Shown: positions 1 through 64,000 of the stretch, piece by piece
Layout of the letters: each line of letters begins with the position of its first letter
Position numbering within the stretch: the first letter of the stretch is position 1
From: a bacterium
Lineage (GTDB): Bacteria > Bdellovibrionota_C > UBA2361 > SZUA-149 > JAGRAN01
Direction of reading: 5' to 3'
Length of the DNA stretch: 64,000 bases
NCBI GenBank assembly: GCA_030431555.1
Contig: JAUIIP010000001.1
Location: 2,062-66,061 of the forward strand
Program-made: the position numbers and the translations under genes
The notes under the pieces: generated by a model
Databases searched by the model: none
What the model saw: the letters and a program-made list of their open reading frames with translations, nothing else
What the model was told of the DNA's origin: nothing

Positions 1-56
1 GTGAGTCGGTCCGACTAGGTTTACTCTTTGCTGCCTTTACATTCCTGCTCACCCTG

Positions 57-1421
57 TTGAGCCTTATGCAGTATATCCCGCAGTTGGATTTGCAGATTGA
101 CCAGGAAGTGGCGGCGGCTACTCTAGGAATGTGCTCTGCGCATTTTCAGCGAACTCCTCCCAACTTAGCGGTTACCATTTTCACCTTATCAACTGCTTTT
201 GTGCTCTGGCCAACAACGCTGAGACACCCTGACCGTTTGTTCCTCGCAGCTTTCATAACTTTAATCGGCATGTCGATAGCTGTGATAACGCTTTATGGGC
301 ACGTAATCGATGCGGAGACAGCCTTCGGCTGGGGGCAGTATACCAGCGCATCTCCCCATTCCGCCTCTCTTTCACTGCTGGTAGGACTCGGATTTCTTTT
401 TCTAGTTTGGGAAGAGGTCGCGATCGATCAGGCACGCTTCAAACGCCTGTGGCGTTCGCTGATGCTTTTCTCCGTATCCTGGGTGCTCCTGATGTCACTG
501 CTGTCAGCGGCGATTGGCATCTGGCCGCTTGCTGAGCGCTTGTCCGAGATTCAACTCGGCACGGCATCTGTGACTTACGCGCTGAGCAGCCATATCTCTC
601 AAGTTGTGATAGCATCCACACTGATTGCGCTGTTCGGTTCGTCCGTACTGTTTTTGTTTTTGAGAATTTTCTACAAGCATTTTCTTAGGCTGCAGGGAAT
701 GATCGTGTCCTCAGCGAGCAAGCTTAGCGCAGAACTTGAGGCACGCACCAAATCGGAAATGCGGTTGGCCGCAGCTCTGTTGGAAAAGGAGACCCTGATC
801 CAAGAAGTCCACCACCGCGTAAACAATAACCTACAGGTTATTGCAAGTATGGTGAGGATGCAGTTAAGACGAACGCCTTCCGAGGCGACAAAGGATCAGT
901 TATCCGACACATATCGTCGGGTCCAATCTCTTTCACTTCTGCACCAGCTTATTTACCGATCTGACCGCTTGAGCGAGATCTCAGCTCAGGACTATTTTAA
1001 GGAAATCGGGGAAAGCGTTGTTGCAATTGATGAGTCAGGCCGGAATTTTCCAATATCCGTCAGCGCAGAAGATTTGTATCTATCACCTGATCAGGCCCTT
1101 CCGTGTGGGCTGATTGTTAGTGAGCTAATCGCCAATTCTGTACAACACGGCTTCCCTCAAGACGGAAACGGAAATGGGAACGTCACTTCAAAGCCTACGA
1201 TCTACGTCAAGGCAGATGTAAATGGAGAAAGCATAAGTTTGGTTGTAGGTGACAACGGTGTAGGATTCGAAACACCGGTTAGTCAGGAGAACCCTAGGAC
1301 GCTTGGTATGCGCCTTGTCAATATGATGGCGGCGCAGCTAGATGGAAGCATTAGCTGGGAAGGAAGCGGCGGCACCGTTTGCAAGATTTCATTTAACAGG
1401 GAGCATTCAGCAGATGAATAA
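57..1421 (+). CDS. Membrane-associated sensor histidine kinase (HisKA_2-type dimerisation/phosphoacceptor + HATPase_c); possibly 5'-partial because there is no in-frame stop upstream within the window
   Basis: N-terminal ~6 hydrophobic TM segments; HisKA_2-like H-box 'EVHHRVNNNLQVIASMV'; ATPase G-box-like 'VGDNGVGF' and 'SELIANSVQHGF' near the C-terminus; TTG start at 57 and ATG at 66. Confidence 0.8.
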   Translation: MSLMQYIPQLDLQIDQEVAAATLGMCSAHFQRTPPNLAVTIFTLSTAFVLWPTTLRHPDRLFLAAFITLIGMSIAVITLYGHVIDAETAFGWGQYTSASPHSASLSLLVGLGFLFLVWEEVAIDQARFKRLWRSLMLFSVSWVLLMSLLSAAIGIWPLAERLSEIQLGTASVTYALSSHISQVVIASTLIALFGSSVLFLFLRIFYKHFLRLQGMIVSSASKLSAELEARTKSEMRLAAALLEKETLIQEVHHRVNNNLQVIASMVRMQLRRTPSEATKDQLSDTYRRVQSLSLLHQLIYRSDRLSEISAQDYFKEIGESVVAIDESGRNFPISVSAEDLYLSPDQALPCGLIVSELIANSVQHGFPQDGNGNGNVTSKPTIYVKADVNGESISLVVGDNGVGFETPVSQENPRTLGMRLVNMMAAQLDGSISWEGSGGTVCKISFNREHSADE

Positions 1422-2550
1422 AACAAATTCAGTTCGTATTCTGATAGTGGAAGACGAGGCCGTGATCGCCGCAGACATCCAAGAGCTTCTTCAAGAGATG
1501 GGATACTCTACTTTGGGCCCGTGCGCCTCAGCGGAGGCAGCACTCGATCTACTGAAAAGCGAAACCCCATCGCTGGTCATGATGGATATACGCCTAAAAG
1601 GGGAAATGGACGGCATCGAAGCAGCCGAGATAATACGGGATGAACATTCTATCCCGTTAATATTTGTAACAGCGCACGCAGATGAGGCCACACTAGAGCG
1701 AGCCAAGGTTACAGAGCCTTACGGTTATGTCCTAAAACCCTTTAAAGAGCTCGAACTGCGTGCGGCTGTGGAGTTAGCCCTGCACAGAGCAGGGCCGTCA
1801 TCCAGAGGTAAAGCCGCCGCAGAGGGCCCGGATGCTGATGATGGCGCTGCATCTGCCGAAACTGACCCTAGGGCCGTGAAAGCACTGGAAGCCCTAGAGT
1901 TTTTTGCGGACGCTCCGAAAAAGGATATTGCGCGAATAGCGGCGGGTAGTCGAATCGTAGAGCTGTCGCAAGGCAGCTTTCTAAACTCGGAGGGCGACGA
2001 AGCAAACAGCGGGTTCCTAGTCCTAGAAGGCAGGATCGCGATGGTCAAAAGCTCGGTCAGCGGAAAAGAGCTAATCGTCGAATTGCTCGCACCCGGCGAC
2101 CCGTTTGGACTTATGCTGGCCATCAGTCCCGAACCATACGCCGCGGCGGTAAAAGCACAGACAAAGACGACCATCTTGAGAATAAGCAAGCACAAAATTC
2201 TACGTTTTTTGGATGCACATCCGGAGATCAGTAGAGCGTTTCTCGAGCAAGTCTTTCAGCGGCTTAGAAACTCTCACGACATCTCACGCGCGCTGGCCCA
2301 TGACCGTGTCGAAGTTCGAATCGCTGCTTCGCTACTGTCGCTTGCACCTAAGTTCGCGAGAAACAACGGCAGTGCACCAGAGATTCCGATGACTCGCCAG
2401 GAAATAGCGGATCTCGTGGGCTCTACTCCTGAAACCGTTATCCGCGTTACCAAGGACATGGAAAGAGAGGGAATTCTTAATTTAGAACAGAGCGGCAGAA
2501 TTCAGCTTGTAGATGTTGAACGCCTAAGCTCCATTGCAGAGGACATGTAA
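1414..2550 (+). CDS. Response regulator with receiver domain fused to a cNMP-binding (CAP-family) effector domain and a Crp/Fnr-type C-terminal HTH
   Basis: REC motif 'VRILIVEDEAVIAADI...LVMMDIRLKGEMDG...VTAHAD...KPF'; cNMP-binding signature 'GDPFGLMLAIS' after a low-complexity linker; C-terminal 'TRQEIADLVGSTPETVIRVTKDMEREGIL' HTH; ATG at 1414 overlaps the kinase stop by 8 nt, suggesting translational coupling. Confidence 0.8.
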   Translation: MNKTNSVRILIVEDEAVIAADIQELLQEMGYSTLGPCASAEAALDLLKSETPSLVMMDIRLKGEMDGIEAAEIIRDEHSIPLIFVTAHADEATLERAKVTEPYGYVLKPFKELELRAAVELALHRAGPSSRGKAAAEGPDADDGAASAETDPRAVKALEALEFFADAPKKDIARIAAGSRIVELSQGSFLNSEGDEANSGFLVLEGRIAMVKSSVSGKELIVELLAPGDPFGLMLAISPEPYAAAVKAQTKTTILRISKHKILRFLDAHPEISRAFLEQVFQRLRNSHDISRALAHDRVEVRIAASLLSLAPKFARNNGSAPEIPMTRQEIADLVGSTPETVIRVTKDMEREGILNLEQSGRIQLVDVERLSSIAEDM

Positions 2551-3732
2551 GTGAAACTAGCTTCACCAGTCTCAAGTATGTGTGCAGTCCTACGGCACTC
2601 GACATTGATTTGCCTGCTTTGCTGCAGCGCGTTCGCTGAAAGCGGCAAGACCAACATCGAGAAGGAGATGAGAGATATAAATACGGTCTATTTAGACCTT
2701 CGGCCTATTCTCCTTTCGCCAAATGCACTGGCTGACCCCAAAGTTAAAGAACGCGTTGAGCGAGATGTCCGGCGAATTGCTAATGAGTTCCATGCGGTTC
2801 GAAAGCAGGATAAACGATGGGACAATGACCCGGGATACCAGGCCAGCTTAAAGCTCATGCGAGACACGCTTCGCGATGTAGCCGGCCGGATAAGAGGCGG
2901 CCATACAGAGTACGTGCGCTGGCGTCTGTTGTCGCTGGAATCGCACTGCATCAGCTGTCATACGCGGTTTGAGCTAGTCGACCCTTTTCCACAAAACTAC
3001 AGCTTACCGGAGGGAATGAGCCGATTCGAAAAGGCAACAGCTTTGCTGGCGATGGGGGCGTACGCTCGAGCGGAGAAAGCACTAGTTGACGCAAGCCTCG
3101 TTCCGACGGATGACCAAACACCGATTGAGTCAATGCGTGCGCTGCTGACGCTGTATGTGCGGGTGCTAAAGGACCCGGTAAAAGCAATTGCGACTTTCAA
3201 AGATATCGAATCAAAACTAAAGCTTTCACACGATCAGTCTGTAGAGATGCACTCTTGGATCTCAAGTCTGGAGAAATGGAAGCCGTCTAGTGCCAAACTA
3301 GACACCAAGTCTGCGCAGGAACGCTTAGAGACCGCCCGCCATCTATTGAAGCAGGCGGGCATCTACATGCCACTTAGATCACGTTCCACTCCGGTTGATC
3401 AATACAGTAATCACGCAGTAGAACTCTTAAGAGCAACCTCTATCCTGCACGAGGTTTTGACTAAAGAAAAACTGCCCCCCGCAGAAGCGCAGGAAGCGGA
3501 TTTTATGCTTCCATTAGCATACGATTCCCTCGATCAGTTTTTTCCTTGGGAGTATACTCAGTATTTGTATGAAAAGTGCATCCGCAGGCACCCGAAAGGC
3601 ACATATGCGGAGAAATGTTTCAATCGCTGGAACGACCTATTAACGCTCCGGTCATCGGGAAGTTCCGGGGTCATGTTATCAGAGGCGGACAAGAGAAAAG
3701 CAGCGAAACTTAAAAAACTGGCGGGGATCTAA
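2551..3732 (+). CDS. Secreted protein with a single CxxCH (c-type haem-binding) motif, helical/TPR-like; function unknown
   Basis: GTG start immediately after the response-regulator stop; signal peptide 'LICLLCCSAFA'; motif 'SHCISCHTRF'; no other recognisable domain. Confidence 0.5.
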   Translation: MKLASPVSSMCAVLRHSTLICLLCCSAFAESGKTNIEKEMRDINTVYLDLRPILLSPNALADPKVKERVERDVRRIANEFHAVRKQDKRWDNDPGYQASLKLMRDTLRDVAGRIRGGHTEYVRWRLLSLESHCISCHTRFELVDPFPQNYSLPEGMSRFEKATALLAMGAYARAEKALVDASLVPTDDQTPIESMRALLTLYVRVLKDPVKAIATFKDIESKLKLSHDQSVEMHSWISSLEKWKPSSAKLDTKSAQERLETARHLLKQAGIYMPLRSRSTPVDQYSNHAVELLRATSILHEVLTKEKLPPAEAQEADFMLPLAYDSLDQFFPWEYTQYLYEKCIRRHPKGTYAEKCFNRWNDLLTLRSSGSSGVMLSEADKRKAAKLKKLAGI

Positions 3733-3784
3733 AATACCGGCAGCCCAGAAGGCTGCCGGTGCGCAGTGGCAGAAGAACGCACGC

Positions 3785-3988
3785 TTAGTGCTTGCAGGTA
3801 GTACAAAAGCTGTCGATTTCTTTCTCCGCTCGGTCCTTGGCATAGCCGTAGCGCTCCTGGAGTTTACCAGCCAGCACTTCACGCTTGCCGTCGATTTGGT
3901 CCAGTTCGTCGTCAGTGAGCTTGCCCCACTTATCTTGAACTTTTCCTTTAAACTGCTTCCAATTTCCTTCGACTTGTTCCCAGTTCAT
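3785..3988 (-). CDS. csbD: CsbD-family general stress protein
   Basis: 67 aa; 'MNWEQVEGNWKQFKGKVQDKWGKLTDDELDQIDGKREVLAGKLQERYGYAKDRAEKEIDSF' is a near-textbook CsbD sequence. Confidence 0.85.
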   Translation of the reverse strand: MNWEQVEGNWKQFKGKVQDKWGKLTDDELDQIDGKREVLAGKLQERYGYAKDRAEKEIDSFCTTCKH

Positions 3989-4091
3989 TTGGTCTCTCCT
4001 TAATTTGAGCGCGCGGCTCGTTCATTAACAGAATACTACTCATATCTCACACCGCTCACCTGGCCCTCCATGACGCCGGTCATAAGCAGGG

Positions 4092-4853
4092 TCACGGTTG
4101 CTCATCGGTAGAGGTCTCCACCTCAACATACAGCGGTAAGTGATCAGACAGCGAACGCCAAGCTTTGTCATCCAACACTTCTGCATTAACAACTTTAACA
4201 CCGCGACCATAAATGCGATCGATGCTCAGAATGGGCCAAAAGGAAGGAAAGGTTTTGGGTCGTCTGCGATGTAGGCAGTAATAAAATTCTTCAGCCTGGA
4301 GCGTTGAGCTCAGTAGCGGTCCGCCAACGCATAACCAGTCATTAAAATCCCCAGCTAAAATAAATGGCGCTCGGCTATCAACTAGGCGTGAAATTTTCTT
4401 CGATATTTGACGGAACTGCTTTCGTCTTTCCCAAATGGAGAGCCCTAAATGTGTACAGAAGCAGTCCAAGTGCCGCTCCCGAGAGGTTAACTCTATTTTC
4501 GCGTGGAGCAACCCGCGTTTCTCCAGCGCATGACTGGTGGATATATCGATATTACGTTGCTGAGCTATGGGATGCTTGCTTATCAAGGCGTTCCCGTGGT
4601 GCCCTGAATCGTAAACGGCGTTGCGCCCGTAGGAATAATGAGGCCACAATTCATCAGCAAGAAACTCGAGCTGTGCCTCGACAGTTTGCGAACCACCGTC
4701 CCTTGACTCTCGCACGTCGGAGCCAACCACTTCCTGCAAGAAAACTAGGTCAGCATCCACGTGGCGGATTCGTTCGCGCAGTCTCTCCAGTATAAGCTCG
4801 TTGCTGCGCAAACGTTTCCCCTTGTGAATATTGTAAGTCAGCATTTTGAGCAT
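4092..4853 (-). CDS. Endonuclease/exonuclease/phosphatase (EEP) family protein
   Basis: 'MLTYNIHKG' N-terminal motif; 'DADLVFLQEV'; C-terminal 'SDHLPLYVEV' catalytic motif typical of the EEP fold. Confidence 0.8.
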   Translation of the reverse strand: MLKMLTYNIHKGKRLRSNELILERLRERIRHVDADLVFLQEVVGSDVRESRDGGSQTVEAQLEFLADELWPHYSYGRNAVYDSGHHGNALISKHPIAQQRNIDISTSHALEKRGLLHAKIELTSRERHLDCFCTHLGLSIWERRKQFRQISKKISRLVDSRAPFILAGDFNDWLCVGGPLLSSTLQAEEFYYCLHRRRPKTFPSFWPILSIDRIYGRGVKVVNAEVLDDKAWRSLSDHLPLYVEVETSTDEQP

Positions 4854-4938
4854 GATTTTACGGTAGATCGCATCAGTTGGGCCGGCGTATGAGCAGTGTC
4901 ATGCTCCGTGCGCCTAACCTCATTTAAACTGGACAAGC

Positions 4939-5445
4939 ATGAGCACCACCCCCGCAGCATTTTCCGGTGAAACGCAGATAGCGGATCGAAACGATCGCAA
5001 TTCCGCACTTCGGCGCTTTGCGGTATTGCTCGACAGTCAGTTTACCATCCCCGGGACAAAGTTCAGTCTCGGACTGGACTCAATAATCGGCCTCGTCCCT
5101 GTTGCCGGCGACGCTGTAGGTGCACTTATATCAGCCGGAATTTTGATTCACGCTGCCCGCAACGGAGCACGCAAGCGCACTCTCGTAAGAATGGCAAAGA
5201 ACATACTAGTCGACGGCGCCGTTGGAGCAGTTCCGCTTTTAGGAGACTTTTTTGACATGCGCTGGAAGGCAAATGTGCGCAATATTGACCTGCTAACGCA
5301 GGACCTACAAACTCAGAACATGCCCGTGGGCAGGAGCCCGCGCCAAGTTGCTGGACTATTTATAACTGCGCTGCTCTGCACCCTATTTTTAGCACTTGGC
5401 CTCTTTCTCTGGCTGCTGATGCAGGCTCTGAAGGCAATTTTCTGA
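4939..5445 (+). CDS. DUF4112-domain membrane protein
   Basis: 'FAVLLDSQFTIPGTKFSLGLDSIIGLVPVAGDAVGALIS...ILVDGAVGAVPLLGDFFDMRWKAN' matches the DUF4112 core; C-terminal TM helix. Confidence 0.7.
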   Translation: MSTTPAAFSGETQIADRNDRNSALRRFAVLLDSQFTIPGTKFSLGLDSIIGLVPVAGDAVGALISAGILIHAARNGARKRTLVRMAKNILVDGAVGAVPLLGDFFDMRWKANVRNIDLLTQDLQTQNMPVGRSPRQVAGLFITALLCTLFLALGLFLWLLMQALKAIF

Positions 5446-5540
5446 GGTGAATAACTCAAAGTTGCTGCGGCAGCAGGCAGTCCCGATCCCTCCTCTTAGA
5501 TTGAACAGGCAACTACCTGCTGCCAAGTGCATAGAAGAAT

Positions 5541-6095
5541 CTATAGCTCTTCCTCGATAGAATCCTCGGCTGAATCAGCTTCCTCGTCAATTGAATCCTC
5601 AGCGGAATCCGCTTCCTCATCAATCGAGTCCTCTGCGGAGTCCGCCTCGTCTTCCACTTCTTCGCCTATTTCATTTATTTCATCAGCGATTGTGTCGAAG
5701 TCATTCTCACGCACACTAGCAACAAACAGCGTACCGTCGTCTTGGATTATAAAATCTACTATGACTTCATCAGACTTATCGTCCAAGCCGGAGATCTCTG
5801 TTGCAGCTTCCGCTCCCGCATAAGCGACAGTAAAGACGACTGTTCCACCTTGGTATGTGTCGTCACCGACGTTAAAGTTCCAGTTTCCGTTTATGTCGGT
5901 AAAGCTACACTGGCTGAGAGCGCAAACCTGTGCGTCAGCCACAGCCACTTTCGGCCCAAAGAACGCACTTTGATCTCCGACAGTCTGAACGGTGCCTTTA
6001 AATTCAACATCATCGTCCGACGAGCCGCCGCAAGCGACTAAGCCCAAAGCGCCGACAATAAATACCGCTTTAAAAAATTTGTTGTCACGAAACAT
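5541..6095 (-). CDS. Lipoprotein with a C-terminal acidic tandem repeat (EEADSAEDSID x3); the N-terminal part is a beta-rich domain of unknown function
   Basis: Lipobox 'LGLVACGG'; three copies of an 11-aa acidic repeat encoded by ~33-bp DNA repeats. Confidence 0.6.
   Translation of the reverse strand: MFRDNKFFKAVFIVGALGLVACGGSSDDDVEFKGTVQTVGDQSAFFGPKVAVADAQVCALSQCSFTDINGNWNFNVGDDTYQGGTVVFTVAYAGAEAATEISGLDDKSDEVIVDFIIQDDGTLFVASVRENDFDTIADEINEIGEEVEDEADSAEDSIDEEADSAEDSIDEEADSAEDSIEEEL
5555..5655. repeat. Three imperfect tandem ~33-bp repeats encoding the acidic EEADSAEDSID repeat
   Basis: 'tcgatagaatcctcggctgaatcagcttcctcg' / 'tcaattgaatcctcagcggaatccgcttcctca' / 'tcaatcgagtcctctgcggagtccgcctcgtct' are visible directly in the sequence. 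Confidence 0.7.
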
Positions 6096-6132
6096 TTTTC
6101 GATCGTCCTCGTTTAGCTATACAAGTAATCAA

Positions 6133-6411
6133 TTAACTGTCATCGTCATCAGTCTTGTCGATTTCATTCCCGATAACACCGCCTGCGACTGCTCCCGCGG
6201 CACCCCCAATTACGGCCCCCGCACCCGTATTGCCGGACTGACTCCCTGCTAAAGCACCAAGTGCCGCACCTCCGGCTCCGCCGGCAACCGCTCCTCGTTC
6301 CGTTCTATTCCAGTCTTCCGGCTTCTTAATGCTGCCGTCGGAACATGCAGCAGCTAACAGCAGCGCCAGCAACAGTGGTGTGACGTGAATGTATCGCTTA
6401 GAAATGAACAT
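6133..6411 (-). CDS. OsmB-like glycine-zipper outer-membrane lipoprotein
   Basis: Lipobox 'LLAAACSDG'; Gly-zipper 'GAVAGGAGGAALGALAGS...GAGAVIGGAAGAVAGGVIG'; acidic tail DDDDS. Confidence 0.65.
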   Translation of the reverse strand: MFISKRYIHVTPLLLALLLAAACSDGSIKKPEDWNRTERGAVAGGAGGAALGALAGSQSGNTGAGAVIGGAAGAVAGGVIGNEIDKTDDDDS

Positions 6412-6623
6412 CGTCTTACCCTCCCGTGCAGTTCGTTAATCGAGTCTTAAAGGCATCGATTCGGCTTGCACTAGTTTGTCAATTTTCATTCATGCTTGAG
6501 GAACGTAGATTAACCAGCGGAACTCTCCGTTTACATGATAGCAATCATACTTCCCCCCTGGTCGGGCCGTGTAAGCTCCCAATAAGAATAATATGTTGGC
6601 ACTTTTTTAGTGTGGAGGAATCA

Positions 6624-7127
6624 ATGAACCTGGACAGTCTGAAAAAACTATACATTCACGAACTAAAAGATCTTTACAGCGTAGAGAAGCAAATTTGCGA
6701 CTCGCTTCCTAAAATGATCGACAACGCTACCGATGCTTCTTTGAAAAAAGCCCTGAGCAACCACCTCAAGGAAACTGAAAATCAGCGGAAACGCATTGAG
6801 AAGATCATGGAAAACCACAAGTTCTCCCCGGGCGGTCATAAGTGCAAAGGCATCGAAGGAATCATAAAAGAAGCTGAAGAGGTCCTCGACGAAGTAGAAG
6901 GCGAGGAAGCCAAAGATGCTGCTATTATTTCCATGTGCCAACGCGTTGAGCACTACGAAATGGCGGGCTACGGCACAGCGCGAGCATTTGCTGAGCAGCT
7001 TTCACTGTATGACGAAGCTGACGAACTAATCAAAAGCTTAAATGAAGAGTCAGCAGCTGATCACAAACTGGCCACCCTGGCGTGGCGGAAGGTTAATGCC
7101 CTAGCCCAGGACGCTATGCGTAACTAG
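6624..7127 (+). CDS. Ferritin-like domain protein, YciE/YciF (DUF892) family
   Basis: ATG at 6624 preceded by GGAGG; 'LKKLYIHELKDLYSVEKQICDSLPKMIDNATDASLKKALSNHLKETENQRKRIEKI' matches DUF892; the long upstream ORF extension (6426) is unlikely to be real. Confidence 0.75.
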   Translation: MNLDSLKKLYIHELKDLYSVEKQICDSLPKMIDNATDASLKKALSNHLKETENQRKRIEKIMENHKFSPGGHKCKGIEGIIKEAEEVLDEVEGEEAKDAAIISMCQRVEHYEMAGYGTARAFAEQLSLYDEADELIKSLNEESAADHKLATLAWRKVNALAQDAMRN

Positions 7128-7268
7128 GCGGAGTGTGATCATTTAGTGCCGGCGAGCCACCTAGCTTCCTCGCCGGCACTAAAATTTAGACTCCGAAGCA
7201 GGCAATCTCACCAATAAGCACCAGCTGACGTTAGCCGAAGATCACGCTGTTAATTCTGGAAACTGAAA

Positions 7269-7670
7269 CTAATATAATTTCTGAAGTGCGAAGAATACCG
7301 TAACTTCCTTGGATTCAATCTCGGAAAGCCAGGAGAGATCGTCGTCCTCGAAGGGCCCTTGAATCAAAACTACATTTCCGTGCGCCTGATCCATCAGGCC
7401 AATGAAACAATCCTCACGGCCAGGTTCAAATTCCGCCTCAGCCACCATATCGTCCGGGCTAACCAGCAGTGACAAAGTGTCTATCTCTTCGGACAATCGT
7501 CCTCTTTCCGGCTCTGCAACAAAGTCACCACTACTAACCGCCTTGTTCACCAGATGATCGGGGATATGCTCGGTCCACTGCACTGTAAGATGTGAATTAG
7601 CCGGCAAACGGGTCCATTTGCGTGAGCCTAGGCGCTCGTATTGATCATGGGTAGCTGGTGGAATTCTCAT
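7269..7670 (-). CDS. Hypothetical protein (133 aa), acidic, with no recognisable domain
   Basis: Intact ORF with non-repetitive amino-acid composition; no motif recognised. Confidence 0.45.
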   Translation of the reverse strand: MRIPPATHDQYERLGSRKWTRLPANSHLTVQWTEHIPDHLVNKAVSSGDFVAEPERGRLSEEIDTLSLLVSPDDMVAEAEFEPGREDCFIGLMDQAHGNVVLIQGPFEDDDLSWLSEIESKEVTVFFALQKLY

Positions 7671-7814
7671 AATAGCTGAAGCTTACGACAACCGATTAGT
7701 TGGTCCTATGACCAAGATCATTCCCTTAGCCCTTTTCACGACCCATACTTAAACCTGAATAGTTTTATCCGAAACTTCACCGGCAAACAGAGCCTATAGA
7801 CTTAAGTTAGGAGA

Positions 7815-8729
7815 ATGGCCCAAAACGACCCTGCGTCTCTGAGCATCGAAGGCGTCGCTAAGACCCTGCACACGACTCTGCTTGATATGTGGACCAGTTT
7901 TATTGAGCACAGCCCCCTGCTGATCAGCGGAGTGGTAATCATTATCCTCACCTGGCTGATCAACCTTGGTGTCAAAAAGTCCTCCTCACGCATCTTAGCA
8001 AAATTCAATCTGAGGTATTCACTCGAGGTTGTGCTGACCCGTCTTTTGTCAATTGCCGTTTGGGTGAGCGGGCTGCTCATTGCAGCAGTAGTTGTTTTCC
8101 CCGGCCTCACACCCACCAAAGCACTGGGCGGCTTGGGCGTAGTTTCGATGGCGGTCGGCTTCGCATTCAAGGACATTTTTGAGAATTTCTTTGCCGGCTT
8201 GCTGCTACTTTGGAAATTCCCTTTCGAACCGCACGACGTGATCGAATGCGAAGATATTTCCGGGACAGTTGAAGACGTTACCTTGCGCATGACCGAAATT
8301 AGAACACTGGACGGCGAATTGATTGTCGTACCCAACTCCTTTCTATTCAAAAATCCGGTCGAAATTTATACCAACCCGGCTAAACGCCGCATTAGTTTGA
8401 CATGCGGCGTAGCGTACGAAGCGGATGTCGACCAGGCATGCGATGTTATTAGAGAGGCGATTTCTTCGTGCGACTCTGTTGACCAACAAAAGGAAATTCA
8501 TGTCCTCCCCTGCGCCTTTGGACCTAGCAGCATAGACATCGACCTGAAGTGGTGGGCAGCTGCCGAACCGATCAAGCAGCTGCAATCGAAAGGAGAGGTA
8601 ATAAGCTCAGTAAAGGCTGCGCTAGACTCAAACGAAATCTCGATTCCATTTCCACAGCGAAGCCTGCAGTTCAAAGGCCCGCTTCGCTTGGAGCGAGACG
8701 CTGCTGAGTCCACACCGCAGCAGGAGTAG
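7815..8729 (+). CDS. mscS: Small-conductance mechanosensitive channel (MscS family)
   Basis: TM helices followed by 'GGLGVVSMAVGFAFKDIFENFFAGLLLLW...DGELIVVPNSFLF', the MscS pore helix and beta-domain signature. Confidence 0.85.
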   Translation: MAQNDPASLSIEGVAKTLHTTLLDMWTSFIEHSPLLISGVVIIILTWLINLGVKKSSSRILAKFNLRYSLEVVLTRLLSIAVWVSGLLIAAVVVFPGLTPTKALGGLGVVSMAVGFAFKDIFENFFAGLLLLWKFPFEPHDVIECEDISGTVEDVTLRMTEIRTLDGELIVVPNSFLFKNPVEIYTNPAKRRISLTCGVAYEADVDQACDVIREAISSCDSVDQQKEIHVLPCAFGPSSIDIDLKWWAAAEPIKQLQSKGEVISSVKAALDSNEISIPFPQRSLQFKGPLRLERDAAESTPQQE

Positions 8730-8816
8730 TAATCCGAAAAACACCCGCCGCAGCAATGGCGCGACGGGTGAGAGAGTATGGATTTTTTGCTATTAAGTTG
8801 TTGGGTTCAATAAGAT

Positions 8817-9488
8817 CTAATTTGAATATTGACGAAACGTAATCGAGTTTCCTGTTCCATCTTGCTGGAGCTCCATGCTGTTGCCATTCCCGACTTGCTC
8901 GCCTACTACGCTGTTCGAATCTCCGTCTTGACTTACTCGCATGAAGTTCGCTGAACCTTCCTGCGAAAGCTCGGCATGATGAGCATCACCGTGCTGCGTG
9001 AGCGTCATTTCATTAGCATCACCGAGTTGCGAAGTAACTGCTGAATTTCCGACGCCGTATTGACCGACAGACATCGTGTTTGCGTTGCCTGCTTGACTTG
9101 CATCCAAAGTGTTGTCGCCACCCCATTGAATTGCAAGCGCATCGTTATCATTGCCTTCCTGTCGAATTGAAGCGCTGTTGTTGCTGCCGAGCTGAGACAT
9201 TCCAACCCTGTTGTTATCTCCAACTTGGGATATGTCTGCCGTGTTGCTTATTCCCTGTTGCCCCGCGGTAACACTGTTTGAAGAACCGTCCTGAGAAATG
9301 GCGAGACTGTTGTCCGATCCCTCTTGAAGTATTTCTATTTCATTCTGAGTGCCTGACAATTGCTCAATGTATAAATCATTTGGTGCTGACTGCGCCGCTG
9401 CACTAGATGCGCTCAGTAGGACCGCCGCTGCAACTGCGCAGCTGCGATTAAATTCGCGCACAAATTTCACAACATCAATATGCTTCAT
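8817..9488 (-). CDS. Curlin-repeat protein (CsgA/CsgB-like amyloid subunit), secreted
   Basis: Signal peptide 'AAAVLLSASSAAAQS'; at least 8 consecutive ~22-aa repeats of the form N-x5-Q-x-G-x2-N-x-A-x3-Q (e.g. 'NSVTAGQQGISNTADISQVGDN', 'NTMSVGQYGVGNSAVTSQLGDA'), the curlin repeat consensus; likely start is M10 of the track ORF. Confidence 0.75.
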   Translation of the reverse strand: MKHIDVVKFVREFNRSCAVAAAVLLSASSAAAQSAPNDLYIEQLSGTQNEIEILQEGSDNSLAISQDGSSNSVTAGQQGISNTADISQVGDNNRVGMSQLGSNNSASIRQEGNDNDALAIQWGGDNTLDASQAGNANTMSVGQYGVGNSAVTSQLGDANEMTLTQHGDAHHAELSQEGSANFMRVSQDGDSNSVVGEQVGNGNSMELQQDGTGNSITFRQYSN

Positions 9489-9609
9489 AATTACCTCCAA
9501 AAAACCGCCACACATTCAGCCGCGCGTGGCCGTGACCAAGAAAGGGCGAGAGCCGCCCTCGAAACTTCTTATCGCTGTTATAGTGCGGACGTAACACATC
9601 GTGCGTTAA

Positions 9610-9628
9610 AATGTGTGTATCACACATT
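9610..9628. promoter_or_regulatory. Perfect 8-bp-arm palindrome AATGTGTG-TAT-CACACATT ~120 bp upstream of the curlin-like gene start; candidate dimeric regulator binding site
   Basis: Palindrome seen directly in the sequence; AT-rich surrounding region in the intergenic space between 9489 and 9822. Confidence 0.3.
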
Positions 9629-9822
9629 ATTACCACAGCATAATGAAGATAATTCTAGTTAAGGGCCTGCGTATTTTAAGGGTTTTTTGCTGAAAAATAT
9701 TATTGCCGCCAACTGAGGGCGCTACCTGTGCGTAAGAATATGGGTGAATAACCCTTTTTCAGCCAAACTCGCACTTGTCGTCTCACATAGTTCCGGCAAG
9801 CGGCACTCGGTTGCCTGAGCCG

Positions 9823-10281
9823 TTAGTAGTAAGTGCGGGTGTTGCCGGGCAACCCACCATCACCGCCGTCTTGAATCGGTGGATAAGCTTCACCCTCGTT
9901 GCGAGGAATAGCTTGATTAGGCCTGGTAGACATCGTACCACCGCCAAGTTGAGGATCAGCTGTTGAACCGGGGTCGTCCGTTTCGCCGACTGAGTCGACG
10001 CCTTCAGATTGGTTCGACGTCTCTACAACGTCAGTAGGATCAAAAACCGGATCGGAGGGCCAGCGTTGAGTGCTTTCTCCCCCATGCGTTGTAGTCATAG
10101 CGATTTGCATACCACCCTGCATCGCCATCGAGGCCTCTACGTAGACTTCTTCTACGTCGCCTCTCACTACAGCTACCGCTACTAGCAAAAGGAAAAGAAA
10201 CAAATAAAGCTGTAAAGCGTACTCTACAATAACGGACCCGCGCTGACTGGCGGCCGCAAAAAACCTAATTCTGTGATTCAT
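9823..10281 (-). CDS. TadE-like pseudopilin/pilus-assembly protein with a Gly/Asp-rich C-terminal extension
   Basis: N-terminal 'QRGSVIVEYALQLYLFLFLLLVAVAV' matches the TadE-like motif (R-G-x-x-A/I-V-E-F/Y-A-L followed by a hydrophobic helix); start taken at 'MNHRIRFF'; no other tad genes in the window. Confidence 0.5.
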   Translation of the reverse strand: MNHRIRFFAAASQRGSVIVEYALQLYLFLFLLLVAVAVVRGDVEEVYVEASMAMQGGMQIAMTTTHGGESTQRWPSDPVFDPTDVVETSNQSEGVDSVGETDDPGSTADPQLGGGTMSTRPNQAIPRNEGEAYPPIQDGGDGGLPGNTRTYY

Positions 10282-10399
10282 GGTGCCCACTTTCCCCATT
10301 TCCACTGCCCTTCTCTAATCCGCTGCCGCGCACCAGGTGCTTCAAAAAACTTAACCTTTTCGCGACTAAGCGCGGCATACTCCTCTAAACAAACCTAAT

Positions 10400-11227
10400 T
10401 TACTTGTCATCCTCCGTTGACCAGCTAAATGACGTGATAACGACTCGACCTCCGCCTTTTCGTGACGGCTGGGGGTTGATGTCCTTGTCGAAGTTAGCGA
10501 TAAACTCCCTAGCTTTCTTGTGAAAAATTGCGCCCTGCTCAAACAACCATGATTTAATCTCTGGTATGGCGTCCTGAAACACGTTGTCGTATTCGGTTCG
10601 ATTATGATGGTTTCTGATCTCATCGCCGGATACAACGTTTTCTTCAACCGCTCGAATAAATGCGTCGCTATCCCTAGAGAGAAGCTTAAACGCGTCCAGG
10701 GAGTCATATTGCACCTGGTCAGTTGTTCTTGTGAGCTTCACCCCTCCTCGGGTCCGCTCTACTGCACCAATTCGCTCTAATTCAGCCAGCACACTAGCCG
10801 GACCGACATCTCGGCTTACAGCAGCCACTAACTTGGTAAAATCGCTGTCTTCATCTCCGAAACTTAAGATTCGCGGCTTGCCCGACTTGGTTAAAAAATG
10901 CGGATCTTGCTCCCACTGACCCAGGATGCGTGAAGCAAGACTTTGCCGATCATCAACTGTCTCCCCGCGCTTATAAATGCGCGTAACCTCCCGTCGATTA
11001 ATGCCAGTGGTCACACTCAGTCGGCTTACGGTCACACGCTCGCCGCGAGACTCAATCTCGTCCGCTGCAAGATTGAGGAAGACCTGCTTCTGAATTTCCA
11101 CCAACTGGTGATAACGCAGACCATGGCGAAGGCAGAAGGTGAGAACTGGTCGCACCAGCAACCTAACCAGCTCACCTGAATTTCGACCCAAAAGACCCCG
11201 CATAAGACTCACTTGTGCATTACTCAC
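10400..11227 (-). CDS. Hypothetical protein with a possible HTH segment ('VTVSRLSVTTGINRREVTRIYKRG'); putative DNA-binding protein
   Basis: Intact 275-aa ORF; HTH-like stretch; nothing else recognised. Confidence 0.5.
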   Translation of the reverse strand: MSNAQVSLMRGLLGRNSGELVRLLVRPVLTFCLRHGLRYHQLVEIQKQVFLNLAADEIESRGERVTVSRLSVTTGINRREVTRIYKRGETVDDRQSLASRILGQWEQDPHFLTKSGKPRILSFGDEDSDFTKLVAAVSRDVGPASVLAELERIGAVERTRGGVKLTRTTDQVQYDSLDAFKLLSRDSDAFIRAVEENVVSGDEIRNHHNRTEYDNVFQDAIPEIKSWLFEQGAIFHKKAREFIANFDKDINPQPSRKGGGRVVITSFSWSTEDDK

Positions 11228-11546
11228 ATATTGTTATAGCTGACTCGGCCAAAACTGTCGCATACATTACGCTTCTGCGCTGCCGTTCTGCGCACTTCTG
11301 AGCACACGAAAGGCCGAGACAACGACAAATGTTGCTTAAGCTCCCGCTTATACTACTTTTTATGTCAGATTCAAGTGAGCGGCTGCGCCAAGACTTGCAG
11401 CTTATTCGTGCATACTGCACAAATAAGCGCACACTCTTCCCGGACAGGCGCATAATGCTAGTAGTGAGTGGGCAGAAGTCAAACAGCTCACAAGCAACAG
11501 TAGCACGACGACGCTACGTTATACACCCGACTAACGACACAGTATT

Positions 11547-11572
11547 CCCTGGGCGCCTCCCGGCGCCCAGGG
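11547..11572. repeat. GC-rich perfect hairpin (11-bp stem CCCTGGGCGCC / GGCGCCCAGGG, 4-nt loop) inside the 670-bp non-coding gap
   Basis: Seen directly in the sequence; not followed by a T-run. Confidence 0.4.
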
Positions 11573-11673
11573 CCCCCCTTACATCGAAGAACAAAGCTAC
11601 AGCAATCTGTGCAATTATCCCAAATATATACAAGAAGACCCAAAGTCCAAAAGCTCCTTCCTGCTATCTCCCT

Positions 11674-11710
11674 AAAAATAAAGCCTTTATCCACACAAAG
11701 GCTTAAAAAT
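11674..11710 (-). terminator. Rho-independent terminator-like hairpin (stem AAGCCTTT / AAAGGCTT, 8-nt loop) flanked by A/T runs; the T-run follows the stem on the minus strand
   Basis: Seen directly in the sequence ~190 bp downstream of the minus-strand alpha/beta-hydrolase stop. Confidence 0.4.
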
Positions 11711-11897
11711 GAAAGATTGCTTTGTGCATTTCGCACAAACAGAGGACACGACTATCTACTTGTGGCATAACCTCTATTGGAAGGCGTCAGGCGCCGTTGA
11801 AGTAGAGCCACAACATCCATTAACTTATTGGTTCCCCTTCAAACCCGGCCCTCAAATACATCCGCGGCGCCTGACCCTTCCCTTCATACTGACCAGT

Positions 11898-12770
11898 TCA
11901 CTCGAAACACTTTCCGATTGCCCCCGACACCGCCGAATAGACCCTGACAAATAAGTCGTTGTGGCCGGCATCCTCCGAGGGAACGAAGAATGACCGGCCT
12001 GCGCCCCGATAACTCTCAGAGACCAATCTCCCCTGCTCGAATGGAATAATCCTATCCTGCTTTCCGTGAGCGACAACTAAGCAGGTGTTACCCAACATGC
12101 TCACGTCACTGCGAACAGGAAAGTCATAAAAGGAGAGTGGATAGAGAAAGCCGAAAAGCGGCGTGTTTTTGACCGCGTCAGGAAGCGACGTAAATGGAGA
12201 GAAAAGCACCAGTGCGCCAGGCCGGAACTCCACAGCAGCAGAAGCAGCTGGACCGCCACCAATAGAAATGCCGACCAGTACGAGGTCTTTCGACGCGACA
12301 CCTTCTTTATCGAGAACATGCTTAACAACCGCTCTCCCATCTTCGTTTAGACCGCTTTCGGTAAAGGGCCAGCCGCTGCTCTTACCGTAGCCGCGATAAT
12401 CAAAGCCGTAAGACGTGTAGCCCATTTCGTGAAAGAAAACCTGGTAGCCGAAAAAATTTTCGACGTCTCCCGCGTTACCATGAAAGATCACTGCAACCTT
12501 AGCAGCGCCGTCAACCCTAAGCCGCCAGGTCTCAAGTGCTTGACCGTCGACAGTTTCCACAAAGAAACTTTCCACCCCTTCAGGCAGGGTGTGGGGTTCC
12601 CGCCAAGAATCATTAGATATCGACATCAAAGCCCCTGGGAAGATTTGGATGCTCTGAGTGAGCACGACGACGATAGCAATAACTGTCGCCGCCACGATCA
12701 GCCGCAACCAAAAAGGCAGAGAGAGAAAACGCGTATTTACCCGTTCCAAATGGCTTGAGTCACTGTTCAT
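11898..12770 (-). CDS. Alpha/beta-fold hydrolase with an N-terminal membrane anchor
   Basis: 'VAVIFHGNAGD...LVGISIGGGPA' (nucleophile elbow G-x-S-x-G); N-terminal TM helix. Confidence 0.8.
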   Translation of the reverse strand: MNSDSSHLERVNTRFLSLPFWLRLIVAATVIAIVVVLTQSIQIFPGALMSISNDSWREPHTLPEGVESFFVETVDGQALETWRLRVDGAAKVAVIFHGNAGDVENFFGYQVFFHEMGYTSYGFDYRGYGKSSGWPFTESGLNEDGRAVVKHVLDKEGVASKDLVLVGISIGGGPAASAAVEFRPGALVLFSPFTSLPDAVKNTPLFGFLYPLSFYDFPVRSDVSMLGNTCLVVAHGKQDRIIPFEQGRLVSESYRGAGRSFFVPSEDAGHNDLFVRVYSAVSGAIGKCFE

Positions 12771-12927
12771 AGCTGAAGGAATTTAGCTTAGCAGTCGAGA
12801 TCATATCTTCTTTTCTGGCTATGCTAAACCTTTCTCTGCGTAAGCTTCCTTTCATGCAACTAACCTAAAGCTTGCGAACTAGATGCTGCATTAAAGTCCT
12901 CCGTAGGGTAAGGGTCTAGTTGAAGAC

Positions 12928-15135
12928 ATGAACTCGACAGCAGCTCGCAAACTCCTTCTGACGTGTGTCGCATTTGGCGGATTCGCCGGACTATGCTGGG
13001 AAATCATTTGGCAGCTGCGGGCCTCGCTTGCAATTGGTGTGTCGGCTCATGCAGCAGCCTTCGTGCTCGCTGGTACGATGGGCGGAATGACGATCGGCAC
13101 CCTGCTTAGTGGACGCCTACTCCGGATTTACCAGCAGAGGTTCTCTCCATTTACTATCTATGGCGCTCTTGAGGCAGTGGTCGGCGCCTGCGGCTTGTTT
13201 CTCGGGCAGGCGTTCGATCTGGTCAGCTCTCTCGATACTGTGAGCTACGCTTGGAGTCCGGATTTGACTCCCGTCATCCAACTTTCACTGATGCTATTTA
13301 TTATTGGCCCGCCTTCAATGGCCATGGGTGCAACAATTCCAGTGTTTGGTTTGCTGGCGAAAGCAACGGACTCGTCCGTAGCATTGCTTTACGGGCTTAA
13401 TGTTCTCGGAGCCGCCCTCGGAGTTTTGCTCCTGGCCTTCGCAATTCTACCCAGCGCCGGCCTCAACAGCGCCGGCATACTACTCGCCGGAATCAACTTC
13501 GCAATAGCTGCCTTAATGGTTATAGTCCGAGGACAGGAAACGGCACCGCAAACGCTCGACACAAATGCGCAAGAAGGCAGCGTAGAGGTCTCGGACTATT
13601 TAGCAGCGTTCATGAGCGGATTCGCGATTCTTGCACTCGAAGTGCTTTGGTTTCGGGCAATGAGGTCCGCGTTTCTCAGCACGGCACATAGCTTTTCAAT
13701 AATGCTTGCTTCCGTACTTCTATCGTTGGCCGCGGGAGCGCACTTGGCACCTGTGATACGCAGAAGCTGTATCGACAAGTCTGTTATTTTAGTGCTTGGC
13801 GGCGCGCTGGTACTATTGACGGCACCTCTGGTCGAAAGACTCGACGCGTTGACTACCTTTTATGCATTAGACCCCAACTTGAGTAAATTTCTTCTGGCCC
13901 TAGGCGTTGTCGGTCCCCCGGCTGTGGTCCTAGGGGTTATTTTTCCGTACGTGCTCGAGCGAGGGAAGCAACCTCTGAGATGGAGTCTGTTGCACGGCAG
14001 CAATACTTTTGGCGCAATCATCGGAGCTCTTGGAGCAGCCTGGATTTTCCTGCCAAGTCTAGGTGTAGCAAAGTCTCTGTGGTTAATTGGAACGTTAACT
14101 GCGGCGTTTGGTACAAGCTTGATGCAGTCCCATCTGCAGCGATTGCGGGCTCTAAGTGCCGTTGCCGCATGTGTTATCACTGCGGTTCTCGGATATTCAT
14201 CGATCGGCTCCACGCGCATAATTGGGGCAATGCGAACCGATTCGGGTGCCTATAAGGTACTGGGATACGAAGAAACTCCCGATTACTCTGTTGCGGTCAT
14301 CGAAAACGATCTTCGAAGAGCGTTGTTCATTGACGGTTTCAGTGCAAGTGCGGATCTAGGGTCTGTCGGCTATATGGCATGGATGGGAAGGCTTCCGATG
14401 CTGCTGCATGAGGCACCCAAACGGGCTCTGATAATCTGCTTCGGGCGCGGAGTTACCGCTGCCGCTCTTCGCAGCGAGAACCCGGACAGAATAGATTTGG
14501 TCGACATAAGCGACGCCGTGTTTCGAATGTCCGAGTTCTTTCAAGCAGTCAACGACAGTATTCTGGACGACCCGCGCGTGCGCACGGTTGTGATGGACGG
14601 CCGCGCCTGGCTCAGACGAACAACTTCTCTTTATGACGTTATTACACTAGAGCCGATGCCTCCAACATTCTCCGGAATGAACAATCTCTATTCCAGGGAG
14701 TTCTATCAACTGGCAAAAGCGAAATTAAATCCGGGTGGAACAATCGCGCAGTGGCTGCCGATGCATTTGCTGACACCAGAGCAAACTAGGTCGATCGCCG
14801 CTACATTCATCGAGACTTTTCCTAACTCAGTTTTATGGATTTACCAGCCTTATCGAACCGGAATACTAGTCGGCAAGAATTCAGAGGTCGATGAACTCGA
14901 CTGGCACAGACTTGAGAACCACGTACCGAGTCGGGAACTGACCGAGAAAGAAATACGTGACTCTATTATCCTCGGCAGAAAGGAACTCAGTATTTATTCA
15001 GACGGGGCCGAGATTATCACGGACGACAATCAAATGTTGTCGTACGGCTGGGGGGTTTTAATGCACGATCTGGGTGAAACGCTCGGAGTCGAGTATGAAG
15101 GTGAAAGTTTGGAACGAATTGAGGCAGCACGATGA
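12928..15135 (+). CDS. Fused MFS-like membrane domain / spermidine synthase (polyamine aminopropyltransferase)-like protein
   Basis: ~11 N-terminal TM helices; C-terminal 'ALIICFGRGVTAAALRSENPDRIDLVDISDAVF...DPRVRTVVMDGRAWL...YDVITLEP', the spermidine-synthase fold signature. Confidence 0.8.
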   Translation: MNSTAARKLLLTCVAFGGFAGLCWEIIWQLRASLAIGVSAHAAAFVLAGTMGGMTIGTLLSGRLLRIYQQRFSPFTIYGALEAVVGACGLFLGQAFDLVSSLDTVSYAWSPDLTPVIQLSLMLFIIGPPSMAMGATIPVFGLLAKATDSSVALLYGLNVLGAALGVLLLAFAILPSAGLNSAGILLAGINFAIAALMVIVRGQETAPQTLDTNAQEGSVEVSDYLAAFMSGFAILALEVLWFRAMRSAFLSTAHSFSIMLASVLLSLAAGAHLAPVIRRSCIDKSVILVLGGALVLLTAPLVERLDALTTFYALDPNLSKFLLALGVVGPPAVVLGVIFPYVLERGKQPLRWSLLHGSNTFGAIIGALGAAWIFLPSLGVAKSLWLIGTLTAAFGTSLMQSHLQRLRALSAVAACVITAVLGYSSIGSTRIIGAMRTDSGAYKVLGYEETPDYSVAVIENDLRRALFIDGFSASADLGSVGYMAWMGRLPMLLHEAPKRALIICFGRGVTAAALRSENPDRIDLVDISDAVFRMSEFFQAVNDSILDDPRVRTVVMDGRAWLRRTTSLYDVITLEPMPPTFSGMNNLYSREFYQLAKAKLNPGGTIAQWLPMHLLTPEQTRSIAATFIETFPNSVLWIYQPYRTGILVGKNSEVDELDWHRLENHVPSRELTEKEIRDSIILGRKELSIYSDGAEIITDDNQMLSYGWGVLMHDLGETLGVEYEGESLERIEAAR

Positions 15136-15374
15136 GCATGGAGCCGAAGTACTTTAGGAAGCAGCTACTCCGTCCATTTTGGGGCACCGTTGCTGTCCTC
15201 CTTTTGCTAAATCTCCTGGTCTTTCTGGTCGAAAACCGACTCATCGGTCTCGAGAGTTGGCAGATTCCCTGTTTGCTCACATTAGCACTAGGACTGTTCT
15301 ATCTCAGGCTGTTCGGCGAAGTGTTTTGGGTAACTCTGCTAAAGAGCAATAAACATGAAAATCCCAAGCGCTAA
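15132..15374 (+). CDS. Small (80 aa) two-TM membrane protein overlapping the stop of the preceding gene (ATGA)
   Basis: ATGA overlap with the fused MFS/spermidine synthase gene; two hydrophobic helices; no homolog recognised. Confidence 0.35.
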   Translation: MSMEPKYFRKQLLRPFWGTVAVLLLLNLLVFLVENRLIGLESWQIPCLLTLALGLFYLRLFGEVFWVTLLKSNKHENPKR

Positions 15375-16564
15375 ACAACTGCATCGAAAGTCGTCCCCTT
15401 ACGCTCCTCGTCTCTTTGCTGCTCAACTCGGTCCAACAAACTAATGCGATTGTCCTCCTCAGCGGCCTCTTCTTCCGCCTGTGCCGCTGCTTCGTCACCC
15501 TGCTCTGTGCTAAGCAAAGCTTCAACAGTTACCGAATCCAGGGTAGAGGACGATGCCTCGATAAACGACTTATCCAGCGCAGATGCGATCGTGTCAGCGA
15601 GTTTCTCCGGGGACTGACTTAATTTACTTTCGGCCTTCGTTGACTCGGTCGTTGATACAGCAGACTTGTAGCCGACATTTTGCGCCGCTGCGTCTAACTG
15701 CTGCTCGGCATTGCCAATGGCAGTTCTTACAGTAGAAACGCTTTCTCTCGCACCACGGACTTGTGCTTGGAAATCAGCAATCGAGACAGTGCGATTAGTT
15801 TCCGACTCAGCATCCCCGTTCACAGGATCCGTTTCTTCAACCTCACCAATCGGCTCCTGCTGTTCGATGCCCTGCTGAAACTCCTGCTCTCCAATTGCAA
15901 TCAGCTCGTCGTCGCCTGCTTGCGCGTCCATAGTAAGCTGATCATCTGCACCAAGACCTCCCTTTATCGTGCCGCCGGTCTTACCTCCTGTCTTACCGCC
16001 AGAGAAACCGCCGCCGGAACCTTCCGCGCTTCGCCGCTCCGCCAAGAATTCCGGTGTGCCGATTCCTAGCGCCTCAGATGAAATGTCAGAAAAAGCGAAG
16101 CTGACTTGCTCTCCCCCCAACTCGAAACTAACCGAATCGCCAAACGCGCGGTTGCCGCCGAAAGACGCGCCTGCCGTTTCGTCGAGCTGATCCATCAAAT
16201 CGCCGATTTCCTTCTCAATATCTTCCTTTTTTCCGGGATTAACTTCCTGCTGAAGTCGTGAAGCCAAGCTATCAATATCGGCTAAAATATTGTCAGCTGT
16301 CTCAGCCGCTGCTCCAGCCACATCCAGATATGATCTTGCCGAGCTCGTTTGCAATGATGTCTCAGCAGACCGGGAATTTGCCCTGGTAGTTTCCAGCGCT
16401 GCTACAGACAGATCTACTTCCGTAGCGTCTTCCCGCAGTGTCCGTTCAATTAGATTATTGGACGCTTGGGATAGTCTTGCCTGTATTCCGGAACCGCTAT
16501 CGGTCGCGGATTTGTTAAACAGATCGCCAATCGACCCCGCATGGCCGCCAATGTTTATATTCAA
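15371..16564 (-). CDS. Highly divergent flagellin/FlgL-like protein (Ala/Ser/Glu-rich, probably coiled-coil N- and C-terminal regions with a Gly-rich middle)
   Basis: N-terminal region resembles the flagellin D0/D1 pattern ('ARLSQASNNLIERTL...'; 'DIDSLASRLQQEV...KEIGDLMDQLDETAGASFGGNRAFGDSVSFELGGEQ', compare 'LQRVRELAVQ...EIDRVSGQTQFNGVKVL..'); C-terminal region resembles the flagellin C-terminus including 'ISLLDR' (compare LSLLR); no flagellar genes in the neighbourhood. Confidence 0.4.
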   Translation of the reverse strand: MNINIGGHAGSIGDLFNKSATDSGSGIQARLSQASNNLIERTLREDATEVDLSVAALETTRANSRSAETSLQTSSARSYLDVAGAAAETADNILADIDSLASRLQQEVNPGKKEDIEKEIGDLMDQLDETAGASFGGNRAFGDSVSFELGGEQVSFAFSDISSEALGIGTPEFLAERRSAEGSGGGFSGGKTGGKTGGTIKGGLGADDQLTMDAQAGDDELIAIGEQEFQQGIEQQEPIGEVEETDPVNGDAESETNRTVSIADFQAQVRGARESVSTVRTAIGNAEQQLDAAAQNVGYKSAVSTTESTKAESKLSQSPEKLADTIASALDKSFIEASSSTLDSVTVEALLSTEQGDEAAAQAEEEAAEEDNRISLLDRVEQQRDEERKGTTFDAVV

Positions 16565-16807
16565 GATTTCGCCTCCGATGCCCCTTGTTTCAGTCCAAGG
16601 CTGACAGAACCAATGGCCTCACAAAGGTGCAGTCGGTGAATCTACGTACTGGCTTAACGAACTGAAGCGACTGTAGTCGTGCAATGCTGCGTTTTGCAAA
16701 CTTTGCAGGTTGCTCCCAACACAGCGCGCAAACAATTTGGAAAAAACACAGTCAATGCGATCGAATTAGATTCGAGACTTTTTACTGAAAAACTTGCAGG
16801 AACAGAA

Positions 16808-17158
16808 TCAAGTAAGTGCCTTTTTCCACTCCGGCTGCTTGAACCCGACTAGCCCACCTCCCTCAAACAAAAGAAAAGGACGTTTTACCAGCATGCCGTT
16901 CTTACTTAACAGTTCAAGAGCTTGTTTATCAGTCATCGAGTTCAGTTTGTCCTTGAGGCCGAGTTCTCTGTACTGCATTCCCGACGTATTAAAAAGACGG
17001 CGGACCTCTCCATCATAATACTTCAGCATGGATTTTAGTTCGGACTTCGAAGGGGGTTTTTGAGTAATGTCGATCTCATGCGCTTCTAAATCCTTAGCAT
17101 CAAGAAAAGCTTTTGCTTTCTGACAAGTGCTGCATCGCGGGTGATAATAGTATTTCAT
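16808..17158 (-). CDS. ArsC/Spx/YffB-family thioredoxin-fold protein
   Basis: 'MKYYYHPRCSTCQKAKAFLDAKDLEAHEIDI...KRPFLLFEGGGLVGFK' is the ArsC-family signature with a CxxC-like N-terminus. Confidence 0.75.
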   Translation of the reverse strand: MKYYYHPRCSTCQKAKAFLDAKDLEAHEIDITQKPPSKSELKSMLKYYDGEVRRLFNTSGMQYRELGLKDKLNSMTDKQALELLSKNGMLVKRPFLLFEGGGLVGFKQPEWKKALT

Positions 17159-17296
17159 CGGCTTGCTCCAGATGTGCAAAGTCACATTATATTTAGTATA
17201 TATACTTTAACTCACGCGCGCTAAGCCTGCGCTAACACAAGCTTAACAGCTCTCTTCAACGTCCAGCCGAGTAGACCTATCGCCTTAAGAAAAGGG

Positions 17297-18190
17297 GTGC
17301 CTGTCTTCGCTGCCAGCGATAGCACCCAATATTCAGGTTTTGCCCCAACGCAAGGAGGACTCGGAATGATCGGAACGAGATCGACCGACGAGTTCGGTCG
17401 CGTGCTCATGATCGCGGGCGACAACCGGAAAGACCACCAGGGATTTCCGCTGCCCGAGAATGAGCGAGAACTGCGCCATGCCCGGCTGCGAAGACGCAAA
17501 CGAGCAGAGACCCTCGGACGCCGACATCCGCCGTCCGGACCCGAATCTGCTCTGTATGCCTTGTCCTGGCTGGGCATGACGATGGAAGAGGTCGTTCGAG
17601 ACTGGCTCTACGAGCAGGGCTTCGAACTGGACCCGCGGCATGAGATCTTCTACACCGAGCGCGACGAAGACGGCAGAGAATGCCCTGCGATGTCGCGCGA
17701 GGTAGATGCCGTAGTAGTTGACCGCCGCGGCCGCCCGCGAATGCTCGTGGAGGTTCGTCTTTCGGTACGAGGAATGCGAGCAGTTCATTCCAAGATGTAC
17801 CAACTCGGCACTACGCTGAGTATCCTTCGGACGCAGCCGCAATGGAGACGTCTGAAGCCGCTGATCGTGTACATTGCCGTCGGAGATCACCAGGACGACG
17901 TGGTAACTGCGCCGCATTGGCTTGTCGATGACAACTTCGACATCAATCCGCTGTGGCAGCGCGCCTACCACCCGGATGAGCTGATTGACATCGGCATTCC
18001 ACGAATCGTCATCCCACTCGGCTGGCTATGGAACTACGCGCTGAACCTCGGATGGGAACTTGAGCAAGAGCTCTGGATCCAGGCCGAGTGGTTCGCACGT
18101 GAACGAGCGCGCCGAATGGATGAACGGATGCGAATTCGTTTTGACCGGATCCGAGAAGAGGCCGAGCATGACCAACTTCCGCCCTCGTAG
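17297..18190 (+). CDS. Hypothetical protein in a GC-rich island; degenerate PD-(D/E)xK-like stretch ('EVDAVVVDRRGRPRMLVEVRLS'); start uncertain (possibly M at 17366)
   Basis: Plus-strand frame has a protein-like composition (W/Y-rich), whereas the antisense ORF is Arg/Ser-rich; local GC clearly above window average. Confidence 0.5.
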   Translation: MPVFAASDSTQYSGFAPTQGGLGMIGTRSTDEFGRVLMIAGDNRKDHQGFPLPENERELRHARLRRRKRAETLGRRHPPSGPESALYALSWLGMTMEEVVRDWLYEQGFELDPRHEIFYTERDEDGRECPAMSREVDAVVVDRRGRPRMLVEVRLSVRGMRAVHSKMYQLGTTLSILRTQPQWRRLKPLIVYIAVGDHQDDVVTAPHWLVDDNFDINPLWQRAYHPDELIDIGIPRIVIPLGWLWNYALNLGWELEQELWIQAEWFARERARRMDERMRIRFDRIREEAEHDQLPPS

Positions 18191-18285
18191 CCTACATGGC
18201 ATGGGGCTGACTGTTTTGCCGCGTTCTCCATGAAGGAGTCTGCGCAGGCATCCGAAGACAGCCCCCCTTTTCTATTGGCGAGGAA

Positions 18286-18630
18286 TTACTGAAGTAAGAG
18301 TGTTTCCAGCGCTTGTGTCTGGGCGCATTTGTCGAGTTCTAGATTGCGCCGTTCAAGGCACTTTTCCACCCGACCACTGCAAATTTCCGATCCGCGGCGA
18401 AGATAATCACAGTCGCCCGACTCGGGGAGAAACGAGTAACCATGACATGCATGCTCAGCTGCATCGGCAAGAGCACTGCAGGAGTGCTCCATTCTTTCAC
18501 AGGCGTCCCCCACGCGCAGCGCTTCACCGCAAGAATCGACATCTGCACGAACACCCGAAGGCAACAGCACAAGACACAGGCAATAACCTGCCAGCCAACT
18601 CAATACCCTGAACCCTGTACTGCTGTTCAC
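18286..18630 (-). CDS. Small secreted Cys-rich protein (114 aa)
   Basis: Signal peptide 'LSWLAGYCLCLVLLPSGVRA'; 10 Cys in the mature part. Confidence 0.45.
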   Translation of the reverse strand: MNSSTGFRVLSWLAGYCLCLVLLPSGVRADVDSCGEALRVGDACERMEHSCSALADAAEHACHGYSFLPESGDCDYLRRGSEICSGRVEKCLERRNLELDKCAQTQALETLLLQ

Positions 18631-18954
18631 ATTAGCCTTAAAACATCGAGTATAAATGCGCAGCGATACCGCCCTAGTTCTATTCTAAGGATATCTGTGC
18701 GCAGCAGTAATCCGGGAAGCTGGGACTCGGCACTAGGAGAATCCTGGATTCAATGGGAATAGGCGGCCCGGACAACCTCCTGAAACACCTGTTAATTTCG
18801 TTGTTTATGCGGCTTTCAGCCCAGCGAAGCAAATAACACTTAGTTGAAGGAAGCCTATGGGGAGAAGGTTCAGTTGGCGCATCCCAGACATGCCGCGTTG
18901 TGTGGGGTGTGCCAACTGCTGGGGCATAGCCACACACTCTCAGGAGAATCATCC

Positions 18955-19707
18955 ATGAGTAAGTGCTCCACTCTTATCGTGATCGTCCTTGTGGCGATCG
19001 GTCTCGTCTTTGGTACTGGCTGTTCCTCGACCATGCGCTCGGGGGATCGTGAGTACCCGGTGGATACGGCTCGGTTCGCCAAGCCCAACACCGACGCCAA
19101 GAGCGCTGCCAAGGAACTCGGCAAGCGTCTCGAGGTGTACCAGAACGAGCTGAACTGCGCTCGCGAACAGCTGGCTGTCCTCCGGGCAGTCCGCAGCACC
19201 CTCGATGACCCTCAGCTCCCCGGAGCGATTTCGGTCATCGAACAACGGGTGACGCAGCTCGAGCTCAGCGTTGCCGAGATCTCTCGGCGGCATGAGCGCG
19301 CAGTTGCTGCAGCGAGTCAGGGCTCGTACGAGGATTTCACCATGAGCCTGCGAGAAGCTCCTGAGCTTCCGCGGGACGCGGTGCGAGACTCACGCGATGT
19401 CCTGAGCCAGCTCGGCGGACGCTATCAACAGCTGAACCGTGAAATCCAGGCCCTCGCGCTGCACATCAGCAACGCGGAGGTCGAGATGGAGCGGCGAGGC
19501 GATGAAAGTCGTTCGCTCGGCATGCAGTATGAGATCGACAAAGCCAGGCACGACTCGCTCGTCGAGGAGTTCCTGAAGACGGAATGGCGGGTGGCGATTG
19601 CGCAATGCGCCGTCAACTACCGCAGCCGTCTCGATCTCAGCACTTTCCTTACGCAGCCCGAGAGCTCGGAGGACGGTGCCGTCAGTCACGCACGACGCGA
19701 CGACTGA
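18955..19707 (+). CDS. Lipoprotein with predicted coiled-coil regions, unknown function
   Basis: Lipobox 'LVFGTGCSS' after ATG at 18955; heptad-like 'LEVYQNELNCAREQLAVLRAV'; GC-rich. Confidence 0.5.
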   Translation: MSKCSTLIVIVLVAIGLVFGTGCSSTMRSGDREYPVDTARFAKPNTDAKSAAKELGKRLEVYQNELNCAREQLAVLRAVRSTLDDPQLPGAISVIEQRVTQLELSVAEISRRHERAVAAASQGSYEDFTMSLREAPELPRDAVRDSRDVLSQLGGRYQQLNREIQALALHISNAEVEMERRGDESRSLGMQYEIDKARHDSLVEEFLKTEWRVAIAQCAVNYRSRLDLSTFLTQPESSEDGAVSHARRDD

Positions 19708-19891
19708 CATCAGTTCAGCTAGGGAGGATTTCCCTTTAGATTAGGGCGGAGCCCACTCATGAAGGTGAGGAAGCAGGCGGCATGCCTCAGGCTTTGCGAC
19801 CGGCGCTCGTTGCTCCGGTCGTTCCAGCAGAAAGCCTATTTGTTACGGTTACTCCGTAGGCTTCCTCACCTAACCCAGGATTTTTGCGTCT

Positions 19892-21175
19892 TCAATTTAC
19901 CGGAACTGAAATCTTTCCGTCTTTGCTGTGCTGGTAATCCAAAAAGATATGCTCCGCGGACGGTAGTTGGTAGGTGCCGTCGGGCAAAAGATTAGTCGTA
20001 TCCTTTAGGCGATAGACATAGTGTCCGCATGTATAGCAGGTCGACTTGGCAAAATGGTGGCAAAGACAAATCTTGCCGCAGACCGAAAGTTTACGCCCGT
20101 TCTCGTCAAGGCCGGTTTCTTCGTAAGCATCTATGTAGGCGCAGGTTCCCTCCTTCGAGAGAACGTAACCAAATGTTTGGCACTGCGGTCGAATGTTCGA
20201 ACCCAGGCAAGGGCTGGTTTTGAGATAACGCATCAGATAGCCGGTGGGGGAAATACTGCCGACAGTAACTTCATCCTCAGTCGCGCGTATGTAGGCTTGC
20301 TTCGCCTCAGGCGGTAGACCGGCTTCCTCTGCAATTGTAAAACGCGTCGCCACCTGAACTGCTGCGGCACCTGCCGCCAGGTAACTCGCTGCATCACCAC
20401 CTGTGAATATCCCCCCAGCCGGAATGACTGGAATGTTCAGGTCGTTTTCGCTTAAGTAGCTGAGAACCTCCTGGCAAATCGCTCGCAGCGAAAAGTCCTT
20501 CCAGTCATCTCCAAAGCCCAAATGACCACCCGCAAGCGGTCCCTCTACGACAACATAATCAGGCAGCCGCCGTGACTTTTGCGCAGCTCGCAAAAAAATC
20601 TTTAGCGCTCTCACACTAGAAACAATAATACCGAGCTTAGCGTCTCTGAAACGCGGATGCTCGGCCATTAGTTGAAAACTGCCTTTATGAAGACCGGCGG
20701 AGAGCGTAATACCATCGATTCCTGCATCTAAAGCGCTCAATAGCCTCGTTTGCAGCGTCTCACGGCTCTCGTGCATTGTGAGCTTTTCCATGACATTCAG
20801 AAAAACACCGCCGCTTCCCGACTTGCGCTGCATAGTGTTCTGCACGTGGTTCAACTGAGCCTCTCTGACGTGATCAAGGTCAAAGAAAACTTTGCTCTTA
20901 TCCGGATTTTCTGCGAACTCCTGATACTTCTTCCCTTTCTGACTCGAGAAATTTGTACCGTAGCTGCGGTCAGAAACGAATTGGTTCATCGCATCGGAAA
21001 TATGACCGATGCCGCCGAGGCGCGCTGCCTCCAAGGCAAGCTCAGAAGTTGATATGTCGACGCCCATACCCCCAATAACAATCGGGACATATTCGTGGTC
21101 GCCCAGCTTCAGTTGATAGTCGTTAACACAAGCACCCATTCTCGACTCACTACTCCTTTGGGCGGAATGCTTCAA
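19892..21175 (-). CDS. Nitronate monooxygenase (NMO/2-nitropropane dioxygenase-like, FMN TIM-barrel) with a Cys/His-rich C-terminal extension
   Basis: 'PIVIGGMGVDISTSELALEAARLGGIGHI' and 'PVIPAGGIFTGGDAASYLAAGAAAVQVATRF' NMO motifs; C-terminus 'CGKICLCHHFAKSTCYTCGH'. Confidence 0.75.
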   Translation of the reverse strand: MKHSAQRSSESRMGACVNDYQLKLGDHEYVPIVIGGMGVDISTSELALEAARLGGIGHISDAMNQFVSDRSYGTNFSSQKGKKYQEFAENPDKSKVFFDLDHVREAQLNHVQNTMQRKSGSGGVFLNVMEKLTMHESRETLQTRLLSALDAGIDGITLSAGLHKGSFQLMAEHPRFRDAKLGIIVSSVRALKIFLRAAQKSRRLPDYVVVEGPLAGGHLGFGDDWKDFSLRAICQEVLSYLSENDLNIPVIPAGGIFTGGDAASYLAAGAAAVQVATRFTIAEEAGLPPEAKQAYIRATEDEVTVGSISPTGYLMRYLKTSPCLGSNIRPQCQTFGYVLSKEGTCAYIDAYEETGLDENGRKLSVCGKICLCHHFAKSTCYTCGHYVYRLKDTTNLLPDGTYQLPSAEHIFLDYQHSKDGKISVPVN

Positions 21176-21268
21176 GGAGAGGTTCTGGGGATAGTTGAAG
21201 TATTTATTCTACTACTGGCCCTGCGCAGCGATTTTGCTCGCTAAAATCCGAATAAAGAAACATTAAGT

Positions 21269-21898
21269 TTAAAACAGCGGAGGCAGGAAGATAATGAACA
21301 AATCAAAGATTAGGTTGCTTAAATAGTGCACCAAGAATCCCGGCAAAATACTTCTGCAGCGTAAATTGGCCCAGCCGACACCGTAAGCAAGTCCAAAAGA
21401 GTACGGTAGCTCCAGCCAGGGCTTGCCCCAGTGGGCTAACATATAAATTATTGCGTGGAGAGAATTAGCATGCCTCTCGGGAAGGCTGAACAAGAGCAAA
21501 CCGCGAAATAAGACTTCGTTGCCGAAAACCCTGATCGCAATCACTGTGTGGTAAATTGCAAAATTATGCAGCGAATCAGTGGCAGGCTTCCAATGCGGAT
21601 AGTAAGCGCGAAAGTCAGCAGAACTAGCGAAGTATGCAACAAACGGCGTAAGCGCAATAAGCAGAACTACGCTAAGAGCTATGCCTTTAGAGACATCGCC
21701 GAGCTGCAAACCATAATCCCTTGGACTCTGTCGTGCGAAAGCCAAGACAAGCAGCGGGAGCACGATAGTCAGCAGTATCTCTACACCTAGCCCGGCAAAG
21801 AATCCGCCTTGGTGAAAGTATGAGATAAGCACCAGCAGCAGCGCCGCAAGGCTGACGCATGTACGTATTGAAATTCGTCGGACAAACATAAATCCCAA
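21269..21898 (-). CDS. CPBP-family intramembrane metalloprotease (CAAX protease/Abi-like)
   Basis: 'EVLFRGLLL' (EExxxR motif), 'HWGKPWLE' and 'FLVHYLSNLI' conserved motifs in TM helices. Confidence 0.75.
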   Translation of the reverse strand: MGFMFVRRISIRTCVSLAALLLVLISYFHQGGFFAGLGVEILLTIVLPLLVLAFARQSPRDYGLQLGDVSKGIALSVVLLIALTPFVAYFASSADFRAYYPHWKPATDSLHNFAIYHTVIAIRVFGNEVLFRGLLLFSLPERHANSLHAIIYMLAHWGKPWLELPYSFGLAYGVGWANLRCRSILPGFLVHYLSNLIFDLFIIFLPPLF

Positions 21899-22057
21899 CT
21901 ACCAGGCAAGTTGAATCGCGGCAATTAAACTTAGGTAGTCAAAATGTAGAAAAAGGCGGCAAAACGGCAAAGAGCTTTCATTAACCTTTGCGTTTTACAG
22001 CGGCGGCCTGGCCTTCGGTGTTTTAAGTCGAAGGCCAGGCCCGACTCGTCCGAGAGA

Positions 22058-22918
22058 CTACGCGGCGGTCAGCTCACGGAGCCGGTTGTAGAAGACGTCC
22101 CAGGGATGAAGATCCCGCGTACGCTCTACCTCGGCATGGTACAGCGCCTTGTTAGAGGCCCGGCCACCGATGCGTCCAGCAACTCGCAAAGCAACCGGCT
22201 CGAGAATCTCGAGAATCCGCGCGGGGTCCAGTTCCTCACGCGTTGCTGCAAGCAGATCCGGATCGGCGTGGTAACGCAGCCAGCTCTCTTCACCAGACGC
22301 GGGAACAAGCGAGACCTGCAGATACGGCCCGTGCTCGTCAGACCCGGCTGCCAACACGATCTTGCTGCCGGACTCGACATCGATACAAGCCTTCATGGCA
22401 TTCTCGATCATCCAGTCCCAGCCAATTGCTTCTCGACAGGCACCCTTTGCAAAGCAGCCGCCGCAGACGGGCTGGAGCGCATGCTCGATGAACGGCAGCG
22501 AGTGACTCCCATGCAGCTCGAGCATCCAAGCGAAGGACGCGAGAGCCGCCTCTGCCCTTGGACCGCCAGAAGCCTGGAAACGAGTGAGCAAGTCACGTGC
22601 ATGTTCGGTGACAGCAGTGAGCGCACCGGCAAGACAGTCCGTGTCATGGTTGCAGTGCCGTGCACCATCGCAGAGCATTTCGAGAAACGCTCCGGTCGCC
22701 CCCATTCCAGCGAACTCCTGTTGATCTTCCGGCCTTCCAAAAATTGTCGGCCTCATATGTGCACCTCCTTGGTTACGGTTAGGGATCGCGGCTCGCCAGC
22801 ACTCTGCATGCAGCAGCACTGAAGAGCCGAGACCAGCCGCAAAGGAGTAAGCCGAGAACCTTTCCGCTCTATGCCGATTGCCCACCCGAAGCGATTCGGG
22901 AGGGCATTCGGAATCCAA
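22058..22918 (-). CDS. Hypothetical protein in a GC-rich island (likely start 'MRPTIFGRPEDQ' near 22757)
   Basis: Minus-strand frame has a balanced composition, whereas the plus-strand antisense ORF is Arg/Ser-rich; no domain recognised. Confidence 0.5.
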   Translation of the reverse strand: MDSECPPESLRVGNRHRAERFSAYSFAAGLGSSVLLHAECWRAAIPNRNQGGAHMRPTIFGRPEDQQEFAGMGATGAFLEMLCDGARHCNHDTDCLAGALTAVTEHARDLLTRFQASGGPRAEAALASFAWMLELHGSHSLPFIEHALQPVCGGCFAKGACREAIGWDWMIENAMKACIDVESGSKIVLAAGSDEHGPYLQVSLVPASGEESWLRYHADPDLLAATREELDPARILEILEPVALRVAGRIGGRASNKALYHAEVERTRDLHPWDVFYNRLRELTAA

Positions 22919-23124
22919 ATTTCCATTAGAAATCTTATAAAAGAGCTTGTGGCTGGAGCGGCGCTAACAAAGCACCCACTAAAACATGTGATTCCAACTA
23001 ATTAGCTTTGAACCAGATGTTTCTCAAGAGCGCAGCCAAATGTCATGTAAACCCCTGAAAATAGCGATTAAATTATAAGGGCTGTCTGTTTCGGCCCGCC
23101 CTACTCAAGGATGCAGTTATAGGG

Positions 23125-23421
23125 ATGCGCATAACGCTTGGAAGCAATATAGCTTCGCTTGGAGTACAGCGAAGACTCGCAGAAGGAACGGCACGGCTCG
23201 GACGGTCGTTTGAACGCCTGTCCTCAGGATTGCGCATCAATCGTGCAAGCGACGACGCGGCCGGTCTCGCAATCTCAGAATCACTGCTGACAGACACTCA
23301 AGTTTACGGTCAGGCAATTCGCAACGGCAACGACGGTATCAGCCTGCTCTCGATAGCGGATGCCGCTCTTGCAGATTTGTCATCTATCGTCGTTCGGATG
23401 CGCGAACTGCGAATTCTCTAA
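23125..23421 (+). CDS. Isolated flagellin N-terminal (D0/D1) fragment, 98 aa; possible gene remnant or small flagellin-domain protein
   Basis: 'FERLSSGLRINRASDDAAGLAISE...QAIRNGNDGISLLSIADAAL..L..IVVRMRELRI' is the canonical flagellin N-terminus; the ORF ends after ~98 aa and the next gene is on the opposite strand. Confidence 0.55.
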   Translation: MRITLGSNIASLGVQRRLAEGTARLGRSFERLSSGLRINRASDDAAGLAISESLLTDTQVYGQAIRNGNDGISLLSIADAALADLSSIVVRMRELRIL

Positions 23422-23436
23422 CACCGATGTAGTTTC

Positions 23437-25035
23437 CTATGGAGCTCTGGATCTTACGATAAGTCCGCTGGCGCGCATTGATTTGAGTAAATCTTGATAA
23501 TCAAGTTCATGCAGCCCGACCTTATTCGATAACGAAAGCGCTGCCGCAAGCCCGGCGCTCTCGCCCAACATCATGTAAGTCGGCTCCATTCGAAGACTGC
23601 TGTATGCAACATGAGAGGCAGAAAGTGCAACAGGAACGAGCAAATTGGATGCTTCAGCGCGCTTCGGCAGCATACTACGATACGGAATTTCATAAATCTT
23701 AACGCGCTTGGCTACCCAGCCTTCGAACTTGGCACTACCGTTCTCGTCCATGTGTATGTCAACGTGATGCGACTCCAGCGGACAAGACGCCCTGGCAACC
23801 GAATCAGGCTTATATACATCTTTCAGAAGATCCTGCTCTATAAGCACGTACTCCCCGACCATTCTTCGAGCTTCGCGAACGTATAGTTCATAGGGCCAAT
23901 TCTCGTTGTCAGTAAACTCATCTTTGCATAAGCCGTGCTTTGCCATGTTGCTTCTAAGCAAAGGGGGCACTCGATCGTCGTTGCTTAGGAAATACAACAG
24001 CCCCTGAGTGTAGCGCTTATGATCCTGCTCGATATTGCGGCGCTCGCTGTAAGATGCTTCGGGATACTCCCAGTTAGCGCCGACGTTGTCCGTAGAAAAC
24101 GCGATTCTGTTGTTTAAGTCGAACTTTCGGTTCTTCAAGGGGAAGAAGTGAAAGAGTTCTCTAAGTAGGGTATGGGGCCGACGCTGCAGAAAAGCGAGAA
24201 ACAGCTCGTAGTCCTGTGCACGATAACCCTCGGGTTTTTCAATCGGAACAAAGTTGTCCTTTTCCTTTGTCAGGCATAGGCGATAATTATACGCCATTAT
24301 TTTTTTGTCCCCACTGCCAATCTTAGCGGGGGGCTCCGGGTTCACTCGATGAAAAAATTCTCCATCCCTACGCTTGGCAGGCACATCAATTGGAAACTGC
24401 CGAGAACTGACATATGGCTGCACACCGGCGAAGCGTTCTCCGTACTGTGCATGCGACTCTCGTCCAACTGTGTATGAGACGCCGGCCGCTGCGTATAGAT
24501 CTCCCTCGTAGCTTGCGTCAACGAAAATTCGACCGGCGAAGGTCCTTCCCGCATCCGTATCGAAGCTAAGTATTCGACCCCCTTGCTTTCGGACGCTGGT
24601 CAGCGACTCCTCTCTAAAAATGCTTACTGCGTGATCTTTCGCTATTTGCTCAAAAACCTGCTCGGCAACATGCGGCTCGAAATGCCACGTGAGATGCATA
24701 CCGTAGTGCTTTCCTATTCGATTAAAAACAGACTTTGAAAAACCTCCGACTACCCCCTGGTCGCAGCGATCGCTCGCTCCAAGTCCGCTGCTCATCATTC
24801 CGCCGATATGCTTGTGATGCTCGACAACTGAAACTGTCAGACCATTCCTTGCCGCAGCCACGGCCGCGGCAATCCCGCCGGGCGTCGCCCCGTACACAAC
24901 CACATCGCTCTCGACCACTTGCGATTGCGCAAATGCTGCAAAGCAGAAGACTGCGGCCAGCATTAGGCTGACACCGCAGACGAATATGCGGACAGCGCTC
25001 ATACCTGACTTGCTAATCACCCCGCCCTTCATCAA
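23437..25035 (-). CDS. Secreted FAD-dependent oxidoreductase (FAD_oxidored family)
   Basis: Signal peptide; dinucleotide-binding 'DVVVYGATPGGIAAAVAAARNGLTVSVVE'; ~530 aa, typical of this family. Confidence 0.75.
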   Translation of the reverse strand: MMKGGVISKSGMSAVRIFVCGVSLMLAAVFCFAAFAQSQVVESDVVVYGATPGGIAAAVAAARNGLTVSVVEHHKHIGGMMSSGLGASDRCDQGVVGGFSKSVFNRIGKHYGMHLTWHFEPHVAEQVFEQIAKDHAVSIFREESLTSVRKQGGRILSFDTDAGRTFAGRIFVDASYEGDLYAAAGVSYTVGRESHAQYGERFAGVQPYVSSRQFPIDVPAKRRDGEFFHRVNPEPPAKIGSGDKKIMAYNYRLCLTKEKDNFVPIEKPEGYRAQDYELFLAFLQRRPHTLLRELFHFFPLKNRKFDLNNRIAFSTDNVGANWEYPEASYSERRNIEQDHKRYTQGLLYFLSNDDRVPPLLRSNMAKHGLCKDEFTDNENWPYELYVREARRMVGEYVLIEQDLLKDVYKPDSVARASCPLESHHVDIHMDENGSAKFEGWVAKRVKIYEIPYRSMLPKRAEASNLLVPVALSASHVAYSSLRMEPTYMMLGESAGLAAALSLSNKVGLHELDYQDLLKSMRASGLIVRSRAP

Positions 25036-25056
25036 CTTTCCTCGGCTATCAAATAA

Positions 25057-27141
25057 TTGCGAAATAGACTATTTAGCGGCAACATCGCCCTGTACACAAT
25101 TCCTTTTGAAATGAAACAGACTCAACTGAAAACATTCGAATTACTTCTAGCAGCGGGCGCAGTAATCACCGCCCTGGCACTGCGTGCAGTCTTTTTTTAC
25201 ACCAGCGTCAGTCATATGCCTACCAGTACTGATGAAGCGGTCGCGGCTCTCATGGCGAAGGCCATATTCCACGGCGCGAGACCGCTTCTTTTCTGGGGCG
25301 CTCCGTACCAGTTTCCACTTGAGTCTTACCTGATGGCGCCATTTTGGCCGCTATTAGACACTAATGCCTTCGGCGCGAGAGTTGTTCCCGCGATCCTCGG
25401 TGCATTCTCTATATTTGGCTTTTGGCTCCTAATTTGCCGGGCATTTGAACCGAAGCATCGCTGGCCTGGAATCCTGCTTATACTGCTGCCTTCTGCTTAC
25501 CTAACGACGCTTCAGACCGCCTATTTCATTCCGCAGTATACAATGACGCTGGTGTACGCGTGGGTTATCCCGCTGCTGACTGTTTCTGTTCTCCGGTCCG
25601 AACGTGCGCTAATTCAGTTGCTGCTGCTTGGTTTCATATGCGGCATGGCGCTGGCCAACCACTTGTTGTCTTTGCCGCTGGTTGCTGTAACTACCGTAGC
25701 AGTTTGCTTAGGCTCGAGCTTTGGCTCTGCTGTGCGCAATACGATTCTATATTTGATATCGTTCACTCTAGGACTCGCTCCATATCTAGCCACACTCGGT
25801 AGAGCCAAATCTTCGGCCGGAACCGTTACGGACAATTTCCCGATCTCAACCGCATTTAGCCGCTTGTTCTCCGGCTTACTCAATCAAGTGCTTGAGGTGG
25901 TGTTGGGTTTTAATCTGACCCTGTTCCCGGATCTCGATCGGGCCAGCGGTATAATCGGCTTCCTTAGCGTTCCGGGGCTTTACTTGTTCTGGGCAGTGCT
26001 CATGTTCTGCAGCTGCATTAGTCTGTACCAGTTCTGCGTCAGAAGCTGGAAGGCGCGCTGGCCTACTCTCAGCATTTATGACGTATTTGTTGGCACAGCC
26101 TGGGCATGCATCATGGCGTTTGTCATCAGTAAGCGCAGCAGACCGGACGAATATCGTTACCTACTTCCGCTAGCTTGGACACTGCCGATGCTTGTTTCCT
26201 ACGCATACGCTGCATCAGCTAAGCATCTGCGATATATAATTGGAGCGTTTGCAGTCATTTTGACTCTGATGAATGCAGCAAATACGCTGAAACTTATCGA
26301 CACTTGGCGTTCGCCAAACTTCGCCTCCGGACTTCCCGAACTGCAAGACATCGCCCCGGTAATTTCCTTTTTACAACAGCAGGATATCAGTCATTGTTAT
26401 GCGTCGTTCTGGCTCGTAAACAGAATCACATACGAGACCGACGAGGCAATTACTTGCAGTCAGCCTTACAACGAGCGCTTCCCCGGCTGGCCGCTCCCCT
26501 ATCTCAAGGAAGTAAACGAAAGCGGTGTTGCGGCGTATGTGCTGACAGACACACGCTTCAGCCGATTCCCGGCAAAAAAATTCCTCAGCATGCTAGAGTT
26601 CCATCGCATTGCTCCGCAAATAAAGCGGATAGGAGTCTTCAAGGTAATGTATGACTTCCGCTATAAAGACGTTGTGAAATCCTTGACCGTCAACAGAGAG
26701 GACTTGGAGCTTTCTACGAACGACATCAACAACAGCCTTGAAAGTCTGACGGACGGCGACTCAAACACATACTGGAGAAGCGATGCTGTACAGAATCCTG
26801 GTATGCATCTTCAGCTAAACCTTAAGGAGGCGAAGACCATCCACCGGGTAAGGCTTTATTTCAATCCGCCCTCGATCGATAGAGCCCCTAAATTTAAAGT
26901 TGAAGTCAGTAAGGACGGCAGTACGTGGTCATTAGTTCGAGGCGAGATCACTCCAACTGCCGACAGAATCAAGATGACGCAGACACATCCGATTTTTGCA
27001 AGAAAAGCCAGGCAGGACATCTCTTTTGAGCCATCTCAAGCTATTGCGGTCAGAATAACAGCCGAAGAAAAGCGGGCTGATGCACCATGGGAGCTGGCGG
27101 AAATCGAAATATTTGAAGGACTGAACTCTAGGGCGGAGTGA
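25057..27141 (+). CDS. GT-C-fold membrane glycosyltransferase (ArnT/PMT-like, family 39-like) with a C-terminal F5/8 type C (discoidin) domain
   Basis: ~11 TM helices with a conserved early loop; C-terminal 'NSLESLTDGDSNTYWRSDAVQNPGMHLQLNL...IHRVRLYF...WELAEIEIFEG' matches the discoidin domain. Confidence 0.75.
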   Translation: MRNRLFSGNIALYTIPFEMKQTQLKTFELLLAAGAVITALALRAVFFYTSVSHMPTSTDEAVAALMAKAIFHGARPLLFWGAPYQFPLESYLMAPFWPLLDTNAFGARVVPAILGAFSIFGFWLLICRAFEPKHRWPGILLILLPSAYLTTLQTAYFIPQYTMTLVYAWVIPLLTVSVLRSERALIQLLLLGFICGMALANHLLSLPLVAVTTVAVCLGSSFGSAVRNTILYLISFTLGLAPYLATLGRAKSSAGTVTDNFPISTAFSRLFSGLLNQVLEVVLGFNLTLFPDLDRASGIIGFLSVPGLYLFWAVLMFCSCISLYQFCVRSWKARWPTLSIYDVFVGTAWACIMAFVISKRSRPDEYRYLLPLAWTLPMLVSYAYAASAKHLRYIIGAFAVILTLMNAANTLKLIDTWRSPNFASGLPELQDIAPVISFLQQQDISHCYASFWLVNRITYETDEAITCSQPYNERFPGWPLPYLKEVNESGVAAYVLTDTRFSRFPAKKFLSMLEFHRIAPQIKRIGVFKVMYDFRYKDVVKSLTVNREDLELSTNDINNSLESLTDGDSNTYWRSDAVQNPGMHLQLNLKEAKTIHRVRLYFNPPSIDRAPKFKVEVSKDGSTWSLVRGEITPTADRIKMTQTHPIFARKARQDISFEPSQAIAVRITAEEKRADAPWELAEIEIFEGLNSRAE

Positions 27142-28642
27142 GAAGCACGAACATCTTTCTGAACTCGGGAATGTCATAAAAGAACAGAAAGCAACAAACA
27201 ATCGAGCATGCGATCACGGCCTTTGTCAGGTGGCGCTCACGGTAAAGCAGCTCAGGATACTGAACCGGACTATCGGGTTTAAATCCCAAGTAAAGGTAAT
27301 AAGCCAACAAATACGCAACGAACGGCATGGAGAATACCAACTCAAGCCGATAAATTGTAACGAAGGCCATCGCTCCCGTCATAAACATCGCGATATAAAA
27401 AACAGAGCTCATGATAAGGCGCTCTTCGTTATAATAGTGAAATGACCAACGATATTCGGCCGCGCGTGCAGGGTCGCCAATCCGACGGTATTCTGCGAAG
27501 CGTTTGGTCGCCATTAGAAACGACCCAAACATCCAGTAAGCAAACAGTGCTGAAACTGGCGGAATAATACTAACCCCCATCGCATACCAGCCGATGGCCA
27601 TCCTAATTGGATTGTTAACCGCTTCGCTCAGGACATCGAGGTAAGGCACCTCTTTGGTCCTTATTGGTGGAATGTTGTACAGCGTTCCCATTATCCACAG
27701 CGAAAGGCAGGACCAACCGACCCCCTGATTTACTAGAAAACCAAAAGCGCAGCCGACTGCTCCGAGCACTATCCATTCAAGATACGCAAGGGGGATAGAG
27801 ACCCTACCTGCCGCCAGAGGCCTCATCTTCTTCACCGGGTGATGACGGTCTCTTTCGGCGTCTAAAATTTCGTTGATAACGTAATTGCTGGAAGCAACAA
27901 GACAAACCGCGGCAAGGCTTATCAACACATCCCAAACTAGAGCCCCGGTAAGCGGCATCGGAAAAAAGAAATAGGCCAGCAGCATACCGGGCAGCACAAA
28001 GACATTTTTGAACCAATGATCCGGTCTTGCAATACTTACGTAATCGCCCAGGGATGATGATTTCTCCTCAATTGAAAAGACTCCGGCTACGACGGCGACG
28101 GATCTGGCTTTCTCCAAGAGAGAAGTAGAGTTCGAAACAACATAGGCATTGGCGGCGGCACTCCAAACTTCTAAGTCGACTTCAGAGTTCGCTATATAAT
28201 CAAAGCCCTTGGAGCCGAACCGCTTTGAAAGCACTGACGCCTTGCGGGGACCGGTCAAGTTGAACGATCCATCGCTGCAAATAACATCTGAAAAGATCCC
28301 AAGGCTCTGACTTATTCGTTCAGCAACCAATCGATCGGCGCCGGTAGTCAAAATCAGCTCCCGACCGCTGCTATGCTGCTCGAGCAAGAATTCCAAAACT
28401 TTGCGGTGAAACGGCAAGTCCCCGAGGTCGAGCGGGGAACGCCGCGCAACCTGCTGTTTAGCGTATGCCTTGCCGCGCAGCACCCAGAAAGGGAAGAGCA
28501 GCAGATAAAAGAAATTTTTCCTTAAGAGTGCGAAAACACTTGCATAAAAAGTATCGACCGCAGCCAAGGTCCCGTCTAGATCAACACACAGCGGCAGTTG
28601 GTGGACCGGCTCACGAACAAGATTTTGGGGGCTGCTTCTCAT
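27128..28642 (-). CDS. HAD-like hydrolase fused to a UbiA-family prenyltransferase (decaprenyl-phosphate phosphoribosyltransferase-like)
   Basis: N-terminal HAD motif I 'LCVDLDGTLAAVDTF' and motif 'ELILTTGADRLVAE'; C-terminal polytopic UbiA-like region with 'NEILDAERDRHHPVKKMRPLAAG' (Asp-rich prenyltransferase motif). Confidence 0.75.
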   Translation of the reverse strand: MRSSPQNLVREPVHQLPLCVDLDGTLAAVDTFYASVFALLRKNFFYLLLFPFWVLRGKAYAKQQVARRSPLDLGDLPFHRKVLEFLLEQHSSGRELILTTGADRLVAERISQSLGIFSDVICSDGSFNLTGPRKASVLSKRFGSKGFDYIANSEVDLEVWSAAANAYVVSNSTSLLEKARSVAVVAGVFSIEEKSSSLGDYVSIARPDHWFKNVFVLPGMLLAYFFFPMPLTGALVWDVLISLAAVCLVASSNYVINEILDAERDRHHPVKKMRPLAAGRVSIPLAYLEWIVLGAVGCAFGFLVNQGVGWSCLSLWIMGTLYNIPPIRTKEVPYLDVLSEAVNNPIRMAIGWYAMGVSIIPPVSALFAYWMFGSFLMATKRFAEYRRIGDPARAAEYRWSFHYYNEERLIMSSVFYIAMFMTGAMAFVTIYRLELVFSMPFVAYLLAYYLYLGFKPDSPVQYPELLYRERHLTKAVIACSIVCCFLFFYDIPEFRKMFVLLTPP

Positions 28643-28847
28643 GAGCGCAATACTTACTATTACGGGCGGAAAAGGGCAAAATTTTTCTAATTTCTGGATA
28701 GCTATGGCTGAAGATGAAGTGGTTGGCTCAATTGGACTTATTGATATTGGAAACAATTGCGGGGTCATTCGCAAGATGTTCGTTCGCCACTCGCACCGGG
28801 GCGGAAAAGGAGTTTCGTCAAACTTGCTGAGGAGGTTGATTGAATAA
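28641..28847 (+). pseudogene. Truncated GNAT acetyltransferase remnant (68 aa, motif A only)
   Basis: 'AEDEVVGSIGLIDIGNNCGVIRKMFVRHSHRGGKGVSSNLLRRLIE' resembles the GNAT acetyl-CoA-binding core; the ORF is too short for a full GNAT fold. Confidence 0.3.
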
Positions 28848-28857
28848 CTTTCGACTT

Positions 28858-30069
28858 TCAGGCTCGACGCGCAGCGGCAGGTTCTGGGCAGGCGGTGTCG
28901 GCCTGAGGCAGTTTAGCACCCTCAATGCCGCGCTCCTCTTTCTGAGGAAAATACTTTTTAAGCTTCAAGAAGTGCTTCTCAAAGAGATGCCAGGACAAAA
29001 GGGCCATGGCGGTAGAAACAGCTAAAACGACAAGAGTGAACGCAACTTGTCCCGGTATGCTTGAGCCTGCAATTCGCCAGGGAAATGTATTTGGTGTGAA
29101 CCAACTGTCTTCAAGCAGGTCCACAAGCGGGCGATTGAATAAATACATGGCGTAGCTGTATTTGCCGAAAAACAGCAGCGTCTTTCTGGTAAGCAGCCAA
29201 TTCACCCAGCCGTTCTGAGCCCTAGACAGCGCCACAATCAATGAAGACCCGAAAAGAAACGCGACTATCGAGTACCCGTATTTAATCATCTCGGGAAGCT
29301 TCTTATTGAAATGCCCTTCGACTAAAAAATGCAGGCCAAAAGCCGAGCAAACTGTAAATGGCACCCATATCCAGGGGAACAGAGCCTTTAAACCCTTCGG
29401 TCCCCTTGCCGCCAAGGCCAGAAATCCGCCTACAGCTAGCGCATCCATCCTAGTATATGTTGCCACATAAATGTGGTTCACCACGTGCTCGCCGCTGTAC
29501 AGCAACATCCAGCGCAGCGCCACTGCGGTTAAAATCAATCCAACGCAAAGTCTCATCATGGCAATTCGCGAAAGTAAGAAAACAAGAAACGGCCAGACGA
29601 TGTAGAACTGTTCTTCGATTGCCAGTGACCAGGTAGGCCCAAGCACCAGATGGCGAAAGCTGCCCTCTTTAACAACTAGAAAATTCGAAAGGTAGCACCA
29701 GTACCACCATTGTTTTGAACCAAGGCTGGGGAAATGATGGGTTAAGCCGGGCAGAACGAAAACCGAAACAGCTACGACTAAAAAGTAGAGCGGAAAGATT
29801 CGCACCGTGCGTCTGGCATAAAAGTTCTTAAAGTAGTGTTTTCCACCCTTTGCGTCATATAGAATTCCGGTAATCAGGAAACCGGAGAGGACGAAGAACA
29901 GGTCAACTCCAACCCAGAGCGAGCGTCCAAACTTGAAGTACCAGTCGTCAATCGGAGCAGTCGCTCTCAAAACTGTGGTGTGAAAAATGATCACGCCGAG
30001 AATCGCAAGGCCGCGAAAGCCATCGAGAACGGGCATATATCCCGAAAGATTCACATTTCTAGCGCGCAC
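28858..30069 (-). CDS. Acyltransferase family 3 (OafA/OpgC-like) membrane O-acyltransferase
   Basis: 'MPVLDGFRGLAILGVIIFH' N-terminal signature; ~10 TM helices. Confidence 0.8.
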   Translation of the reverse strand: MRARNVNLSGYMPVLDGFRGLAILGVIIFHTTVLRATAPIDDWYFKFGRSLWVGVDLFFVLSGFLITGILYDAKGGKHYFKNFYARRTVRIFPLYFLVVAVSVFVLPGLTHHFPSLGSKQWWYWCYLSNFLVVKEGSFRHLVLGPTWSLAIEEQFYIVWPFLVFLLSRIAMMRLCVGLILTAVALRWMLLYSGEHVVNHIYVATYTRMDALAVGGFLALAARGPKGLKALFPWIWVPFTVCSAFGLHFLVEGHFNKKLPEMIKYGYSIVAFLFGSSLIVALSRAQNGWVNWLLTRKTLLFFGKYSYAMYLFNRPLVDLLEDSWFTPNTFPWRIAGSSIPGQVAFTLVVLAVSTAMALLSWHLFEKHFLKLKKYFPQKEERGIEGAKLPQADTACPEPAAARRA

Positions 30070-30084
30070 TACTGACTAACATCC

Positions 30085-30879
30085 TTAGGACCATGAAACG
30101 CCGCTGCAGTAATACAGTGCTGGATAAGCAGCGCCCCACGCAAATAGAAACCGATTGAGGCCGAACATATAAACGTTCGCAACATGAAATAGCAAAGCAG
30201 TTATAATAAATAGCAGACAAATGGACTGATTAAGGAGACTTAGCGGAAATAACACTTCGAATAAAATGATCGACCAGCTTAAACAGGCGAGCAAAGCAGG
30301 CTTCTCGGCGAAAGCTCGCAGCAAGGGCGATACAGGGTATATGCCCGAACATAGGAAGCCTCCAAGGGCTCGTCCAGACCTCCAGTTTACGCGCTTTAGT
30401 TTCACGACCCCGGCAATAAAGAATGAAGACAAGAGCTGAAGCGCGATATAGAGCAGGCAACCCAGTCCGACCAAATGACTTTCAGGGAACAGGCGGGCAA
30501 GCAGCAGAGCCAGCAAGACAACCACTGTCATGTAGTCGCTTCCTCCATTGAAGACCCCTCGCCAGCGCAAGCATACGAGTACCGAAGTCAGCAGAAGAGT
30601 AAAAACCAGCACCGCGTGCGACAGCATTAAGGCAACAGACGCAGCCAAGATTCGCAGAAACAGCACTACGAGAAAATTCGGATAAGCCAATGTTAAATCC
30701 AGAAAAAATCTTACGGGACCTGGGAAGAACTCAAATTCATCCTTAAGAACGGACCAGCTCCAGACTCCATCGTCAGAGAATGATTCCCTAATCGCAAACA
30801 TCTCAGAAGTCTGCAGAATGACAGCCACCGCAATGAGGCGCTCAACCAGCATAAGCGTAGTATTTAGCGAGAGTTCCAA
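30085..30879 (-). CDS. Polytopic membrane protein, C-terminal part of a possible HTTM-like protein interrupted by an in-frame TAG (TTG start in the track; alternative ATG at 'MLVERL')
   Basis: 6-7 hydrophobic helices; contiguous in-frame with the upstream ORF 30880-31413. Confidence 0.5.
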   Translation of the reverse strand: MELSLNTTLMLVERLIAVAVILQTSEMFAIRESFSDDGVWSWSVLKDEFEFFPGPVRFFLDLTLAYPNFLVVLFLRILAASVALMLSHAVLVFTLLLTSVLVCLRWRGVFNGGSDYMTVVVLLALLLARLFPESHLVGLGCLLYIALQLLSSFFIAGVVKLKRVNWRSGRALGGFLCSGIYPVSPLLRAFAEKPALLACLSWSIILFEVLFPLSLLNQSICLLFIITALLFHVANVYMFGLNRFLFAWGAAYPALYYCSGVSWS

Positions 30880-31413
30880 CTAATACTCATGCTCCAATGA
30901 AATCAGTATTTCAGTCGCAGAACTCTCCGCTTCCCCCTGCATTAGAGAACTGAGCCTGAACTGGAAGAACACTGGCCCTTCTCCCTCCGGGAGTTCGCTC
31001 CTCGGGATCTGCTTTCTGACCAGCCGCTCGAGCAAGCGGTACGAGACTGAGCTCGCAAACTCTGCCTCAGATCCTTCCGTAACAGACTGCATGTCATTTT
31101 CCACTTGCTGCAAAAGGCCTTGATAGGCCAGTAGTTTGTTGCCCTCGGCGTTAAACAGCAGTTTGTAAAGGTGGCGTCGATCACTCGAGAGACTCTTCCT
31201 CCATGGACCAAAAGCCCCGTCTGCTGCGCGCACACGATGATACAGCACCGGAAGCTCACATAGGTCCTCGAAAAATCTCCACGATGGAAAAAGAACTCGG
31301 AAAAGGTAAATCGCTCTGCCTGGAACGTAGCGCGTGCGAAAAAACAACAAGAACGCTGCTGCTGCCAAGTACAGCGTGAGCAAAAGATATGAACTAAGTG
31401 AAATTTCAAACAC
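30880..31413 (-). CDS. N-terminal part of the same putative membrane protein (177 aa), ending at an in-frame TAG
   Basis: N-terminal TM helix 'LLLTLYLAAAAFLLFF'; same frame as the downstream ORF. Confidence 0.45.
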   Translation of the reverse strand: MFEISLSSYLLLTLYLAAAAFLLFFRTRYVPGRAIYLFRVLFPSWRFFEDLCELPVLYHRVRAADGAFGPWRKSLSSDRRHLYKLLFNAEGNKLLAYQGLLQQVENDMQSVTEGSEAEFASSVSYRLLERLVRKQIPRSELPEGEGPVFFQFRLSSLMQGEAESSATEILISLEHEY

Positions 31414-31904
31414 GATCGCAAGCTAATCTCTAATCAGAGGCACCAGTACTGCCCGGCACCGCCGGACCAGGATAGCCCAGCGGGGACGATATGAACCGTG
31501 CATAAATATTGCGTTTAGGTCCATTTTATGCAAAAATATACGGTCCTGGCCCTTTTTGATTATTTAGTATTTTCAGACACTTGGCTTCCAGGTCGTTATT
31601 TGAAATCTCATATTTATGACACTCCGGGGAAGAAGAACTATTTCCCTGCGCCTTCGCCGACTAGACGGACCCGTCCTGCTCGCCGAGGTGCAGACGCCTA
31701 CCGACGGTTGATAAAAGACGTTATTTTTTGATCCACTTTTCAAACATTCGGCCCATAAACCCGGCGCGCGGAGCTCTTTAATTCCACCTGGGATTGGAGA
31801 GCTCCGCTCGTTGCGGTTCCTCGCTAGCTCAGTGAGACGGGCCACTGCTTAGTGCGCCCTCCCAAGTCAAAGTCCTAAATTCTCTGTCCTCCAGGAGGGC
31901 TTCA

Positions 31905-32465
31905 ATGCCAAACGAAGAAGTAGTCGTTCGGGTCAGTACACCCGAAGACGTGAGATACGCTCAAGTCGCATCCGCGTTGATAGAGCGAGCCTCACACCAG
32001 CACGAAATCGCGACTCGCTCACCGGAAGAGCTGGCCGAACAGATTCGACTCGGCAACGCCGTCATCGCACTGATCGACGGCGAGCTGATCGGCTTCGGCT
32101 ATTTCAAGGTGTGGTCGGACCTCGCGATTTCACACTCCGGTCTCGTCGTGGAACCTCAGTTCCGCGGACGTAAGATCGGCAAGCGACTCAAGCTTCTGCT
32201 CTGCGAAGAGTCGGAGCGGCGAGTTCCGGATGGAAGGATGATCAGCCTGACCACCTCCCCTCAAGTTCGCCACATGAACACCTCGCTGGAGTTCCGTGTC
32301 GTACCGCTTGTCGAACTCACGATCGACCCGAAATTCTGGGCCGGATGCCGCGGATGTCACAACTTCGCGAGTGTGAATGCTCCGGGCTCTACCGAGGGTG
32401 AACTGACTCCAACCGGTGATCGGTGCTGCTGTGAAGGCATGTGCCGCCGTAATAAGGCTCGGTGA
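31905..32465 (+). CDS. GNAT-family N-acetyltransferase-like protein with a Cys-rich C-terminus; GC-rich
   Basis: 'VIALIDGELIGFGYFKVW...VVEPQFRGRKIGKRLKLLL' resembles the GNAT core; C-terminus 'CRGCHNF...CCCEGMC'. Confidence 0.55.
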   Translation: MPNEEVVVRVSTPEDVRYAQVASALIERASHQHEIATRSPEELAEQIRLGNAVIALIDGELIGFGYFKVWSDLAISHSGLVVEPQFRGRKIGKRLKLLLCEESERRVPDGRMISLTTSPQVRHMNTSLEFRVVPLVELTIDPKFWAGCRGCHNFASVNAPGSTEGELTPTGDRCCCEGMCRRNKAR

Positions 32466-32623
32466 TGGAAGAGAACTCCATTACCAGAGCCGCGCGGTGC
32501 AAATAAGTGGGTCTCTTGCAAAAGAGGATTACCAGGCGTCTGCACCGCTCAATCTCCGATCTCTAGCCGCAGCCAGCTTTAGATCTCATTCTGAGCAGGA
32601 TCGCCCTTCAAGTTAGAAGAACA

Positions 32624-33604
32624 TTGACGATATCGCATCTTAAATGTGACCAATTAATATGGTTCACACCTTGTGAGACGTCGATGAAACTTCAGACTGT
32701 TTACCGCGCTTACGGTTCGATTCCCGCTTCAATTAGAAGAACTGTTGCGCCCGTAGCTCGCGCTTGCCGTCCTATTCTTCAACGGGCAGCATTGTCGTCT
32801 TCTCAACGCAAATTCTGGGAAGAGAACGGCTACCTCATACTGCCTAACTTTTTCAGTGATGATATCGTCGACACCCTCAACTTGTTTGTAGACGAGCTTT
32901 GGAACACCCGTAAACGCCGGCCGGACCTGCCGTTCATGGTCGACTTCGATCACGGGAAGCCGGATCAAAAACGCTGGCCGATTCACGAGGTACCAGACTG
33001 GGGCAGACAGACTATCTACAAGCTAAATGACTTGTACCTTGAATGCCCATTTGTCCGTTTAATGGTGTTGAACCCTGTTCTCTCGGACATTCTTAACTCT
33101 CTATTGGATGGGGAGCCGGTCATCTGCAACACGCTAAACTTCGAATGGGGAAGCGAACAAGACTACCACTTCGATACGTTCTTCATGGCGCCTCAGGAGC
33201 CGAATAAACTAGCAGCTTCGTGGATTGCTCTGGAGGACATAAATGAGAATGCCGGGCCGCTCAAATTCGTACCCGGCTCACATAAAATCCCGCCGTTCAT
33301 ATTTCCCAAAAGCGGAAGCACCGTAGCATCGTTAGAAGAGCTGCCGATGGTGCGAGAATACATAGAGAATGAAGTCACCAAGCGCGGTCTGAAAGAGGAG
33401 TTGTTCCTCGGAAAAAAAGGCGACTGCCTGCTGTGGCACGCTCAGCTGCTGCATGCCGGCAGCAAACACATCGATCGATCGCTTACTCGAAAGAGTATTG
33501 TTACTCATTACTGGCGATGGGATGACCTGCCCGGGGCTGATGTAAGGATCGACCGCAACGGAACAAATTGGCTGTTCCGTCATCACCAGCCGCGGATCAG
33601 GTAG
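32624..33604 (+). CDS. Phytanoyl-CoA dioxygenase (PhyH) family Fe(II)/2-oxoglutarate oxygenase
   Basis: 'HFDTFF...AASWIALEDINENAGPLKFVPGSHK' (H-x-D ... H facial triad context); 'LLWHAQLLHAG'; likely start at 'MKLQTVY' (32684). Confidence 0.75.
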   Translation: MTISHLKCDQLIWFTPCETSMKLQTVYRAYGSIPASIRRTVAPVARACRPILQRAALSSSQRKFWEENGYLILPNFFSDDIVDTLNLFVDELWNTRKRRPDLPFMVDFDHGKPDQKRWPIHEVPDWGRQTIYKLNDLYLECPFVRLMVLNPVLSDILNSLLDGEPVICNTLNFEWGSEQDYHFDTFFMAPQEPNKLAASWIALEDINENAGPLKFVPGSHKIPPFIFPKSGSTVASLEELPMVREYIENEVTKRGLKEELFLGKKGDCLLWHAQLLHAGSKHIDRSLTRKSIVTHYWRWDDLPGADVRIDRNGTNWLFRHHQPRIR

Positions 33605-35428
33605 CTAGTCGTCCTTCTCTGCGCGCTTTCCCTCAACCATCTCAACAACAGACTGCGGCTCGTGGACGCTGAATTCGCCAGCCGACAGCTTGCGGATATA
33701 CACACGATAAGCCCGCATCGCCTTGTAGCCGAAGACTATTACAATAGGAATATTCATCACCAGCATGCAGCCCATGCCTAGTGTGGTCCACATATCAAGC
33801 TCTCGATCTGTTCGGATGAAAGGCAGAGTCGCCACAAATGCAAGGGCACAATACGCCAGCTTGTAGCCGACAAGTGCAAACTTCGCGAAGGGAGCGTGGC
33901 TTACTATGTAGTAGACAGCCTGCTCGCCGTAGTAATACCAAGATATCATCGTCGATACGGCGAACAGCCAAGAAGCAAGCACAACGAGCCATAACCCCAG
34001 CCCAGGAACTACGCGATCGAAGGCATGTGCGGTCAGCGAAGCCCCAGCGAAATTAACGAATATTCCCGGCCCGTATACTTTGGGAGCTTCCGCCTCAAAG
34101 GTCTCCCACTTTGCGGTATAAGAGCTGTCGGCATTAAGTACCACCGTGCCCTGCACCCGCATATGACTGCCATCTGCTTTCTCGATGATCATGAATACAG
34201 ATTCGCCGTCGGTCCAACCGTACTCATTTACCGGAATCTGTTGAATTCGCTTCGACTCTTCGCTCTTACCCGGAAGAAGCGGAGTCTGGAGCTCCCACTT
34301 TGCGCTGTCGTCGGCAGACCGCACGACCCGCAGCTCCCCAAGTGAAGCAAATGATGCTTCGGGAGCTCGGTTCCATGCGCCGCTGCTAAGAATTACGAGC
34401 GCTGTTACCGTGCAAACCAAGAGCGTATCGATAAACGGCTCCAATCCGGCAACAATACCCTCTCTGACCGGCTCATCTGTTCTAGCGGCACTATGCGCTA
34501 TCGGAGCTGAGCCCCATCCGGCTTCTGAGCTGAACAAGGCGCGCTTTACTCCCCAAATAAAAGCAGTTCCAAGGGAGGCACCCAAGAATGCACCCCCTGC
34601 TGAGGCATCCTCCATGCCGATGCCGGAACGAATTATCATCACAAATATTTCAGGAAGCTGGCCCATGTTAACAGCCAAAACATAAAACCCTGAGATGAGA
34701 TAAATTCCGCACATTAGCGGCACAAGGCGACCCGCTACCGCACCAATACGTTGAATTCCACCAAGGACTACGATCGCAACAGTGATCGCAAGTGCGATGC
34801 CCACAGCTTCGCGCGGAACCGTGGAAAAGTATTGGTTCGTAACGGCCGCGACATTCCATGCTTGAAACATGTTACCGCCGGTAATTGCACCAACCATCGC
34901 AGAGACGCAGAAAAGGCAGCCAAAAAATTTACCAACTGTGGGCAGGCCCCAATCGGTGAATCCGTCTTCGACGACGTACATCGGGCCTCCATGTGGATTT
35001 CCTTCGTCGTCAAATCTGCGCGAGAGCATCGACTGCGTGACCTCTGTCATTTTGAGCGCCATTCCGAATAGACCAATCATCCACATCCAGAACACTGCAC
35101 CCGGACCGCCCAAGGCAATCGCAACTGCTACGCCGCCGATGTTGCCCAAACCGACGGTAGCGGAAAGGGCTGCAGATAAAGCTTGAAAGTGACTAATCGC
35201 TCCGGGGTCGTCGTGCTTGTCATACTTACCGCGTATGACAGCGACACCGTGACCAAGAGCATAATACTGACCAAAGCGCGTCCAGATCGTGCAGCCTACG
35301 GCAGCGAACAATAGCGAGAAGACCGTCACGTCGCTAAAGAGATAGGAGTTAATGGTATTGATGATGTCTTCCAAGGCTGCCTCTACAATCTTTGATTCAC
35401 TCAACGCATTCCTGCGTATCCATACCAT
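33605..35428 (-). CDS. Alanine/glycine:cation symporter (AGCS) family transporter with a ~120-aa inserted extracytoplasmic domain
   Basis: 'AALSATVGLGNIGGVAVAIALGGPGAVFWMWMIGLFGMALKMTE' is the AGCS signature; hydrophilic insertion 'LGELRVVRSADDSAKW...NADSSYTAKWETFEAEAPK' between TM helices. Confidence 0.8.
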   Translation of the reverse strand: MVWIRRNALSESKIVEAALEDIINTINSYLFSDVTVFSLLFAAVGCTIWTRFGQYYALGHGVAVIRGKYDKHDDPGAISHFQALSAALSATVGLGNIGGVAVAIALGGPGAVFWMWMIGLFGMALKMTEVTQSMLSRRFDDEGNPHGGPMYVVEDGFTDWGLPTVGKFFGCLFCVSAMVGAITGGNMFQAWNVAAVTNQYFSTVPREAVGIALAITVAIVVLGGIQRIGAVAGRLVPLMCGIYLISGFYVLAVNMGQLPEIFVMIIRSGIGMEDASAGGAFLGASLGTAFIWGVKRALFSSEAGWGSAPIAHSAARTDEPVREGIVAGLEPFIDTLLVCTVTALVILSSGAWNRAPEASFASLGELRVVRSADDSAKWELQTPLLPGKSEESKRIQQIPVNEYGWTDGESVFMIIEKADGSHMRVQGTVVLNADSSYTAKWETFEAEAPKVYGPGIFVNFAGASLTAHAFDRVVPGLGLWLVVLASWLFAVSTMISWYYYGEQAVYYIVSHAPFAKFALVGYKLAYCALAFVATLPFIRTDRELDMWTTLGMGCMLVMNIPIVIVFGYKAMRAYRVYIRKLSAGEFSVHEPQSVVEMVEGKRAEKDD

Positions 35429-35466
35429 TCAAGACAGAAAAACTGAATCAAATGAGGCTGGAAATA

Positions 35467-36495
35467 TCAAGTAGTTTGCGGGTTCAGATGCAGAAATAGA
35501 TCGTTTCTAACCCTGGGATTGCTTATTTTCCAGATGCATCCGTCAATAAAGTAGTGGTGGATATTAACTATAGCTGTAAGTAAAACAGCAATTATTCCAA
35601 GCTTACTGTCGAGGGACACAAGCATGTCTTCAACGCCGAAGAACACGATATAGCCGACTACGACCATTAGCCCATAGTATAACAACATTGGTTTTATGAT
35701 ATCGACGGCACCCCTTTCGCCGCTTAGGCGATTCATCTCAACTCGAAACGGGAAAATTAAATACTGCAGCGCATGAGACAACTGAACCCAAAACAAGGTA
35801 TTCGGGTGACGATTCAGTAAAAGGTACCAAAAGCAAATCGCAGTGTACGGAATAACTACACGCAGCGGCGGAAGGCTGCCGGTTCTCCTAGCGATTTTAA
35901 CAAATAGGGCAAAACCCAATAGCGCAGCAGCGACTGCTGCCAAATCGACAAACGGCTTAACATTTGGAAGCACTGCGGCTAAAGTCGGAAACCTATCGAT
36001 AATAGTGGTGCTGAACCAAACAAGCTGCCAACCAAGCAGGACTTTCAAAATTGCTCGAAATGCTCCGCGCTCACTCTCGGTAAACTTCAAACCGTCAAGA
36101 TAAGCGAACGAGGCCATCATTCCCCAAGTTTGTCCGGTGTAGTGCACCGCCAAATAATACCCCATCACCAAGAGAAAAATGTTGGCGTAATGTGCGTTAT
36201 CCGCAGGACCGAGCGCAAAATACAACGCAAACAAGCAGTACAGCGTAAGCAGCGCAGGCAAATAGAAAGCGGCCCATCTGTACTCTTTAACCATCTCCCT
36301 AGACCCATACAGCAGCCGATACGACGCAATAAAATGCGGGGCGTTAATCAGCGTTGTCAGGATGATGAAGTTTCCAAACAGCAGCGGACCTGTGCGAGAA
36401 GTATCGAGCAGGAGAAAACAGCCGATCACTACTATCGACAAGCCTCCGACACAAAGAACATCTACCGGCTTGGAAATTATCGACCTATCAGTCAT
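35467..36495 (-). CDS. Polytopic membrane protein with conserved His motifs ('INAPHFIASYRLL', 'VNIHHYFIDGCIW'); unknown family
   Basis: ~8 TM helices; weak similarity to the 61279-62223 product. Confidence 0.55.
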   Translation of the reverse strand: MTDRSIISKPVDVLCVGGLSIVVIGCFLLLDTSRTGPLLFGNFIILTTLINAPHFIASYRLLYGSREMVKEYRWAAFYLPALLTLYCLFALYFALGPADNAHYANIFLLVMGYYLAVHYTGQTWGMMASFAYLDGLKFTESERGAFRAILKVLLGWQLVWFSTTIIDRFPTLAAVLPNVKPFVDLAAVAAALLGFALFVKIARRTGSLPPLRVVIPYTAICFWYLLLNRHPNTLFWVQLSHALQYLIFPFRVEMNRLSGERGAVDIIKPMLLYYGLMVVVGYIVFFGVEDMLVSLDSKLGIIAVLLTAIVNIHHYFIDGCIWKISNPRVRNDLFLHLNPQTT

Positions 36496-36548
36496 CCGCA
36501 GCTCCTCGATGCATACTGTAACTCATGTTCACAAATCTGTCTTAAACT

Positions 36549-37754
36549 TTGCCGGAATATGCTAAGAAACTTTTCATGAACGGACTCGGCGCACAGTTTA
36601 CGAATTCCACCGGCTCGGCCAAGGATGTGATTAAGCCCTTCACCAAGCTTGGCTTAACTGCCTACGGTGGCCCTGCGGCACATATTGCAATGATGGAAGA
36701 CGAGTTTGTTGAGAAGCGGCGATGGATCAGCCGCGAGCACTTTTTGGACCTGGTAGGTGCCACTAACTTAATTCCCGGTCCCAATTCTACAGAAGTTGCG
36801 ATGCATATCGGCCACGAACGAGCTGGGATATGGGGTATGGTCCTGGCAGGCGTGTGCTTCATTGTGCCCGCAGTTCTAAGCACACTTTTGCTCGCAGTGG
36901 CTTATGAAGCTTATGGTGAAGTCCCTCAGCTCGCTCCGCTATTCGACGGAATTAAACCCGCTGTTCTCGTAATAATTGCCGCCGCGGCGTACAGACTCGG
37001 CAAGAAAGCCTTGGCCGGCACTCGGCTTGCCATGATTGCTGCGCTGGTCGCATTAATGAATCTCTGCGGCATCAGCGAGGTTTATTCTTTACTAACCGGT
37101 GGGCTGGCAGGAGCGGTCTGGCTTAAGAGTTCGTCGCCCGGTGTCGGGATAATGGCTTTCGCGACCACTTTTTTCTCCACCAGGGCGGCTGCAGCAAGTG
37201 CCGTGTTCGCTGCCGCCGCCGCAAGCTCCGAAGCCTCAATAGTAAAACTGAGCCTGTTTTTCCTCAAAGTTGGAGCAGTCCTGTACGGCAGCGGCTACGT
37301 CCTAATTGCGTTTCTTGAAGGTGACCTTGTTAATCGATATGGATGGCTCAGCCAGCAGCAACTCCTCGATGCCGTCGCAATCGGGCAGTTCACGCCAGGG
37401 CCCGTCCTGTCGACCGCTGCCTTCATCGGTTATCTCATCGGAGGCTACATCGGCGCACTGAGTGCCGCCTTTGCGATCTTTCTCCCGTCCTTCTTTTTCG
37501 TGTTGATTCTTAATCCGCTGATCCCCCGGCTAAGAAAATCAACCTGGACTTCGTGCTTCCTCGACGCGGTTAACGCATCAGCTGTCGCGCTGATGTTCGT
37601 CGTAATATTTCGCTTAGGCGCAGTGTCGCTTGTCGCCTGGAAGCCTGCGGTTGTTTTTCTGGTTGTTGCAGCCCTGTATTTATTGCGCACGCCGAGCACA
37701 CCCCTGCTTATTGCACTCGGCGCGGCGATTGGTTACTTCCTGCACCTGATCTAA
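36549..37754 (+). CDS. chrA: Chromate ion transporter (CHR family), full-length two-domain type
   Basis: 'FTKLGLTAYGGPAAHIAMMEDEFVEKRRWISREHFLDLVGATNLIPGPNSTEVAMHIG' and the second-half repeat 'GDLVNRYGWLSQQQLLDAVAIGQFTPGPVLSTAAFIGY'. Confidence 0.8.
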   Translation: MPEYAKKLFMNGLGAQFTNSTGSAKDVIKPFTKLGLTAYGGPAAHIAMMEDEFVEKRRWISREHFLDLVGATNLIPGPNSTEVAMHIGHERAGIWGMVLAGVCFIVPAVLSTLLLAVAYEAYGEVPQLAPLFDGIKPAVLVIIAAAAYRLGKKALAGTRLAMIAALVALMNLCGISEVYSLLTGGLAGAVWLKSSSPGVGIMAFATTFFSTRAAAASAVFAAAAASSEASIVKLSLFFLKVGAVLYGSGYVLIAFLEGDLVNRYGWLSQQQLLDAVAIGQFTPGPVLSTAAFIGYLIGGYIGALSAAFAIFLPSFFFVLILNPLIPRLRKSTWTSCFLDAVNASAVALMFVVIFRLGAVSLVAWKPAVVFLVVAALYLLRTPSTPLLIALGAAIGYFLHLI

Positions 37755-37984
37755 ATTGACGAAGGCGGGTCGCTAAGCTCAACCGCTTCTATCCATTCGA
37801 TTCTGGATAGCTTGCTTATCATCGAATCCTCAACGGTCTCGTCGATAATTCCATACACCTCGAATTCCGCTCCATCCTCAACGCATTCCAAACCGATACT
37901 TTCCAAGCATTTCCTATCAGAGTCGAGCAAACGTTCACGTAAAATTGACAAATGCAGATACCGATAACCGTTGTAAGTGATCAT
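37751..37984 (-). CDS. Small acidic hypothetical protein (77 aa)
   Basis: ORF only; convergent 4-nt overlap with the chrA end. Confidence 0.3.
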   Translation of the reverse strand: MITYNGYRYLHLSILRERLLDSDRKCLESIGLECVEDGAEFEVYGIIDETVEDSMISKLSRIEWIEAVELSDPPSSI

Positions 37985-38337
37985 AACGTTCTCCCCTAGT
38001 GCCTCGCAGTGATGAAAATAATTCTAGGCGCGCGATCGAATCTCATTCCAGTTCGTTTGCGAACTTTCTGTAGAACTGTTGTTCGAAAGTTAAAAAAAGT
38101 TGAAAGGCGAAAGTTTCGTTATTCGCGCATCGTGGCTTGACAACCCTGCTCTGTTCCGAACTCCACCGCTGACTTGAATAGCGTTCGAAGATATGTCTCT
38201 CCAAATGTGTCTTTTCTGCGCGATTGCTGTATAACCTTAGTACAGCTAGCCCTGAGCGCAGGCATCTAAGAGTCCCTTTTCACTGCGTTTTCACTCGGGC
38301 CAGGACTTGCACAAAGCTTGCATTACTAGTGTTTACT

Positions 38338-38541
38338 ATGGACACGAGAACTAAATTGCCGCGCTATTTCAGACCGCCCGTTTGCTGCGAGTGCGGTAAG
38401 GAACTGCCGCAGCGAAGAGCCAGTTACGAAAGTGCCCAGCGTCTCTACTGCGAGACATGCGAGCAGCTCGGTCGCACAAAAACTGACTGGAAGCCGATTC
38501 GCTACGGCAAGGTTTCCGGCATGTTCGTGGTAAAAGATTAA
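38338..38541 (+). CDS. Small zinc-ribbon protein (CxxC...CxxC), 67 aa
   Basis: 'CCECGKELP...YCETCEQL'; ATG at 38338; convergent with the downstream paralog gene. Confidence 0.35.
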   Translation: MDTRTKLPRYFRPPVCCECGKELPQRRASYESAQRLYCETCEQLGRTKTDWKPIRYGKVSGMFVVKD

Positions 38542-38550
38542 CGCGTCTCA

Positions 38551-40353
38551 TTAGCAGCTTGTTCCCGTACAGATATCCGTAAAATCACCGAAGCGCGCAG
38601 TACCAGCTATTGCTTCGGACATATTCTGCGAAGCCACATTCGCCGCAACAGCCGCCGCCATATCAGCCTGCTTTCTGCGGTCTCGGGCAATCGTGGCTTC
38701 GGTGATCGCCTGCACTGCGGCGCGGTCGGATGCTGTGTCCGCCTTTGCCATATCGATCGTGCGATCGACGCGCTCGATCAAAGTCCAGAACATTCTACGG
38801 TCGTTCGGTGTCATTCTGAGGTTCAGCACGTCATGATTTGCCAAAAGCACTTTGGTTCGCTTGTGCAACTTTTCAAACGCAGACGCGGCAGAGGCGTCAG
38901 CAAAGTTCTGCAGCCACCTCGACAATCGACCTTCAGGGTCCTCGCTGCACTCAAGTGGTTCTTCTGTTCCGTCTTGAAGCATAAGCGCTGACTTTTTTAT
39001 CGCGGGAGTTACCAGCGTTCCGGCCGAAGCCTCAATCCATGCTCGTTTCTCATGGTCTGTGAACGTGTCCCAGGGAGCGTCTTTCATCCTAAGTACGTGG
39101 ACCATCCCCTCCTTAATTCCAAAACTCGTGGCCATTCCGGTAAAGGGACAGGTGATCGACTGATAGTTCGGCTTATGTGGGGGGCTGCAGGCCTGCCCGT
39201 TGCTTTTTTGCCCGGCGACCGTAGGCACACAATTAGTTGTACACATGCAGCCGTCTCGCAGGGCGCGTATTTTGTCTGAAACAGTAAACTTGGGCCAGAT
39301 AAAGTGATAGCCGTTCTTGTCGACTACTATGTCGCCGTACATCTCTTTAATAAAAGTAGCGAACTTGATTATCTCTTGCGACCCGTTGGTCGTTTGGATT
39401 GCTTTTACACCGTGGAAATATCGGTCTACTAGACTCCATTTGGTGGGTGGCTGACTCCCGTTAATCCCCTCGACTCCGGACGAAATGGTCGCATGCGCAG
39501 CTTGCTGAACGCAGCAGACACACCAGCCGTACCGCAGATTTTCGTCAGTCGGCAAAGTGCCGCACTCTGTTGCGCAGTTACTCGGATCCAAATCGCTGAA
39601 GCGGCCTTGAGTCATTACAGGGCCGCTATTAGCATTCGGTGTATTCAAGCAGGCCTGCATTTTCTCATCGGCGTCTACATACAACTGACTTCTATGCGGA
39701 TTAGCGATCCGTGAGTTGGTCCAGCTGATTTGCTTAAGCAACAGACTGTGAGTTTCTTGATTAACCTGTGCCTCAGTGGTCGCCAGACCGGCTGCCACCG
39801 TTTTATCCAAATATGAAAGCGTAAGCGTTGCTACACCTCGAATCGTCTTAAATAGATCAAGATAGTCGTCGCGCTTCTTTTCATTCTCGGCGACTCCCAA
39901 CTTAATTTTTTGCAGAGGCTGGTAGACAGCCATTGTAGCGCGAGTGATTTCATCATCCGTGCTGACGGATTGAACCTGGCTTCTGGGATCCGGTTGAGGA
40001 ATTTCACCTGCCGCTACCAGCGCCTGCAAGTTCGGCACGTTGTCGCCAATCCACTGACCGTAGTTCTCTTCTCTAAGTTTCGGGTACTTTCGGGATTTAT
40101 AATCGAAGAGGATCGGAGTTGCTTTGTAACCGTGATTGAGTGTGGAGTCGCCGCCATAAGCATCGCCGAGCGCGTTTGCTCCAAAGCTCTGCACCCAGTC
40201 TTCCATCATGATTTGGGCGCCTTTGTCGGTGCCTTCAATATTGCTTTGCGCTGCGGAGGCAACCGGCAAACACAAAAGCACCAATAGGGTGGAATACCTG
40301 CGAGAGAAATAGAGTAATCTGAGCGCGGCGCGCGAAATTCGGATCCCTAACAT
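38551..40353 (-). CDS. Large secreted Cys-rich protein, paralog A of a tandem pair (unknown family)
   Basis: Signal peptide 'LLVLLCLPVASAAQS'; 600 aa; ~45% identity to paralog B over most of its length and ~90% identity over the C-terminal ~150 aa. Confidence 0.7.
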   Translation of the reverse strand: MLGIRISRAALRLLYFSRRYSTLLVLLCLPVASAAQSNIEGTDKGAQIMMEDWVQSFGANALGDAYGGDSTLNHGYKATPILFDYKSRKYPKLREENYGQWIGDNVPNLQALVAAGEIPQPDPRSQVQSVSTDDEITRATMAVYQPLQKIKLGVAENEKKRDDYLDLFKTIRGVATLTLSYLDKTVAAGLATTEAQVNQETHSLLLKQISWTNSRIANPHRSQLYVDADEKMQACLNTPNANSGPVMTQGRFSDLDPSNCATECGTLPTDENLRYGWCVCCVQQAAHATISSGVEGINGSQPPTKWSLVDRYFHGVKAIQTTNGSQEIIKFATFIKEMYGDIVVDKNGYHFIWPKFTVSDKIRALRDGCMCTTNCVPTVAGQKSNGQACSPPHKPNYQSITCPFTGMATSFGIKEGMVHVLRMKDAPWDTFTDHEKRAWIEASAGTLVTPAIKKSALMLQDGTEEPLECSEDPEGRLSRWLQNFADASAASAFEKLHKRTKVLLANHDVLNLRMTPNDRRMFWTLIERVDRTIDMAKADTASDRAAVQAITEATIARDRRKQADMAAAVAANVASQNMSEAIAGTARFGDFTDICTGTSC

Positions 40354-40504
40354 CGTTAACAGCTCTCCTTAAGCTATCAACGACGACGCCGCGTTGCTAA
40401 AGTTCAGTATTACCCCGTGTATCTCACGTTATGCGGGGAAGACCACGGCATGTTGCCTTTATTTGCGTAGCTGCTTTACTAAGCCTCCGGCAATATGCGG
40501 TTAT

Positions 40505-42370
40505 TCAGCAGGTTGTACCAGTGCAAATGTCCGTAAAATCGCCAAAGCGAGCCGTTCCGGCAATTGCCTCAGACATGTTCTGCGAGGCAACGTTTGCCGC
40601 GACTGCTGCGGCCATGTCGGCTTGTTTTCGGCGGTCGCGCGAGATTGTAGCATCGGTAATTGCCTGAACTGCTGCGCGATCAGACGCTGTATCGGCTTTG
40701 GCCATGTCGATAAAGCGGTCGACTCGCTCAATCATCGTCCAAAACATCCGCCTGTCGTTAGGCGTCATCCGCAGGTTAAGCACATCGTGATTAGCAAGCA
40801 GAGCCTTGGTCCGGTAGTGCAGCTTTTCAAACGCCGACACTGCAGAAGCGTCGGAGAAATTTAGCAGCCAGCGCGCCAGCTTGCCCTCAGGATCCTCGTT
40901 GCACTCCAGCGGCTCCTCAGTTCCGTCCTGAAGCATAAGCGCGGCTTTTTTAACCGCCGGCGTTACCATCGTTCCCATCGAAGCCTCCACCCACGAACGC
41001 TTTTCGTCATCAGTCATTGTATCCCAAGGCGCATCCTTCATTCGCAGCACGTGAATCATTGCCCGCTTGACGCCAAAGCTGGATGTCATTCCAGTAAAGG
41101 GGCACACAAGTGTGCTGGTAGTTGGCAGCGGCGGACTACAGGGTTGTCCGGCACTCGGCTGCCCGGGAACAACCGAGCAGCCTGTAGGACACAAGCAGCC
41201 GTCTCGGATCGCGCGAATCTTGTCTGAGATAGAAAACTCAGGCCATCTAAAGTGATATCCGTTCTTGTCGACTACGACATCGCCATACATCTCTTTAATG
41301 AACTTGGCGAAATCAAGGATTTGATCGACTCCGGGCGACGCTTGGACTGCTTTTACTCCGTGGAAATAGCGGTCAACCAAGCTCCACTGTTTGGGATGAT
41401 TCAGACCAGTAATTCCGTCGACGGCGGGCGTAATTGACGCATGACTCCCCTGCTGCACACAGCACACACACCAACCATAGCGCAGCGAAGCATCAGGCGG
41501 CATCACGCCGCACTCAGCGAGGCAATTGCTGGGGTCAAAATCACTAAAGCGGTCAAGCAGCATCTGCGGGCCGGGCTGCGGCCCCGAAGCCCCAAGCGTG
41601 TTCAGGCAGACTTGAACCTTCTCATCGGCGTCTACGTAAATCTGGCTGCGCTGCGGATTGGCGATACGCGAATTGGTCCAACTAATTTGCTTAAGCAGCA
41701 AATTCTGCGTTTCCTGATTTACCTGTGATTCAGTAGTCGCCAGCCCGGCAGCAATAGTTTTGTCTAGATAACTCAAAGTCAGGTTAGCCACCCCTCGCAG
41801 CGTTCCAAAGAGGTTTAGATAGTTGTCGCGCTTCTTGGCATTCTCAGCGACGCCTTGCTTTATTCTATGCAGCGGTTGGTAAACGGCCATCGTAGATCGC
41901 GTAATTTCATCATCCGTACTGAGTGACTGAACTAGACTATTTGGATCAGGCAGCGGATACTCGCCGGAACTCACCAAGTTGTTCAAATCAGGAACATTAT
42001 CAATTGCGGTAGAGCGCTCACGCAGTTTTGGATATTTGCGTCGCGCAGTTATGCCGCTCGCATTCCAGTTCTCGTCAGTGTAGTTGTCAAAAAGTATCGG
42101 GGTCCTTTTGTAACCGTGGTTCAGCGTCGAGTCCCCGCTGTACGCATCAGCTATCGCGTTAGCATCGTAAGCATCAACCCAGCCGTCCATCATCACCGCG
42201 GCACCCTCGTCCGTTCCCTCGACCTGGGCGAAGGCTGCTGACGGAGCGAGGCCAAATGCAAACAGGAACAACAGCCGTTTGACTCTGGTACTGACGAAAG
42301 CCAGGCTTCGGAAATAGTTGTGAGTATTGTCGAACCGAGTGCCGGAACGGCGGTTTCTTGTGACACGCAT
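40505..42370 (-). CDS. Large secreted Cys-rich protein, paralog B of the tandem pair (unknown family)
   Basis: Signal peptide 'LLFLFAFGLAPSAAFAQ'; 621 aa; shares the 'EGTD.GA..MMD.WV', 'STLNHGYK.TPILFD', 'KQISWTNSRIANP' and 'YGWCVCCVQQ' blocks with paralog A. Confidence 0.7.
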   Translation of the reverse strand: MRVTRNRRSGTRFDNTHNYFRSLAFVSTRVKRLLFLFAFGLAPSAAFAQVEGTDEGAAVMMDGWVDAYDANAIADAYSGDSTLNHGYKRTPILFDNYTDENWNASGITARRKYPKLRERSTAIDNVPDLNNLVSSGEYPLPDPNSLVQSLSTDDEITRSTMAVYQPLHRIKQGVAENAKKRDNYLNLFGTLRGVANLTLSYLDKTIAAGLATTESQVNQETQNLLLKQISWTNSRIANPQRSQIYVDADEKVQVCLNTLGASGPQPGPQMLLDRFSDFDPSNCLAECGVMPPDASLRYGWCVCCVQQGSHASITPAVDGITGLNHPKQWSLVDRYFHGVKAVQASPGVDQILDFAKFIKEMYGDVVVDKNGYHFRWPEFSISDKIRAIRDGCLCPTGCSVVPGQPSAGQPCSPPLPTTSTLVCPFTGMTSSFGVKRAMIHVLRMKDAPWDTMTDDEKRSWVEASMGTMVTPAVKKAALMLQDGTEEPLECNEDPEGKLARWLLNFSDASAVSAFEKLHYRTKALLANHDVLNLRMTPNDRRMFWTMIERVDRFIDMAKADTASDRAAVQAITDATISRDRRKQADMAAAVAANVASQNMSEAIAGTARFGDFTDICTGTTC

Positions 42371-42803
42371 TGCTGACAGCTCCTTTAGCTATCAACAACA
42401 ACGTAACGATTTCTCCCTCAGGAAGTTCCCCTTCCTACCTAAAGTTATGAGCACTGATTCGGCTAGCGTTGCCTTAATTTAAGACGCAGGCGATAAGTGA
42501 CTGTAATCACATCCCAATCGCTGACGTCCCAGCAGTCACCCTCCCATACTTGATTAAACTGCTAGGAGATTATATCTTTATCTCTAGCTTGCAGACTTCG
42601 GGAGTCTGGAAGCACGTCGTAGTCGGTTGTTCCTTACAACCGAATAAACTGCTGCCGCGTCGGGCTGCAGGCCGCCTCCGATCATCGAGGCTGTGTATTC
42701 CCAATCAGAGTTAGAAACAGCGTCGTCCTTTGCTGCTGCTCTGCGCTGCAGTTAAGGGCGACCCAGCACCAAGGTTCACACTCCGGAACCTGCTCTGCCA
42801 CGC

Positions 42804-42842
42804 AGGCGGAAGCGTTGAGGTGCAGCCTCAACGCTTCCGCCT
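42804..42842. repeat. Long perfect hairpin (15-17-bp stem GCGGAAGCGTTGAGG / CCTCAACGCTTCCGC, 5-nt loop) in a 550-bp intergenic region, followed by the palindrome AACAGTACTGTT and a T6 run
   Basis: Seen directly in the sequence. Confidence 0.5.
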
Positions 42843-42917
42843 CACCGAGGCTGAGCAACAGTACTGTTTTTTCACAGCCGGCTTGCCCGGCAACACATTC
42901 TTTCCGGAGATTTTTCT

Positions 42918-44288
42918 ATGACTAAGTCTTACTCACCAGTGGACTACTACCCGAGCTCGCAAGAGCAAGTAATCGGCAACATTGAGCTGATCGGTCAAAC
43001 ACCAGAGGCAGGCATCACATTCAGTCCGGAGCAAAGCTTCGGCTGCATGATGTATGTTCTCGGAGATCCGGTTACCGGTCGGCACAATAAGCGTCACGTG
43101 CTCGACATGGCTGGACATGTGGCAAGTATGCTTCTTGGCTACAACCACCCGGCTTTGATGAGCGAAGACGTATCGAACGAACTTGCACTTGCAGCAAGGT
43201 GCCGCTTTGCCAGCGGCGACTTCGGCACACCCTTTCGCGGCATGCTTGGCCCGGTCTTTCAGCGAACCGTAATGCGCAACTATTATACTCACAGCATCTT
43301 CTTCACAGAGGGTGCTCGTGCGGTGGAGTGCGCATGCAAAATCGGCTTTTACTGCCGTCAAGATGACGTTTCGCTGAACTTGGAGAAAGAAGGTCGCTGG
43401 CTTACGCCGCAGACAGGCTTTCACGGCCGCAGTGTCTTGGCACTGTCGCTGACAAAGTCATACGACCTTCGCAAGCACCACAACATGCCTGTGATGGATT
43501 GTGTTGAACGAGTAGCTTGCCCAACTATTGGCGAACGGGAGAATCCTGAAGATCTTCGTGCTCGAGAAGACGAAGCGCTTTACGACATCGACCAGAAGAT
43601 GAAAGCTCTTGGCGAGCGATTCATTGGTTTTGTCATGGAGCCAATGCTCGGCGAGGGTGGTTATCAGTTCTACTCGGCGCGCTTTCTTCAGGAACTCGAG
43701 TCACTGATTCGCAAGTATCGCGGAATATTCATCATTGATGAAATCCAAACTGCTTTTGCTTGCGGACGAGTTTTTCTCCACGAGGCGTACGATGTCACTC
43801 CCGATCTGGTTGTTTTCGGCAAGAAGTTCGGAATGAGTGGAGTGCTCTCAACAGAGCAGTTTACTCAAAACTATCCGTGGCATCCGCTGGCTAAGCCCGA
43901 GTCGCGAGTAAGCTCGACTTGGTCGGGCGATCCGGTCGCGGACGTCAGGCTGCGTGCAATGCTCGAATTCCTTGAGACGAGCAAAGTGATGCAGCTCAGT
44001 ATCGGACTCGGTTCCTTATTGCGTGACGGCCTTGAGCGAATTCGCAATTCGGAGGTCGGACGCAGGATGCTCAGCCACGTTAGAGGCGACGGTTTGCTCG
44101 CCGCAGTTGACGTGTCTGACGCGCAAACGCGCAGCAAGCTGATAAACGCCTGCCTCGAGAATGACTTGCTCGTGGTTGGCTGCGGCTTTCGCTCTATTCG
44201 CTTTTGTCCGCCAATTACAATCACGCAAAAGGAGATTGCACTTTGCCTTGAGCGTTTTGAGCGGGCAGTAAGGTCACTAGCCGCGTAG
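42918..44288 (+). CDS. Class-III (PLP-dependent) aminotransferase family protein, L-lysine 6-transaminase-like
   Basis: 'IFIIDEIQTAFACGRVF' (DEIQTG-type motif) and 'VVFGKKFGMSG' (PLP-binding Lys context); ~450 aa. Confidence 0.75.
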   Translation: MTKSYSPVDYYPSSQEQVIGNIELIGQTPEAGITFSPEQSFGCMMYVLGDPVTGRHNKRHVLDMAGHVASMLLGYNHPALMSEDVSNELALAARCRFASGDFGTPFRGMLGPVFQRTVMRNYYTHSIFFTEGARAVECACKIGFYCRQDDVSLNLEKEGRWLTPQTGFHGRSVLALSLTKSYDLRKHHNMPVMDCVERVACPTIGERENPEDLRAREDEALYDIDQKMKALGERFIGFVMEPMLGEGGYQFYSARFLQELESLIRKYRGIFIIDEIQTAFACGRVFLHEAYDVTPDLVVFGKKFGMSGVLSTEQFTQNYPWHPLAKPESRVSSTWSGDPVADVRLRAMLEFLETSKVMQLSIGLGSLLRDGLERIRNSEVGRRMLSHVRGDGLLAAVDVSDAQTRSKLINACLENDLLVVGCGFRSIRFCPPITITQKEIALCLERFERAVRSLAA

Positions 44289-44467
44289 CAACAGCGAGCA
44301 GAGTAGGCTTGCTTAGCAGCAAGGGGTTGCGAACACTTGTTCGCAACCCGCAGCTGCCTTCTTAGATTACGAAAGGTTGATGCTGGGTCGTTCCTGCTTA
44401 TTTCAGCTGCAATATTATCTAGAACGCGCTTTACTACTGCAATGAATGAGACACCTGGAGCGCGAAA

Positions 44468-45988
44468 ATGAAATCTCGTTTTACGCCGTGGCTTGGCCAC
44501 CCCGCAGGACTTAAAACACTGTTCTTCACAGAGGCTTGGGAACGTTTCTCGTTCTACGGAATGCGCGCGCTTCTAGTGCTATACCTTACGGACAAAAGCA
44601 GCGGACTTGGAATGACCAAGGACGACGCACTGCTGATTTACGCGACTTACACCGGGCTCGTTTATCTGACACCACTACTGGGCGGTTGGCTTTCAGACCA
44701 TTACTTAGGGCAAAGAATTTCTGTTTTGGTAGGTGCCGTCGTCATGGCGGCCGGCCATTTTGCGATGGCTTTTGAAACTTTGTTTGAAACCGGACTAGGC
44801 CTGCTCATCGTCGGGAACGGGTTTTTTAAGCCGAATGTCTCCACGATGGTCGGAGGATTATACGAAGACGGCGATGAAAGAAAGGACTCCGGCTACACCG
44901 TCTTTTATATGGGAATTAATCTCGGAGCTTTTTTTTCACCGTTAGTATGCGGAACATTAGGCGAGACGATTGGATGGCACTGGGGCTTCGGAGCGGCTGG
45001 AGTCGGAATGCTAATCGGGCTGCTTTGGTTTCTCGCCAAAGAGCAGACTCTCGGCTCAGCAGGACTGCCGCCCTTTCGAGGTGCTTCGCGAAAGAATTCG
45101 CCGATGCTGACTTCAGCAGATAAGCTGCTTGCAGCAGGTCTATCTATCCTGGCAATTGCGGTAGTTGTTCTCGCGTTATTAGCCAAACCCTTCCTCGCGC
45201 TAGTTTGGAATATGCCGCTGCTAATCCCGGAAGACACAAACGAACTTTGGCGAATCGCGTGGCGGCTGCTGCTGATCTGCGCTTTGATTTGGGCGCTGAA
45301 TAACCTCGGCAAAGGCAAACTCGCAGAACCTCTATCAAGAGAGGAGAAGGACGGCTTGATAATGGTTGGGATCACAACGCTTGCGATGGCAATTTTTATC
45401 GTAGGTTTGGAGCAAGCCGGCGGCACACTCAATCTTTTCGCCAAAGAACGCACCGAATTGAGTTTTTTGGGAGTTGATATCCCCGCGACATTTTTTCAGA
45501 GCGTCAATCCCGCCTGGATCATAATTCTTGCGCCGATGTTTGCAGGAATGTGGTCTGGTCGTTTTCGACATATGTCCAGCATTCGCCGTCAAGCCTACGG
45601 CTTGATGATATTAAGTGTAGCTTTCGTAGTCATGTTCGCAGCGCAGCAAAGGTCCGATGCGCTTCTCGCCTCTGGGTCAGAGGCGAGAATCTCGCCGCTT
45701 TGGCTCGTTGCAGTTTACTTTTTCATCACGGTCAGCGAGCTTTGCATCTCGCCCGTCGGACTTTCTGTAGTTCAGAAACTGTCGCCACGGCGCATGGTGA
45801 GTATGATGATGGCTACCTTCTTTGCAGGCGTGTTCGTCGCCAACTATCTGGCGGGAACACTCGAACAAATCCTTCGAGCCTGGGATATTAACCTCTGGGT
45901 TTTTCTCTTCGCTTTTCCTCTTAGCTGTGGAGTCTTGTGGTGGCTCTTGACGCCCTGGGCACGCAAGCTCTCACACGGCAAGGATTAA
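44468..45988 (+). CDS. POT/PTR2-family proton-dependent oligopeptide transporter
   Basis: 'LFFTEAWERFSFYGMRALLVLYL' (ExxERFxYYG motif) and 'YLGQRISVLVGAVVMAAGHF'; ~13 TM helices. Confidence 0.85.
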   Translation: MKSRFTPWLGHPAGLKTLFFTEAWERFSFYGMRALLVLYLTDKSSGLGMTKDDALLIYATYTGLVYLTPLLGGWLSDHYLGQRISVLVGAVVMAAGHFAMAFETLFETGLGLLIVGNGFFKPNVSTMVGGLYEDGDERKDSGYTVFYMGINLGAFFSPLVCGTLGETIGWHWGFGAAGVGMLIGLLWFLAKEQTLGSAGLPPFRGASRKNSPMLTSADKLLAAGLSILAIAVVVLALLAKPFLALVWNMPLLIPEDTNELWRIAWRLLLICALIWALNNLGKGKLAEPLSREEKDGLIMVGITTLAMAIFIVGLEQAGGTLNLFAKERTELSFLGVDIPATFFQSVNPAWIIILAPMFAGMWSGRFRHMSSIRRQAYGLMILSVAFVVMFAAQQRSDALLASGSEARISPLWLVAVYFFITVSELCISPVGLSVVQKLSPRRMVSMMMATFFAGVFVANYLAGTLEQILRAWDINLWVFLFAFPLSCGVLWWLLTPWARKLSHGKD

Positions 45989-46003
45989 CTCTCAGGCGCT
46001 CGC

Positions 46004-46501
46004 TTAAACAAACGGATTTACATCAGCGGTAGGACCGTAACACGAAGGAACGGGCACACCGAGAAGCCGTAAGTAAACAGTGAGCTGTCCCCGGTGATGA
46101 TATATATGATTCAACAGAAAGCTTCGCACAGCGGCTATCCGGGGCAGCTCCATAATTATCTTGTCGCCGTCCGTGAACTTCCAGACGCCCATCGCCTTCT
46201 CCTCCGACCAGCTCGACAAGGTGTCGCAAACAAGCTGAAGATTATTATCATGCAGCGCCGCCAGTTCATCACTGGAAGTCGGGGCGGCGGGAGTTTGCCT
46301 CATTTCGCTCCTGTCAAAAGTATCTCGGCTTAGGATCTCCGACATGCCCGCCATAAGCTGCACTACGTGCATTGCGAGCTCGCCAGCCGGCATCGACTTT
46401 TCGTGAGGCCTCCAATCGTATTTGTCCTGAGAGATCGCTCGCAGCACCCTGCGCGTAGCCTCCGATTCCGCTTGAAGCTCGGCAATTATTTCTTTAATCA
46501 T
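46004..46501 (-). CDS. DinB/YfiT-like (DinB_2) metal-dependent four-helix-bundle protein
   Basis: 'ELAMHVVQLMAGM' and 'HIYHHRGQLTVYLRLLGVPVP' conserved His motifs. Confidence 0.8.
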   Translation of the reverse strand: MIKEIIAELQAESEATRRVLRAISQDKYDWRPHEKSMPAGELAMHVVQLMAGMSEILSRDTFDRSEMRQTPAAPTSSDELAALHDNNLQLVCDTLSSWSEEKAMGVWKFTDGDKIIMELPRIAAVRSFLLNHIYHHRGQLTVYLRLLGVPVPSCYGPTADVNPFV

Positions 46502-46640
46502 TGACGTGTCCTCTTAAAGGAAATGTTATCTGCCGCAGGTAACATGCCCTACACCTGACCTGGCGCAAAGTACTTGTAAAGTAAGCAGTAAATTTGTAGA
46601 TAAAGGGTGGTTGACCCTTCGATCACCTGCTGAGGAGCGT

Positions 46641-46880
46641 ATGCGCAAAGCATTCACAATATTCGTAATCTGTCTTTTCTGCTCGAGTTTAACTGCCTGC
46701 AGCAAGAAGTGGGGAATTCCCGATCCGGGCGGCAACCTCTGGACTACCAAGAAGCGCTCCCACTCGACCTCCAGCGCTCCCAAAACGACCACTAAATCTA
46801 GCGCCAGTTCAAGCGTTAAGGAGGAAGAGGACGAGGCACCGTCATCACTTACGGGAGCGGTCCGACCCTCTGCTAATTAG
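46641..46880 (+). CDS. Small lipoprotein with a Ser/Thr-rich tail
   Basis: Lipobox 'SSLTAC'; abuts the GTG start of the Ser/Thr kinase gene. Confidence 0.5.
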   Translation: MRKAFTIFVICLFCSSLTACSKKWGIPDPGGNLWTTKKRSHSTSSAPKTTTKSSASSSVKEEEDEAPSSLTGAVRPSAN

Positions 46881-48839
46881 GTGGCTGCCGAATCAGAAAC
46901 AAAATCAGACAAGAAGATGTGCCCCGACTGCGGGGCGCGATTTGAGTCCGATAAGACTACCTGTCCGCACGATGGGAGCTTCCTGGTCGACGATCAGCCG
47001 AATGAAGACCCTCTGATCGGCAAGACGATCGACAACAAGTATCACATACTTTCCAAGCTCGGGGGCGGCGGCTTCGGTGCCGTTTACCGTGCCGAGCACA
47101 AAATGATGAACCGCACAGTGGCGCTCAAAGTGCTGCATCATCACCTGCTGGATGGTGACGCCAGAAATGAATTTCTGGTCAGGTTCCAGAGAGAGGCGCG
47201 AACTTCAAGCAAGATTGAACACCCCAATGCTATTACCATCCATGACTTTGGAATCTTTGAGAACAGCCCATACCTGGTGATGCAGTATGTAGAGGGACGG
47301 ACATTAAAACAGGTCATTAACGATCACGGCGCCCTTTCGATCGACAGAGTCGTAGCTATTGTTGAGCAGGTAAGCGGAGCGATTGGTGAGGCGCACGAAC
47401 TTGGGATCGTTCATAGAGATTTAAAACCGGATAACATAATCCTGAGCAGCGCCAAGGACGGCACCGAGCGGGCGATCGTGCTGGACTTCGGGATTGCTAA
47501 GATTATGACTGAGGACAGCAGTTCCCAGTCGATGCAGCTTACTCAAACCGGCACTATCACAGGAACTCCACAGTATCTTTCGCCGGAGCAGGCCCGGCAG
47601 TCAGAGATCGACGGCAGGTCGGACATTTACTCATTGGGCATCATCACCTACGAAATGCTGACCGGGCAGGTCCCATTTACGGCGGACTCCGTAGTTGCCG
47701 TACTGATGAAGCATATGAGTGAGGCGCCTCCGCGTTTCGAAGACCTAAGCAAGAAAGTCAATATCAAGTCTGAAATCGAGGAGGTCGTTAGAGCCGCCCT
47801 CGAGAAGGAGCCCGACAAAAGGCCCGCAACTGTCAGTGAGTTTGCGAGCGCGCTCGCAAATGCCGCCGGCATCAATCCAGGCACGCCCGTCAGCTTCGGA
47901 TCGTTAATCAAAAAGAGCGATACTCCTGCGACTTCGACGCCTTCATTAAAGATCGAAGTCAAAGTGCCGCCCAAGAAGGAGCTGTTCGGACTGATCGCAA
48001 CGGCTGCTGTTGTTTTCCTTGTCGGTTCTTTCTTTGTTATATCGGACGACGAACCCGGCACGCCGGAAGCTAAGGAGCATCAGATAAATACGTCTGAGCA
48101 AAAACCTGAAGGCGCTCCCGACTGGGTCGAACTGGATAATTCCGAAAATCCATCTGACCCGGCGCAGGCATCGGCCGATAATCCTTGGCAGAGCCTGCTC
48201 TCAGACGCTGAAACCGAGAAAGCAAATAAGAATTGGGACAAAGCGGCGGAGCTCTATACAAAAGCGATTGAGATGGGAGCGGACGATGCGGAAATTTATT
48301 TTAAGCAAGGAGACGTTCTGATAAACGCAGGCAAACTTCAGCAAGCTGCTGAGAGCTTTCGCGCCGCCGTAAGCCGCGATCCGCTCCACGAAAACTCTCA
48401 TGCAAGTCTGGGTTATGTTTACGGTGAACTCGGCAATCTGGACTCTTCTCTCAACGCGTATAAGAATGCTTTAGAGATTTCGCCCGAAAAGCCGCTGCTG
48501 CATAACAATGTCGGTTTTACGCTTTTCAAAATGAAAAAATACGAAGAGGCGAAAAAAGCCTACGGTCAGTGTTTGAAAATCGATAAAACTTATAGTCGCT
48601 GTATTTACAATCTGGCTGATATTTTCAAACAAGAAAAAAGCTACGACAAGGTAGCGACTCTTTATCAGCTTGGCTTAAAAAGCGAGCCAGACAACGCCCT
48701 GGTGCATTACGCACTCGGTGAAACCTACGAAAAACTAGGGCAAAAGCAGGACGCAATTAAATCCTACCAAGAGGCCCTAAGGCTAGACCCCAATTTACGG
48801 AACGCCCAGAAACGATTATCTGTGCTGGGAGCGCGGTAA
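46881..48839 (+). CDS. Eukaryotic-like Ser/Thr protein kinase with an N-terminal zinc ribbon, one TM helix and C-terminal TPR repeats
   Basis: 'CPDCGARF...CPHDG'; kinase 'LGGGGFGAVYRAEH...VALKVL', 'HRDLKPDNIIL', 'DFGIAK', 'GTPQYLSPEQ'; TM 'LFGLIATAAVVFLVGSFFVI'; TPR-like C-terminal repeats. Confidence 0.85.
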   Translation: MAAESETKSDKKMCPDCGARFESDKTTCPHDGSFLVDDQPNEDPLIGKTIDNKYHILSKLGGGGFGAVYRAEHKMMNRTVALKVLHHHLLDGDARNEFLVRFQREARTSSKIEHPNAITIHDFGIFENSPYLVMQYVEGRTLKQVINDHGALSIDRVVAIVEQVSGAIGEAHELGIVHRDLKPDNIILSSAKDGTERAIVLDFGIAKIMTEDSSSQSMQLTQTGTITGTPQYLSPEQARQSEIDGRSDIYSLGIITYEMLTGQVPFTADSVVAVLMKHMSEAPPRFEDLSKKVNIKSEIEEVVRAALEKEPDKRPATVSEFASALANAAGINPGTPVSFGSLIKKSDTPATSTPSLKIEVKVPPKKELFGLIATAAVVFLVGSFFVISDDEPGTPEAKEHQINTSEQKPEGAPDWVELDNSENPSDPAQASADNPWQSLLSDAETEKANKNWDKAAELYTKAIEMGADDAEIYFKQGDVLINAGKLQQAAESFRAAVSRDPLHENSHASLGYVYGELGNLDSSLNAYKNALEISPEKPLLHNNVGFTLFKMKKYEEAKKAYGQCLKIDKTYSRCIYNLADIFKQEKSYDKVATLYQLGLKSEPDNALVHYALGETYEKLGQKQDAIKSYQEALRLDPNLRNAQKRLSVLGAR

Positions 48840-48841
48840 GC

Positions 48842-49744
48842 ATGCAGGGACGCATGGTCGACTTTTATGTAGTAAATGCCTTCGCAGCGAAAGCCTTTGG
48901 CGGCAATCCGGCAGGAGTTGTCACCGACGCGGCAGAGCTTACAAGCGATCAGATGCAGGCAGTCGCACGACAGCTAAATCTCGTCGAGACAGCTTTCGTA
49001 TGTCCGCCGGACACCCCTGAAGCCGATATTAAACTGCGCTACTTCACTCCGATAAAGGAACTGCCGATTGCGGGCCATCCAACGATCGCCGCCTGGATCG
49101 CTCTCGTAGAAGATGGAAAGTTCAGCATTAACGGCAGGAACAGCTTCAGGCAGGAAACTAAATCCGGGCTCAGAAAAGTCGACCTTGTAAGCAGCCGCGA
49201 GGGTCTATTTGTACGGATGGACCAGCCGCAGCCGCGATTCGTGAAGACGCCTCTATTCGGCTCAGATATCGCGGATGTATTTGGAATCGACTCCAAGGCA
49301 ATCATCCACCCAATACGCGGGGTGGATACAGGTCTGGGGCACCTCGTATTCGGAGTTGACTCGATTGACACTTTGATGAAAGTCCAGCGAAAAAAGGAAC
49401 AGCTAGCAAAACTATGCGAGCGCTTTGGCCTTGCAGAGGCCCAGGTGTTCGCACTTGAAGCCAAAGAGGACGGCTGCGATCTCCATACCAGAAACATCTG
49501 CCCGCGTGACGGTATTGAGGATCCCGCCTGCGGCGTGGGCAACAGCGCACTTCTTGCCTACCTGATGGACTGCAGAATTCAGTTCACGGATGACAGTGCC
49601 CATATGACCGCCGAACAGGGTCACGCCGTCGGCATGCCTAGCGTAATTCACAGCTGGGGCAAGCGCCTGGACAGGGATAGCTACTCGCTGCAGATCGGTG
49701 GAACAGGCATAGTGATGGTAAAAGGGCACATCAGAATAGCCTGA
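48842..49744 (+). CDS. PhzF-family (phenazine biosynthesis-like) isomerase
   Basis: 'VDFYVVNAFAAKAFGGNPAGVV...ETAFVCPP...GHPTIA' PhzF/DAP-epimerase-fold signature; starts 3 nt after the kinase stop. Confidence 0.8.
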   Translation: MQGRMVDFYVVNAFAAKAFGGNPAGVVTDAAELTSDQMQAVARQLNLVETAFVCPPDTPEADIKLRYFTPIKELPIAGHPTIAAWIALVEDGKFSINGRNSFRQETKSGLRKVDLVSSREGLFVRMDQPQPRFVKTPLFGSDIADVFGIDSKAIIHPIRGVDTGLGHLVFGVDSIDTLMKVQRKKEQLAKLCERFGLAEAQVFALEAKEDGCDLHTRNICPRDGIEDPACGVGNSALLAYLMDCRIQFTDDSAHMTAEQGHAVGMPSVIHSWGKRLDRDSYSLQIGGTGIVMVKGHIRIA

Positions 49745-49808
49745 GCTAAATTTCTGGGCTATCCGGCAATAGGCTGCTACGCTTTACAACGCGTAACTAC
49801 GAGCCAGG

Positions 49809-50129
49809 GTGAATGCCATGTCAAACCAAGAGTACTCCGACGCTCCAACCCCCGAGCTTGGCAGCATAGTGTTGGTGCGATTCAGCTTCAACGACGAAGA
49901 CGGGAACACGGTCGAGAAGAAAGATTTCTTCGGCAAGATCACCAAAATTAACGACCAAGAGGTAGTGCTTAAAAATCCGAATAACGGGGAGGAAGTCACT
50001 TTGCCTCCGCATTTCGGCAGCTACGAGCGACCGCCGAAGGGAGATTATGAGCTGCCGTCAACCGGGGAAACCGTGACGAACCCGGATTATATCACCGAGT
50101 GGACACTGCGAATCTCATCCGCAAGCTGA
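49809..50129 (+). CDS. Hypothetical protein (106 aa)
   Basis: ORF only; convergent with ppk2. Confidence 0.4.
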   Translation: MNAMSNQEYSDAPTPELGSIVLVRFSFNDEDGNTVEKKDFFGKITKINDQEVVLKNPNNGEEVTLPPHFGSYERPPKGDYELPSTGETVTNPDYITEWTLRISSAS

Positions 50130-50130
50130 A

Positions 50131-51006
50131 TTAGCCTTCGCTCTCCAAGAGCGCTTTTATCTCGCCGAAGCGCTGCGCACGCTTCTCATCAACACTCGGG
50201 TAAACTAGACCAAGGCTGGTTAAAGACTTCACGATCGTATCTGCTACAACCATTCGCATATACGGTTTGTCGTCGGCAGGAATGACATACCAAGGTGCCC
50301 ACGGCCTCGACGTCGCATCGACGGCCTGCTTGTAAGCTTCGATATACTTATCCCAAAGCCGCCGCTCCCGAACATCAGCCTCAGCAAATTTCCAGTTCTT
50401 CTCAGGCTCCCTTAGTCTCTTAAGAAAGCGTCGCCGCTGTTCATCACGCGAAACGTTAAGCCAAAACTTAATTATAACGGTCCCATTGCGAGCCAGGTGC
50501 AGCTCGTGATCGCGAATAGACTGGTAGCGCTGCTCCCACAGCTCATCGGCCTCGGCTGTACTGGGCAGGCGCTGCGCTTGCAGTATCTCCGGATGGACCT
50601 TAACTACGAGCACCTCTTCGTAGTAGCTGCGATTAAAAATACCGATTCTTCCGCGCTCAGGAAGGCACTTGACCGTGCGCCATAGGAAGTCATGATCGAG
50701 CTCTTCACTCGAAGGCTGCTTGAAGCTGTACACCTGACATCCAGCCGGATTGATTCCAGTCATCACAGCTCGAATTGTGCTGTCTTTACCCGCGGCATCC
50801 ATCGCTTGAAACACCAGCAGCACCGCTCGACGGTCGCTGGCGTAGAGCTTTCGCTGCAGCTCGCGAAGCTCGTCAATCGAGGACTGCAGGTGCTTTTTAC
50901 AGGCACTCTTTCCCGGCGAGTTCTTGGGCGGCTCTGTCTCTGAGGACAGGGCGGCAAGGCTATTCCTGCCTCCGGCCAAAAACGGGGTGTCGATTGCTTC
51001 AAACAA
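50131..51006 (-). CDS. ppk2: Polyphosphate kinase 2 (PPK2 family, single-domain)
   Basis: Walker A 'FQAMDAAGKDSTIR', 'IGIFNRSYYEEVLVV' and lid region; ~290 aa, typical of PPK2. Confidence 0.85.
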   Translation of the reverse strand: MFEAIDTPFLAGGRNSLAALSSETEPPKNSPGKSACKKHLQSSIDELRELQRKLYASDRRAVLLVFQAMDAAGKDSTIRAVMTGINPAGCQVYSFKQPSSEELDHDFLWRTVKCLPERGRIGIFNRSYYEEVLVVKVHPEILQAQRLPSTAEADELWEQRYQSIRDHELHLARNGTVIIKFWLNVSRDEQRRRFLKRLREPEKNWKFAEADVRERRLWDKYIEAYKQAVDATSRPWAPWYVIPADDKPYMRMVVADTIVKSLTSLGLVYPSVDEKRAQRFGEIKALLESEG

Positions 51007-51199
51007 TAGTGGTCTCCAGAGTGAGATTTAACAGTCTAGCTAATCTTTAAAGCGCCAACAGAAATCTGGCAAATCATTCGCCGATTAGCGCGGATGTAGA
51101 CAGTATGAGGCTAAGCTTCGAACTTCTAACAACAAATTGCTTGCGAGAAGCGGCGTAGCAGACCACTATTAACACTAGTAAAAGTTTAAGGAACTTCAC

Positions 51200-52024
51200 T
51201 TGAGCAACCTTGCGCAGGAATTATGGCGGGACGAACTAAGCGGCCAGCGTCGCTCAATCCCCGCCACAGATATCGGTGAACATCCGGGTGAGGATGCACC
51301 GGCTAAGGTTTCTATAGAGCGCGAGCTTCGCTTTTTTATGCCGCTTTCGATGCTTGGCGACTATTTGAATGTAAAGAATCTCGAGAAAATCACGATAGAG
51401 CAGCATTATTTCGCCCCGGATAATTTTCCGCTGATTAGTGTATTCGCCGGAGAACTCGCAGGCGTAGGGCTGCTTCCGAGCGATCTGCGAATAACTCAGG
51501 CCCGCATCCGCACAATCACAAAGGCACATGGCGAAGGCGAAACTTGCCTGGAGATCAAAGGACGTCAACCCCATCACGATTCGTTCGAGCGCTTGGAGTT
51601 TTCAGTTCCAATCACAACTGACTCATTTTTCAGACTTCGAGAGCTGGCGGGTGCCGGCAGCCTGACAAAATCGCGCTACCGGGCTCCGGGTGTAATATCC
51701 CTAAACAACCGTGACCAGGCGCGGGTAATTGCCGAGATCGACGTATACGACAGAATCGGAAAAAACCAGCCGCTCAGCAGTTGCTCGGAAAAGCACGACT
51801 TTGCGACGATAGACGTTGAAATCCCAGACAAGTGTCTGCTCGGACCCTTGGCCGACGGAAAGCACAATTTAGATTTCCTGTTTGATGCCATAAACTTAAG
51901 TGACAGCGAGAAACGAATACAGAAATCGCTTAGCTCGCAACGCATGGCGCGCAAAGGTCTGGATAAGCGGGCTCAAGATGTCCTACTCGAACTCCATGAG
52001 AAATATCGCGCCGCGCGTGAATAA
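51200..52024 (+). CDS. CYTH-like (triphosphate tunnel metalloenzyme) domain protein; TTG start, tentative
   Basis: 'VSIERELRFFMP...IEQHYF' resembles the CYTH N-terminal E-x-E-x-K-F strand and 'ieQ.Y'; located between ppk2 and ppk1. Confidence 0.45.
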   Translation: MSNLAQELWRDELSGQRRSIPATDIGEHPGEDAPAKVSIERELRFFMPLSMLGDYLNVKNLEKITIEQHYFAPDNFPLISVFAGELAGVGLLPSDLRITQARIRTITKAHGEGETCLEIKGRQPHHDSFERLEFSVPITTDSFFRLRELAGAGSLTKSRYRAPGVISLNNRDQARVIAEIDVYDRIGKNQPLSSCSEKHDFATIDVEIPDKCLLGPLADGKHNLDFLFDAINLSDSEKRIQKSLSSQRMARKGLDKRAQDVLLELHEKYRAARE

Positions 52025-52178
52025 CCACCTTAATACCAAGCAATTCATACTTTTCTAACATTCGCATCCAGGACAATAGCCGCGAATTTAGTATACTAAA
52101 CCACTATTTAATGTCCGACGCGGGAAGTGACGACTCCTCGTGGAAGACACTCATTAGAAATCGCCTTTTAAGGAGACA

Positions 52179-54308
52179 ATGGAAACCCCCCGCAGCAGTG
52201 ACTCGGCAAACATAATGTCCGACCTGATCAATCTCGAAGACAGGTACATAAACCGAGAACTTAGCTGGCTTCAGTTCAATTCCAGAGTCCTAGAGCAGGC
52301 CTCAGACCAAGACGTTCCGCTGCTCGAGCGCTTGAACTTTCTGCGCATTTTCGGAAGCAATTTAGACGAATTTTTCATGAAGCGTGTCGGCGGGCTAAAA
52401 CGCCATATCGCCGCCGGCGTAACTGCGCCGAGTGTTGACGGAATGACCCCCGAGCGGCAGCTAAAAGCGATTCGACATTTCCTGATCCCACAAATGGTCG
52501 AATGGGAGCGGGTCTTCTTCGAAGAATTAAAACCCCAACTCGGTGAAAGTCGCATCGAGTTGATAACCGACTGGTCTGAACTCAGTGCAGAAGAGATGCA
52601 GTTTGCTGAAAGGCATTTTAGGGAGCAAATTTTTCCCGTCTTGACTCCGCTTGCAGTCGACCCGGGACATCCCTTCCCGTTTATTTCTAACTTATCAACG
52701 TCACTCGGCGTCTCTTTGCGGCATCCCGAAATTGAAGAACCGCTGTTCGCTAGAGTCAAAATAAGCGATCTCGATCCTCAATGGCTACGACTGGACACGG
52801 GTGCGCCCGGAAACCACTACCGGTTCCTGCTGGTTCGCGAGCTAATTCAGCAATTCTTGCACGAAGTATTTCCAAATATGGAAATACGCGCCGTAATGCC
52901 TTTCCGCGTTACCCGAAATGCAGATCTTGAGATCGATGAAGAAGAAGCAGAGGACCTGCTCGAGCTGATTCGTGAAGAACTGCGCCAGCGCCGAGTCGCG
53001 AATGTTGTTCGCCTTGAACACGGTGCCAATCCGGATGCTTGGATACTTAATTTTTTAATTGAAGAGCTCTCGCTCACCCCGGACGATGTTTACGAACACA
53101 CGGGGGAACTCTACAGCCTGGACCTGCCGGAATTTCTTGGCACATCGCTTCCGGAACTCAAATACCAGACTTGGCATCCGGCCACACCTGCTTCTCTCCC
53201 GCAGGACTCAAACATGTTCAGCCTGATTCGCAACAGGGACGTGCTCGTACATCATCCGTTTGAGAGCTTTGCCCTCAGCGTTGAGCGATTTGTCAGGGAA
53301 GCGGTGGAAGACGATCGAGTCGTTTCAATAAAAATGACAGTTTACCGAGTAGGCGATGAATCACCGCTTATCCCGCTGCTGATTGAAGCAGCGCAGCGAG
53401 GGAAAGACGTCGTTTGCCTTGTGGAATTGAAAGCCAGATTCGAAGAACAGCGCAATATTACTTGGGCCCAAAAGCTCGAGAATTCCGGCGTGCACGTCGT
53501 CTACGGCATTCCCGGTCTCAAGATTCATGCGAAAACTCTACTAATAGTGCGTAAGGAACTCGAAGGTATTCGCTGTTACGCTCACTTAGCCACCGGAAAC
53601 TATCACGCCAAAACAGCGAACCTTTACACGGATGTTGGACTATTTACTTCTAAAAGTGAGTATACCTCCGAACTCGTGCATTTCTTCAATTACCTGACCG
53701 GCCGCTCACTAAAGGACGACTATCAAACATTGCTTGTTGCGCCGCTCAATATGAACGAGCGATTCATATCGATGATTCGGCGCGAAATCGAACACAAGAA
53801 GGCAGGACGACCGGCCAGAATCGTTGCAAAAATGAACAGCCTGGAGGACCGCTTTATTATTCAGTCGCTCTACGAAGCTTCCCAGGCCGGTGTGCAAATC
53901 GACTTACTCGTTCGCGGGATCTGCTGCCTGCGCCCCGGAGTAAAGGGTTTAAGCGAGAACATCCGTGTTGTATCAGTAGTCGGCCGGTTGCTCGAGCATT
54001 CGCGGATCTACTTCTTCCAAAACGGCGCTAAAGATCCCTTAGAAGGAGACTTCTACATAGGTTCCGCGGATTGGATGGGGCGCAATTTGCATAGGCGAGT
54101 AGAGGTGATAGCGCCAGTTTCCGAAAAGCTCGGACACAAGATGTGTTGGGAGATAATGGAAGTTCTCTTAAATGACAACAGGCAGGCTTGGGACATGCAG
54201 TCTGACGGCACTTACGTGCGGAGACGATCTAGCGATACCGAAGCGGTCGGCCCACATGAAACTCTGATGCGGCTCGCCAAAGCTCAGGCGAACGGCCATA
54301 TGGAATAA
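52179..54308 (+). CDS. ppk: Polyphosphate kinase 1
   Basis: 'INRELSWLQFNSRVLEQA', 'LERLNFLRIFGSNLDEFFMKRV' and both PLD-like HKD regions ('HAKTLLIV', 'IGSADWMGRNLHRRVEV'); 709 aa. Confidence 0.9.
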   Translation: METPRSSDSANIMSDLINLEDRYINRELSWLQFNSRVLEQASDQDVPLLERLNFLRIFGSNLDEFFMKRVGGLKRHIAAGVTAPSVDGMTPERQLKAIRHFLIPQMVEWERVFFEELKPQLGESRIELITDWSELSAEEMQFAERHFREQIFPVLTPLAVDPGHPFPFISNLSTSLGVSLRHPEIEEPLFARVKISDLDPQWLRLDTGAPGNHYRFLLVRELIQQFLHEVFPNMEIRAVMPFRVTRNADLEIDEEEAEDLLELIREELRQRRVANVVRLEHGANPDAWILNFLIEELSLTPDDVYEHTGELYSLDLPEFLGTSLPELKYQTWHPATPASLPQDSNMFSLIRNRDVLVHHPFESFALSVERFVREAVEDDRVVSIKMTVYRVGDESPLIPLLIEAAQRGKDVVCLVELKARFEEQRNITWAQKLENSGVHVVYGIPGLKIHAKTLLIVRKELEGIRCYAHLATGNYHAKTANLYTDVGLFTSKSEYTSELVHFFNYLTGRSLKDDYQTLLVAPLNMNERFISMIRREIEHKKAGRPARIVAKMNSLEDRFIIQSLYEASQAGVQIDLLVRGICCLRPGVKGLSENIRVVSVVGRLLEHSRIYFFQNGAKDPLEGDFYIGSADWMGRNLHRRVEVIAPVSEKLGHKMCWEIMEVLLNDNRQAWDMQSDGTYVRRRSSDTEAVGPHETLMRLAKAQANGHME

Positions 54309-54319
54309 CGGATTGCGAA

Positions 54320-54859
54320 GTGAAAATTATTATTCTGCGACACGCGATTGCTGAAGACCGCGATGCCTGGGCGGACAAGAGCGAGGACGACAGCTTGCGC
54401 CCGCTCACCGAACGCGGCATATCGCGCTTGCATCAAGCCTGCTTAGGGCTCAAGACCGTGGTCGATCGAGTCGACGCAATCGTCAGCAGCTCCCTAACAC
54501 GGGCGCAGCAAACTGCACAGATTTTATTTGAGTACTACCCGGACGCAGAGCTCGGGGAGGACCCGGATTTGGAACCGGGTGGCGACTTGGATTCCCTCGT
54601 CGACCGACTTGCCGATTCGAGCGATAGTGCCGTCATCGTACTAATCGGGCACGAACCCGATCTGTCGACGCTGCTCGGCTTACTAATCGCCGGTGCGGAA
54701 CGCTCAATCGCTAAACTTAAAAAAGCCTCGGCAGTATGTGTTGATTTCTCTGTAGAAAATGGAGATTTTTATGCACGCTTGCTTTGGCTGCTCCCCCCCG
54801 CTGTCCTGCGCTCATTAGGCCGAGAGCGTGAGGGCGTCGTGCAAAATGCCGTCGACTAG
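54320..54859 (+). CDS. sixA: Phosphohistidine phosphatase SixA-like (histidine phosphatase superfamily)
   Basis: 'IIILRHAIAE' (RHG-type motif) and 'IVLIGHEPDLS'; GTG start 12 nt after the ppk1 stop. Confidence 0.7.
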   Translation: MKIIILRHAIAEDRDAWADKSEDDSLRPLTERGISRLHQACLGLKTVVDRVDAIVSSSLTRAQQTAQILFEYYPDAELGEDPDLEPGGDLDSLVDRLADSSDSAVIVLIGHEPDLSTLLGLLIAGAERSIAKLKKASAVCVDFSVENGDFYARLLWLLPPAVLRSLGREREGVVQNAVD

Positions 54860-55744
54860 TGACTTGGAGGTCGGCGTGATTTCCTCAGCACCGAAATAAG
54901 CTGCAACCTCATCCAGGATTAAAGCAGCTGCTAGAATAAGGTCAACGCGCCGCGGCTCGAGTTCCGGAATCATAGCCAACTCTGATTTATCCATCACTTC
55001 GATTCGTTTGATAAACGAGCCGAGATCGCGCCTGTCGAATGGACCATTTTCGCCCGCTGCATGCGTACAAACCTTGCCAAGCGCTCGAATTGAGCCGCTG
55101 GAGCCTATTAATTTTTGTGCGTGATTGAATGAAAAATTCTTCGAAAGCTCGTCAAGCTTGCTGCGCAAAGCGCGGCGAAGCTGCAGCTGTGCCTCTTCTC
55201 GCGGCGGAGCAGACTTTAGATAGTTCTGCTGAGAACGAGCTGCGCCAAAACGCAGACTTGTGGAAAACTCTATATCGGCACCGTGGCAGAGGCTTAGCTC
55301 AGTTGAACCCCCACCGATATCAAGCAGTACCAGCGGCTCACCGGACCGCTCAAACACGCCGGCCGTCACACCAACAGCAATAAGACGCGCTTCCTCTTCT
55401 TCTGAAATAACTTCTATCTCAATTCCGGTTTCGCGCTGCACTTCTGCTACGAACTGCGCTGAATCATCGGCCTCTCGCAAAGCGCTTGTACCGACAGCTC
55501 GCACAAGTTCTGGTGAAAATTGTTCAAGCAGCACCTTGAAATACTTAAACGCAGCAATGCCGCGCTGTCTCGCCTCCTGTGTCAAACAGTTGTCATCAAA
55601 CAGACCGTCACCAAGACGGATCATAATTTTTTCTTTGCAGCGGGGCACTATTTTGCCGCTTCGACCAATGTCGAATACGTAAAAACGAACAGAGTTCGTT
55701 CCGCAGTCAATAATCGCTATGTTGTCCGGACTTTCTACGCTCAC
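54815..55744 (-). CDS. ppx: Exopolyphosphatase / guanosine pentaphosphate phosphohydrolase (Ppx/GppA family, N-terminal ASKHA domains only, ~310 aa)
   Basis: 'IAIIDCGTNSVRFYVFDI' and 'VLLDIGGGSTELSL' actin-like ATPase motifs. Confidence 0.8.
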   Translation of the reverse strand: MSVESPDNIAIIDCGTNSVRFYVFDIGRSGKIVPRCKEKIMIRLGDGLFDDNCLTQEARQRGIAAFKYFKVLLEQFSPELVRAVGTSALREADDSAQFVAEVQRETGIEIEVISEEEEARLIAVGVTAGVFERSGEPLVLLDIGGGSTELSLCHGADIEFSTSLRFGAARSQQNYLKSAPPREEAQLQLRRALRSKLDELSKNFSFNHAQKLIGSSGSIRALGKVCTHAAGENGPFDRRDLGSFIKRIEVMDKSELAMIPELEPRRVDLILAAALILDEVAAYFGAEEITPTSKSLVDGILHDALTLSA

Positions 55745-55815
55745 AGTTCGCTAAAGATATATGGTTCCGTCCCTAACCTCAAGGACGGATGCCGAGCAAG
55801 GAGGAACATCAAAAA

Positions 55816-57714
55816 TCAGCGTTGAAAAAAAGAATTCTTTGCCCAGCGGCCAAGCTCCATAACCGGAGCGGCAAAAAAATTCAAGTACTTCCTTGCCGTT
55901 CTATTATTCAAGAGGATAGCGGCCAAACGATCTATCGGTTCACTTGCCAAAATATCAAACTCCTCGGCTCGTCGCTCAGAGTGAAACTCTCGATAGCGCT
56001 CGGCAATATCGATTCCAGCCAGCGAAAGCTCAAAGCGCTCCTGATCTTCAACCTGCTCTTTACGGCTCTTAGACTCGTAGTGGTACGCGGTCGCTCGTGG
56101 AGAGTATATTGTCCGCCAACCGGTCTCTCTAGCAGTCTCGCAAAACAAAGCATCCCCAAAACCATTTGGGCATAAGAATTCATCAAGACCGCCGACCTCC
56201 TCAAACAACTCCCTACGAACCAGAGCCATCGCGAAGGACACACCGTCAACTTCTCGGCAGAGATCTTGGTACTCACCCACTGAATCCACATTTTTGGGGC
56301 CAAGAGCACTAAAAACGATGCCGCCGTGCTGGACGCTTGAATCGGGGTAAAAGAGCTTACCTCCGACAATTCCAACGTCCGGCAGCCGCATCCACCCCAG
56401 CATCCGAGCAATTGTCTTGGAGTCGAGCAATTCTACGTCGTTGTTAAGCCATAGGTAAAAGTCAGCATCTGCAGCTCGCGTTCCGACATTAATCAGACGT
56501 GCAAAATTAAAGTAGTCGGTGTCATTAACAAAGCGCACACGAAAAGCGCTGCTAACGCTTTCGTTAACAAACTGTCGAACTCTCTCGAGCTCTTCCGGAG
56601 CAGAGTTATTATTTACAAGCGACACACTGACTTCTCCCAGTCCCTGCTGCTTGCTAAGAGATTTTAGACATTTAATTGTATCGTCAGCACAGTCTCTGAA
56701 GGGAATAACTACGTTGAGGCGCCCTTCAACAGGTGCAAAAACTGGAGTAACGGCTCGGGCTGACAGAAGTCCTATCGACTCCTCATGCAGCTCTTCGAGC
56801 GGCAGTTCCAGCCGCTGAGCAATCAACGTGGACAGGTTTCGCACTGACTCGTAGTCAGGCAGATTTTTATTGAAACTACCGAGCGACTGAAAGCTTAATG
56901 AAAGCGGTATCAGCCTGGGGTCGGCTCCGGCCATCTGGGCTGAAGCCGCAAGAGTCCAAAAGAATACATTGCTGCTCGCAGCGTCCAGCAAGTTGTCTGC
57001 TAGAACGGTGCTTAGAAACTCTCTGCCAAAACACAGGCAGCCGCCGGTATGATCGAACGACAGTAAATCGTACGGACCGGGCTCAGAGCGTCTCATATAT
57101 TTTGAGGCGACTTTAAAGCTACTGCGCATTACGAGGTGATTACTAAATAGAACAGGAGAATCGAGTGCAATTGCATTTTTGACAGCGATGAACAGCGCTT
57201 GAGGGTTTAAGATAAGCTCTTTATCAAGCAGCAGCACTCGACGCGACTCCATTCCAGAGACCGTCTCTCGCAGGAGGTCGATATCGACCTCTTCTTCCAC
57301 TTGCACCGCCGAAAGCCGTCCGGCAAGTATGGGAAAGTCTAGGGTGCATTCTTGAAGCAGCGTATGCGACGCTCCAAACAACACTATCTCAGTCGGCGGC
57401 AAACTCTGGCAGGAGATGGAGTGAAGGAGCAATTTGATGTTTTTGCGCTCCGCTCCAGCGCAAAAAGCAATTAGCGCTATCGTTTCATCCTTAAGTTCAG
57501 TACGAGCAAAGCTGTTCTGCCAAGCACATGCCCGCTCGAGGAGCTCCAACTTTCTGCGAACACCCGGCAGTAGCTGCAAGGCAGTAGTCGCCAGCGCTGT
57601 TTCGGCAATCGCGCAGCGCTGCAGGCCCGCGTCAGCTTGAGCTGCCCTCTCAATTGGAAGAATGTTCTCCGATCTAGCGTTCATACTCGCGGCAGTATAT
57701 TTGCACAGTTCCAA
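55816..57714 (-). CDS. Two-domain glycosyltransferase (C-terminal GT2 catalytic domain)
   Basis: 'VVIPFRDCADDTIKCLKSL', 'YLWLNNDVELL' (DxD context) and 'GGKLFYPDSSVQHGGIVF'; N-terminal second GT-like domain. Confidence 0.75.
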   Translation of the reverse strand: MELCKYTAASMNARSENILPIERAAQADAGLQRCAIAETALATTALQLLPGVRRKLELLERACAWQNSFARTELKDETIALIAFCAGAERKNIKLLLHSISCQSLPPTEIVLFGASHTLLQECTLDFPILAGRLSAVQVEEEVDIDLLRETVSGMESRRVLLLDKELILNPQALFIAVKNAIALDSPVLFSNHLVMRSSFKVASKYMRRSEPGPYDLLSFDHTGGCLCFGREFLSTVLADNLLDAASSNVFFWTLAASAQMAGADPRLIPLSLSFQSLGSFNKNLPDYESVRNLSTLIAQRLELPLEELHEESIGLLSARAVTPVFAPVEGRLNVVIPFRDCADDTIKCLKSLSKQQGLGEVSVSLVNNNSAPEELERVRQFVNESVSSAFRVRFVNDTDYFNFARLINVGTRAADADFYLWLNNDVELLDSKTIARMLGWMRLPDVGIVGGKLFYPDSSVQHGGIVFSALGPKNVDSVGEYQDLCREVDGVSFAMALVRRELFEEVGGLDEFLCPNGFGDALFCETARETGWRTIYSPRATAYHYESKSRKEQVEDQERFELSLAGIDIAERYREFHSERRAEEFDILASEPIDRLAAILLNNRTARKYLNFFAAPVMELGRWAKNSFFQR

Positions 57715-57809
57715 TAAGGAAAGCCCAGGATCTAGGCAAGGACCTTAGACTGAAACTCCAGCCAAAAACCTGTGATTATCAGGGCTTAAATTTCGCTTAG
57801 TATGGCATG

Positions 57810-58625
57810 TCACCTTCGCGCACCGCGGCGAAACCTGGAGTCATTCCAATAGTCCGAGCCGCCCCAAAGCTTTTGCAGCGGCCACTTGCCCTTGCGTTGC
57901 GGAGCGGTCGCTGGGGGTTGCTTGCTCCATGTAACCTTGAGCGCACCGTTGGTGCTGAACGAAGACGGAGAATGGACCGTATATGGTCCGGAATCTTTCC
58001 AGACTTTACTGCCTGGAGCCTCAGGCTGCTGCTCCATACGATACGCGCCCCCATCCGTATAGAATACACCTGAATGCTTCCAAGTGCCCTTGGGACTCGG
58101 AAGCACAAACGAATAGCGTGACTCCGGCTCAATTGAGAGCTCTGCTGAACGCGGCCCGTCATTTGTGGAAATTTGAGCTGTCCAAATACCGACTAGTCGA
58201 CTGTCGACGCTGTGCTGCTTAGGTTCCGGAGTTCGTTCTTCAAAATCACTGGGCTGCAAGGCAGGCGGTGCACCATCCGACGCAAATTCTCTCGCTGCTC
58301 TTTGCGAGCTCTTACCTGAATGAAGTACTGAGTGGCCCGTCGGCTGATTGCACGCACGGATGTCCTTCACGACCGTTACGAACAACAACAGCGCAATTGC
58401 GCCGGCGACTGCCTTCCACACCCAGTCACACATGTCCGGCTGCAAAGAGTCGCCGAGGACAGATTCAGGTTTACTGTCAGGAGACACAGCGGAAGGAACA
58501 GGCGGCAGCGCCCCACAGGTTGGACAGCTTGGAGTTACTAAGCTGTCATAAACCTGGGCGCAGGCACAGCGCACAAGCCTGCTTGTCTGCACAGCTCCAT
58601 CGGCGATCGGTTCGCCATACGGCAT
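57810..58625 (-). CDS. Zinc-ribbon / single-pass membrane protein, paralog 2 (track ORF extends to 58763; 'MPYGEP' start preferred to avoid overlap with paralog 1)
   Basis: 'CACAQVYDSLVTPSCPTCGA' zinc ribbon; TM 'AVAGAIALLLFVTVV'; C-terminal domain 'LVGIWTAQISTNDGPRSAELSIEPESRYSF...KHSGVFYTDGGAYRM' parallels paralog 1. Confidence 0.55.
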   Translation of the reverse strand: MPYGEPIADGAVQTSRLVRCACAQVYDSLVTPSCPTCGALPPVPSAVSPDSKPESVLGDSLQPDMCDWVWKAVAGAIALLLFVTVVKDIRACNQPTGHSVLHSGKSSQRAAREFASDGAPPALQPSDFEERTPEPKQHSVDSRLVGIWTAQISTNDGPRSAELSIEPESRYSFVLPSPKGTWKHSGVFYTDGGAYRMEQQPEAPGSKVWKDSGPYTVHSPSSFSTNGALKVTWSKQPPATAPQRKGKWPLQKLWGGSDYWNDSRFRRGARR

Positions 58626-58642
58626 TCCGCGCTTGCGGGCAC

Positions 58643-59341
58643 TCACTTTACCTTTCCCCACTGCCCTGTCCCCAAGGCCCCCATCATCACAAACAGGTTG
58701 GAGCGTGGAACCGAATAGCTCCCGCCATCCTTCCAGCCTGTATTGGTAGAGCGCAGCTTCCATTTTCCATTTTGGGCGGAAAATTCGCCGGCGTGCTGAA
58801 CCGAAGCCATTCCTCCCGAGGTTTTAAAGGCGTAAGTACCGTCTGAGCGAACGTCGATCTGCCATATCTCTTCGCCGTTCATCGTCCGAACAGTCTGCTG
58901 CCATGTTCCAACCAACTTAGGATCGACGACACCGTCTGAGACTTTTGCGTCTACTCGCTCAAAGGCATCTGATCCAAACTTGCCCATCGGCGAGTCCGAC
59001 ATATCCAGATGCGCAACAGCCTCGCCTTGCGTTCCCGCCGACTGCGCCGTATCGCCAACAGTCTTGTCGCTGCCGCTTCGCAGCATCAAGTACACAAGGA
59101 AGACTGCGGCAAACGCCATTGAAATCTTTTTCCAGTCGCGCTGAGCCGCTTGAGGAGAATGTGAAATGTCAGGAGACGCCTCCAATGCCTGCGCAAGAGT
59201 CTGCTCCCGCGAACCACTCGAGACGCCAGCCGCTCCGCACTCAGGACATTTTTCATGCTTTATTAGATCAAACACTTCACCGCATACGCAGCGATGCATT
59301 TTCATCGATGCGTCTTCCGTCATCCCCATGGATTCCACCAA
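58643..59341 (-). CDS. Zinc-ribbon / single-pass membrane protein, paralog 1
   Basis: 'HRCVCGEVFDLIKHEKCPECGA'; TM 'ISMAFAAVFLVYLML'; C-terminal 'LVGTWQQTVRTMNGEEIWQIDVRSDGTYAF...QHAGEFSAQNGKWKL'. Confidence 0.55.
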   Translation of the reverse strand: MVESMGMTEDASMKMHRCVCGEVFDLIKHEKCPECGAAGVSSGSREQTLAQALEASPDISHSPQAAQRDWKKISMAFAAVFLVYLMLRSGSDKTVGDTAQSAGTQGEAVAHLDMSDSPMGKFGSDAFERVDAKVSDGVVDPKLVGTWQQTVRTMNGEEIWQIDVRSDGTYAFKTSGGMASVQHAGEFSAQNGKWKLRSTNTGWKDGGSYSVPRSNLFVMMGALGTGQWGKVK

Positions 59342-60333
59342 TTTCGTTTAACCGGTTTGGGCTGCGGGACCATCGACGAGCCCTGCTTGCCGCGATCAGC
59401 TTTCGGACCATCCGTCTTCCTGTCTTTCGTCTCTCTTTTCTCGGGAGGTTTCATGGCAGCTTCTTCCTTTTTGCGCTTTACATACTCGGCCACGATTTCA
59501 CGCTCTTTGGCCCGCTGCTCACTAGTCGCCTCAGTGAAGGCGACGTTGTAGTCACCCTCTTCGGGGTAATTAATGAAGCCAACCAGTTCCCAGGTCTTCT
59601 TGCCGTTTAGAACCAAGTCTGGAAGTTTGTGATCTGCAATCTTTGCGCCGAAGATACCCCCGCCTACCTTGCAGTCTTTAGTATTAGCATCCGCCCCGGG
59701 TAGATAGTAGTAAAGCTTGTAGCTGTTGCCGCCGGGCACATCGCGAATCATCCAAATGTCAGACCCAGGGCCTGAAGGATCGTCAACGTACTCGTCTCCG
59801 GACCAAAAATCAGTTTGTTTTATATTCGGATCGAAGTATGGCTGCGCATTCCCACCTTCGCCTTTAACTTGGGTATACAAATAAAGATTCACATCGATGC
59901 CGGTACATTCGAACCAGACGTCAATTAGGTAAGGAGTGCGCCATTCGAGTCGATTGTTTCGTTTGCTGAGCTTTTCGTTTTCCTTCTGATAGCGATTCTT
60001 CATCGCAGTAGCTTGGTCTAAACGGTCTCGCAGATCCGCCATGCGCCTATTGGCATCCTCAATCGCCCGCTTGGCCTCGCTTAGCTCTCGCAAAACCCGT
60101 TCAACATCTACGTCAGAGCCGGCCTCGCGAAACATTTTTTCGACTTGTTCTATTTTTTCCTGCGCCTTCTTAAGTTCGCGCTGCAGCTTCGCTACACTCT
60201 CAGAATTCTCCGGGCTACCCTCATAGTACCGTGCGAGGACGATAAGAATTATTAAGAAGGCTCCCATTGCCCCCGAGATGACATCCATCATCGAGAGGCT
60301 GAAGATGTTTATCTCTCGGTTACGCCGCTGCAT
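59320..60333 (-). CDS. ExbD/TolR/MotB-family TM subunit with a long non-canonical C-terminal region (coiled coil + unknown ~170-aa domain + Lys/Arg-rich tail)
   Basis: N-terminal 'REINIFSLSMMDVISGAMGAFLIILIVL' matches the TolR/ExbD TM motif (EINVTPLIDVMLVLLIIF), including the conserved protonatable Asp; heptad-rich 'AKLQRELKKAQEKIEQVEKMFREAG...RRMADLRDRLDQATAMKNRYQKENEKLSKRNNRLE'; the C-terminal domain has no recognisable motif. Confidence 0.6.
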   Translation of the reverse strand: MQRRNREINIFSLSMMDVISGAMGAFLIILIVLARYYEGSPENSESVAKLQRELKKAQEKIEQVEKMFREAGSDVDVERVLRELSEAKRAIEDANRRMADLRDRLDQATAMKNRYQKENEKLSKRNNRLEWRTPYLIDVWFECTGIDVNLYLYTQVKGEGGNAQPYFDPNIKQTDFWSGDEYVDDPSGPGSDIWMIRDVPGGNSYKLYYYLPGADANTKDCKVGGGIFGAKIADHKLPDLVLNGKKTWELVGFINYPEEGDYNVAFTEATSEQRAKEREIVAEYVKRKKEEAAMKPPEKRETKDRKTDGPKADRGKQGSSMVPQPKPVKRNWWNPWG

Positions 60334-60354
60334 CAGGCAACACTCTAAGACTAA

Positions 60355-61173
60355 CTAGGCTGCTTCCTTCTCGACGTAGAGTCGATTAATCAAGTTCTTT
60401 AGGGTGTAGTCCCCCGCCCGGTTCATCGCCAACTCTTCGTTAGTTTGAACAATGTGTTGAAGCAGCACGAGAACTGCGCTGAGAACCAACGCGATAATTG
60501 TGGTATTGAAAGCAACGCTCAGACTCCCGGTAACCTTGCCGAGATCCATATGATCCGGGTCAACAAAGCCCAATGCGTTTGCAATGCCAACAACTGTACC
60601 AATGAAACCTACAGTCGGAATCGCCCAGACGACATACCGGGTAAGTGAATAGTTTAGATCAACTCTGTGGCTGATTAAATCTAGACTGCTGTTTAAAACA
60701 CTGACGGCCTGATCAACTGAGCGACTCGCTTGGAACTGAAGAATGCATAGATTTATCAAATACGGGAGAATGCCGGTATCCGCCGTAAAGCGATGGGCGA
60801 CAGACTGACGAATCTCACCTAGATCCTTTGCACGCAAAACAGTGTGATCATCTTCCGGGAGAAAACTTTCGCCGAGCAGTTTGATTTCCTGTCGTGCAGC
60901 CCAGGCGCGAAGAAAAAGCTCGCCTAGGCAAACGGCAAATAGAATGTACATCAAGTTCTGAATAGTCAGCGGGTACGGGAAGGAAGAGTAAACGGTATAA
61001 TCGAGCAAGAACACTGCCATCGAGCTGTCCTTCGGCAAGACTAACGTCAAGAAGGCAATCGTAAAACACGCTGCCCCAACTGCCATGCTTAGAACACGAG
61101 TTCTTGGAAGCTTAGTTAAGTGCGCGACCGCGGGTACTCTGAAGAATCCCGATACGAGGGATGACTCTGACAT
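60355..61173 (-). CDS. MotA/TolQ/ExbB-family proton-channel protein (4 TM helices)
   Basis: TM3/TM4 signatures 'IPTVGFIGTVVGIANALGFV' (compare the GLLGTVxGI consensus) and 'LSVAFNTTIIALVLSAVLVLL' (compare IAEALxATAxGL); 22 bp upstream of the ExbD-like gene. Confidence 0.7.
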   Translation of the reverse strand: MSESSLVSGFFRVPAVAHLTKLPRTRVLSMAVGAACFTIAFLTLVLPKDSSMAVFLLDYTVYSSFPYPLTIQNLMYILFAVCLGELFLRAWAARQEIKLLGESFLPEDDHTVLRAKDLGEIRQSVAHRFTADTGILPYLINLCILQFQASRSVDQAVSVLNSSLDLISHRVDLNYSLTRYVVWAIPTVGFIGTVVGIANALGFVDPDHMDLGKVTGSLSVAFNTTIIALVLSAVLVLLQHIVQTNEELAMNRAGDYTLKNLINRLYVEKEAA

Positions 61174-61278
61174 GACACTGCTCTCCTAATAAGCCGCGAA
61201 ACCACCAGCCGAGCTTGCAGCTTAATAGCAGATACCACATTAAAACCATATGAGGGCACCTAGGGATTGCCCTGAGAG

Positions 61279-62223
61279 CTAACTCTGGGAACTGAATCGC
61301 TTCTTCAGTTCAGAGCCAATTCCGACTATGGACACGTGGTTTAAGGGGAATTCGAGTAGAACGTGAAGCAAACTGAGCAACAGCAGCGCTATCAATCCCA
61401 CGGTATAGTTGAACGCATACAACATTACCGCGAATATCCAGCCTCCGACTATCACCAGCAGTCTTCTGCGTGATATTTCATGCCAGCCGATAACCTTCGT
61501 CTTAGAGAACCAGTTTAAGTAGTGGTACGTATATGCGAAGGCGATAAACCGCATAACCGCGACAAGCACATCCCACGAACCTTCCAGCCCAAACATCCTA
61601 ACCAGCTCAGCCTGCACAGGCTTGAAGGGAGCAATTGCATTCTCTACATAGCTGCCTAAAACGTAACCATGAGCGGGAGGTGTAATGACGAAAAAAATTA
61701 AACCGCAAAACAAAAATACAGCAAACGACAGATAACCCGAGGCGCTCTCACTCTTCAGCGCGCCATATAAAATGAAAAGTCCTGTGAAAATGTAAACATG
61801 AACTATTGTCGGGAGCATAAGTGAAACAAGCACGCCAAAGCTGGGAAACCCAGCCAGCACCAGCCCGCAAAAAAGCAGCGCCACACCGAGCATTACCTTT
61901 TGAACAGTACGCTTTAAAATCACCATACCCAGTGCACTCGCAAAGGCGAGCCAGACCAAAATAGTATTGCTGTAGACGCCCGGCATGAACTGGTAATCCA
62001 GGCCGAGAGTGACCGGGACCGCTGGTACCATTAAAAATAAATAGTCGTATTTTCCCGTCGTGAAATAGTTGCGATCGTGAAGCCAGGAAATTTCAGTCAG
62101 GTAATGCAGGGGCCCCAGCACGGCATAAGAAAATAGGAACAGCTCATACGGCATGTAGTACGCAAACGCGCAGGAAACGAGCATTAAGAAGATGTTTAGA
62201 TAATTAATCTGGTTCAGCGTCAT
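61279..62223 (-). CDS. Polytopic membrane protein with conserved His motifs ('GPLHYLTEISWL', 'YTYHYLNWF'); unknown family
   Basis: ~9 TM helices; weak similarity to the 35467-36495 product. Confidence 0.55.
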   Translation of the reverse strand: MTLNQINYLNIFLMLVSCAFAYYMPYELFLFSYAVLGPLHYLTEISWLHDRNYFTTGKYDYLFLMVPAVPVTLGLDYQFMPGVYSNTILVWLAFASALGMVILKRTVQKVMLGVALLFCGLVLAGFPSFGVLVSLMLPTIVHVYIFTGLFILYGALKSESASGYLSFAVFLFCGLIFFVITPPAHGYVLGSYVENAIAPFKPVQAELVRMFGLEGSWDVLVAVMRFIAFAYTYHYLNWFSKTKVIGWHEISRRRLLVIVGGWIFAVMLYAFNYTVGLIALLLLSLLHVLLEFPLNHVSIVGIGSELKKRFSSQS

Positions 62224-62321
62224 GAAAACAGGCCGGCAACACTTCTCCCTGCACTAAAATAGTGTACTTAGGATGACGAACCTTAGGCAAAGTCTCTGAG
62301 AAACAGGCTAAGTGCCTATAA

Positions 62322-63620
62322 TCACACCGCGTTAGCTGCCGCTTCCAGCCTTGACCGCAGCCTGACTATCAGAATGTAAGCCGTCATTCCCACAAAAAGA
62401 CTAATGCCCGCCGCAAGAATCATCCAGCGAATTGCTTGGTCGCCGTGAACACCGCGCGACATTTCTGCAAACACACCAGCCATAAAAATAGCGACTCCGT
62501 TCATTGCTTTCACAACCAAGTTGTAGACACCAAAAAACATACTGACAGAGTCACCGCCGGCTTCTCTTGCACAGTCAGTTATCGCTTCGCCTTCGAGCGC
62601 CAGCAGCATTGCAACCATCGGCCCACCGCACACAAATATAAGCATTGCGGTCACAAACGGCGAAACTATGATGTCTGCCCCGACAGCCGCGGCTGAGCAA
62701 TAAACCAACCCCAGCAAGATTGAAGAAACTACCAATACTTTCTCCCAGCCAAAACGCGTAGACAAACGCGGAGCAAAGATAAAACATGGAAGAGCAGCAG
62801 CCAGTAGTGGCCCAAGCAGAAGACTGACGTCCTGCTCCGTTCCCTTCAAGAGATCAACAGCAATGAAAGGCGCCGCCGAAGTCATTATCGTTAGCGACAT
62901 TTGCGATCCGCCCAGAAGCATGACAAGCCCAACAAACCGCGGCTGCTTGAATGCCCTCAGGAATGCAGTAGCTGGTGCAAATTCGCTGCTTTGATCCAAC
63001 GGCTCTAAATCTTGCGCAGGATGCGGATCCGCCAATACCGGACCGAGCATTCCGATTGACGCCAAGACACCAAAAACACACGCTCCCCAAAAGTAACCTA
63101 TCTGATCGACAAGCAGAGGTGATATGACAAAACCAATTCCTGTTGCGATCAGCAATCCTGCTCCAAGAAGATTTGAAAGCCGTCGCCTAAGATGTGGATC
63201 ACCTGACGAGTAGTCATCTATCAGGCTCCAGTAAGGTATGGCGTAAAACGTATAGCCGACAAAAAACAGAAACATCCCGAAAACAAGCACGCTCCAGCGC
63301 AGTGCGGTACTCATAGCTTCCGAAGGTAGAAAGCAAAGCGCCAGGCCAATGCCGGGCAGGAGCAGGGTAAAAATCAGAAGCTCTCTGCGTCTGCGACCCT
63401 TGCTGACCCAATAGTCACTGAGCGCCCCCGCAAAAGGATCGGTAACGCCGTCAAATAGGCGAAACGCCAACAGCACAGCTCCAACCGCGCCTGCTGCGAA
63501 CAGAGTATTGCCTCCGGCATCCGTCGTAGAAAATTTGATGATCCACTGAAAGAAGTACCGTGCCAAGCTCATCATACCGACCTGGCCGAGGGTAAACAGG
63601 CAAAGCTGACGTCGATTCAT
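62322..63620 (-). CDS. MFS transporter (GPH/MFS_2-like)
   Basis: 12 predicted TM helices; 'GVTDPFAGALSDY' resembles the MFS_2 motif; start taken at 'MNRRQL'. Confidence 0.75.
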   Translation of the reverse strand: MNRRQLCLFTLGQVGMMSLARYFFQWIIKFSTTDAGGNTLFAAGAVGAVLLAFRLFDGVTDPFAGALSDYWVSKGRRRRELLIFTLLLPGIGLALCFLPSEAMSTALRWSVLVFGMFLFFVGYTFYAIPYWSLIDDYSSGDPHLRRRLSNLLGAGLLIATGIGFVISPLLVDQIGYFWGACVFGVLASIGMLGPVLADPHPAQDLEPLDQSSEFAPATAFLRAFKQPRFVGLVMLLGGSQMSLTIMTSAAPFIAVDLLKGTEQDVSLLLGPLLAAALPCFIFAPRLSTRFGWEKVLVVSSILLGLVYCSAAAVGADIIVSPFVTAMLIFVCGGPMVAMLLALEGEAITDCAREAGGDSVSMFFGVYNLVVKAMNGVAIFMAGVFAEMSRGVHGDQAIRWMILAAGISLFVGMTAYILIVRLRSRLEAAANAV

Positions 63621-63772
63621 ACGACTCTCCGGGAACAACAGCTCACACTTATGCTGCAAGCTTATTCCTTAGAACCAATCGACGCCACTAAGCAAATGAT
63701 GAAGACACAGCTGTTCGGACGAGAGATTCTCGCCGAAAAAGCAATCCGGGAGATTGCAGGCTGTGGCCTTTT

Positions 63773-63964
63773 TTAGCGAGGGTTGACCTTAACGGCACAA
63801 GGCCCTTTGCGACCTTCGCCAACTTCGAATTCGACGTCCTGGCCTTCCTTCAGAACTCCGCCATCGACTTCCGAGTGGTGGACGAAAATATCGTCGCCGC
63901 TGTCCTGCTGAATGAAGCCGTAACCTTTTTGATCATCAAACCACTTGACTTTACCTTGTGGCAT
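63773..63964 (-). CDS. cspA: Cold-shock protein (CspA family)
   Basis: 'GKVKWFDDQKGYGFIQQDSGDDIFVHHSEV' with RNP1/RNP2 motifs; 63 aa. Confidence 0.9.
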   Translation of the reverse strand: MPQGKVKWFDDQKGYGFIQQDSGDDIFVHHSEVDGGVLKEGQDVEFEVGEGRKGPCAVKVNPR

Positions 63965-64000
63965 AATCTGCCTCCTACTTTTGTTTGTCTTAGCTGCCCG

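Follow-up and report, generated by a model that had tools for sequence, protein, structure and literature searches.

Within the 64-kb window (the whole stretch of DNA analyzed here, 64,000 nucleotides), two neighboring genes, which we call A and B, encode exported, cysteine-rich proteins with closely similar C-terminal ends. The locus raises two questions, namely how old this pair is and what its products do. An earlier note on this DNA saw in them a recently duplicated or gene-converted pair of a fast-evolving surface or virulence family. We arrive at an old pair instead, and there is about an even chance, as far as sequence data can tell, that A and B would be extra, separately regulated alternative periplasmic Cys-rich subunits of an undescribed cell-envelope module.

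The gene pair and its products

Gene A (38551..40353, minus strand) is an ORF of 600 aa, identical to P0001, and gene B (40505..42370, minus strand) is an ORF of 621 aa, identical to P0003; both lie where the earlier note had placed them. Their orthologs at locus L003 span 3288-5102 (the A-type paralog) and 1248-3125 (the B-type paralog). The two proteins share one layout, consisting of a Sec signal peptide, a conserved helical core, a Cys cluster, and a C-terminal helical hairpin, with the tail of B ending in ...FGDFTDICTGTTC. Both signal peptides, noted before as well, are of the Sec type with an AXA motif, reading ...VASA/AQ in A, with predicted cleavage after A34 (ASA/A), and ...AAFA/QVEGTD in B, with predicted cleavage after A48 (AFA/Q). 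All the shared blocks that had been listed (EGTD.GA.MMD.WV, STLNHGYK.TPILFD, KQISWTNSRIANP, YGWCVCCVQQ, and GDFTDICTGT.C) appear in the A/B alignment.

A and B carry 15 and 14 cysteines, respectively, and eight cysteines are conserved at 91% or more among 74 family members, which bears out the many conserved cysteines noted before. Five of these eight (C260, C264, C278, C280, and C281 in A) form the cluster NC..EC...RYGWCVCC at 39511..39576 (minus strand), with column frequencies of 0.91-1.0 in the 74 members; the other three are C235, C369, and C402. The most conserved core of the family covers residues ~130-236 of A (39646..39966, minus strand), where invariant and near-invariant columns coincide with AF2 helices at 147-236 and with the motif STDDEI...RD.YLDLF.T.RGVA.LTLSYLDKTVAAGLATT...LLKQISWTNSR.ANP...DEK..AC.

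The AF2 model of A (pLDDT 76, pTM 0.73) is mainly alpha-helical and ends in a long hairpin at residues ~476-586 (38596..38928, minus strand), whose helices 476-510 and 516-586 have the highest pLDDT, 86-97. Its counterpart in B, assigned from the A/B alignment and the selection statistics, comprises residues ~497-607 (40550..40882, minus strand). Between A and B, the hairpin is 94% identical in aa and only 75% in nt.

Age of the duplication and selection

Over their whole length, the two proteins share 72-75% aa identity. The C-terminal ~150 residues are indeed their most conserved part, at 90% aa versus 66-69% in the N-terminal and middle parts. At the DNA level, the near-identity that had been claimed for the last ~150 codons does not hold, as nt identity there is 0.75, with 0.89, 0.95, and 0.41 at codon positions 1, 2, and 3; in the rest of the gene, third-position identity is 0.40. 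The longest identical run in these codons is 14 nt, and the longest exact match over the whole pair (17 nt) lies outside the 3' end, in the core. Other segments equal or exceed the 3' end in DNA similarity (74-75% in the core, 81% in a 128-nt block). The earlier note had itself named a 3' identity no higher than elsewhere in the genes as a ground for giving up its DNA-level claim, and this is what we find.

Synonymous sites are saturated in all comparisons (pS 0.7-0.93, and 0.86-0.92 in the C-terminal region). In the last 150 codons, the paralogs A and B (90% aa, 75% nt) compare with cross-species orthologs at 91-93% aa and 73-79% nt, so there is no excess of similarity within the genome. The MAG HKST-UBA19 has a syntenic tandem pair, with one gene orthologous to A (83-86% aa) and the other to B (76-80% aa), and synteny with L003 extends over both flanks of the pair. 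The tree resolves three old paralog lineages, namely A, B, and a third copy in a gene cluster described below, each with a cross-species ortholog. All three evolve under strong purifying selection, with ortholog dN of 0.10-0.15 and saturated dS. Elevated dN/dS, for which the earlier note suggested a test, is absent in the diverged N-terminal parts (pN ~0.2 versus pS ~0.9), and between A-type orthologs residues 36-150 retain 87% aa identity. Across the three lineages, the C-terminal hairpin is near-invariant, in contrast to the diverged first two-thirds of the proteins.

A and B are anciently duplicated, well-conserved paralogs, neither recent nor gene-converted. From the silent-site divergence, the syntenic pair, and the three-lineage tree, it follows that the C-terminal likeness is due to purifying selection rather than gene conversion. 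Gene conversion and concerted evolution were rejected on the saturated pS, on orthologs at 0.73-0.79 nt against 0.75 for A and B, and on identical runs of just 14-17 nt. The tandem arrangement and the very high C-terminal protein identity are what the recent-duplication model has in its favor; set against pS saturated everywhere, a separate syntenic ortholog for each gene, and purifying selection throughout, it is hardly credible, and a variable surface- or virulence-type family is unsupported. The case holds a caution for reading sequences in general: near-identical protein ends show gene conversion only if the silent sites match too.

Genomic setting and leader hairpins

The pair is flanked by housekeeping genes, its neighbors in the window being an aminotransferase and a chromate transporter. 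An origin from a mobile element or genomic island was considered and rejected, given the normal GC content, the lack of tRNA genes, the housekeeping flanks, and the two-sided synteny. Around A and B, a scan for sigma-70 promoters gave no candidate sites, terminator-like sites were about as frequent as expected by chance, and positions 37700-43000 contain no Rfam families.

Each gene is preceded by a predicted leader hairpin. That of A (40351..40385, minus strand; 5'-CGUCGUUGAUAGCU-UAAGGAG-AGCUGUUAACGAUG-3') has a dG of -20.5 versus -11.5 +/- 2.5 for shuffles, and that of B (42368..42400, minus strand; 5'-UGUUGUUGAUAGCU-AAAGG-AGCUGUCAGCAAUG-3') a dG of -20.9 versus -9.7 +/- 2.4. In A, the Shine-Dalgarno sequence is predicted to lie in the loop or upper stem, with the AUG start codon paired in the lower stem; the architecture in B is the same. 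Thirteen pairs are kept in 4/4 genes and one pair is compensatory, a covariation that over four sequences is not statistically significant (93/500 shuffles reach the observed score). Sites of the motif occur in the A and B leaders only, plus one probable chance site. The copy in the gene cluster has no such hairpin and is translationally coupled to a thioredoxin-like gene instead. Translation of A and B may be switched on conditionally, when the leader hairpin melts or is unmasked.

The canonical operon and its partner proteins

The canonical copy of the family resides in a fixed chromosomal operon encoding a TPR protein, a thioredoxin-like protein, the family protein, and then five TraG_N-like membrane proteins. 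This locus is vertically conserved and adjoins housekeeping genes. At every canonical locus, the family gene is adjacent to the thioredoxin-like and TraG_N-like genes, with a permuted order in L008, and across very divergent genomes it strictly co-occurs with the five-gene membrane array. The five polytopic proteins are distinct, with positional orthology (1-1 through 5-5) across genomes. Most lineages have one family copy, fixed within the operon; the window's clade has the cluster copy and, at a second, syntenic chromosomal site, the A/B tandem pair. For the window's organism, we infer that the cluster copy is P0002, which stems from a sibling sequencing run; like P0003, it is listed under NCBI. 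No thioredoxin-like or TraG_N-like partner genes are present in the 64-kb window, which we count against the reading of A and B as alternative subunits.

All five TraG_N-like (fam0) proteins scanned match the TraG_N model at positions ~300-460, four with E values of 1e-5 to 1e-4 and the one from L001 with 0.015. The four best matches score 22-25 bits, below the Pfam gathering score of 36.1, a shortfall that is likewise counted against the subunit reading. Precomputed PF07916 matches exist in six relatives, one neighbor has an unmarked (strong) match, and hhalign aligns the same region of a partner with F TraG (P=0.048). The thioredoxin-like partner (L002) passes the cut-offs of Thioredoxin_8 (28.3 versus 27) and Thioredoxin_2 (27.3 versus 27) and stays below those of the TraF-specific models PF13728 (17.3 versus 23) and TIGR02740 (16 versus 232). 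Some lineages keep its CxxC motif, which the window's clade has lost.

These data bear on whether the family could act on its own in the periplasm, in redox chemistry or metal binding by way of its CxCC and CxxxC motifs, the link to TraG_N-like proteins being mere operon neighborhood. Such a role would suit eight invariant cysteines with a C-x-C-C motif, the adjoining thioredoxin-like gene, and the persistence of A and B at a locus lacking the membrane partners. We hold it very improbable, considering the strict co-occurrence with the membrane array, the lost CxxC of the partner, and the lack of similarity to any redox or metalloprotein family in Pfam (up to 60 family members) and in Foldseek against PDB. 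Moreover, Cys414 and Cys485 are gained and lost jointly (both present in 59 family members, neither in 11, mixed in four), as would be expected of a structural disulfide rather than a catalytic site.

Distribution of the family and the search for relatives

The family is rare: a set of 1.84 billion proteins contains 121 clusters of it at 50% identity. Its named members come from Bdellovibrionales-type MAGs only, and cluster members in the wider family bear only the names 'hypothetical protein' or 'bacterium'. Where members have taxon names, the module is restricted to uncultured Bdellovibrionales-type bacteria.

The earlier statement that the proteins belong to no known family agrees with our searches. 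Scans of Pfam, NCBIfam, PADLOC, and PHROGs with A, B, and up to 60 members identified no family (the single match, DUF3731 with an E value of 0.029, was under the cut-off), searches of PDB sequences with the A1 and A2 profiles yielded only chance-level matches, and Foldseek against PDB returned nothing at E below 3 with either the pLDDT 58 or the pLDDT 76 model. This lack of a sequence or fold link to TraH or any other characterized protein is also counted against the subunit reading.

TraH deserves separate attention, as the family could be a true, extremely divergent F-type TraH homolog, with the cluster as a degenerate or domesticated MPF_F remnant and A and B as spare TraH genes. The order of thioredoxin-like, family, and TraG_N-like genes matches trbB..traH-traG in F and the PtraF-driven traHG of IncC (PMC5389848); signal peptide, conserved cysteines, and long C-terminal helices are common to the family and TraH (PMC7555446); and the partners are weakly but really similar to TraG_N and TraF. 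Nevertheless, TraH (PF06122) gave no match at E<=1, neither in Pfam (A, B, and 58 other members) nor in NCBIfam (A and B), and hhalign returned probabilities of 0.1-0.4% against both the single F TraH sequence and a 98-sequence TraH alignment. Among the TraH relatives sought for a profile, those listed by the homolog search all had 78% identity or more, the metagenome scan gave only near-identical F TraH, and plasmid tblastn was saturated by IncF plasmids. With tblastn, 72,556 plasmids contained no match to A at E<=10 and none to one TraG_N-like partner. Family proteins are also longer than TraH, by about 150-300 aa (sizes of 600-1000 versus 458 aa), and no other MPF_F genes occur near the cluster: VirB4/TraC, pilin, TraB/K/V, and TraU/W/N are absent within ~10-20 kb of it (L002/L015, L016), and the 64-kb window lacks the TraC/VirB4 ATPase, pilin, TraB/K/V, and TraU/W/N as well. 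On balance, descent from TraH is unlikely.

A and B as possible alternative subunits of an envelope module

In the full canonical loci, we found no T4SS ATPase, pilin, relaxase, coupling protein, or other VirB genes. The module comes without ATPase, pilin, or DNA-processing genes and is therefore probably not a DNA-transfer machine. It may act like F-type traF-traH-traG, in which a chaperone of the thioredoxin fold works with a periplasmic coiled-coil protein rich in Cys and with a membrane protein of the VirB6 type. If A and B are alternative subunits, they would be exported by Sec, oxidatively folded into ~4 or more disulfides, and docked via the shared C-terminal hairpin on whichever protein binds the cluster copy, be it the TraG_N-like platform or the thioredoxin-like chaperone. 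We propose the hairpin as the docking or oligomerization module from its conservation alone. The diverged N-terminal and middle parts would then confer an alternative specificity or function.

The same conserved C-terminus with a diverged remainder would also fit secreted effectors or toxins, in which the invariant end is a recognition or export domain for the cluster's machine and the N-terminal parts are active. Extra copies that sit apart from the machine genes, under separate and apparently conditional translation control, point the same way. However, the most conserved segment family-wide is the internal core (residues 130-236) rather than a variable 'payload', and the N-terminal parts are kept between orthologs. 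Most lineages hold their single copy fixed in the operon, as for a structural subunit, and neither a toxin, enzyme, or immunity-gene signature nor anything but housekeeping neighbors was found. We therefore regard effectors as quite improbable.

The subunit reading can be taken one speculative step further, to a model that we would give only a small chance. Here, the family would be the exchangeable periplasmic 'cap' or adaptor of an undescribed Bdellovibrionales-type envelope nanomachine built from T4SS-derived parts, with the five VirB6/TraG_N-like paralogs as a hetero-oligomeric platform and a TraF-like thioredoxin-fold chaperone. The machine would have changed its role from DNA transfer to some other task in the envelope (e.g., cell-cell contact or prey interaction), and the window's clade would have evolved three alternative caps, with A and B switched on by the RNA hairpins over their start sites.

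If the reading of A and B as alternative subunits is right, parts of a conjugation machine (TraF-like, TraG_N/VirB6-like, and TraH-like Cys-rich) would form a stable chromosomal module free of DNA-transfer genes, hosted by a poorly known lineage that may be predatory. The protein family would then be a new one, none of whose relatives is solved or annotated. Subunit paralogy could be put to the test on its five fixed membrane paralogs and on the three periplasmic subunits that would serve as alternatives, and a simple translational control element would come in addition.

Comparison with known systems

F TraH is rich in Cys, has a signal peptide, and carries a coiled coil at its C-terminus; it binds TraF and depends on DsbA and TrbB (PMC7555446). 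Like F-type TraH (PF06122), the family is Cys-rich, carries a signal peptide, is predicted to be periplasmic, and has long C-terminal helices. Its canonical copies also lie between a thioredoxin-fold gene and a gene for a TraG_N-domain membrane protein; A and B, on the other hand, are apart from any partner gene in the window, and at the sequence level no similarity between the family and TraH can be detected. As with TrbB/TraF, the thioredoxin partner exists in forms that have the CxxC and in forms that lack it. Unlike F, which has one TraG, the cluster has five tandem TraG_N-like paralogs, and in contrast to MPF_F it is chromosomal, vertically conserved, and devoid of VirB4/TraC, pilin, TraB/K/V, coupling protein, and relaxase. 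TraH and TraG act as a cognate pair, and a mating pore can accept alternative TraH/TraG subunits in place of its own (PMC5389848). The idea of A and B as alternative subunits echoes SGI1, whose TraHS/TraGS replace the IncC subunits (PMC5389848).

F-type TraN, a Cys-rich mating-pair stabilization protein of ~600 aa, resembles the family in size, signal peptide, and many conserved cysteines. It differs in that TraN has no Pfam or NCBIfam match here, that alpha-helices, among them those of a long hairpin, make up most of the model of A, and that in F the TraN gene does not adjoin traG, whereas the family gene lies beside TraG_N-like genes.

To date, we have found nothing relevant in the literature on TraG_N arrays or on T4SS in Bdellovibrionota. 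VirB5, at ~220 aa, is not Cys-rich; Foldseek against PDB, VirB5-type structures included, gave no match for A, and no other VirB genes occur at the canonical loci. The arrangement is nonetheless reminiscent of VirB5-VirB6 in P-type T4SS, with a secreted, largely helical family protein directly upstream of VirB6-like (TraG_N) polytopic proteins. For R388, a five-fold VirB6 assembly has been described, which the five fixed membrane paralogs of the cluster recall.

The gene pair and the age of its duplication

The two minus-strand ORFs described in the earlier note are present, namely gene A (38551-40353, 600 aa) and gene B (40505-42370, 621 aa). Their paralogy is real, with 72-75% amino-acid identity over a full-length alignment in which all the conserved blocks quoted earlier are found. 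Each protein has a Sec-type signal peptide with an AXA motif (predicted cleavage between PVASA and AQ in A, and between SAAFA and QVEGTD in B) and no further hydrophobic segments, and both are cysteine-rich (15 Cys in A, 14 in B).

The last ~150 codons had also been called almost identical as DNA, and the pair had been explained by recent duplication or gene conversion. At the protein level the first claim stands, as this is the most similar part of the two proteins (90% identity over 150 residues, 94% over the last 101). It fails for the DNA, where nucleotide identity is 0.75 (0.89/0.95/0.41 at codon positions 1/2/3), third-position identity is 0.41 versus 0.40 elsewhere in the gene, and the longest identical run is 14 nt. 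Other segments equal or exceed the 3' end in DNA similarity, among them the core (74-75% nt identity) and a 128-nt block (81%), and the longest exact match overall (17 nt) falls in the core.

A scan of species-representative genomes revealed that MAG HKST-UBA19 carries the family at two loci. One of these, L003, is a tandem pair (UBA19_t1 and UBA19_t2) with the order and orientation of the window and common flanks: aminotransferase / B / A / 342-aa membrane protein / Na/Ala symporter / PhyH. In a distance tree, three paralog lineages appear with one member per genome each: an A-type (A and UBA19_t2, 83-86% aa identity), a B-type (B and UBA19_t1, 76-80%), and a cluster type (the proteins P0002 and P0004, 84-85%), with 69-76% identity between lineages. 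Synonymous sites are saturated in all comparisons (pS 0.7-0.93, Nei-Gojobori counts), and dN is low (0.10-0.15 for orthologs, 0.18-0.21 for paralogs). Within the C-terminal 150 codons, paralogs of one genome (90% aa/75% nt) are no closer than orthologs (91-93% aa/73-79% nt), and hence there is no signal of concerted evolution. The C-terminal similarity reflects purifying selection of unequal strength: pN is 0.04-0.06 at this end, against ~0.20-0.21 in the less constrained N-terminal and middle parts. As the latter values are still far below pS, positive selection is not indicated, and the elevated dN/dS considered for the divergent N-terminal parts was not seen. The similar protein ends, which speak for the gene-conversion model, are set against saturated pS, lineage-specific orthologs, and paralogs no closer than orthologs; these refute the model, to which we give practically no credence. 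The three paralogs are ancient and under purifying selection.

Some neighboring genes deserve a short mention. Between A and the membrane-protein gene, the window has an intact chromate transporter gene (36549-37754, plus strand); in HKST-UBA19 there is only a ~47-aa remnant (L003 6147-6287), so the gene has decayed in that lineage. The polytopic 342-aa membrane protein (35467-36495, minus strand) belongs to no Pfam family, and its syntenic L003 counterpart is 79% identical. Elsewhere, the window encodes a polyphosphate metabolism cluster (50131-55744: PPK2, PPK1, histidine phosphatase, and Ppx/GppA), and two fusion proteins. One joins a Ser/Thr protein kinase to a long TPR array (46881-48839, plus strand), the other a response-regulator receiver to domains of the cNMP-binding and Crp-type HTH kinds (1342-2550, plus strand).

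Leader hairpins and upstream DNA

In the ~35-nt stretch that ends at the start codon, orthologs agree at 90-94% of positions despite saturated silent sites, and A-type and B-type genes have a start-site core in common: GTTGATAGC-WWW-AGGAG-(AG)-CTGT..ATG. Folding yields a leader hairpin of 13-14 bp in all four tandem genes (minus strand 40351-40385 for A and 42368-42400 for B; 1216-1250 and 3256-3290 in L003), whose loop or upper stem holds the Shine-Dalgarno and whose lower stem pairs the AUG. Free energies of -18 to -21 kcal/mol compare with -8 to -12 for shuffled sequences (z ~-3.5 to -4.6). Over the four genes, 13 pairs are kept in all, one has gone from C-G to U-A by a double substitution, and four show wobble changes; with 93 of 500 shuffles reaching the observed score, covariation among these four sequences is suggestive only. 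No Rfam family matches the hairpin. Cluster-type copies do not have it; in them a single base separates the start codon from the stop of the thioredoxin-like gene (TAG-A-ATG). The hairpin is a possible translational switch, and its distribution suggests that conditional control of translation was acquired separately by the tandem copies.

Further upstream, the intergenic ~550 nt between B and a divergent aminotransferase gene (42371-42917) were compared with L003 696-1247. Despite saturated silent sites, several blocks are kept between the species, among them CTGC.GCCCGACGCGGC.GCAG, CAACCGACTACGACG, and TGCTGGGTCG. A ~100-nt leader common to A-type and B-type genes contains the blocks AAGGCAAC / CATAAC / TAG / GGGWAA. 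Both sets may be regulatory sites or parts of a structured 5' UTR.

Distribution and architecture of the family

That no known family could be assigned to the pair was borne out by the libraries scanned. Pfam, NCBIfam, PADLOC, and PHROGs did not place the family, and no match came from a profile search of PDB sequences, from Foldseek run with a good model against the PDB folds, or from tblastn on 72,556 plasmids. The family is rare: there are 18 matches in an index of 5.8 billion proteins, 121 clusters (50% identity) from a profile search of 1.84 billion representatives, and 9 loci among 185,579 species genomes (eight labeled as Bdellovibrionales or Deltaproteobacteria MAGs, one as "uncultured bacterium"). 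The family is real, uncharacterized, and lineage-restricted; we think it unlikely that a truly new envelope machine stands behind it.

An AlphaFold2 model built on a 74-sequence alignment is confident (pLDDT 76, pTM 0.73), with the N-terminal ~130 residues poorly defined. A helical core (residues 147-236) carries the most conserved motifs (RD.YLDLF.T.RGVA.LTLSYLDKTVAAGLATT and LLKQISW) and is followed by a cysteine cluster (C260, C264, C278, C280, and C281), a small beta element, and a variable Cys-rich loop of low confidence (371-399). The C-terminal part is a very confident helical hairpin (476-510 and 516-586), which is nearly invariant across all three paralogs.

Eight cysteines are conserved at ≥91% across the family. 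The pair 414/485 is present as CC in 59 of the 74 members of the family alignment (A2), absent at both positions in 11, and mixed in only four, which is the mark of a disulfide that comes and goes as a whole. The window's clade has lost both (K/A) and gained C371, C375, C389, C469, and a terminal C595/C600 pair; the disulfides have thus been rewired within the family. Conserved cysteines would also suit a stand-alone redox or metal protein, a very improbable explanation considering the neighbors of the gene.

The canonical locus and its partner genes

In every locus with readable flanks, the family gene adjoins a thioredoxin-like gene and at least one large TraG_N-like paralog, tandem pairs being the exceptions. 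Its usual place is directly between the two, with a permuted order in L008. Where the locus is complete (L002/L015 and L016), the TraG_N-like paralogs number five. L015 reads TPR-like (~535 aa), thioredoxin-like (~395 aa), family gene, and paralogs of 994, 1065, 759, 744, and 1153 aa; in L016 the paralogs measure 1120, 974, 922, 723, and 926 aa. The arrays span L015 1503-15674 and L016 916-14954 and are also found in L005, L006, L010, and L001. Convergent genes lie downstream, polysaccharide deacetylases among them. Both complete arrays end at a convergent ~545-aa gene, with a faint TPR match in L016 and no recorded Pfam match in L015, after which one or two polysaccharide deacetylase genes follow (whole stretch L015 15671-19556 and L016 14973-17719, both minus strand), an adjacency conserved in both.

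Upstream housekeeping genes (transketolase, AhpC, and a LOG-like gene) are constant even at 29% family-gene identity, which indicates a vertically inherited chromosomal locus. Across all genomes, the five paralogs keep positional orthology (1-1 through 5-5) while the family gene is only ~30% identical, so the array is ancient and its order fixed. This is what one expects for distinct subunits of one complex and suggests a fixed five-subunit membrane complex.

The five TraG_N-like proteins that were scanned all match Pfam TraG_N over one stretch, positions ~300-460, with four at E 1e-5 to 1e-4 (22-25 bits, under the 36.1 cut-off) and the fifth at E 0.015. One also matches NCBIfam TraG PRK13735 in the same region, and six relatives have precomputed PF07916 matches. 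The thioredoxin-like partner reaches the Thioredoxin_8 and Thioredoxin_2 cut-offs, its TraF matches being faint. Its CxxC is kept as NCKFC in L002 (8730-9914), L010 (7782-8960), and L011 (514-1692) and lost (NSSWA, NSSHA, SNVYS) in L001 (8719-9999), L013 (8725-9999), L007, and L009; the window's clade is among the losers (NSSWA). This split recalls F-like systems, where the catalytic TrbB has a CxxC and the non-catalytic TraF has none.

Neither partner gene occurs within the 64-kb window. Nonetheless, the run behind cluster-type P0002 (SRR33155353) is a sibling of the A-containing run SRR33155355, and P0002 shares its listing under NCBI with P0003, which is identical to B. From this we infer that the cluster is also present in the organism of the window. 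The genomic partnership of the family is informative and previously undescribed.

Proposed role and comparison with F-type and IncC systems

The observations to be reconciled are predicted export signals, conserved Cys pairs, a shared C-terminal hairpin, canonical operon partners, and separate A and B leaders. We propose that A and B serve as alternative subunits in the periplasm. Via the shared hairpin they would dock onto the partner that the cluster copy binds, be it the TraG_N-like platform or the thioredoxin-like chaperone, with the diverged N-terminal two-thirds supplying different specificity. The module would not be a DNA-transfer machine, since ATPase, pilin, and relaxase genes are missing from the locus. 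As a whole, this reading has about an even chance of being correct. A nearly invariant hairpin beside diverged N-terminal parts would also fit secreted effectors with a conserved recognition domain, an option that we consider improbable.

In the F plasmid, the order of a thioredoxin-fold gene, a Cys-rich secreted protein, and a TraG_N gene is alike (trbB..traH-traG). Such likeness could mean a true divergent TraH within a degenerate T4SS. We consider this unlikely: the complete loci have no VirB4/TraC ATPase, pilin, coupling protein, or relaxase, TraH is matched by none of 60 family members in Pfam and by neither A nor B in NCBIfam, and hhalign of the family against TraH gives a probability below 1%. 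The family is therefore described as working like TraH, not as a TraH, and we rate the module as an F-type TraF/TraH/TraG-like subassembly outside any T4SS.

The functional parallels are close. F TraH is described as rich in Cys, with a signal peptide at one end and a coiled coil at the C-terminal one; it needs DsbA and TrbB and binds TraF (PMC7555446). In IncC plasmids, the PtraF-driven traHG unit matches the canonical gene order, TraH and TraG of IncC and SGI1 form cognate pairs, and resident H and G subunits of the pore can be replaced by alternative ones (PMC5389848). By analogy, the family would work like TraH within a TraF/TraH/TraG_N-like module.

Follow-up and report, generated by a model that had tools for sequence, protein, structure and literature searches.

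A MotA/ExbB-family subunit and a stalked conserved-aspartate partner form a candidate ion-driven membrane complex

The locus described here lies in a 64-kb stretch of bacterial DNA (the window) and consists of five genes, which we confirm to be all on the minus strand, as an earlier note on this DNA had placed them. Gene A (60355..61173) encodes a 272-aa protein of the MotA/ExbB/TolQ family. It is followed after a gap of 21 nt by B (59320..60333), a 337-aa bitopic protein characterized from its open reading frame, a set of homologues, their alignment and an AlphaFold2 (AF2) model. Two zinc-ribbon proteins come next, with limits given by the public gene call: C, of 228 aa (58643..59329), overlaps B by 10 nt, and its paralog D, of 278 aa (57810..58646), overlaps C by 4 nt. 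The longest open reading frames extend further upstream in both cases, spanning 58643-59341 for C and 57810-58763 for D. A GT2 glycosyltransferase of 632 aa (55816..57714; PF00535, E 9e-11) is found 95 nt beyond D, and this gap holds a weak terminator-like hairpin at 57723-57737.

A belongs to the MotA/ExbB family and has retained both pore-helix threonines. The match to PF01618 (MotA_ExbB) that the earlier note expected was found over residues 151-245, with 46.6 bits against a cutoff of 22.9 (E 3.7e-12). The protein has four hydrophobic transmembrane (TM) segments (residues 27-45, 69-87, 180-198 and 214-232), a charge bias that is N-in and a highly conserved cytoplasmic domain at residues ~90-177, and it stops ~30 residues past TM4. 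Together with the PF01618 match, the lack of a long tail upholds its description as a compact four-TM channel subunit distinct from ZorA. The last two TM helices (residues 180-232; 60478..60636, minus strand), delimited by hhalign and by invariance, are the predicted lining of the pore. Their sequence includes PTVGFIGTVVGI and AFNTTIIAL, and Thr193 and Thr224/225 are invariant in an alignment of 30 sequences from several phyla that has 39 invariant columns. Comparing alignment A4 with E. coli ExbB by hhalign sets residues 181-245 of A on ExbB 136-201 with 78 % probability, with Thr193 on ExbB T148 and Thr225 on ExbB T181. Residues 221-224 of TM4 (AFNT, GFDC, GFNC or AFYT) vary in step with the type of helix found in B. 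Such covariation in sequence is consistent with a contact between the two proteins, but is confounded by phylogeny.

B starts with MQRRNREINIFSLSMMDVISGAMGAFLIILIVLARYY, in agreement with the quotation in the earlier note, and is laid out as an Asp-containing TM helix, a coiled-coil stalk, a beta-sandwich head, a further helix and a basic tail. The TM or 'transpore' helix, IFSLSMMDVISGAMGAFLIILIVLARY, covers residues 10-36 in the 34-sequence alignment (60226..60306, minus strand). Three Lys/Arg residues precede it, one follows it, and an acidic stretch comes after the helix. B thus has a single TM helix, oriented N-in, and this helix carries an invariant Asp. This residue, Asp17 (codon at 60283-60285), sits in the cytoplasmic third of the helix near its cytoplasmic end and is present in 34/34 relatives. 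Of 150 representatives of the wider family, 139 have it as well. The claim that the partner keeps a TM helix with a protonatable Asp is supported. Within the 34 sequences D17, V18, I19, G21-L27 and Y37 are all invariant. One subgroup of wider-family relatives has Ala in place of the Asp and Lys one turn later, indicating that the classical Asp mechanism is not open to all members of the family. Homologues of B fall into 42 clusters, while its N-terminal module is found, always over residues 1-41, in 1,052 representative clusters (50 % identity) at E<=1e-3.

The earlier note had also anticipated a PF02472 (ExbD) match on the first ~40 aa of B, and here the profile searches disagree. Neither PF02472 nor MotB_plug nor TolR is significantly matched by whole B, its 34 relatives or the isolated module. 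Searching Pfam and PDB profiles with the isolated module gave no match, and B against Pfam and NCBIfam gave no family beyond coiled-coil noise. The only PADLOC models to match the 41-aa module are those of ZorB, and they do so weakly (E 0.004-0.06, 5-7 of 23 members, model positions 9-42). Alignment of B to E. coli MotB by hhalign is likewise weak (P 0.004) and puts D17 in register with MotB D32; hhalign also sets D17 on TolR D23. Since no ExbD, TolR or MotB profile is significantly matched, assigning B to this class of subunits relies on anatomy and gene context. Judged by sequence, its helix looks more MotB/ZorB-like than ExbD-like, the pattern D-x-x-[ST]-[AG]-x-M-[AG]-x-F resembling DFMTAMMAFF of MotB.

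The fold of B was modeled with AF2 on the 34-sequence alignment. The model contains the TM helix at residues 11-39, helices at 41-70, 77-130 and 271-294, and a beta-sandwich at 135-268 with pLDDT >90. The stalk (residues 41-130; 59944..60213, minus strand) matches profiles of the tetherin, keratin and tropomyosin coiled coils and, as a straight coiled coil, would measure ~13 nm. The head that follows (residues 131-268; 59530..59943, minus strand) has a putative, distant TerD-like fold, TerD being its best structural match. According to the earlier note, the periplasmic part would combine a coiled coil with a novel globular domain of ~170 aa. Profile and AF2 evidence agree on the coiled coil and on a domain that has neither the ExbD/TolR periplasmic fold nor the OmpA-like peptidoglycan-binding domain. 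The size, however, comes down to a sandwich of ~135 aa plus one helix, and 'novel' has to be tempered, the putative TerD-like fold being recognisable though distant. TerD proteins are soluble and cytoplasmic, whereas the head of B is membrane-tethered and probably periplasmic, and the TerD profile (PF02342) matches none of 31 head sequences at E<=1. Cys143 and Cys221 are jointly present or jointly absent in 34/34 sequences and probably form a disulfide; this co-varying pair implies an oxidising compartment, and the head is probably extracytoplasmic. The C-terminal helix (271-294) and the basic tail, as delimited by AF2, occupy 59320..59529 (minus strand, stop codon included). After residue 300 the chain is rich in Lys, Arg and Glu, ends in ...KRNWWNPWG and is disordered by AF2 (pLDDT ~50-60), in keeping with the Lys/Arg-rich tail described before. 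The tail and its aromatic end are confined to the closest relatives (P0001-P0004).

C and D are paralogs (BLASTP E 1e-19, 25 % identity), each with a CxC...CPxC motif, one TM helix and a small beta-rich C-terminal domain. The cytoplasmic ribbon of C reads RCxCG...CPxCG, with R13, C14, C16, D21, C28, P29 and C31 invariant, and its C-terminal domain is periplasmic. C is fast-evolving, with just 2 homologous clusters found, and D has the same architecture with a basic C-terminal extension. A comparable arrangement is known from gliding in Myxococcus, where the TolQR-type motor AglRQS has the bitopic partners GltJ and GltG, in which a cytoplasmic Zn-ribbon (GltJ) or FHA domain (GltG) is joined through one TM helix to a periplasmic C-terminal domain (PMC11761067). 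The likeness to C, D and the FHA/Zn-ribbon proteins of their relatives is architectural only. The ribbon of GltJ shows no sequence similarity to those here, the periplasmic ends are not TonB-CTD-like, and no Glt outer-membrane or periplasmic components lie nearby.

In all 11 genomes in which the cassette was found, A is followed by B and B directly by a Zn-ribbon/TM gene. These genomes belong to Bdellovibrionota, Gammaproteobacteria, Alphaproteobacteria and Planctomycetota, and A is 57-87 % identical across the 11 loci. Metagenomic loci tell the same story: where enough downstream sequence is available, a B-module ORF is present in 62 of 72, almost always directly after the MotA gene. The 42 homologous clusters of B and the recurrence in 11 genomes show that the cassette is not a chance arrangement, and the co-occurrence of A and B, on which the earlier note had staked its case, is confirmed. 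As to the four-gene cassette whose synteny the earlier note asked about, A, B and one Zn-ribbon gene are kept in 11/11, and a second Zn-ribbon copy is found in L007 and L013. The D ortholog in L007, a Bdellovibrionales MAG that is the closest relative (70 % identical), is 50 % identical to D.

The earlier note further extended the operon to the two Zn-ribbon/TM paralogs, which indeed follow, and to the GT2 gene, which falls outside the conserved unit. If 55816-61173 were one functional operon, the pair could be a motor for polysaccharide synthesis or export or for gliding that works with GT2, which lies on the same strand a short way downstream of D in an order kept in L007. Among the NCBIfam models, B also has weak matches (E 2e-4, below cutoff) to HpsJ-like proteins, which belong to a polysaccharide locus. 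These HpsJ matches, however, consist of the TM helix and coiled coil and are far under the model cutoffs, and GT2 is not beside the cassette at the 10 other cassette loci or at the metagenomic loci. Synteny with L007 equally includes unrelated flanking genes (an MFS transporter and a 314-aa membrane protein), so the GT2 neighbourhood reflects close relatedness and not linkage. We consider a polysaccharide or gliding role with GT2 very unlikely.

The pair shares several features with known stators, and an ordinary Tol, Ton or flagellar stator in which B has merely diverged has to be weighed. A belongs to the same Pfam family as ExbB and TolQ, the best alignment of its pore helices is to these proteins with both threonines retained, the gene order is A then B, and the EINI...DV start of B resembles TolR and ExbD N-termini. 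ExbB and TolQ have three TM segments, whereas A has four with an N-in bias, as in MotA and ZorA, from which it differs in turn by lacking both the large torque interface of MotA and the long tail of ZorA. B has neither the ExbD/TolR fold nor the OmpA-like domain of MotB and ZorB, and no MotB-like plug was identified in it. Searching the window by tblastn with E. coli proteins revealed no TonB, TolA, Pal, OmpA-domain, flagellar or second MotA/ExbB-type gene, which bears out the earlier statement that none of the canonical partners is adjacent, and no TolB or TonB-dependent receptor gene is detectable beside the pair. The TM helices of C and D do not carry the His of the TonB/TolA SHLS motif. 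Finally, NCBIfam MotA, PomA and TolQ models give A 12-15 bits against cutoffs of >220, and A forms a tight subfamily of its own with >50 % identity across phyla, the MotA-like subunit family comprising at least 1,400 clusters at 90 % identity. A divergent ordinary stator is therefore hardly credible.

Zorya provides a known precedent for a MotAB-like pair outside motility, and a system of this kind would use the membrane pair as a sensor that detects envelope perturbation and signals to an effector in anti-phage defence or conflict. Only the ZorA and ZorB models of PADLOC matched, weakly. The distribution over phyla is patchy despite 57-66 % identity of the MotA-like subunit between phyla, the third component evolves fast and its periplasmic end is variable, and one cassette adjoins integrases and a PIN/RHH pair. 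Relatives adjoin PP2C and Ser/Thr kinase genes and sibling proteins bear a vWA head, which recalls TerY-P modules, some TerY-P-like modules having been reported as defence. The cassette in the window, however, is without kinase, phosphatase or FHA genes and without an effector such as a nuclease, an ATPase or a ZorC/D/E-like protein, and its neighbours have no PADLOC matches. The PADLOC E-values (1e-2 to 1e-4) are confined to the shared TM core, A has no ZorA-type tail, and the kinases of relatives match generic kinase models only. Viral contigs, phages and plasmids yielded no copy, and flanking genes vary between loci and are mostly housekeeping. Taken together, we judge a defence function improbable.

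The cassette belongs, as a minimal member, to a far larger family. Heads of B proteins in this family are either sandwiches as here or vWA domains, the latter ending proteins whose N-terminal module matches the module profile with E 1e-11 to 1e-18. B paralogs also occur as tandem pairs. Of 40 well-flanked loci, at least 27 contain matches to the Zn-ribbon HMM, in proteins that join the ribbon to TM-X or FHA, and genes for FHA proteins, PP2C and Ser/Thr kinases are frequent neighbours. Desulfatirhabdium butyrativorans is a cultured organism with relatives of the cassette. The closest precedent is the pairing of a TolQ-like pentamer with 'transpore-helix' vWA proteins (TPH-vWA), proposed computationally (Mol Biol Evol 2025, PMC12204202). 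That work proposes that the Asp-helix partner itself serves as the dimeric axle; no tolR is involved, and AF3 models put the pair of transpore-helix Asp residues inside the Thr ring of the pentamer. Here too a MotA/TolQ-family gene is found with no tolR, exbD or motB nearby, next to a partner that combines an N-terminal conserved-Asp helix with a non-canonical periplasmic head. The head differs, being a putatively TerD-like beta-sandwich on a coiled-coil stalk instead of a vWA domain, and PMC12204202 makes no mention of a Zn-ribbon partner or of an FHA/PP2C/kinase context. The TPH-vWA and B-module families are likely identical. The candidate new machine of the earlier note is real as an unusual pair but not wholly unprecedented, as it represents a single branch of a large family of which a sibling type had been proposed in 2025.

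The same relatives raise the question of whether A and B generate force at all, since a gated ion channel or static signalling scaffold would make them a sensor and not a rotary motor. Tight linkage of relatives to FHA, PP2C and Ser/Thr kinase genes would suit such a role, as would the subgroup that is entirely without the Asp. The family also occurs in one Acidimicrobiia MAG; Acidimicrobiia are generally regarded as monoderm, and without an outer membrane force would be undeliverable there. In the branch to which the window belongs, however, the near-invariant Asp helix and Thr positions match the constraint seen in working 5:2 motors, and a coiled-coil stalk that is long and rigid is well suited to transmitting force mechanically. 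For this cassette we find a channel or scaffold improbable.

We therefore favor, with a probability of roughly 65 %, the reading that A and B assemble into an ion-driven, probably proton-driven, complex of the MotAB/ExbBD type. By analogy, the paired TM helices of two B chains would be enclosed by five A subunits, and protonation and deprotonation of Asp17 within the threonine ring would turn A around B. The two B chains would run on as a parallel coiled-coil stalk of that ~13 nm length, holding the disulfide-stabilised TerD-like sandwich out in the periplasm. There the head would stand in for a peptidoglycan- or TonB-binding domain and may anchor to or sense an envelope component. C and D would act as adaptors, their TM helix and periplasmic domain carrying the output, and the cytoplasmic Zn ribbon, which apart from A and B is the only module found throughout the wider family, may dock on the conserved cytoplasmic face of A. 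Our best guess for the role of the pair is envelope sensing or remodelling. In relatives the ribbon is fused to FHA and lies beside PP2C and Ser/Thr kinases, and the family as a whole thus appears to link a motor in the membrane with signalling.

Flagella, nutrient import, outer-membrane maintenance, gliding, type 9 secretion and one phage-defence system all run on ion-driven 5:2 motors, and each newly understood one has shown a new way of delivering membrane energy to a distant target. The present family is large, spans several phyla and is experimentally unstudied. It is unlike the characterised motors in its swappable axle heads, its constant Zn-ribbon adaptor and its frequent link to Ser/Thr phosphorylation genes. 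Tentatively, and against the odds as we see them, the pair could be the minimal form of an unrecognised major class of 5:2 ion-driven motors, with its own highly conserved MotA-like subunit, an axle whose extracytoplasmic heads can be exchanged (TerD-like sandwich, vWA and others) and an obligatory Zn-ribbon adaptor, most members of which would couple proton flow to FHA/PP2C/Ser-Thr-kinase signalling. Such a class, present in diderm phyla and at least one Acidimicrobiia MAG, would be a motor for transmembrane sensing and signal transduction, not for transport or motility. The four-gene cassette described here, being without the kinase layer, would offer the simplest version to reconstitute.

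Four ORFs are packed tightly on the minus strand at 57810-61173. The gene for the MotA/ExbB-family protein A (60355-61173, 272 aa) is separated by 21 nt from that of its partner B (59320-60333, 337 aa), which overlaps by 10 nt the gene for C (58643-59329), itself overlapping D (57810-58646) by 4 nt. C and D are zinc-ribbon/TM paralogs whose limits follow gene calls, public in the case of C, and whose longest ORFs begin at 59341 and 58763, respectively. Three assembled contigs hold identical copies of this stretch, and the gene calls agree there. A glycosyltransferase gene (GT2; 55816-57714, minus strand) lies 95 nt past D, with a weak terminator-like hairpin in between. Promoter and terminator scanning returned fewer sites than in shuffled sequence and is therefore uninformative. 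The GT2 domain spans only residues ~330-560 of its 632-aa protein, and the N-terminal ~320 residues match no family. Directly upstream of the A gene is a 314-aa polytopic membrane protein (61279-62223, minus strand) with no match in Pfam, NCBIfam or PADLOC; it is 83% identical in the Bdellovibrionales relative and missing from the other cassette loci. The neighbourhood also includes a polyphosphate gene cluster (52179-55744) composed of polyphosphate kinase 1 (52179-54308, plus), a histidine-phosphatase-family protein (54320-54859, plus) and a Ppx/GppA phosphatase (54815-55744, minus), with a PPK2 gene slightly beyond it on the matching public contig.

Protein A belongs to the MotA/ExbB family, matching PF01618 well over threshold (46.6 bits, E 3.7e-12, residues 151-245). 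With NCBIfam, A reaches just 12-15 bits on the MotA, PomA and TolQ models, whose cutoffs exceed 220, hence A is the ortholog of no named stator. Hydropathy gives four TM segments, and the four Lys/Arg residues ahead of the first indicate a MotA-like N-in topology. In profile-to-sequence alignment with E. coli proteins from the annotated K-12 genome, A aligns with ExbB at 78% probability (A residues 181-245 on ExbB 136-201), with TolQ at 41% and with MotA at 1%. The pore threonines are in place: Thr193 and Thr225 align with ExbB T148 and T181, and both are invariant in a 30-sequence alignment covering several phyla. A weak tblastn match of TolQ at 13622-13876 is spurious, running antisense to the gene for a 735-aa membrane protein.

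The partner described in the earlier note, an Asp-helix protein with a stalk and head in place of the usual periplasmic part, is confirmed. Homologues of B fall into only 42 clusters among 5.8 billion, none of them with a Pfam domain or an informative name. Their N-terminus is extraordinarily conserved (REINIFSLSMMDVISGAMGAFLII), with D17, V18, I19, G21-L27 and Y37 invariant. Modelled by AlphaFold2 with the homologue alignment (pLDDT 81), B consists of a TM helix (11-39), a stalk of two helices (41-70 and 77-130), a confident beta-sandwich head (135-268), a further helix (271-294) and a disordered basic tail; the isolated head is modelled at pLDDT 93. The tail (residues ~295-337; 59323-59450, minus strand) ends in the aromatic sequence KRNWWNPWG, and similar ends (WWNPW, WWKPW and, in more degenerate form, SWFSRLF) are confined to its three or four nearest relatives. 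The only two cysteines of B, C143 and C221, both lie in the head. Across 34 relatives this pair is present in 24, wholly absent from 10 and never represented by a single residue, which points to a disulfide and hence to a periplasmic head. The charge bias around the helix agrees, and a periplasmic location is probable.

Database searches place neither B nor its head in a known family. Full-length B yields nothing beyond coiled-coil noise in Pfam, NCBIfam and PADLOC: matches to SMC, DndD, LmuB, JetC, tropomyosin and the like are artefacts of composition, and HpsJ-like NCBIfam matches score far under the model cutoffs. When the N-terminal module (residues 1-41) or the head is searched alone against PDB profiles, nothing meaningful is returned; matches of the head to uL13 (E 0.013) cover only its last strand and helix, and Foldseek finds no PDB match to the head under E 0.04. 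DUF2135 touches one or two relatives without significance (E 0.16-0.18). DUF5697 falls just short of its cutoff in one relative of the FHA type (E 1.2e-5) and matches no cassette-type protein. The relative concerned, a B-like protein of the cultured Desulfatirhabdium butyrativorans (L018:6777-7586), scores 26 bits against a cutoff of 27 over coiled coil and head. No mention of DUF5697 turned up in the literature searched.

The earlier note had also expected an ExbD-type match at the N-terminus of B. This expectation failed: ExbD profiles, and likewise those of TolR and MotB, gave no match in Pfam or PDB searches, whether the query was B, any of 34 relatives or the 41-residue module alone. In PADLOC the isolated module gives weak matches to ZorB (MotB-type) models only (E 0.004-0.06; 5-7 of 23 members, model positions 9-42). 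With hhalign, D17 of B pairs with MotB D32 in an alignment of 23 columns (P 0.004) and with TolR D23 (P 0.064), and the TolA control gives nothing. These profile signals are weak yet consistent; anatomy and gene context are the stronger arguments. B crosses the membrane once, with its N-terminus inside, and the helix bears an invariant Asp close to the cytoplasmic side, within a few residues; its gene directly follows a MotA-family gene in every genome found, and neither the cassette nor the 64-kb window holds a second candidate. Thus B works like a B subunit, though we assign it to neither the ExbD nor the MotB family. The domain content and the absence of the corresponding partners leave practically no room for an ordinary Tol, Ton or Mot system.

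Scanning one genome per species uncovered 11 cassette loci. Their carriers are a MAG of the Bdellovibrionales, whose B is 70% identical, two Phycisphaerae, members of the Gamma- and Alphaproteobacteria, and Rhizomicrobium, Motiliproteus and Halioglobus. The order is the same in all 11: a MotA-like protein (57-87% identical to A), B (29-70%) and a protein beginning with the zinc ribbon of C and D. This third protein keeps ribbon and TM helix and varies in its C-terminal part and length (198-413 aa), ending in Sel1 repeats in one relative; its gene is duplicated in the window, in the closest relative (the Bdellovibrionales MAG, L007) and in L013. Only the closest relative shares GT2, an MFS transporter and the 314-aa membrane protein with the window, so the conserved unit comprises three genes. 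GT2, which the earlier note placed apparently in an operon with the pair, lies outside this unit, and a polysaccharide or gliding role together with GT2, contradicted by the missing synteny, is very unlikely.

A defence role resembling that of Zorya finds some encouragement in the patchy distribution of the cassette, in the island-like context of one copy and in the rapid evolution of the third gene, for which C, with only two homologous clusters in the large database, is an example. Against it stand the absence of an effector, the lack of any significant PADLOC match and the lack of any copy among the viral contigs, phage genomes and plasmids searched, and we regard such a role as unlikely. 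About 1-8 kb downstream of the island-like copy, from a Gammaproteobacteria MAG (L004/L009), are a Sel1-repeat protein, a PIN/RHH toxin-antitoxin pair and two integrases of phage type; the other loci do not share this context.

The cassette is part of a much wider family. The MotA-like protein has 1,434 matches at E ≤ 1e-5, the best 120 of which are 50-100% identical over most of its length. A metagenome scan gave 456 relatives, from which 80 loci were retained, and local HMM searches were run on these and the genomic loci. An ORF with the B module is present in 62 of the 72 loci with sufficient downstream sequence, nearly always immediately 3′ of the MotA gene, and carries the same head as B in 34 of the 62. 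Eight loci (L053, L056, L058, L064, L065, L066, L084 and L098) have two tandem B paralogs after the MotA-like gene, which suggests that the axles may be heterodimers, in line with what is reported for published pairs of TolQ-like and transpore-helix vWA proteins (TPH-vWA). The module profile matches 1,052 proteins at E ≤ 1e-3 among 1.84 billion representatives, always at residues 1-41. The sandwich head occurs in 69 of 120 full-length representatives; ten lacking it were scanned, revealing a clear vWA domain in five and a weak integrin-type vWA in a sixth.

According to neighbour clustering and Pfam scans, 34 of 94 loci encode an FHA protein directly ahead of MotA and 25 have PP2C phosphatases; Ser/Thr kinases, vWA-FHA and trypsin-FHA proteins are also neighbours. 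In the window cassette there are no genes for FHA proteins, PP2C phosphatases or kinases. Of 40 well-flanked loci, at least 27 encode proteins matched by an HMM built on the ribbon of C and D (RCxCG..YD......CPxCG); BLAST detects a ribbon protein in three further loci, which makes this count a lower bound. These proteins join the ribbon to a TM helix with a variable domain, or carry it N-terminally on FHA proteins or C-terminally on the FHA protein encoded upstream. The ribbon thus constitutes the third constant module of the family. In L018, L020, L027, L028, L040, L049, L069, L090 and others, two FHA proteins bear it: the one encoded just before MotA has it C-terminally, and another, encoded downstream of B, has it N-terminally.

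One subgroup (L047, L061, L063, L070, L075, L080, L081, L083, L089, L093, L095, L097 and L098) has B-like proteins of ~300-650 aa in which Ala replaces the Asp and Lys follows four residues on (E[VI]ALMAV[MIV]TKAMGAFL). Their MotA partners retain both threonines; a compensating charge change was sought in them and not found, the only difference being a Tyr, always present at the N223 position, which occurs in Asp-type systems too. Residues 221-224 of A vary together with the helix type of B, a pattern expected of A-B contact, though shared ancestry may also account for it. A non-rotary channel or scaffold is improbable as a reading of the A/B pair, and is more plausible for this Asp-less branch, where the Lys stands one turn on.

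For the MotA/B-type system that we favour, the closest published idea is that of the TPH-vWA pairs, in which tolQ-like genes co-occur tightly with TM-tethered vWA proteins, without tolR or exbD, and AF3 places the partner's 'transpore helix' with its conserved Asp inside the pentamer (Mol Biol Evol 2025, PMC12204202). Since vWA-headed proteins share the B module, the window pair very probably belongs to a sibling branch distinguished by its head. A survey of MotAB relatives (mBio 2025) describes heterogeneous 'generic ion transporters', none with the A/B architecture. In Myxococcus gliding, the AglRQS motor works with GltJ (zinc ribbon, GYF, TM helix, periplasmic domain) and GltG (two FHA domains, TM helix, periplasmic domain). 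The parallel is architectural; there is no sequence similarity and homology is without support, and the C/D alignment matched no solved zinc ribbon in the PDB, GltJ included. TerD-like and vWA heads together with neighbouring PP2C and kinase genes bring to mind the TerY-P triads (vWA, PP2C, kinase) described in the literature, a thematic resemblance only; PADLOC gave generic kinase-domain matches and no TerY-P assignment for the relatives' kinases, phosphatases and vWA proteins. Literature searches, with most subscription journals outside their coverage, returned no description of the cassette.

By analogy with the known structures of MotAB, ExbBD and TolQR, the proteins would assemble as A5B2, a proton would bind Asp17 inside the threonine ring and A would rotate relative to B. 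The B dimer may continue outward as a ~13-nm parallel coiled coil, which would bring the head near the peptidoglycan or outer membrane for anchoring or sensing, and the zinc ribbon may dock onto the conserved cytoplasmic domain of A. Acidimicrobiia are generally regarded as monoderm. The occurrence of a family member in an Acidimicrobiia MAG argues that force delivery to the outer membrane is not the common function of the family. The original interpretation as a proton-motive machine is partly supported: A, B and the zinc-ribbon protein form a real, conserved system of MotA/B type, in which the axle subunit is of a new kind and a zinc-ribbon adaptor is added, and the broader family deserves experimental attention.
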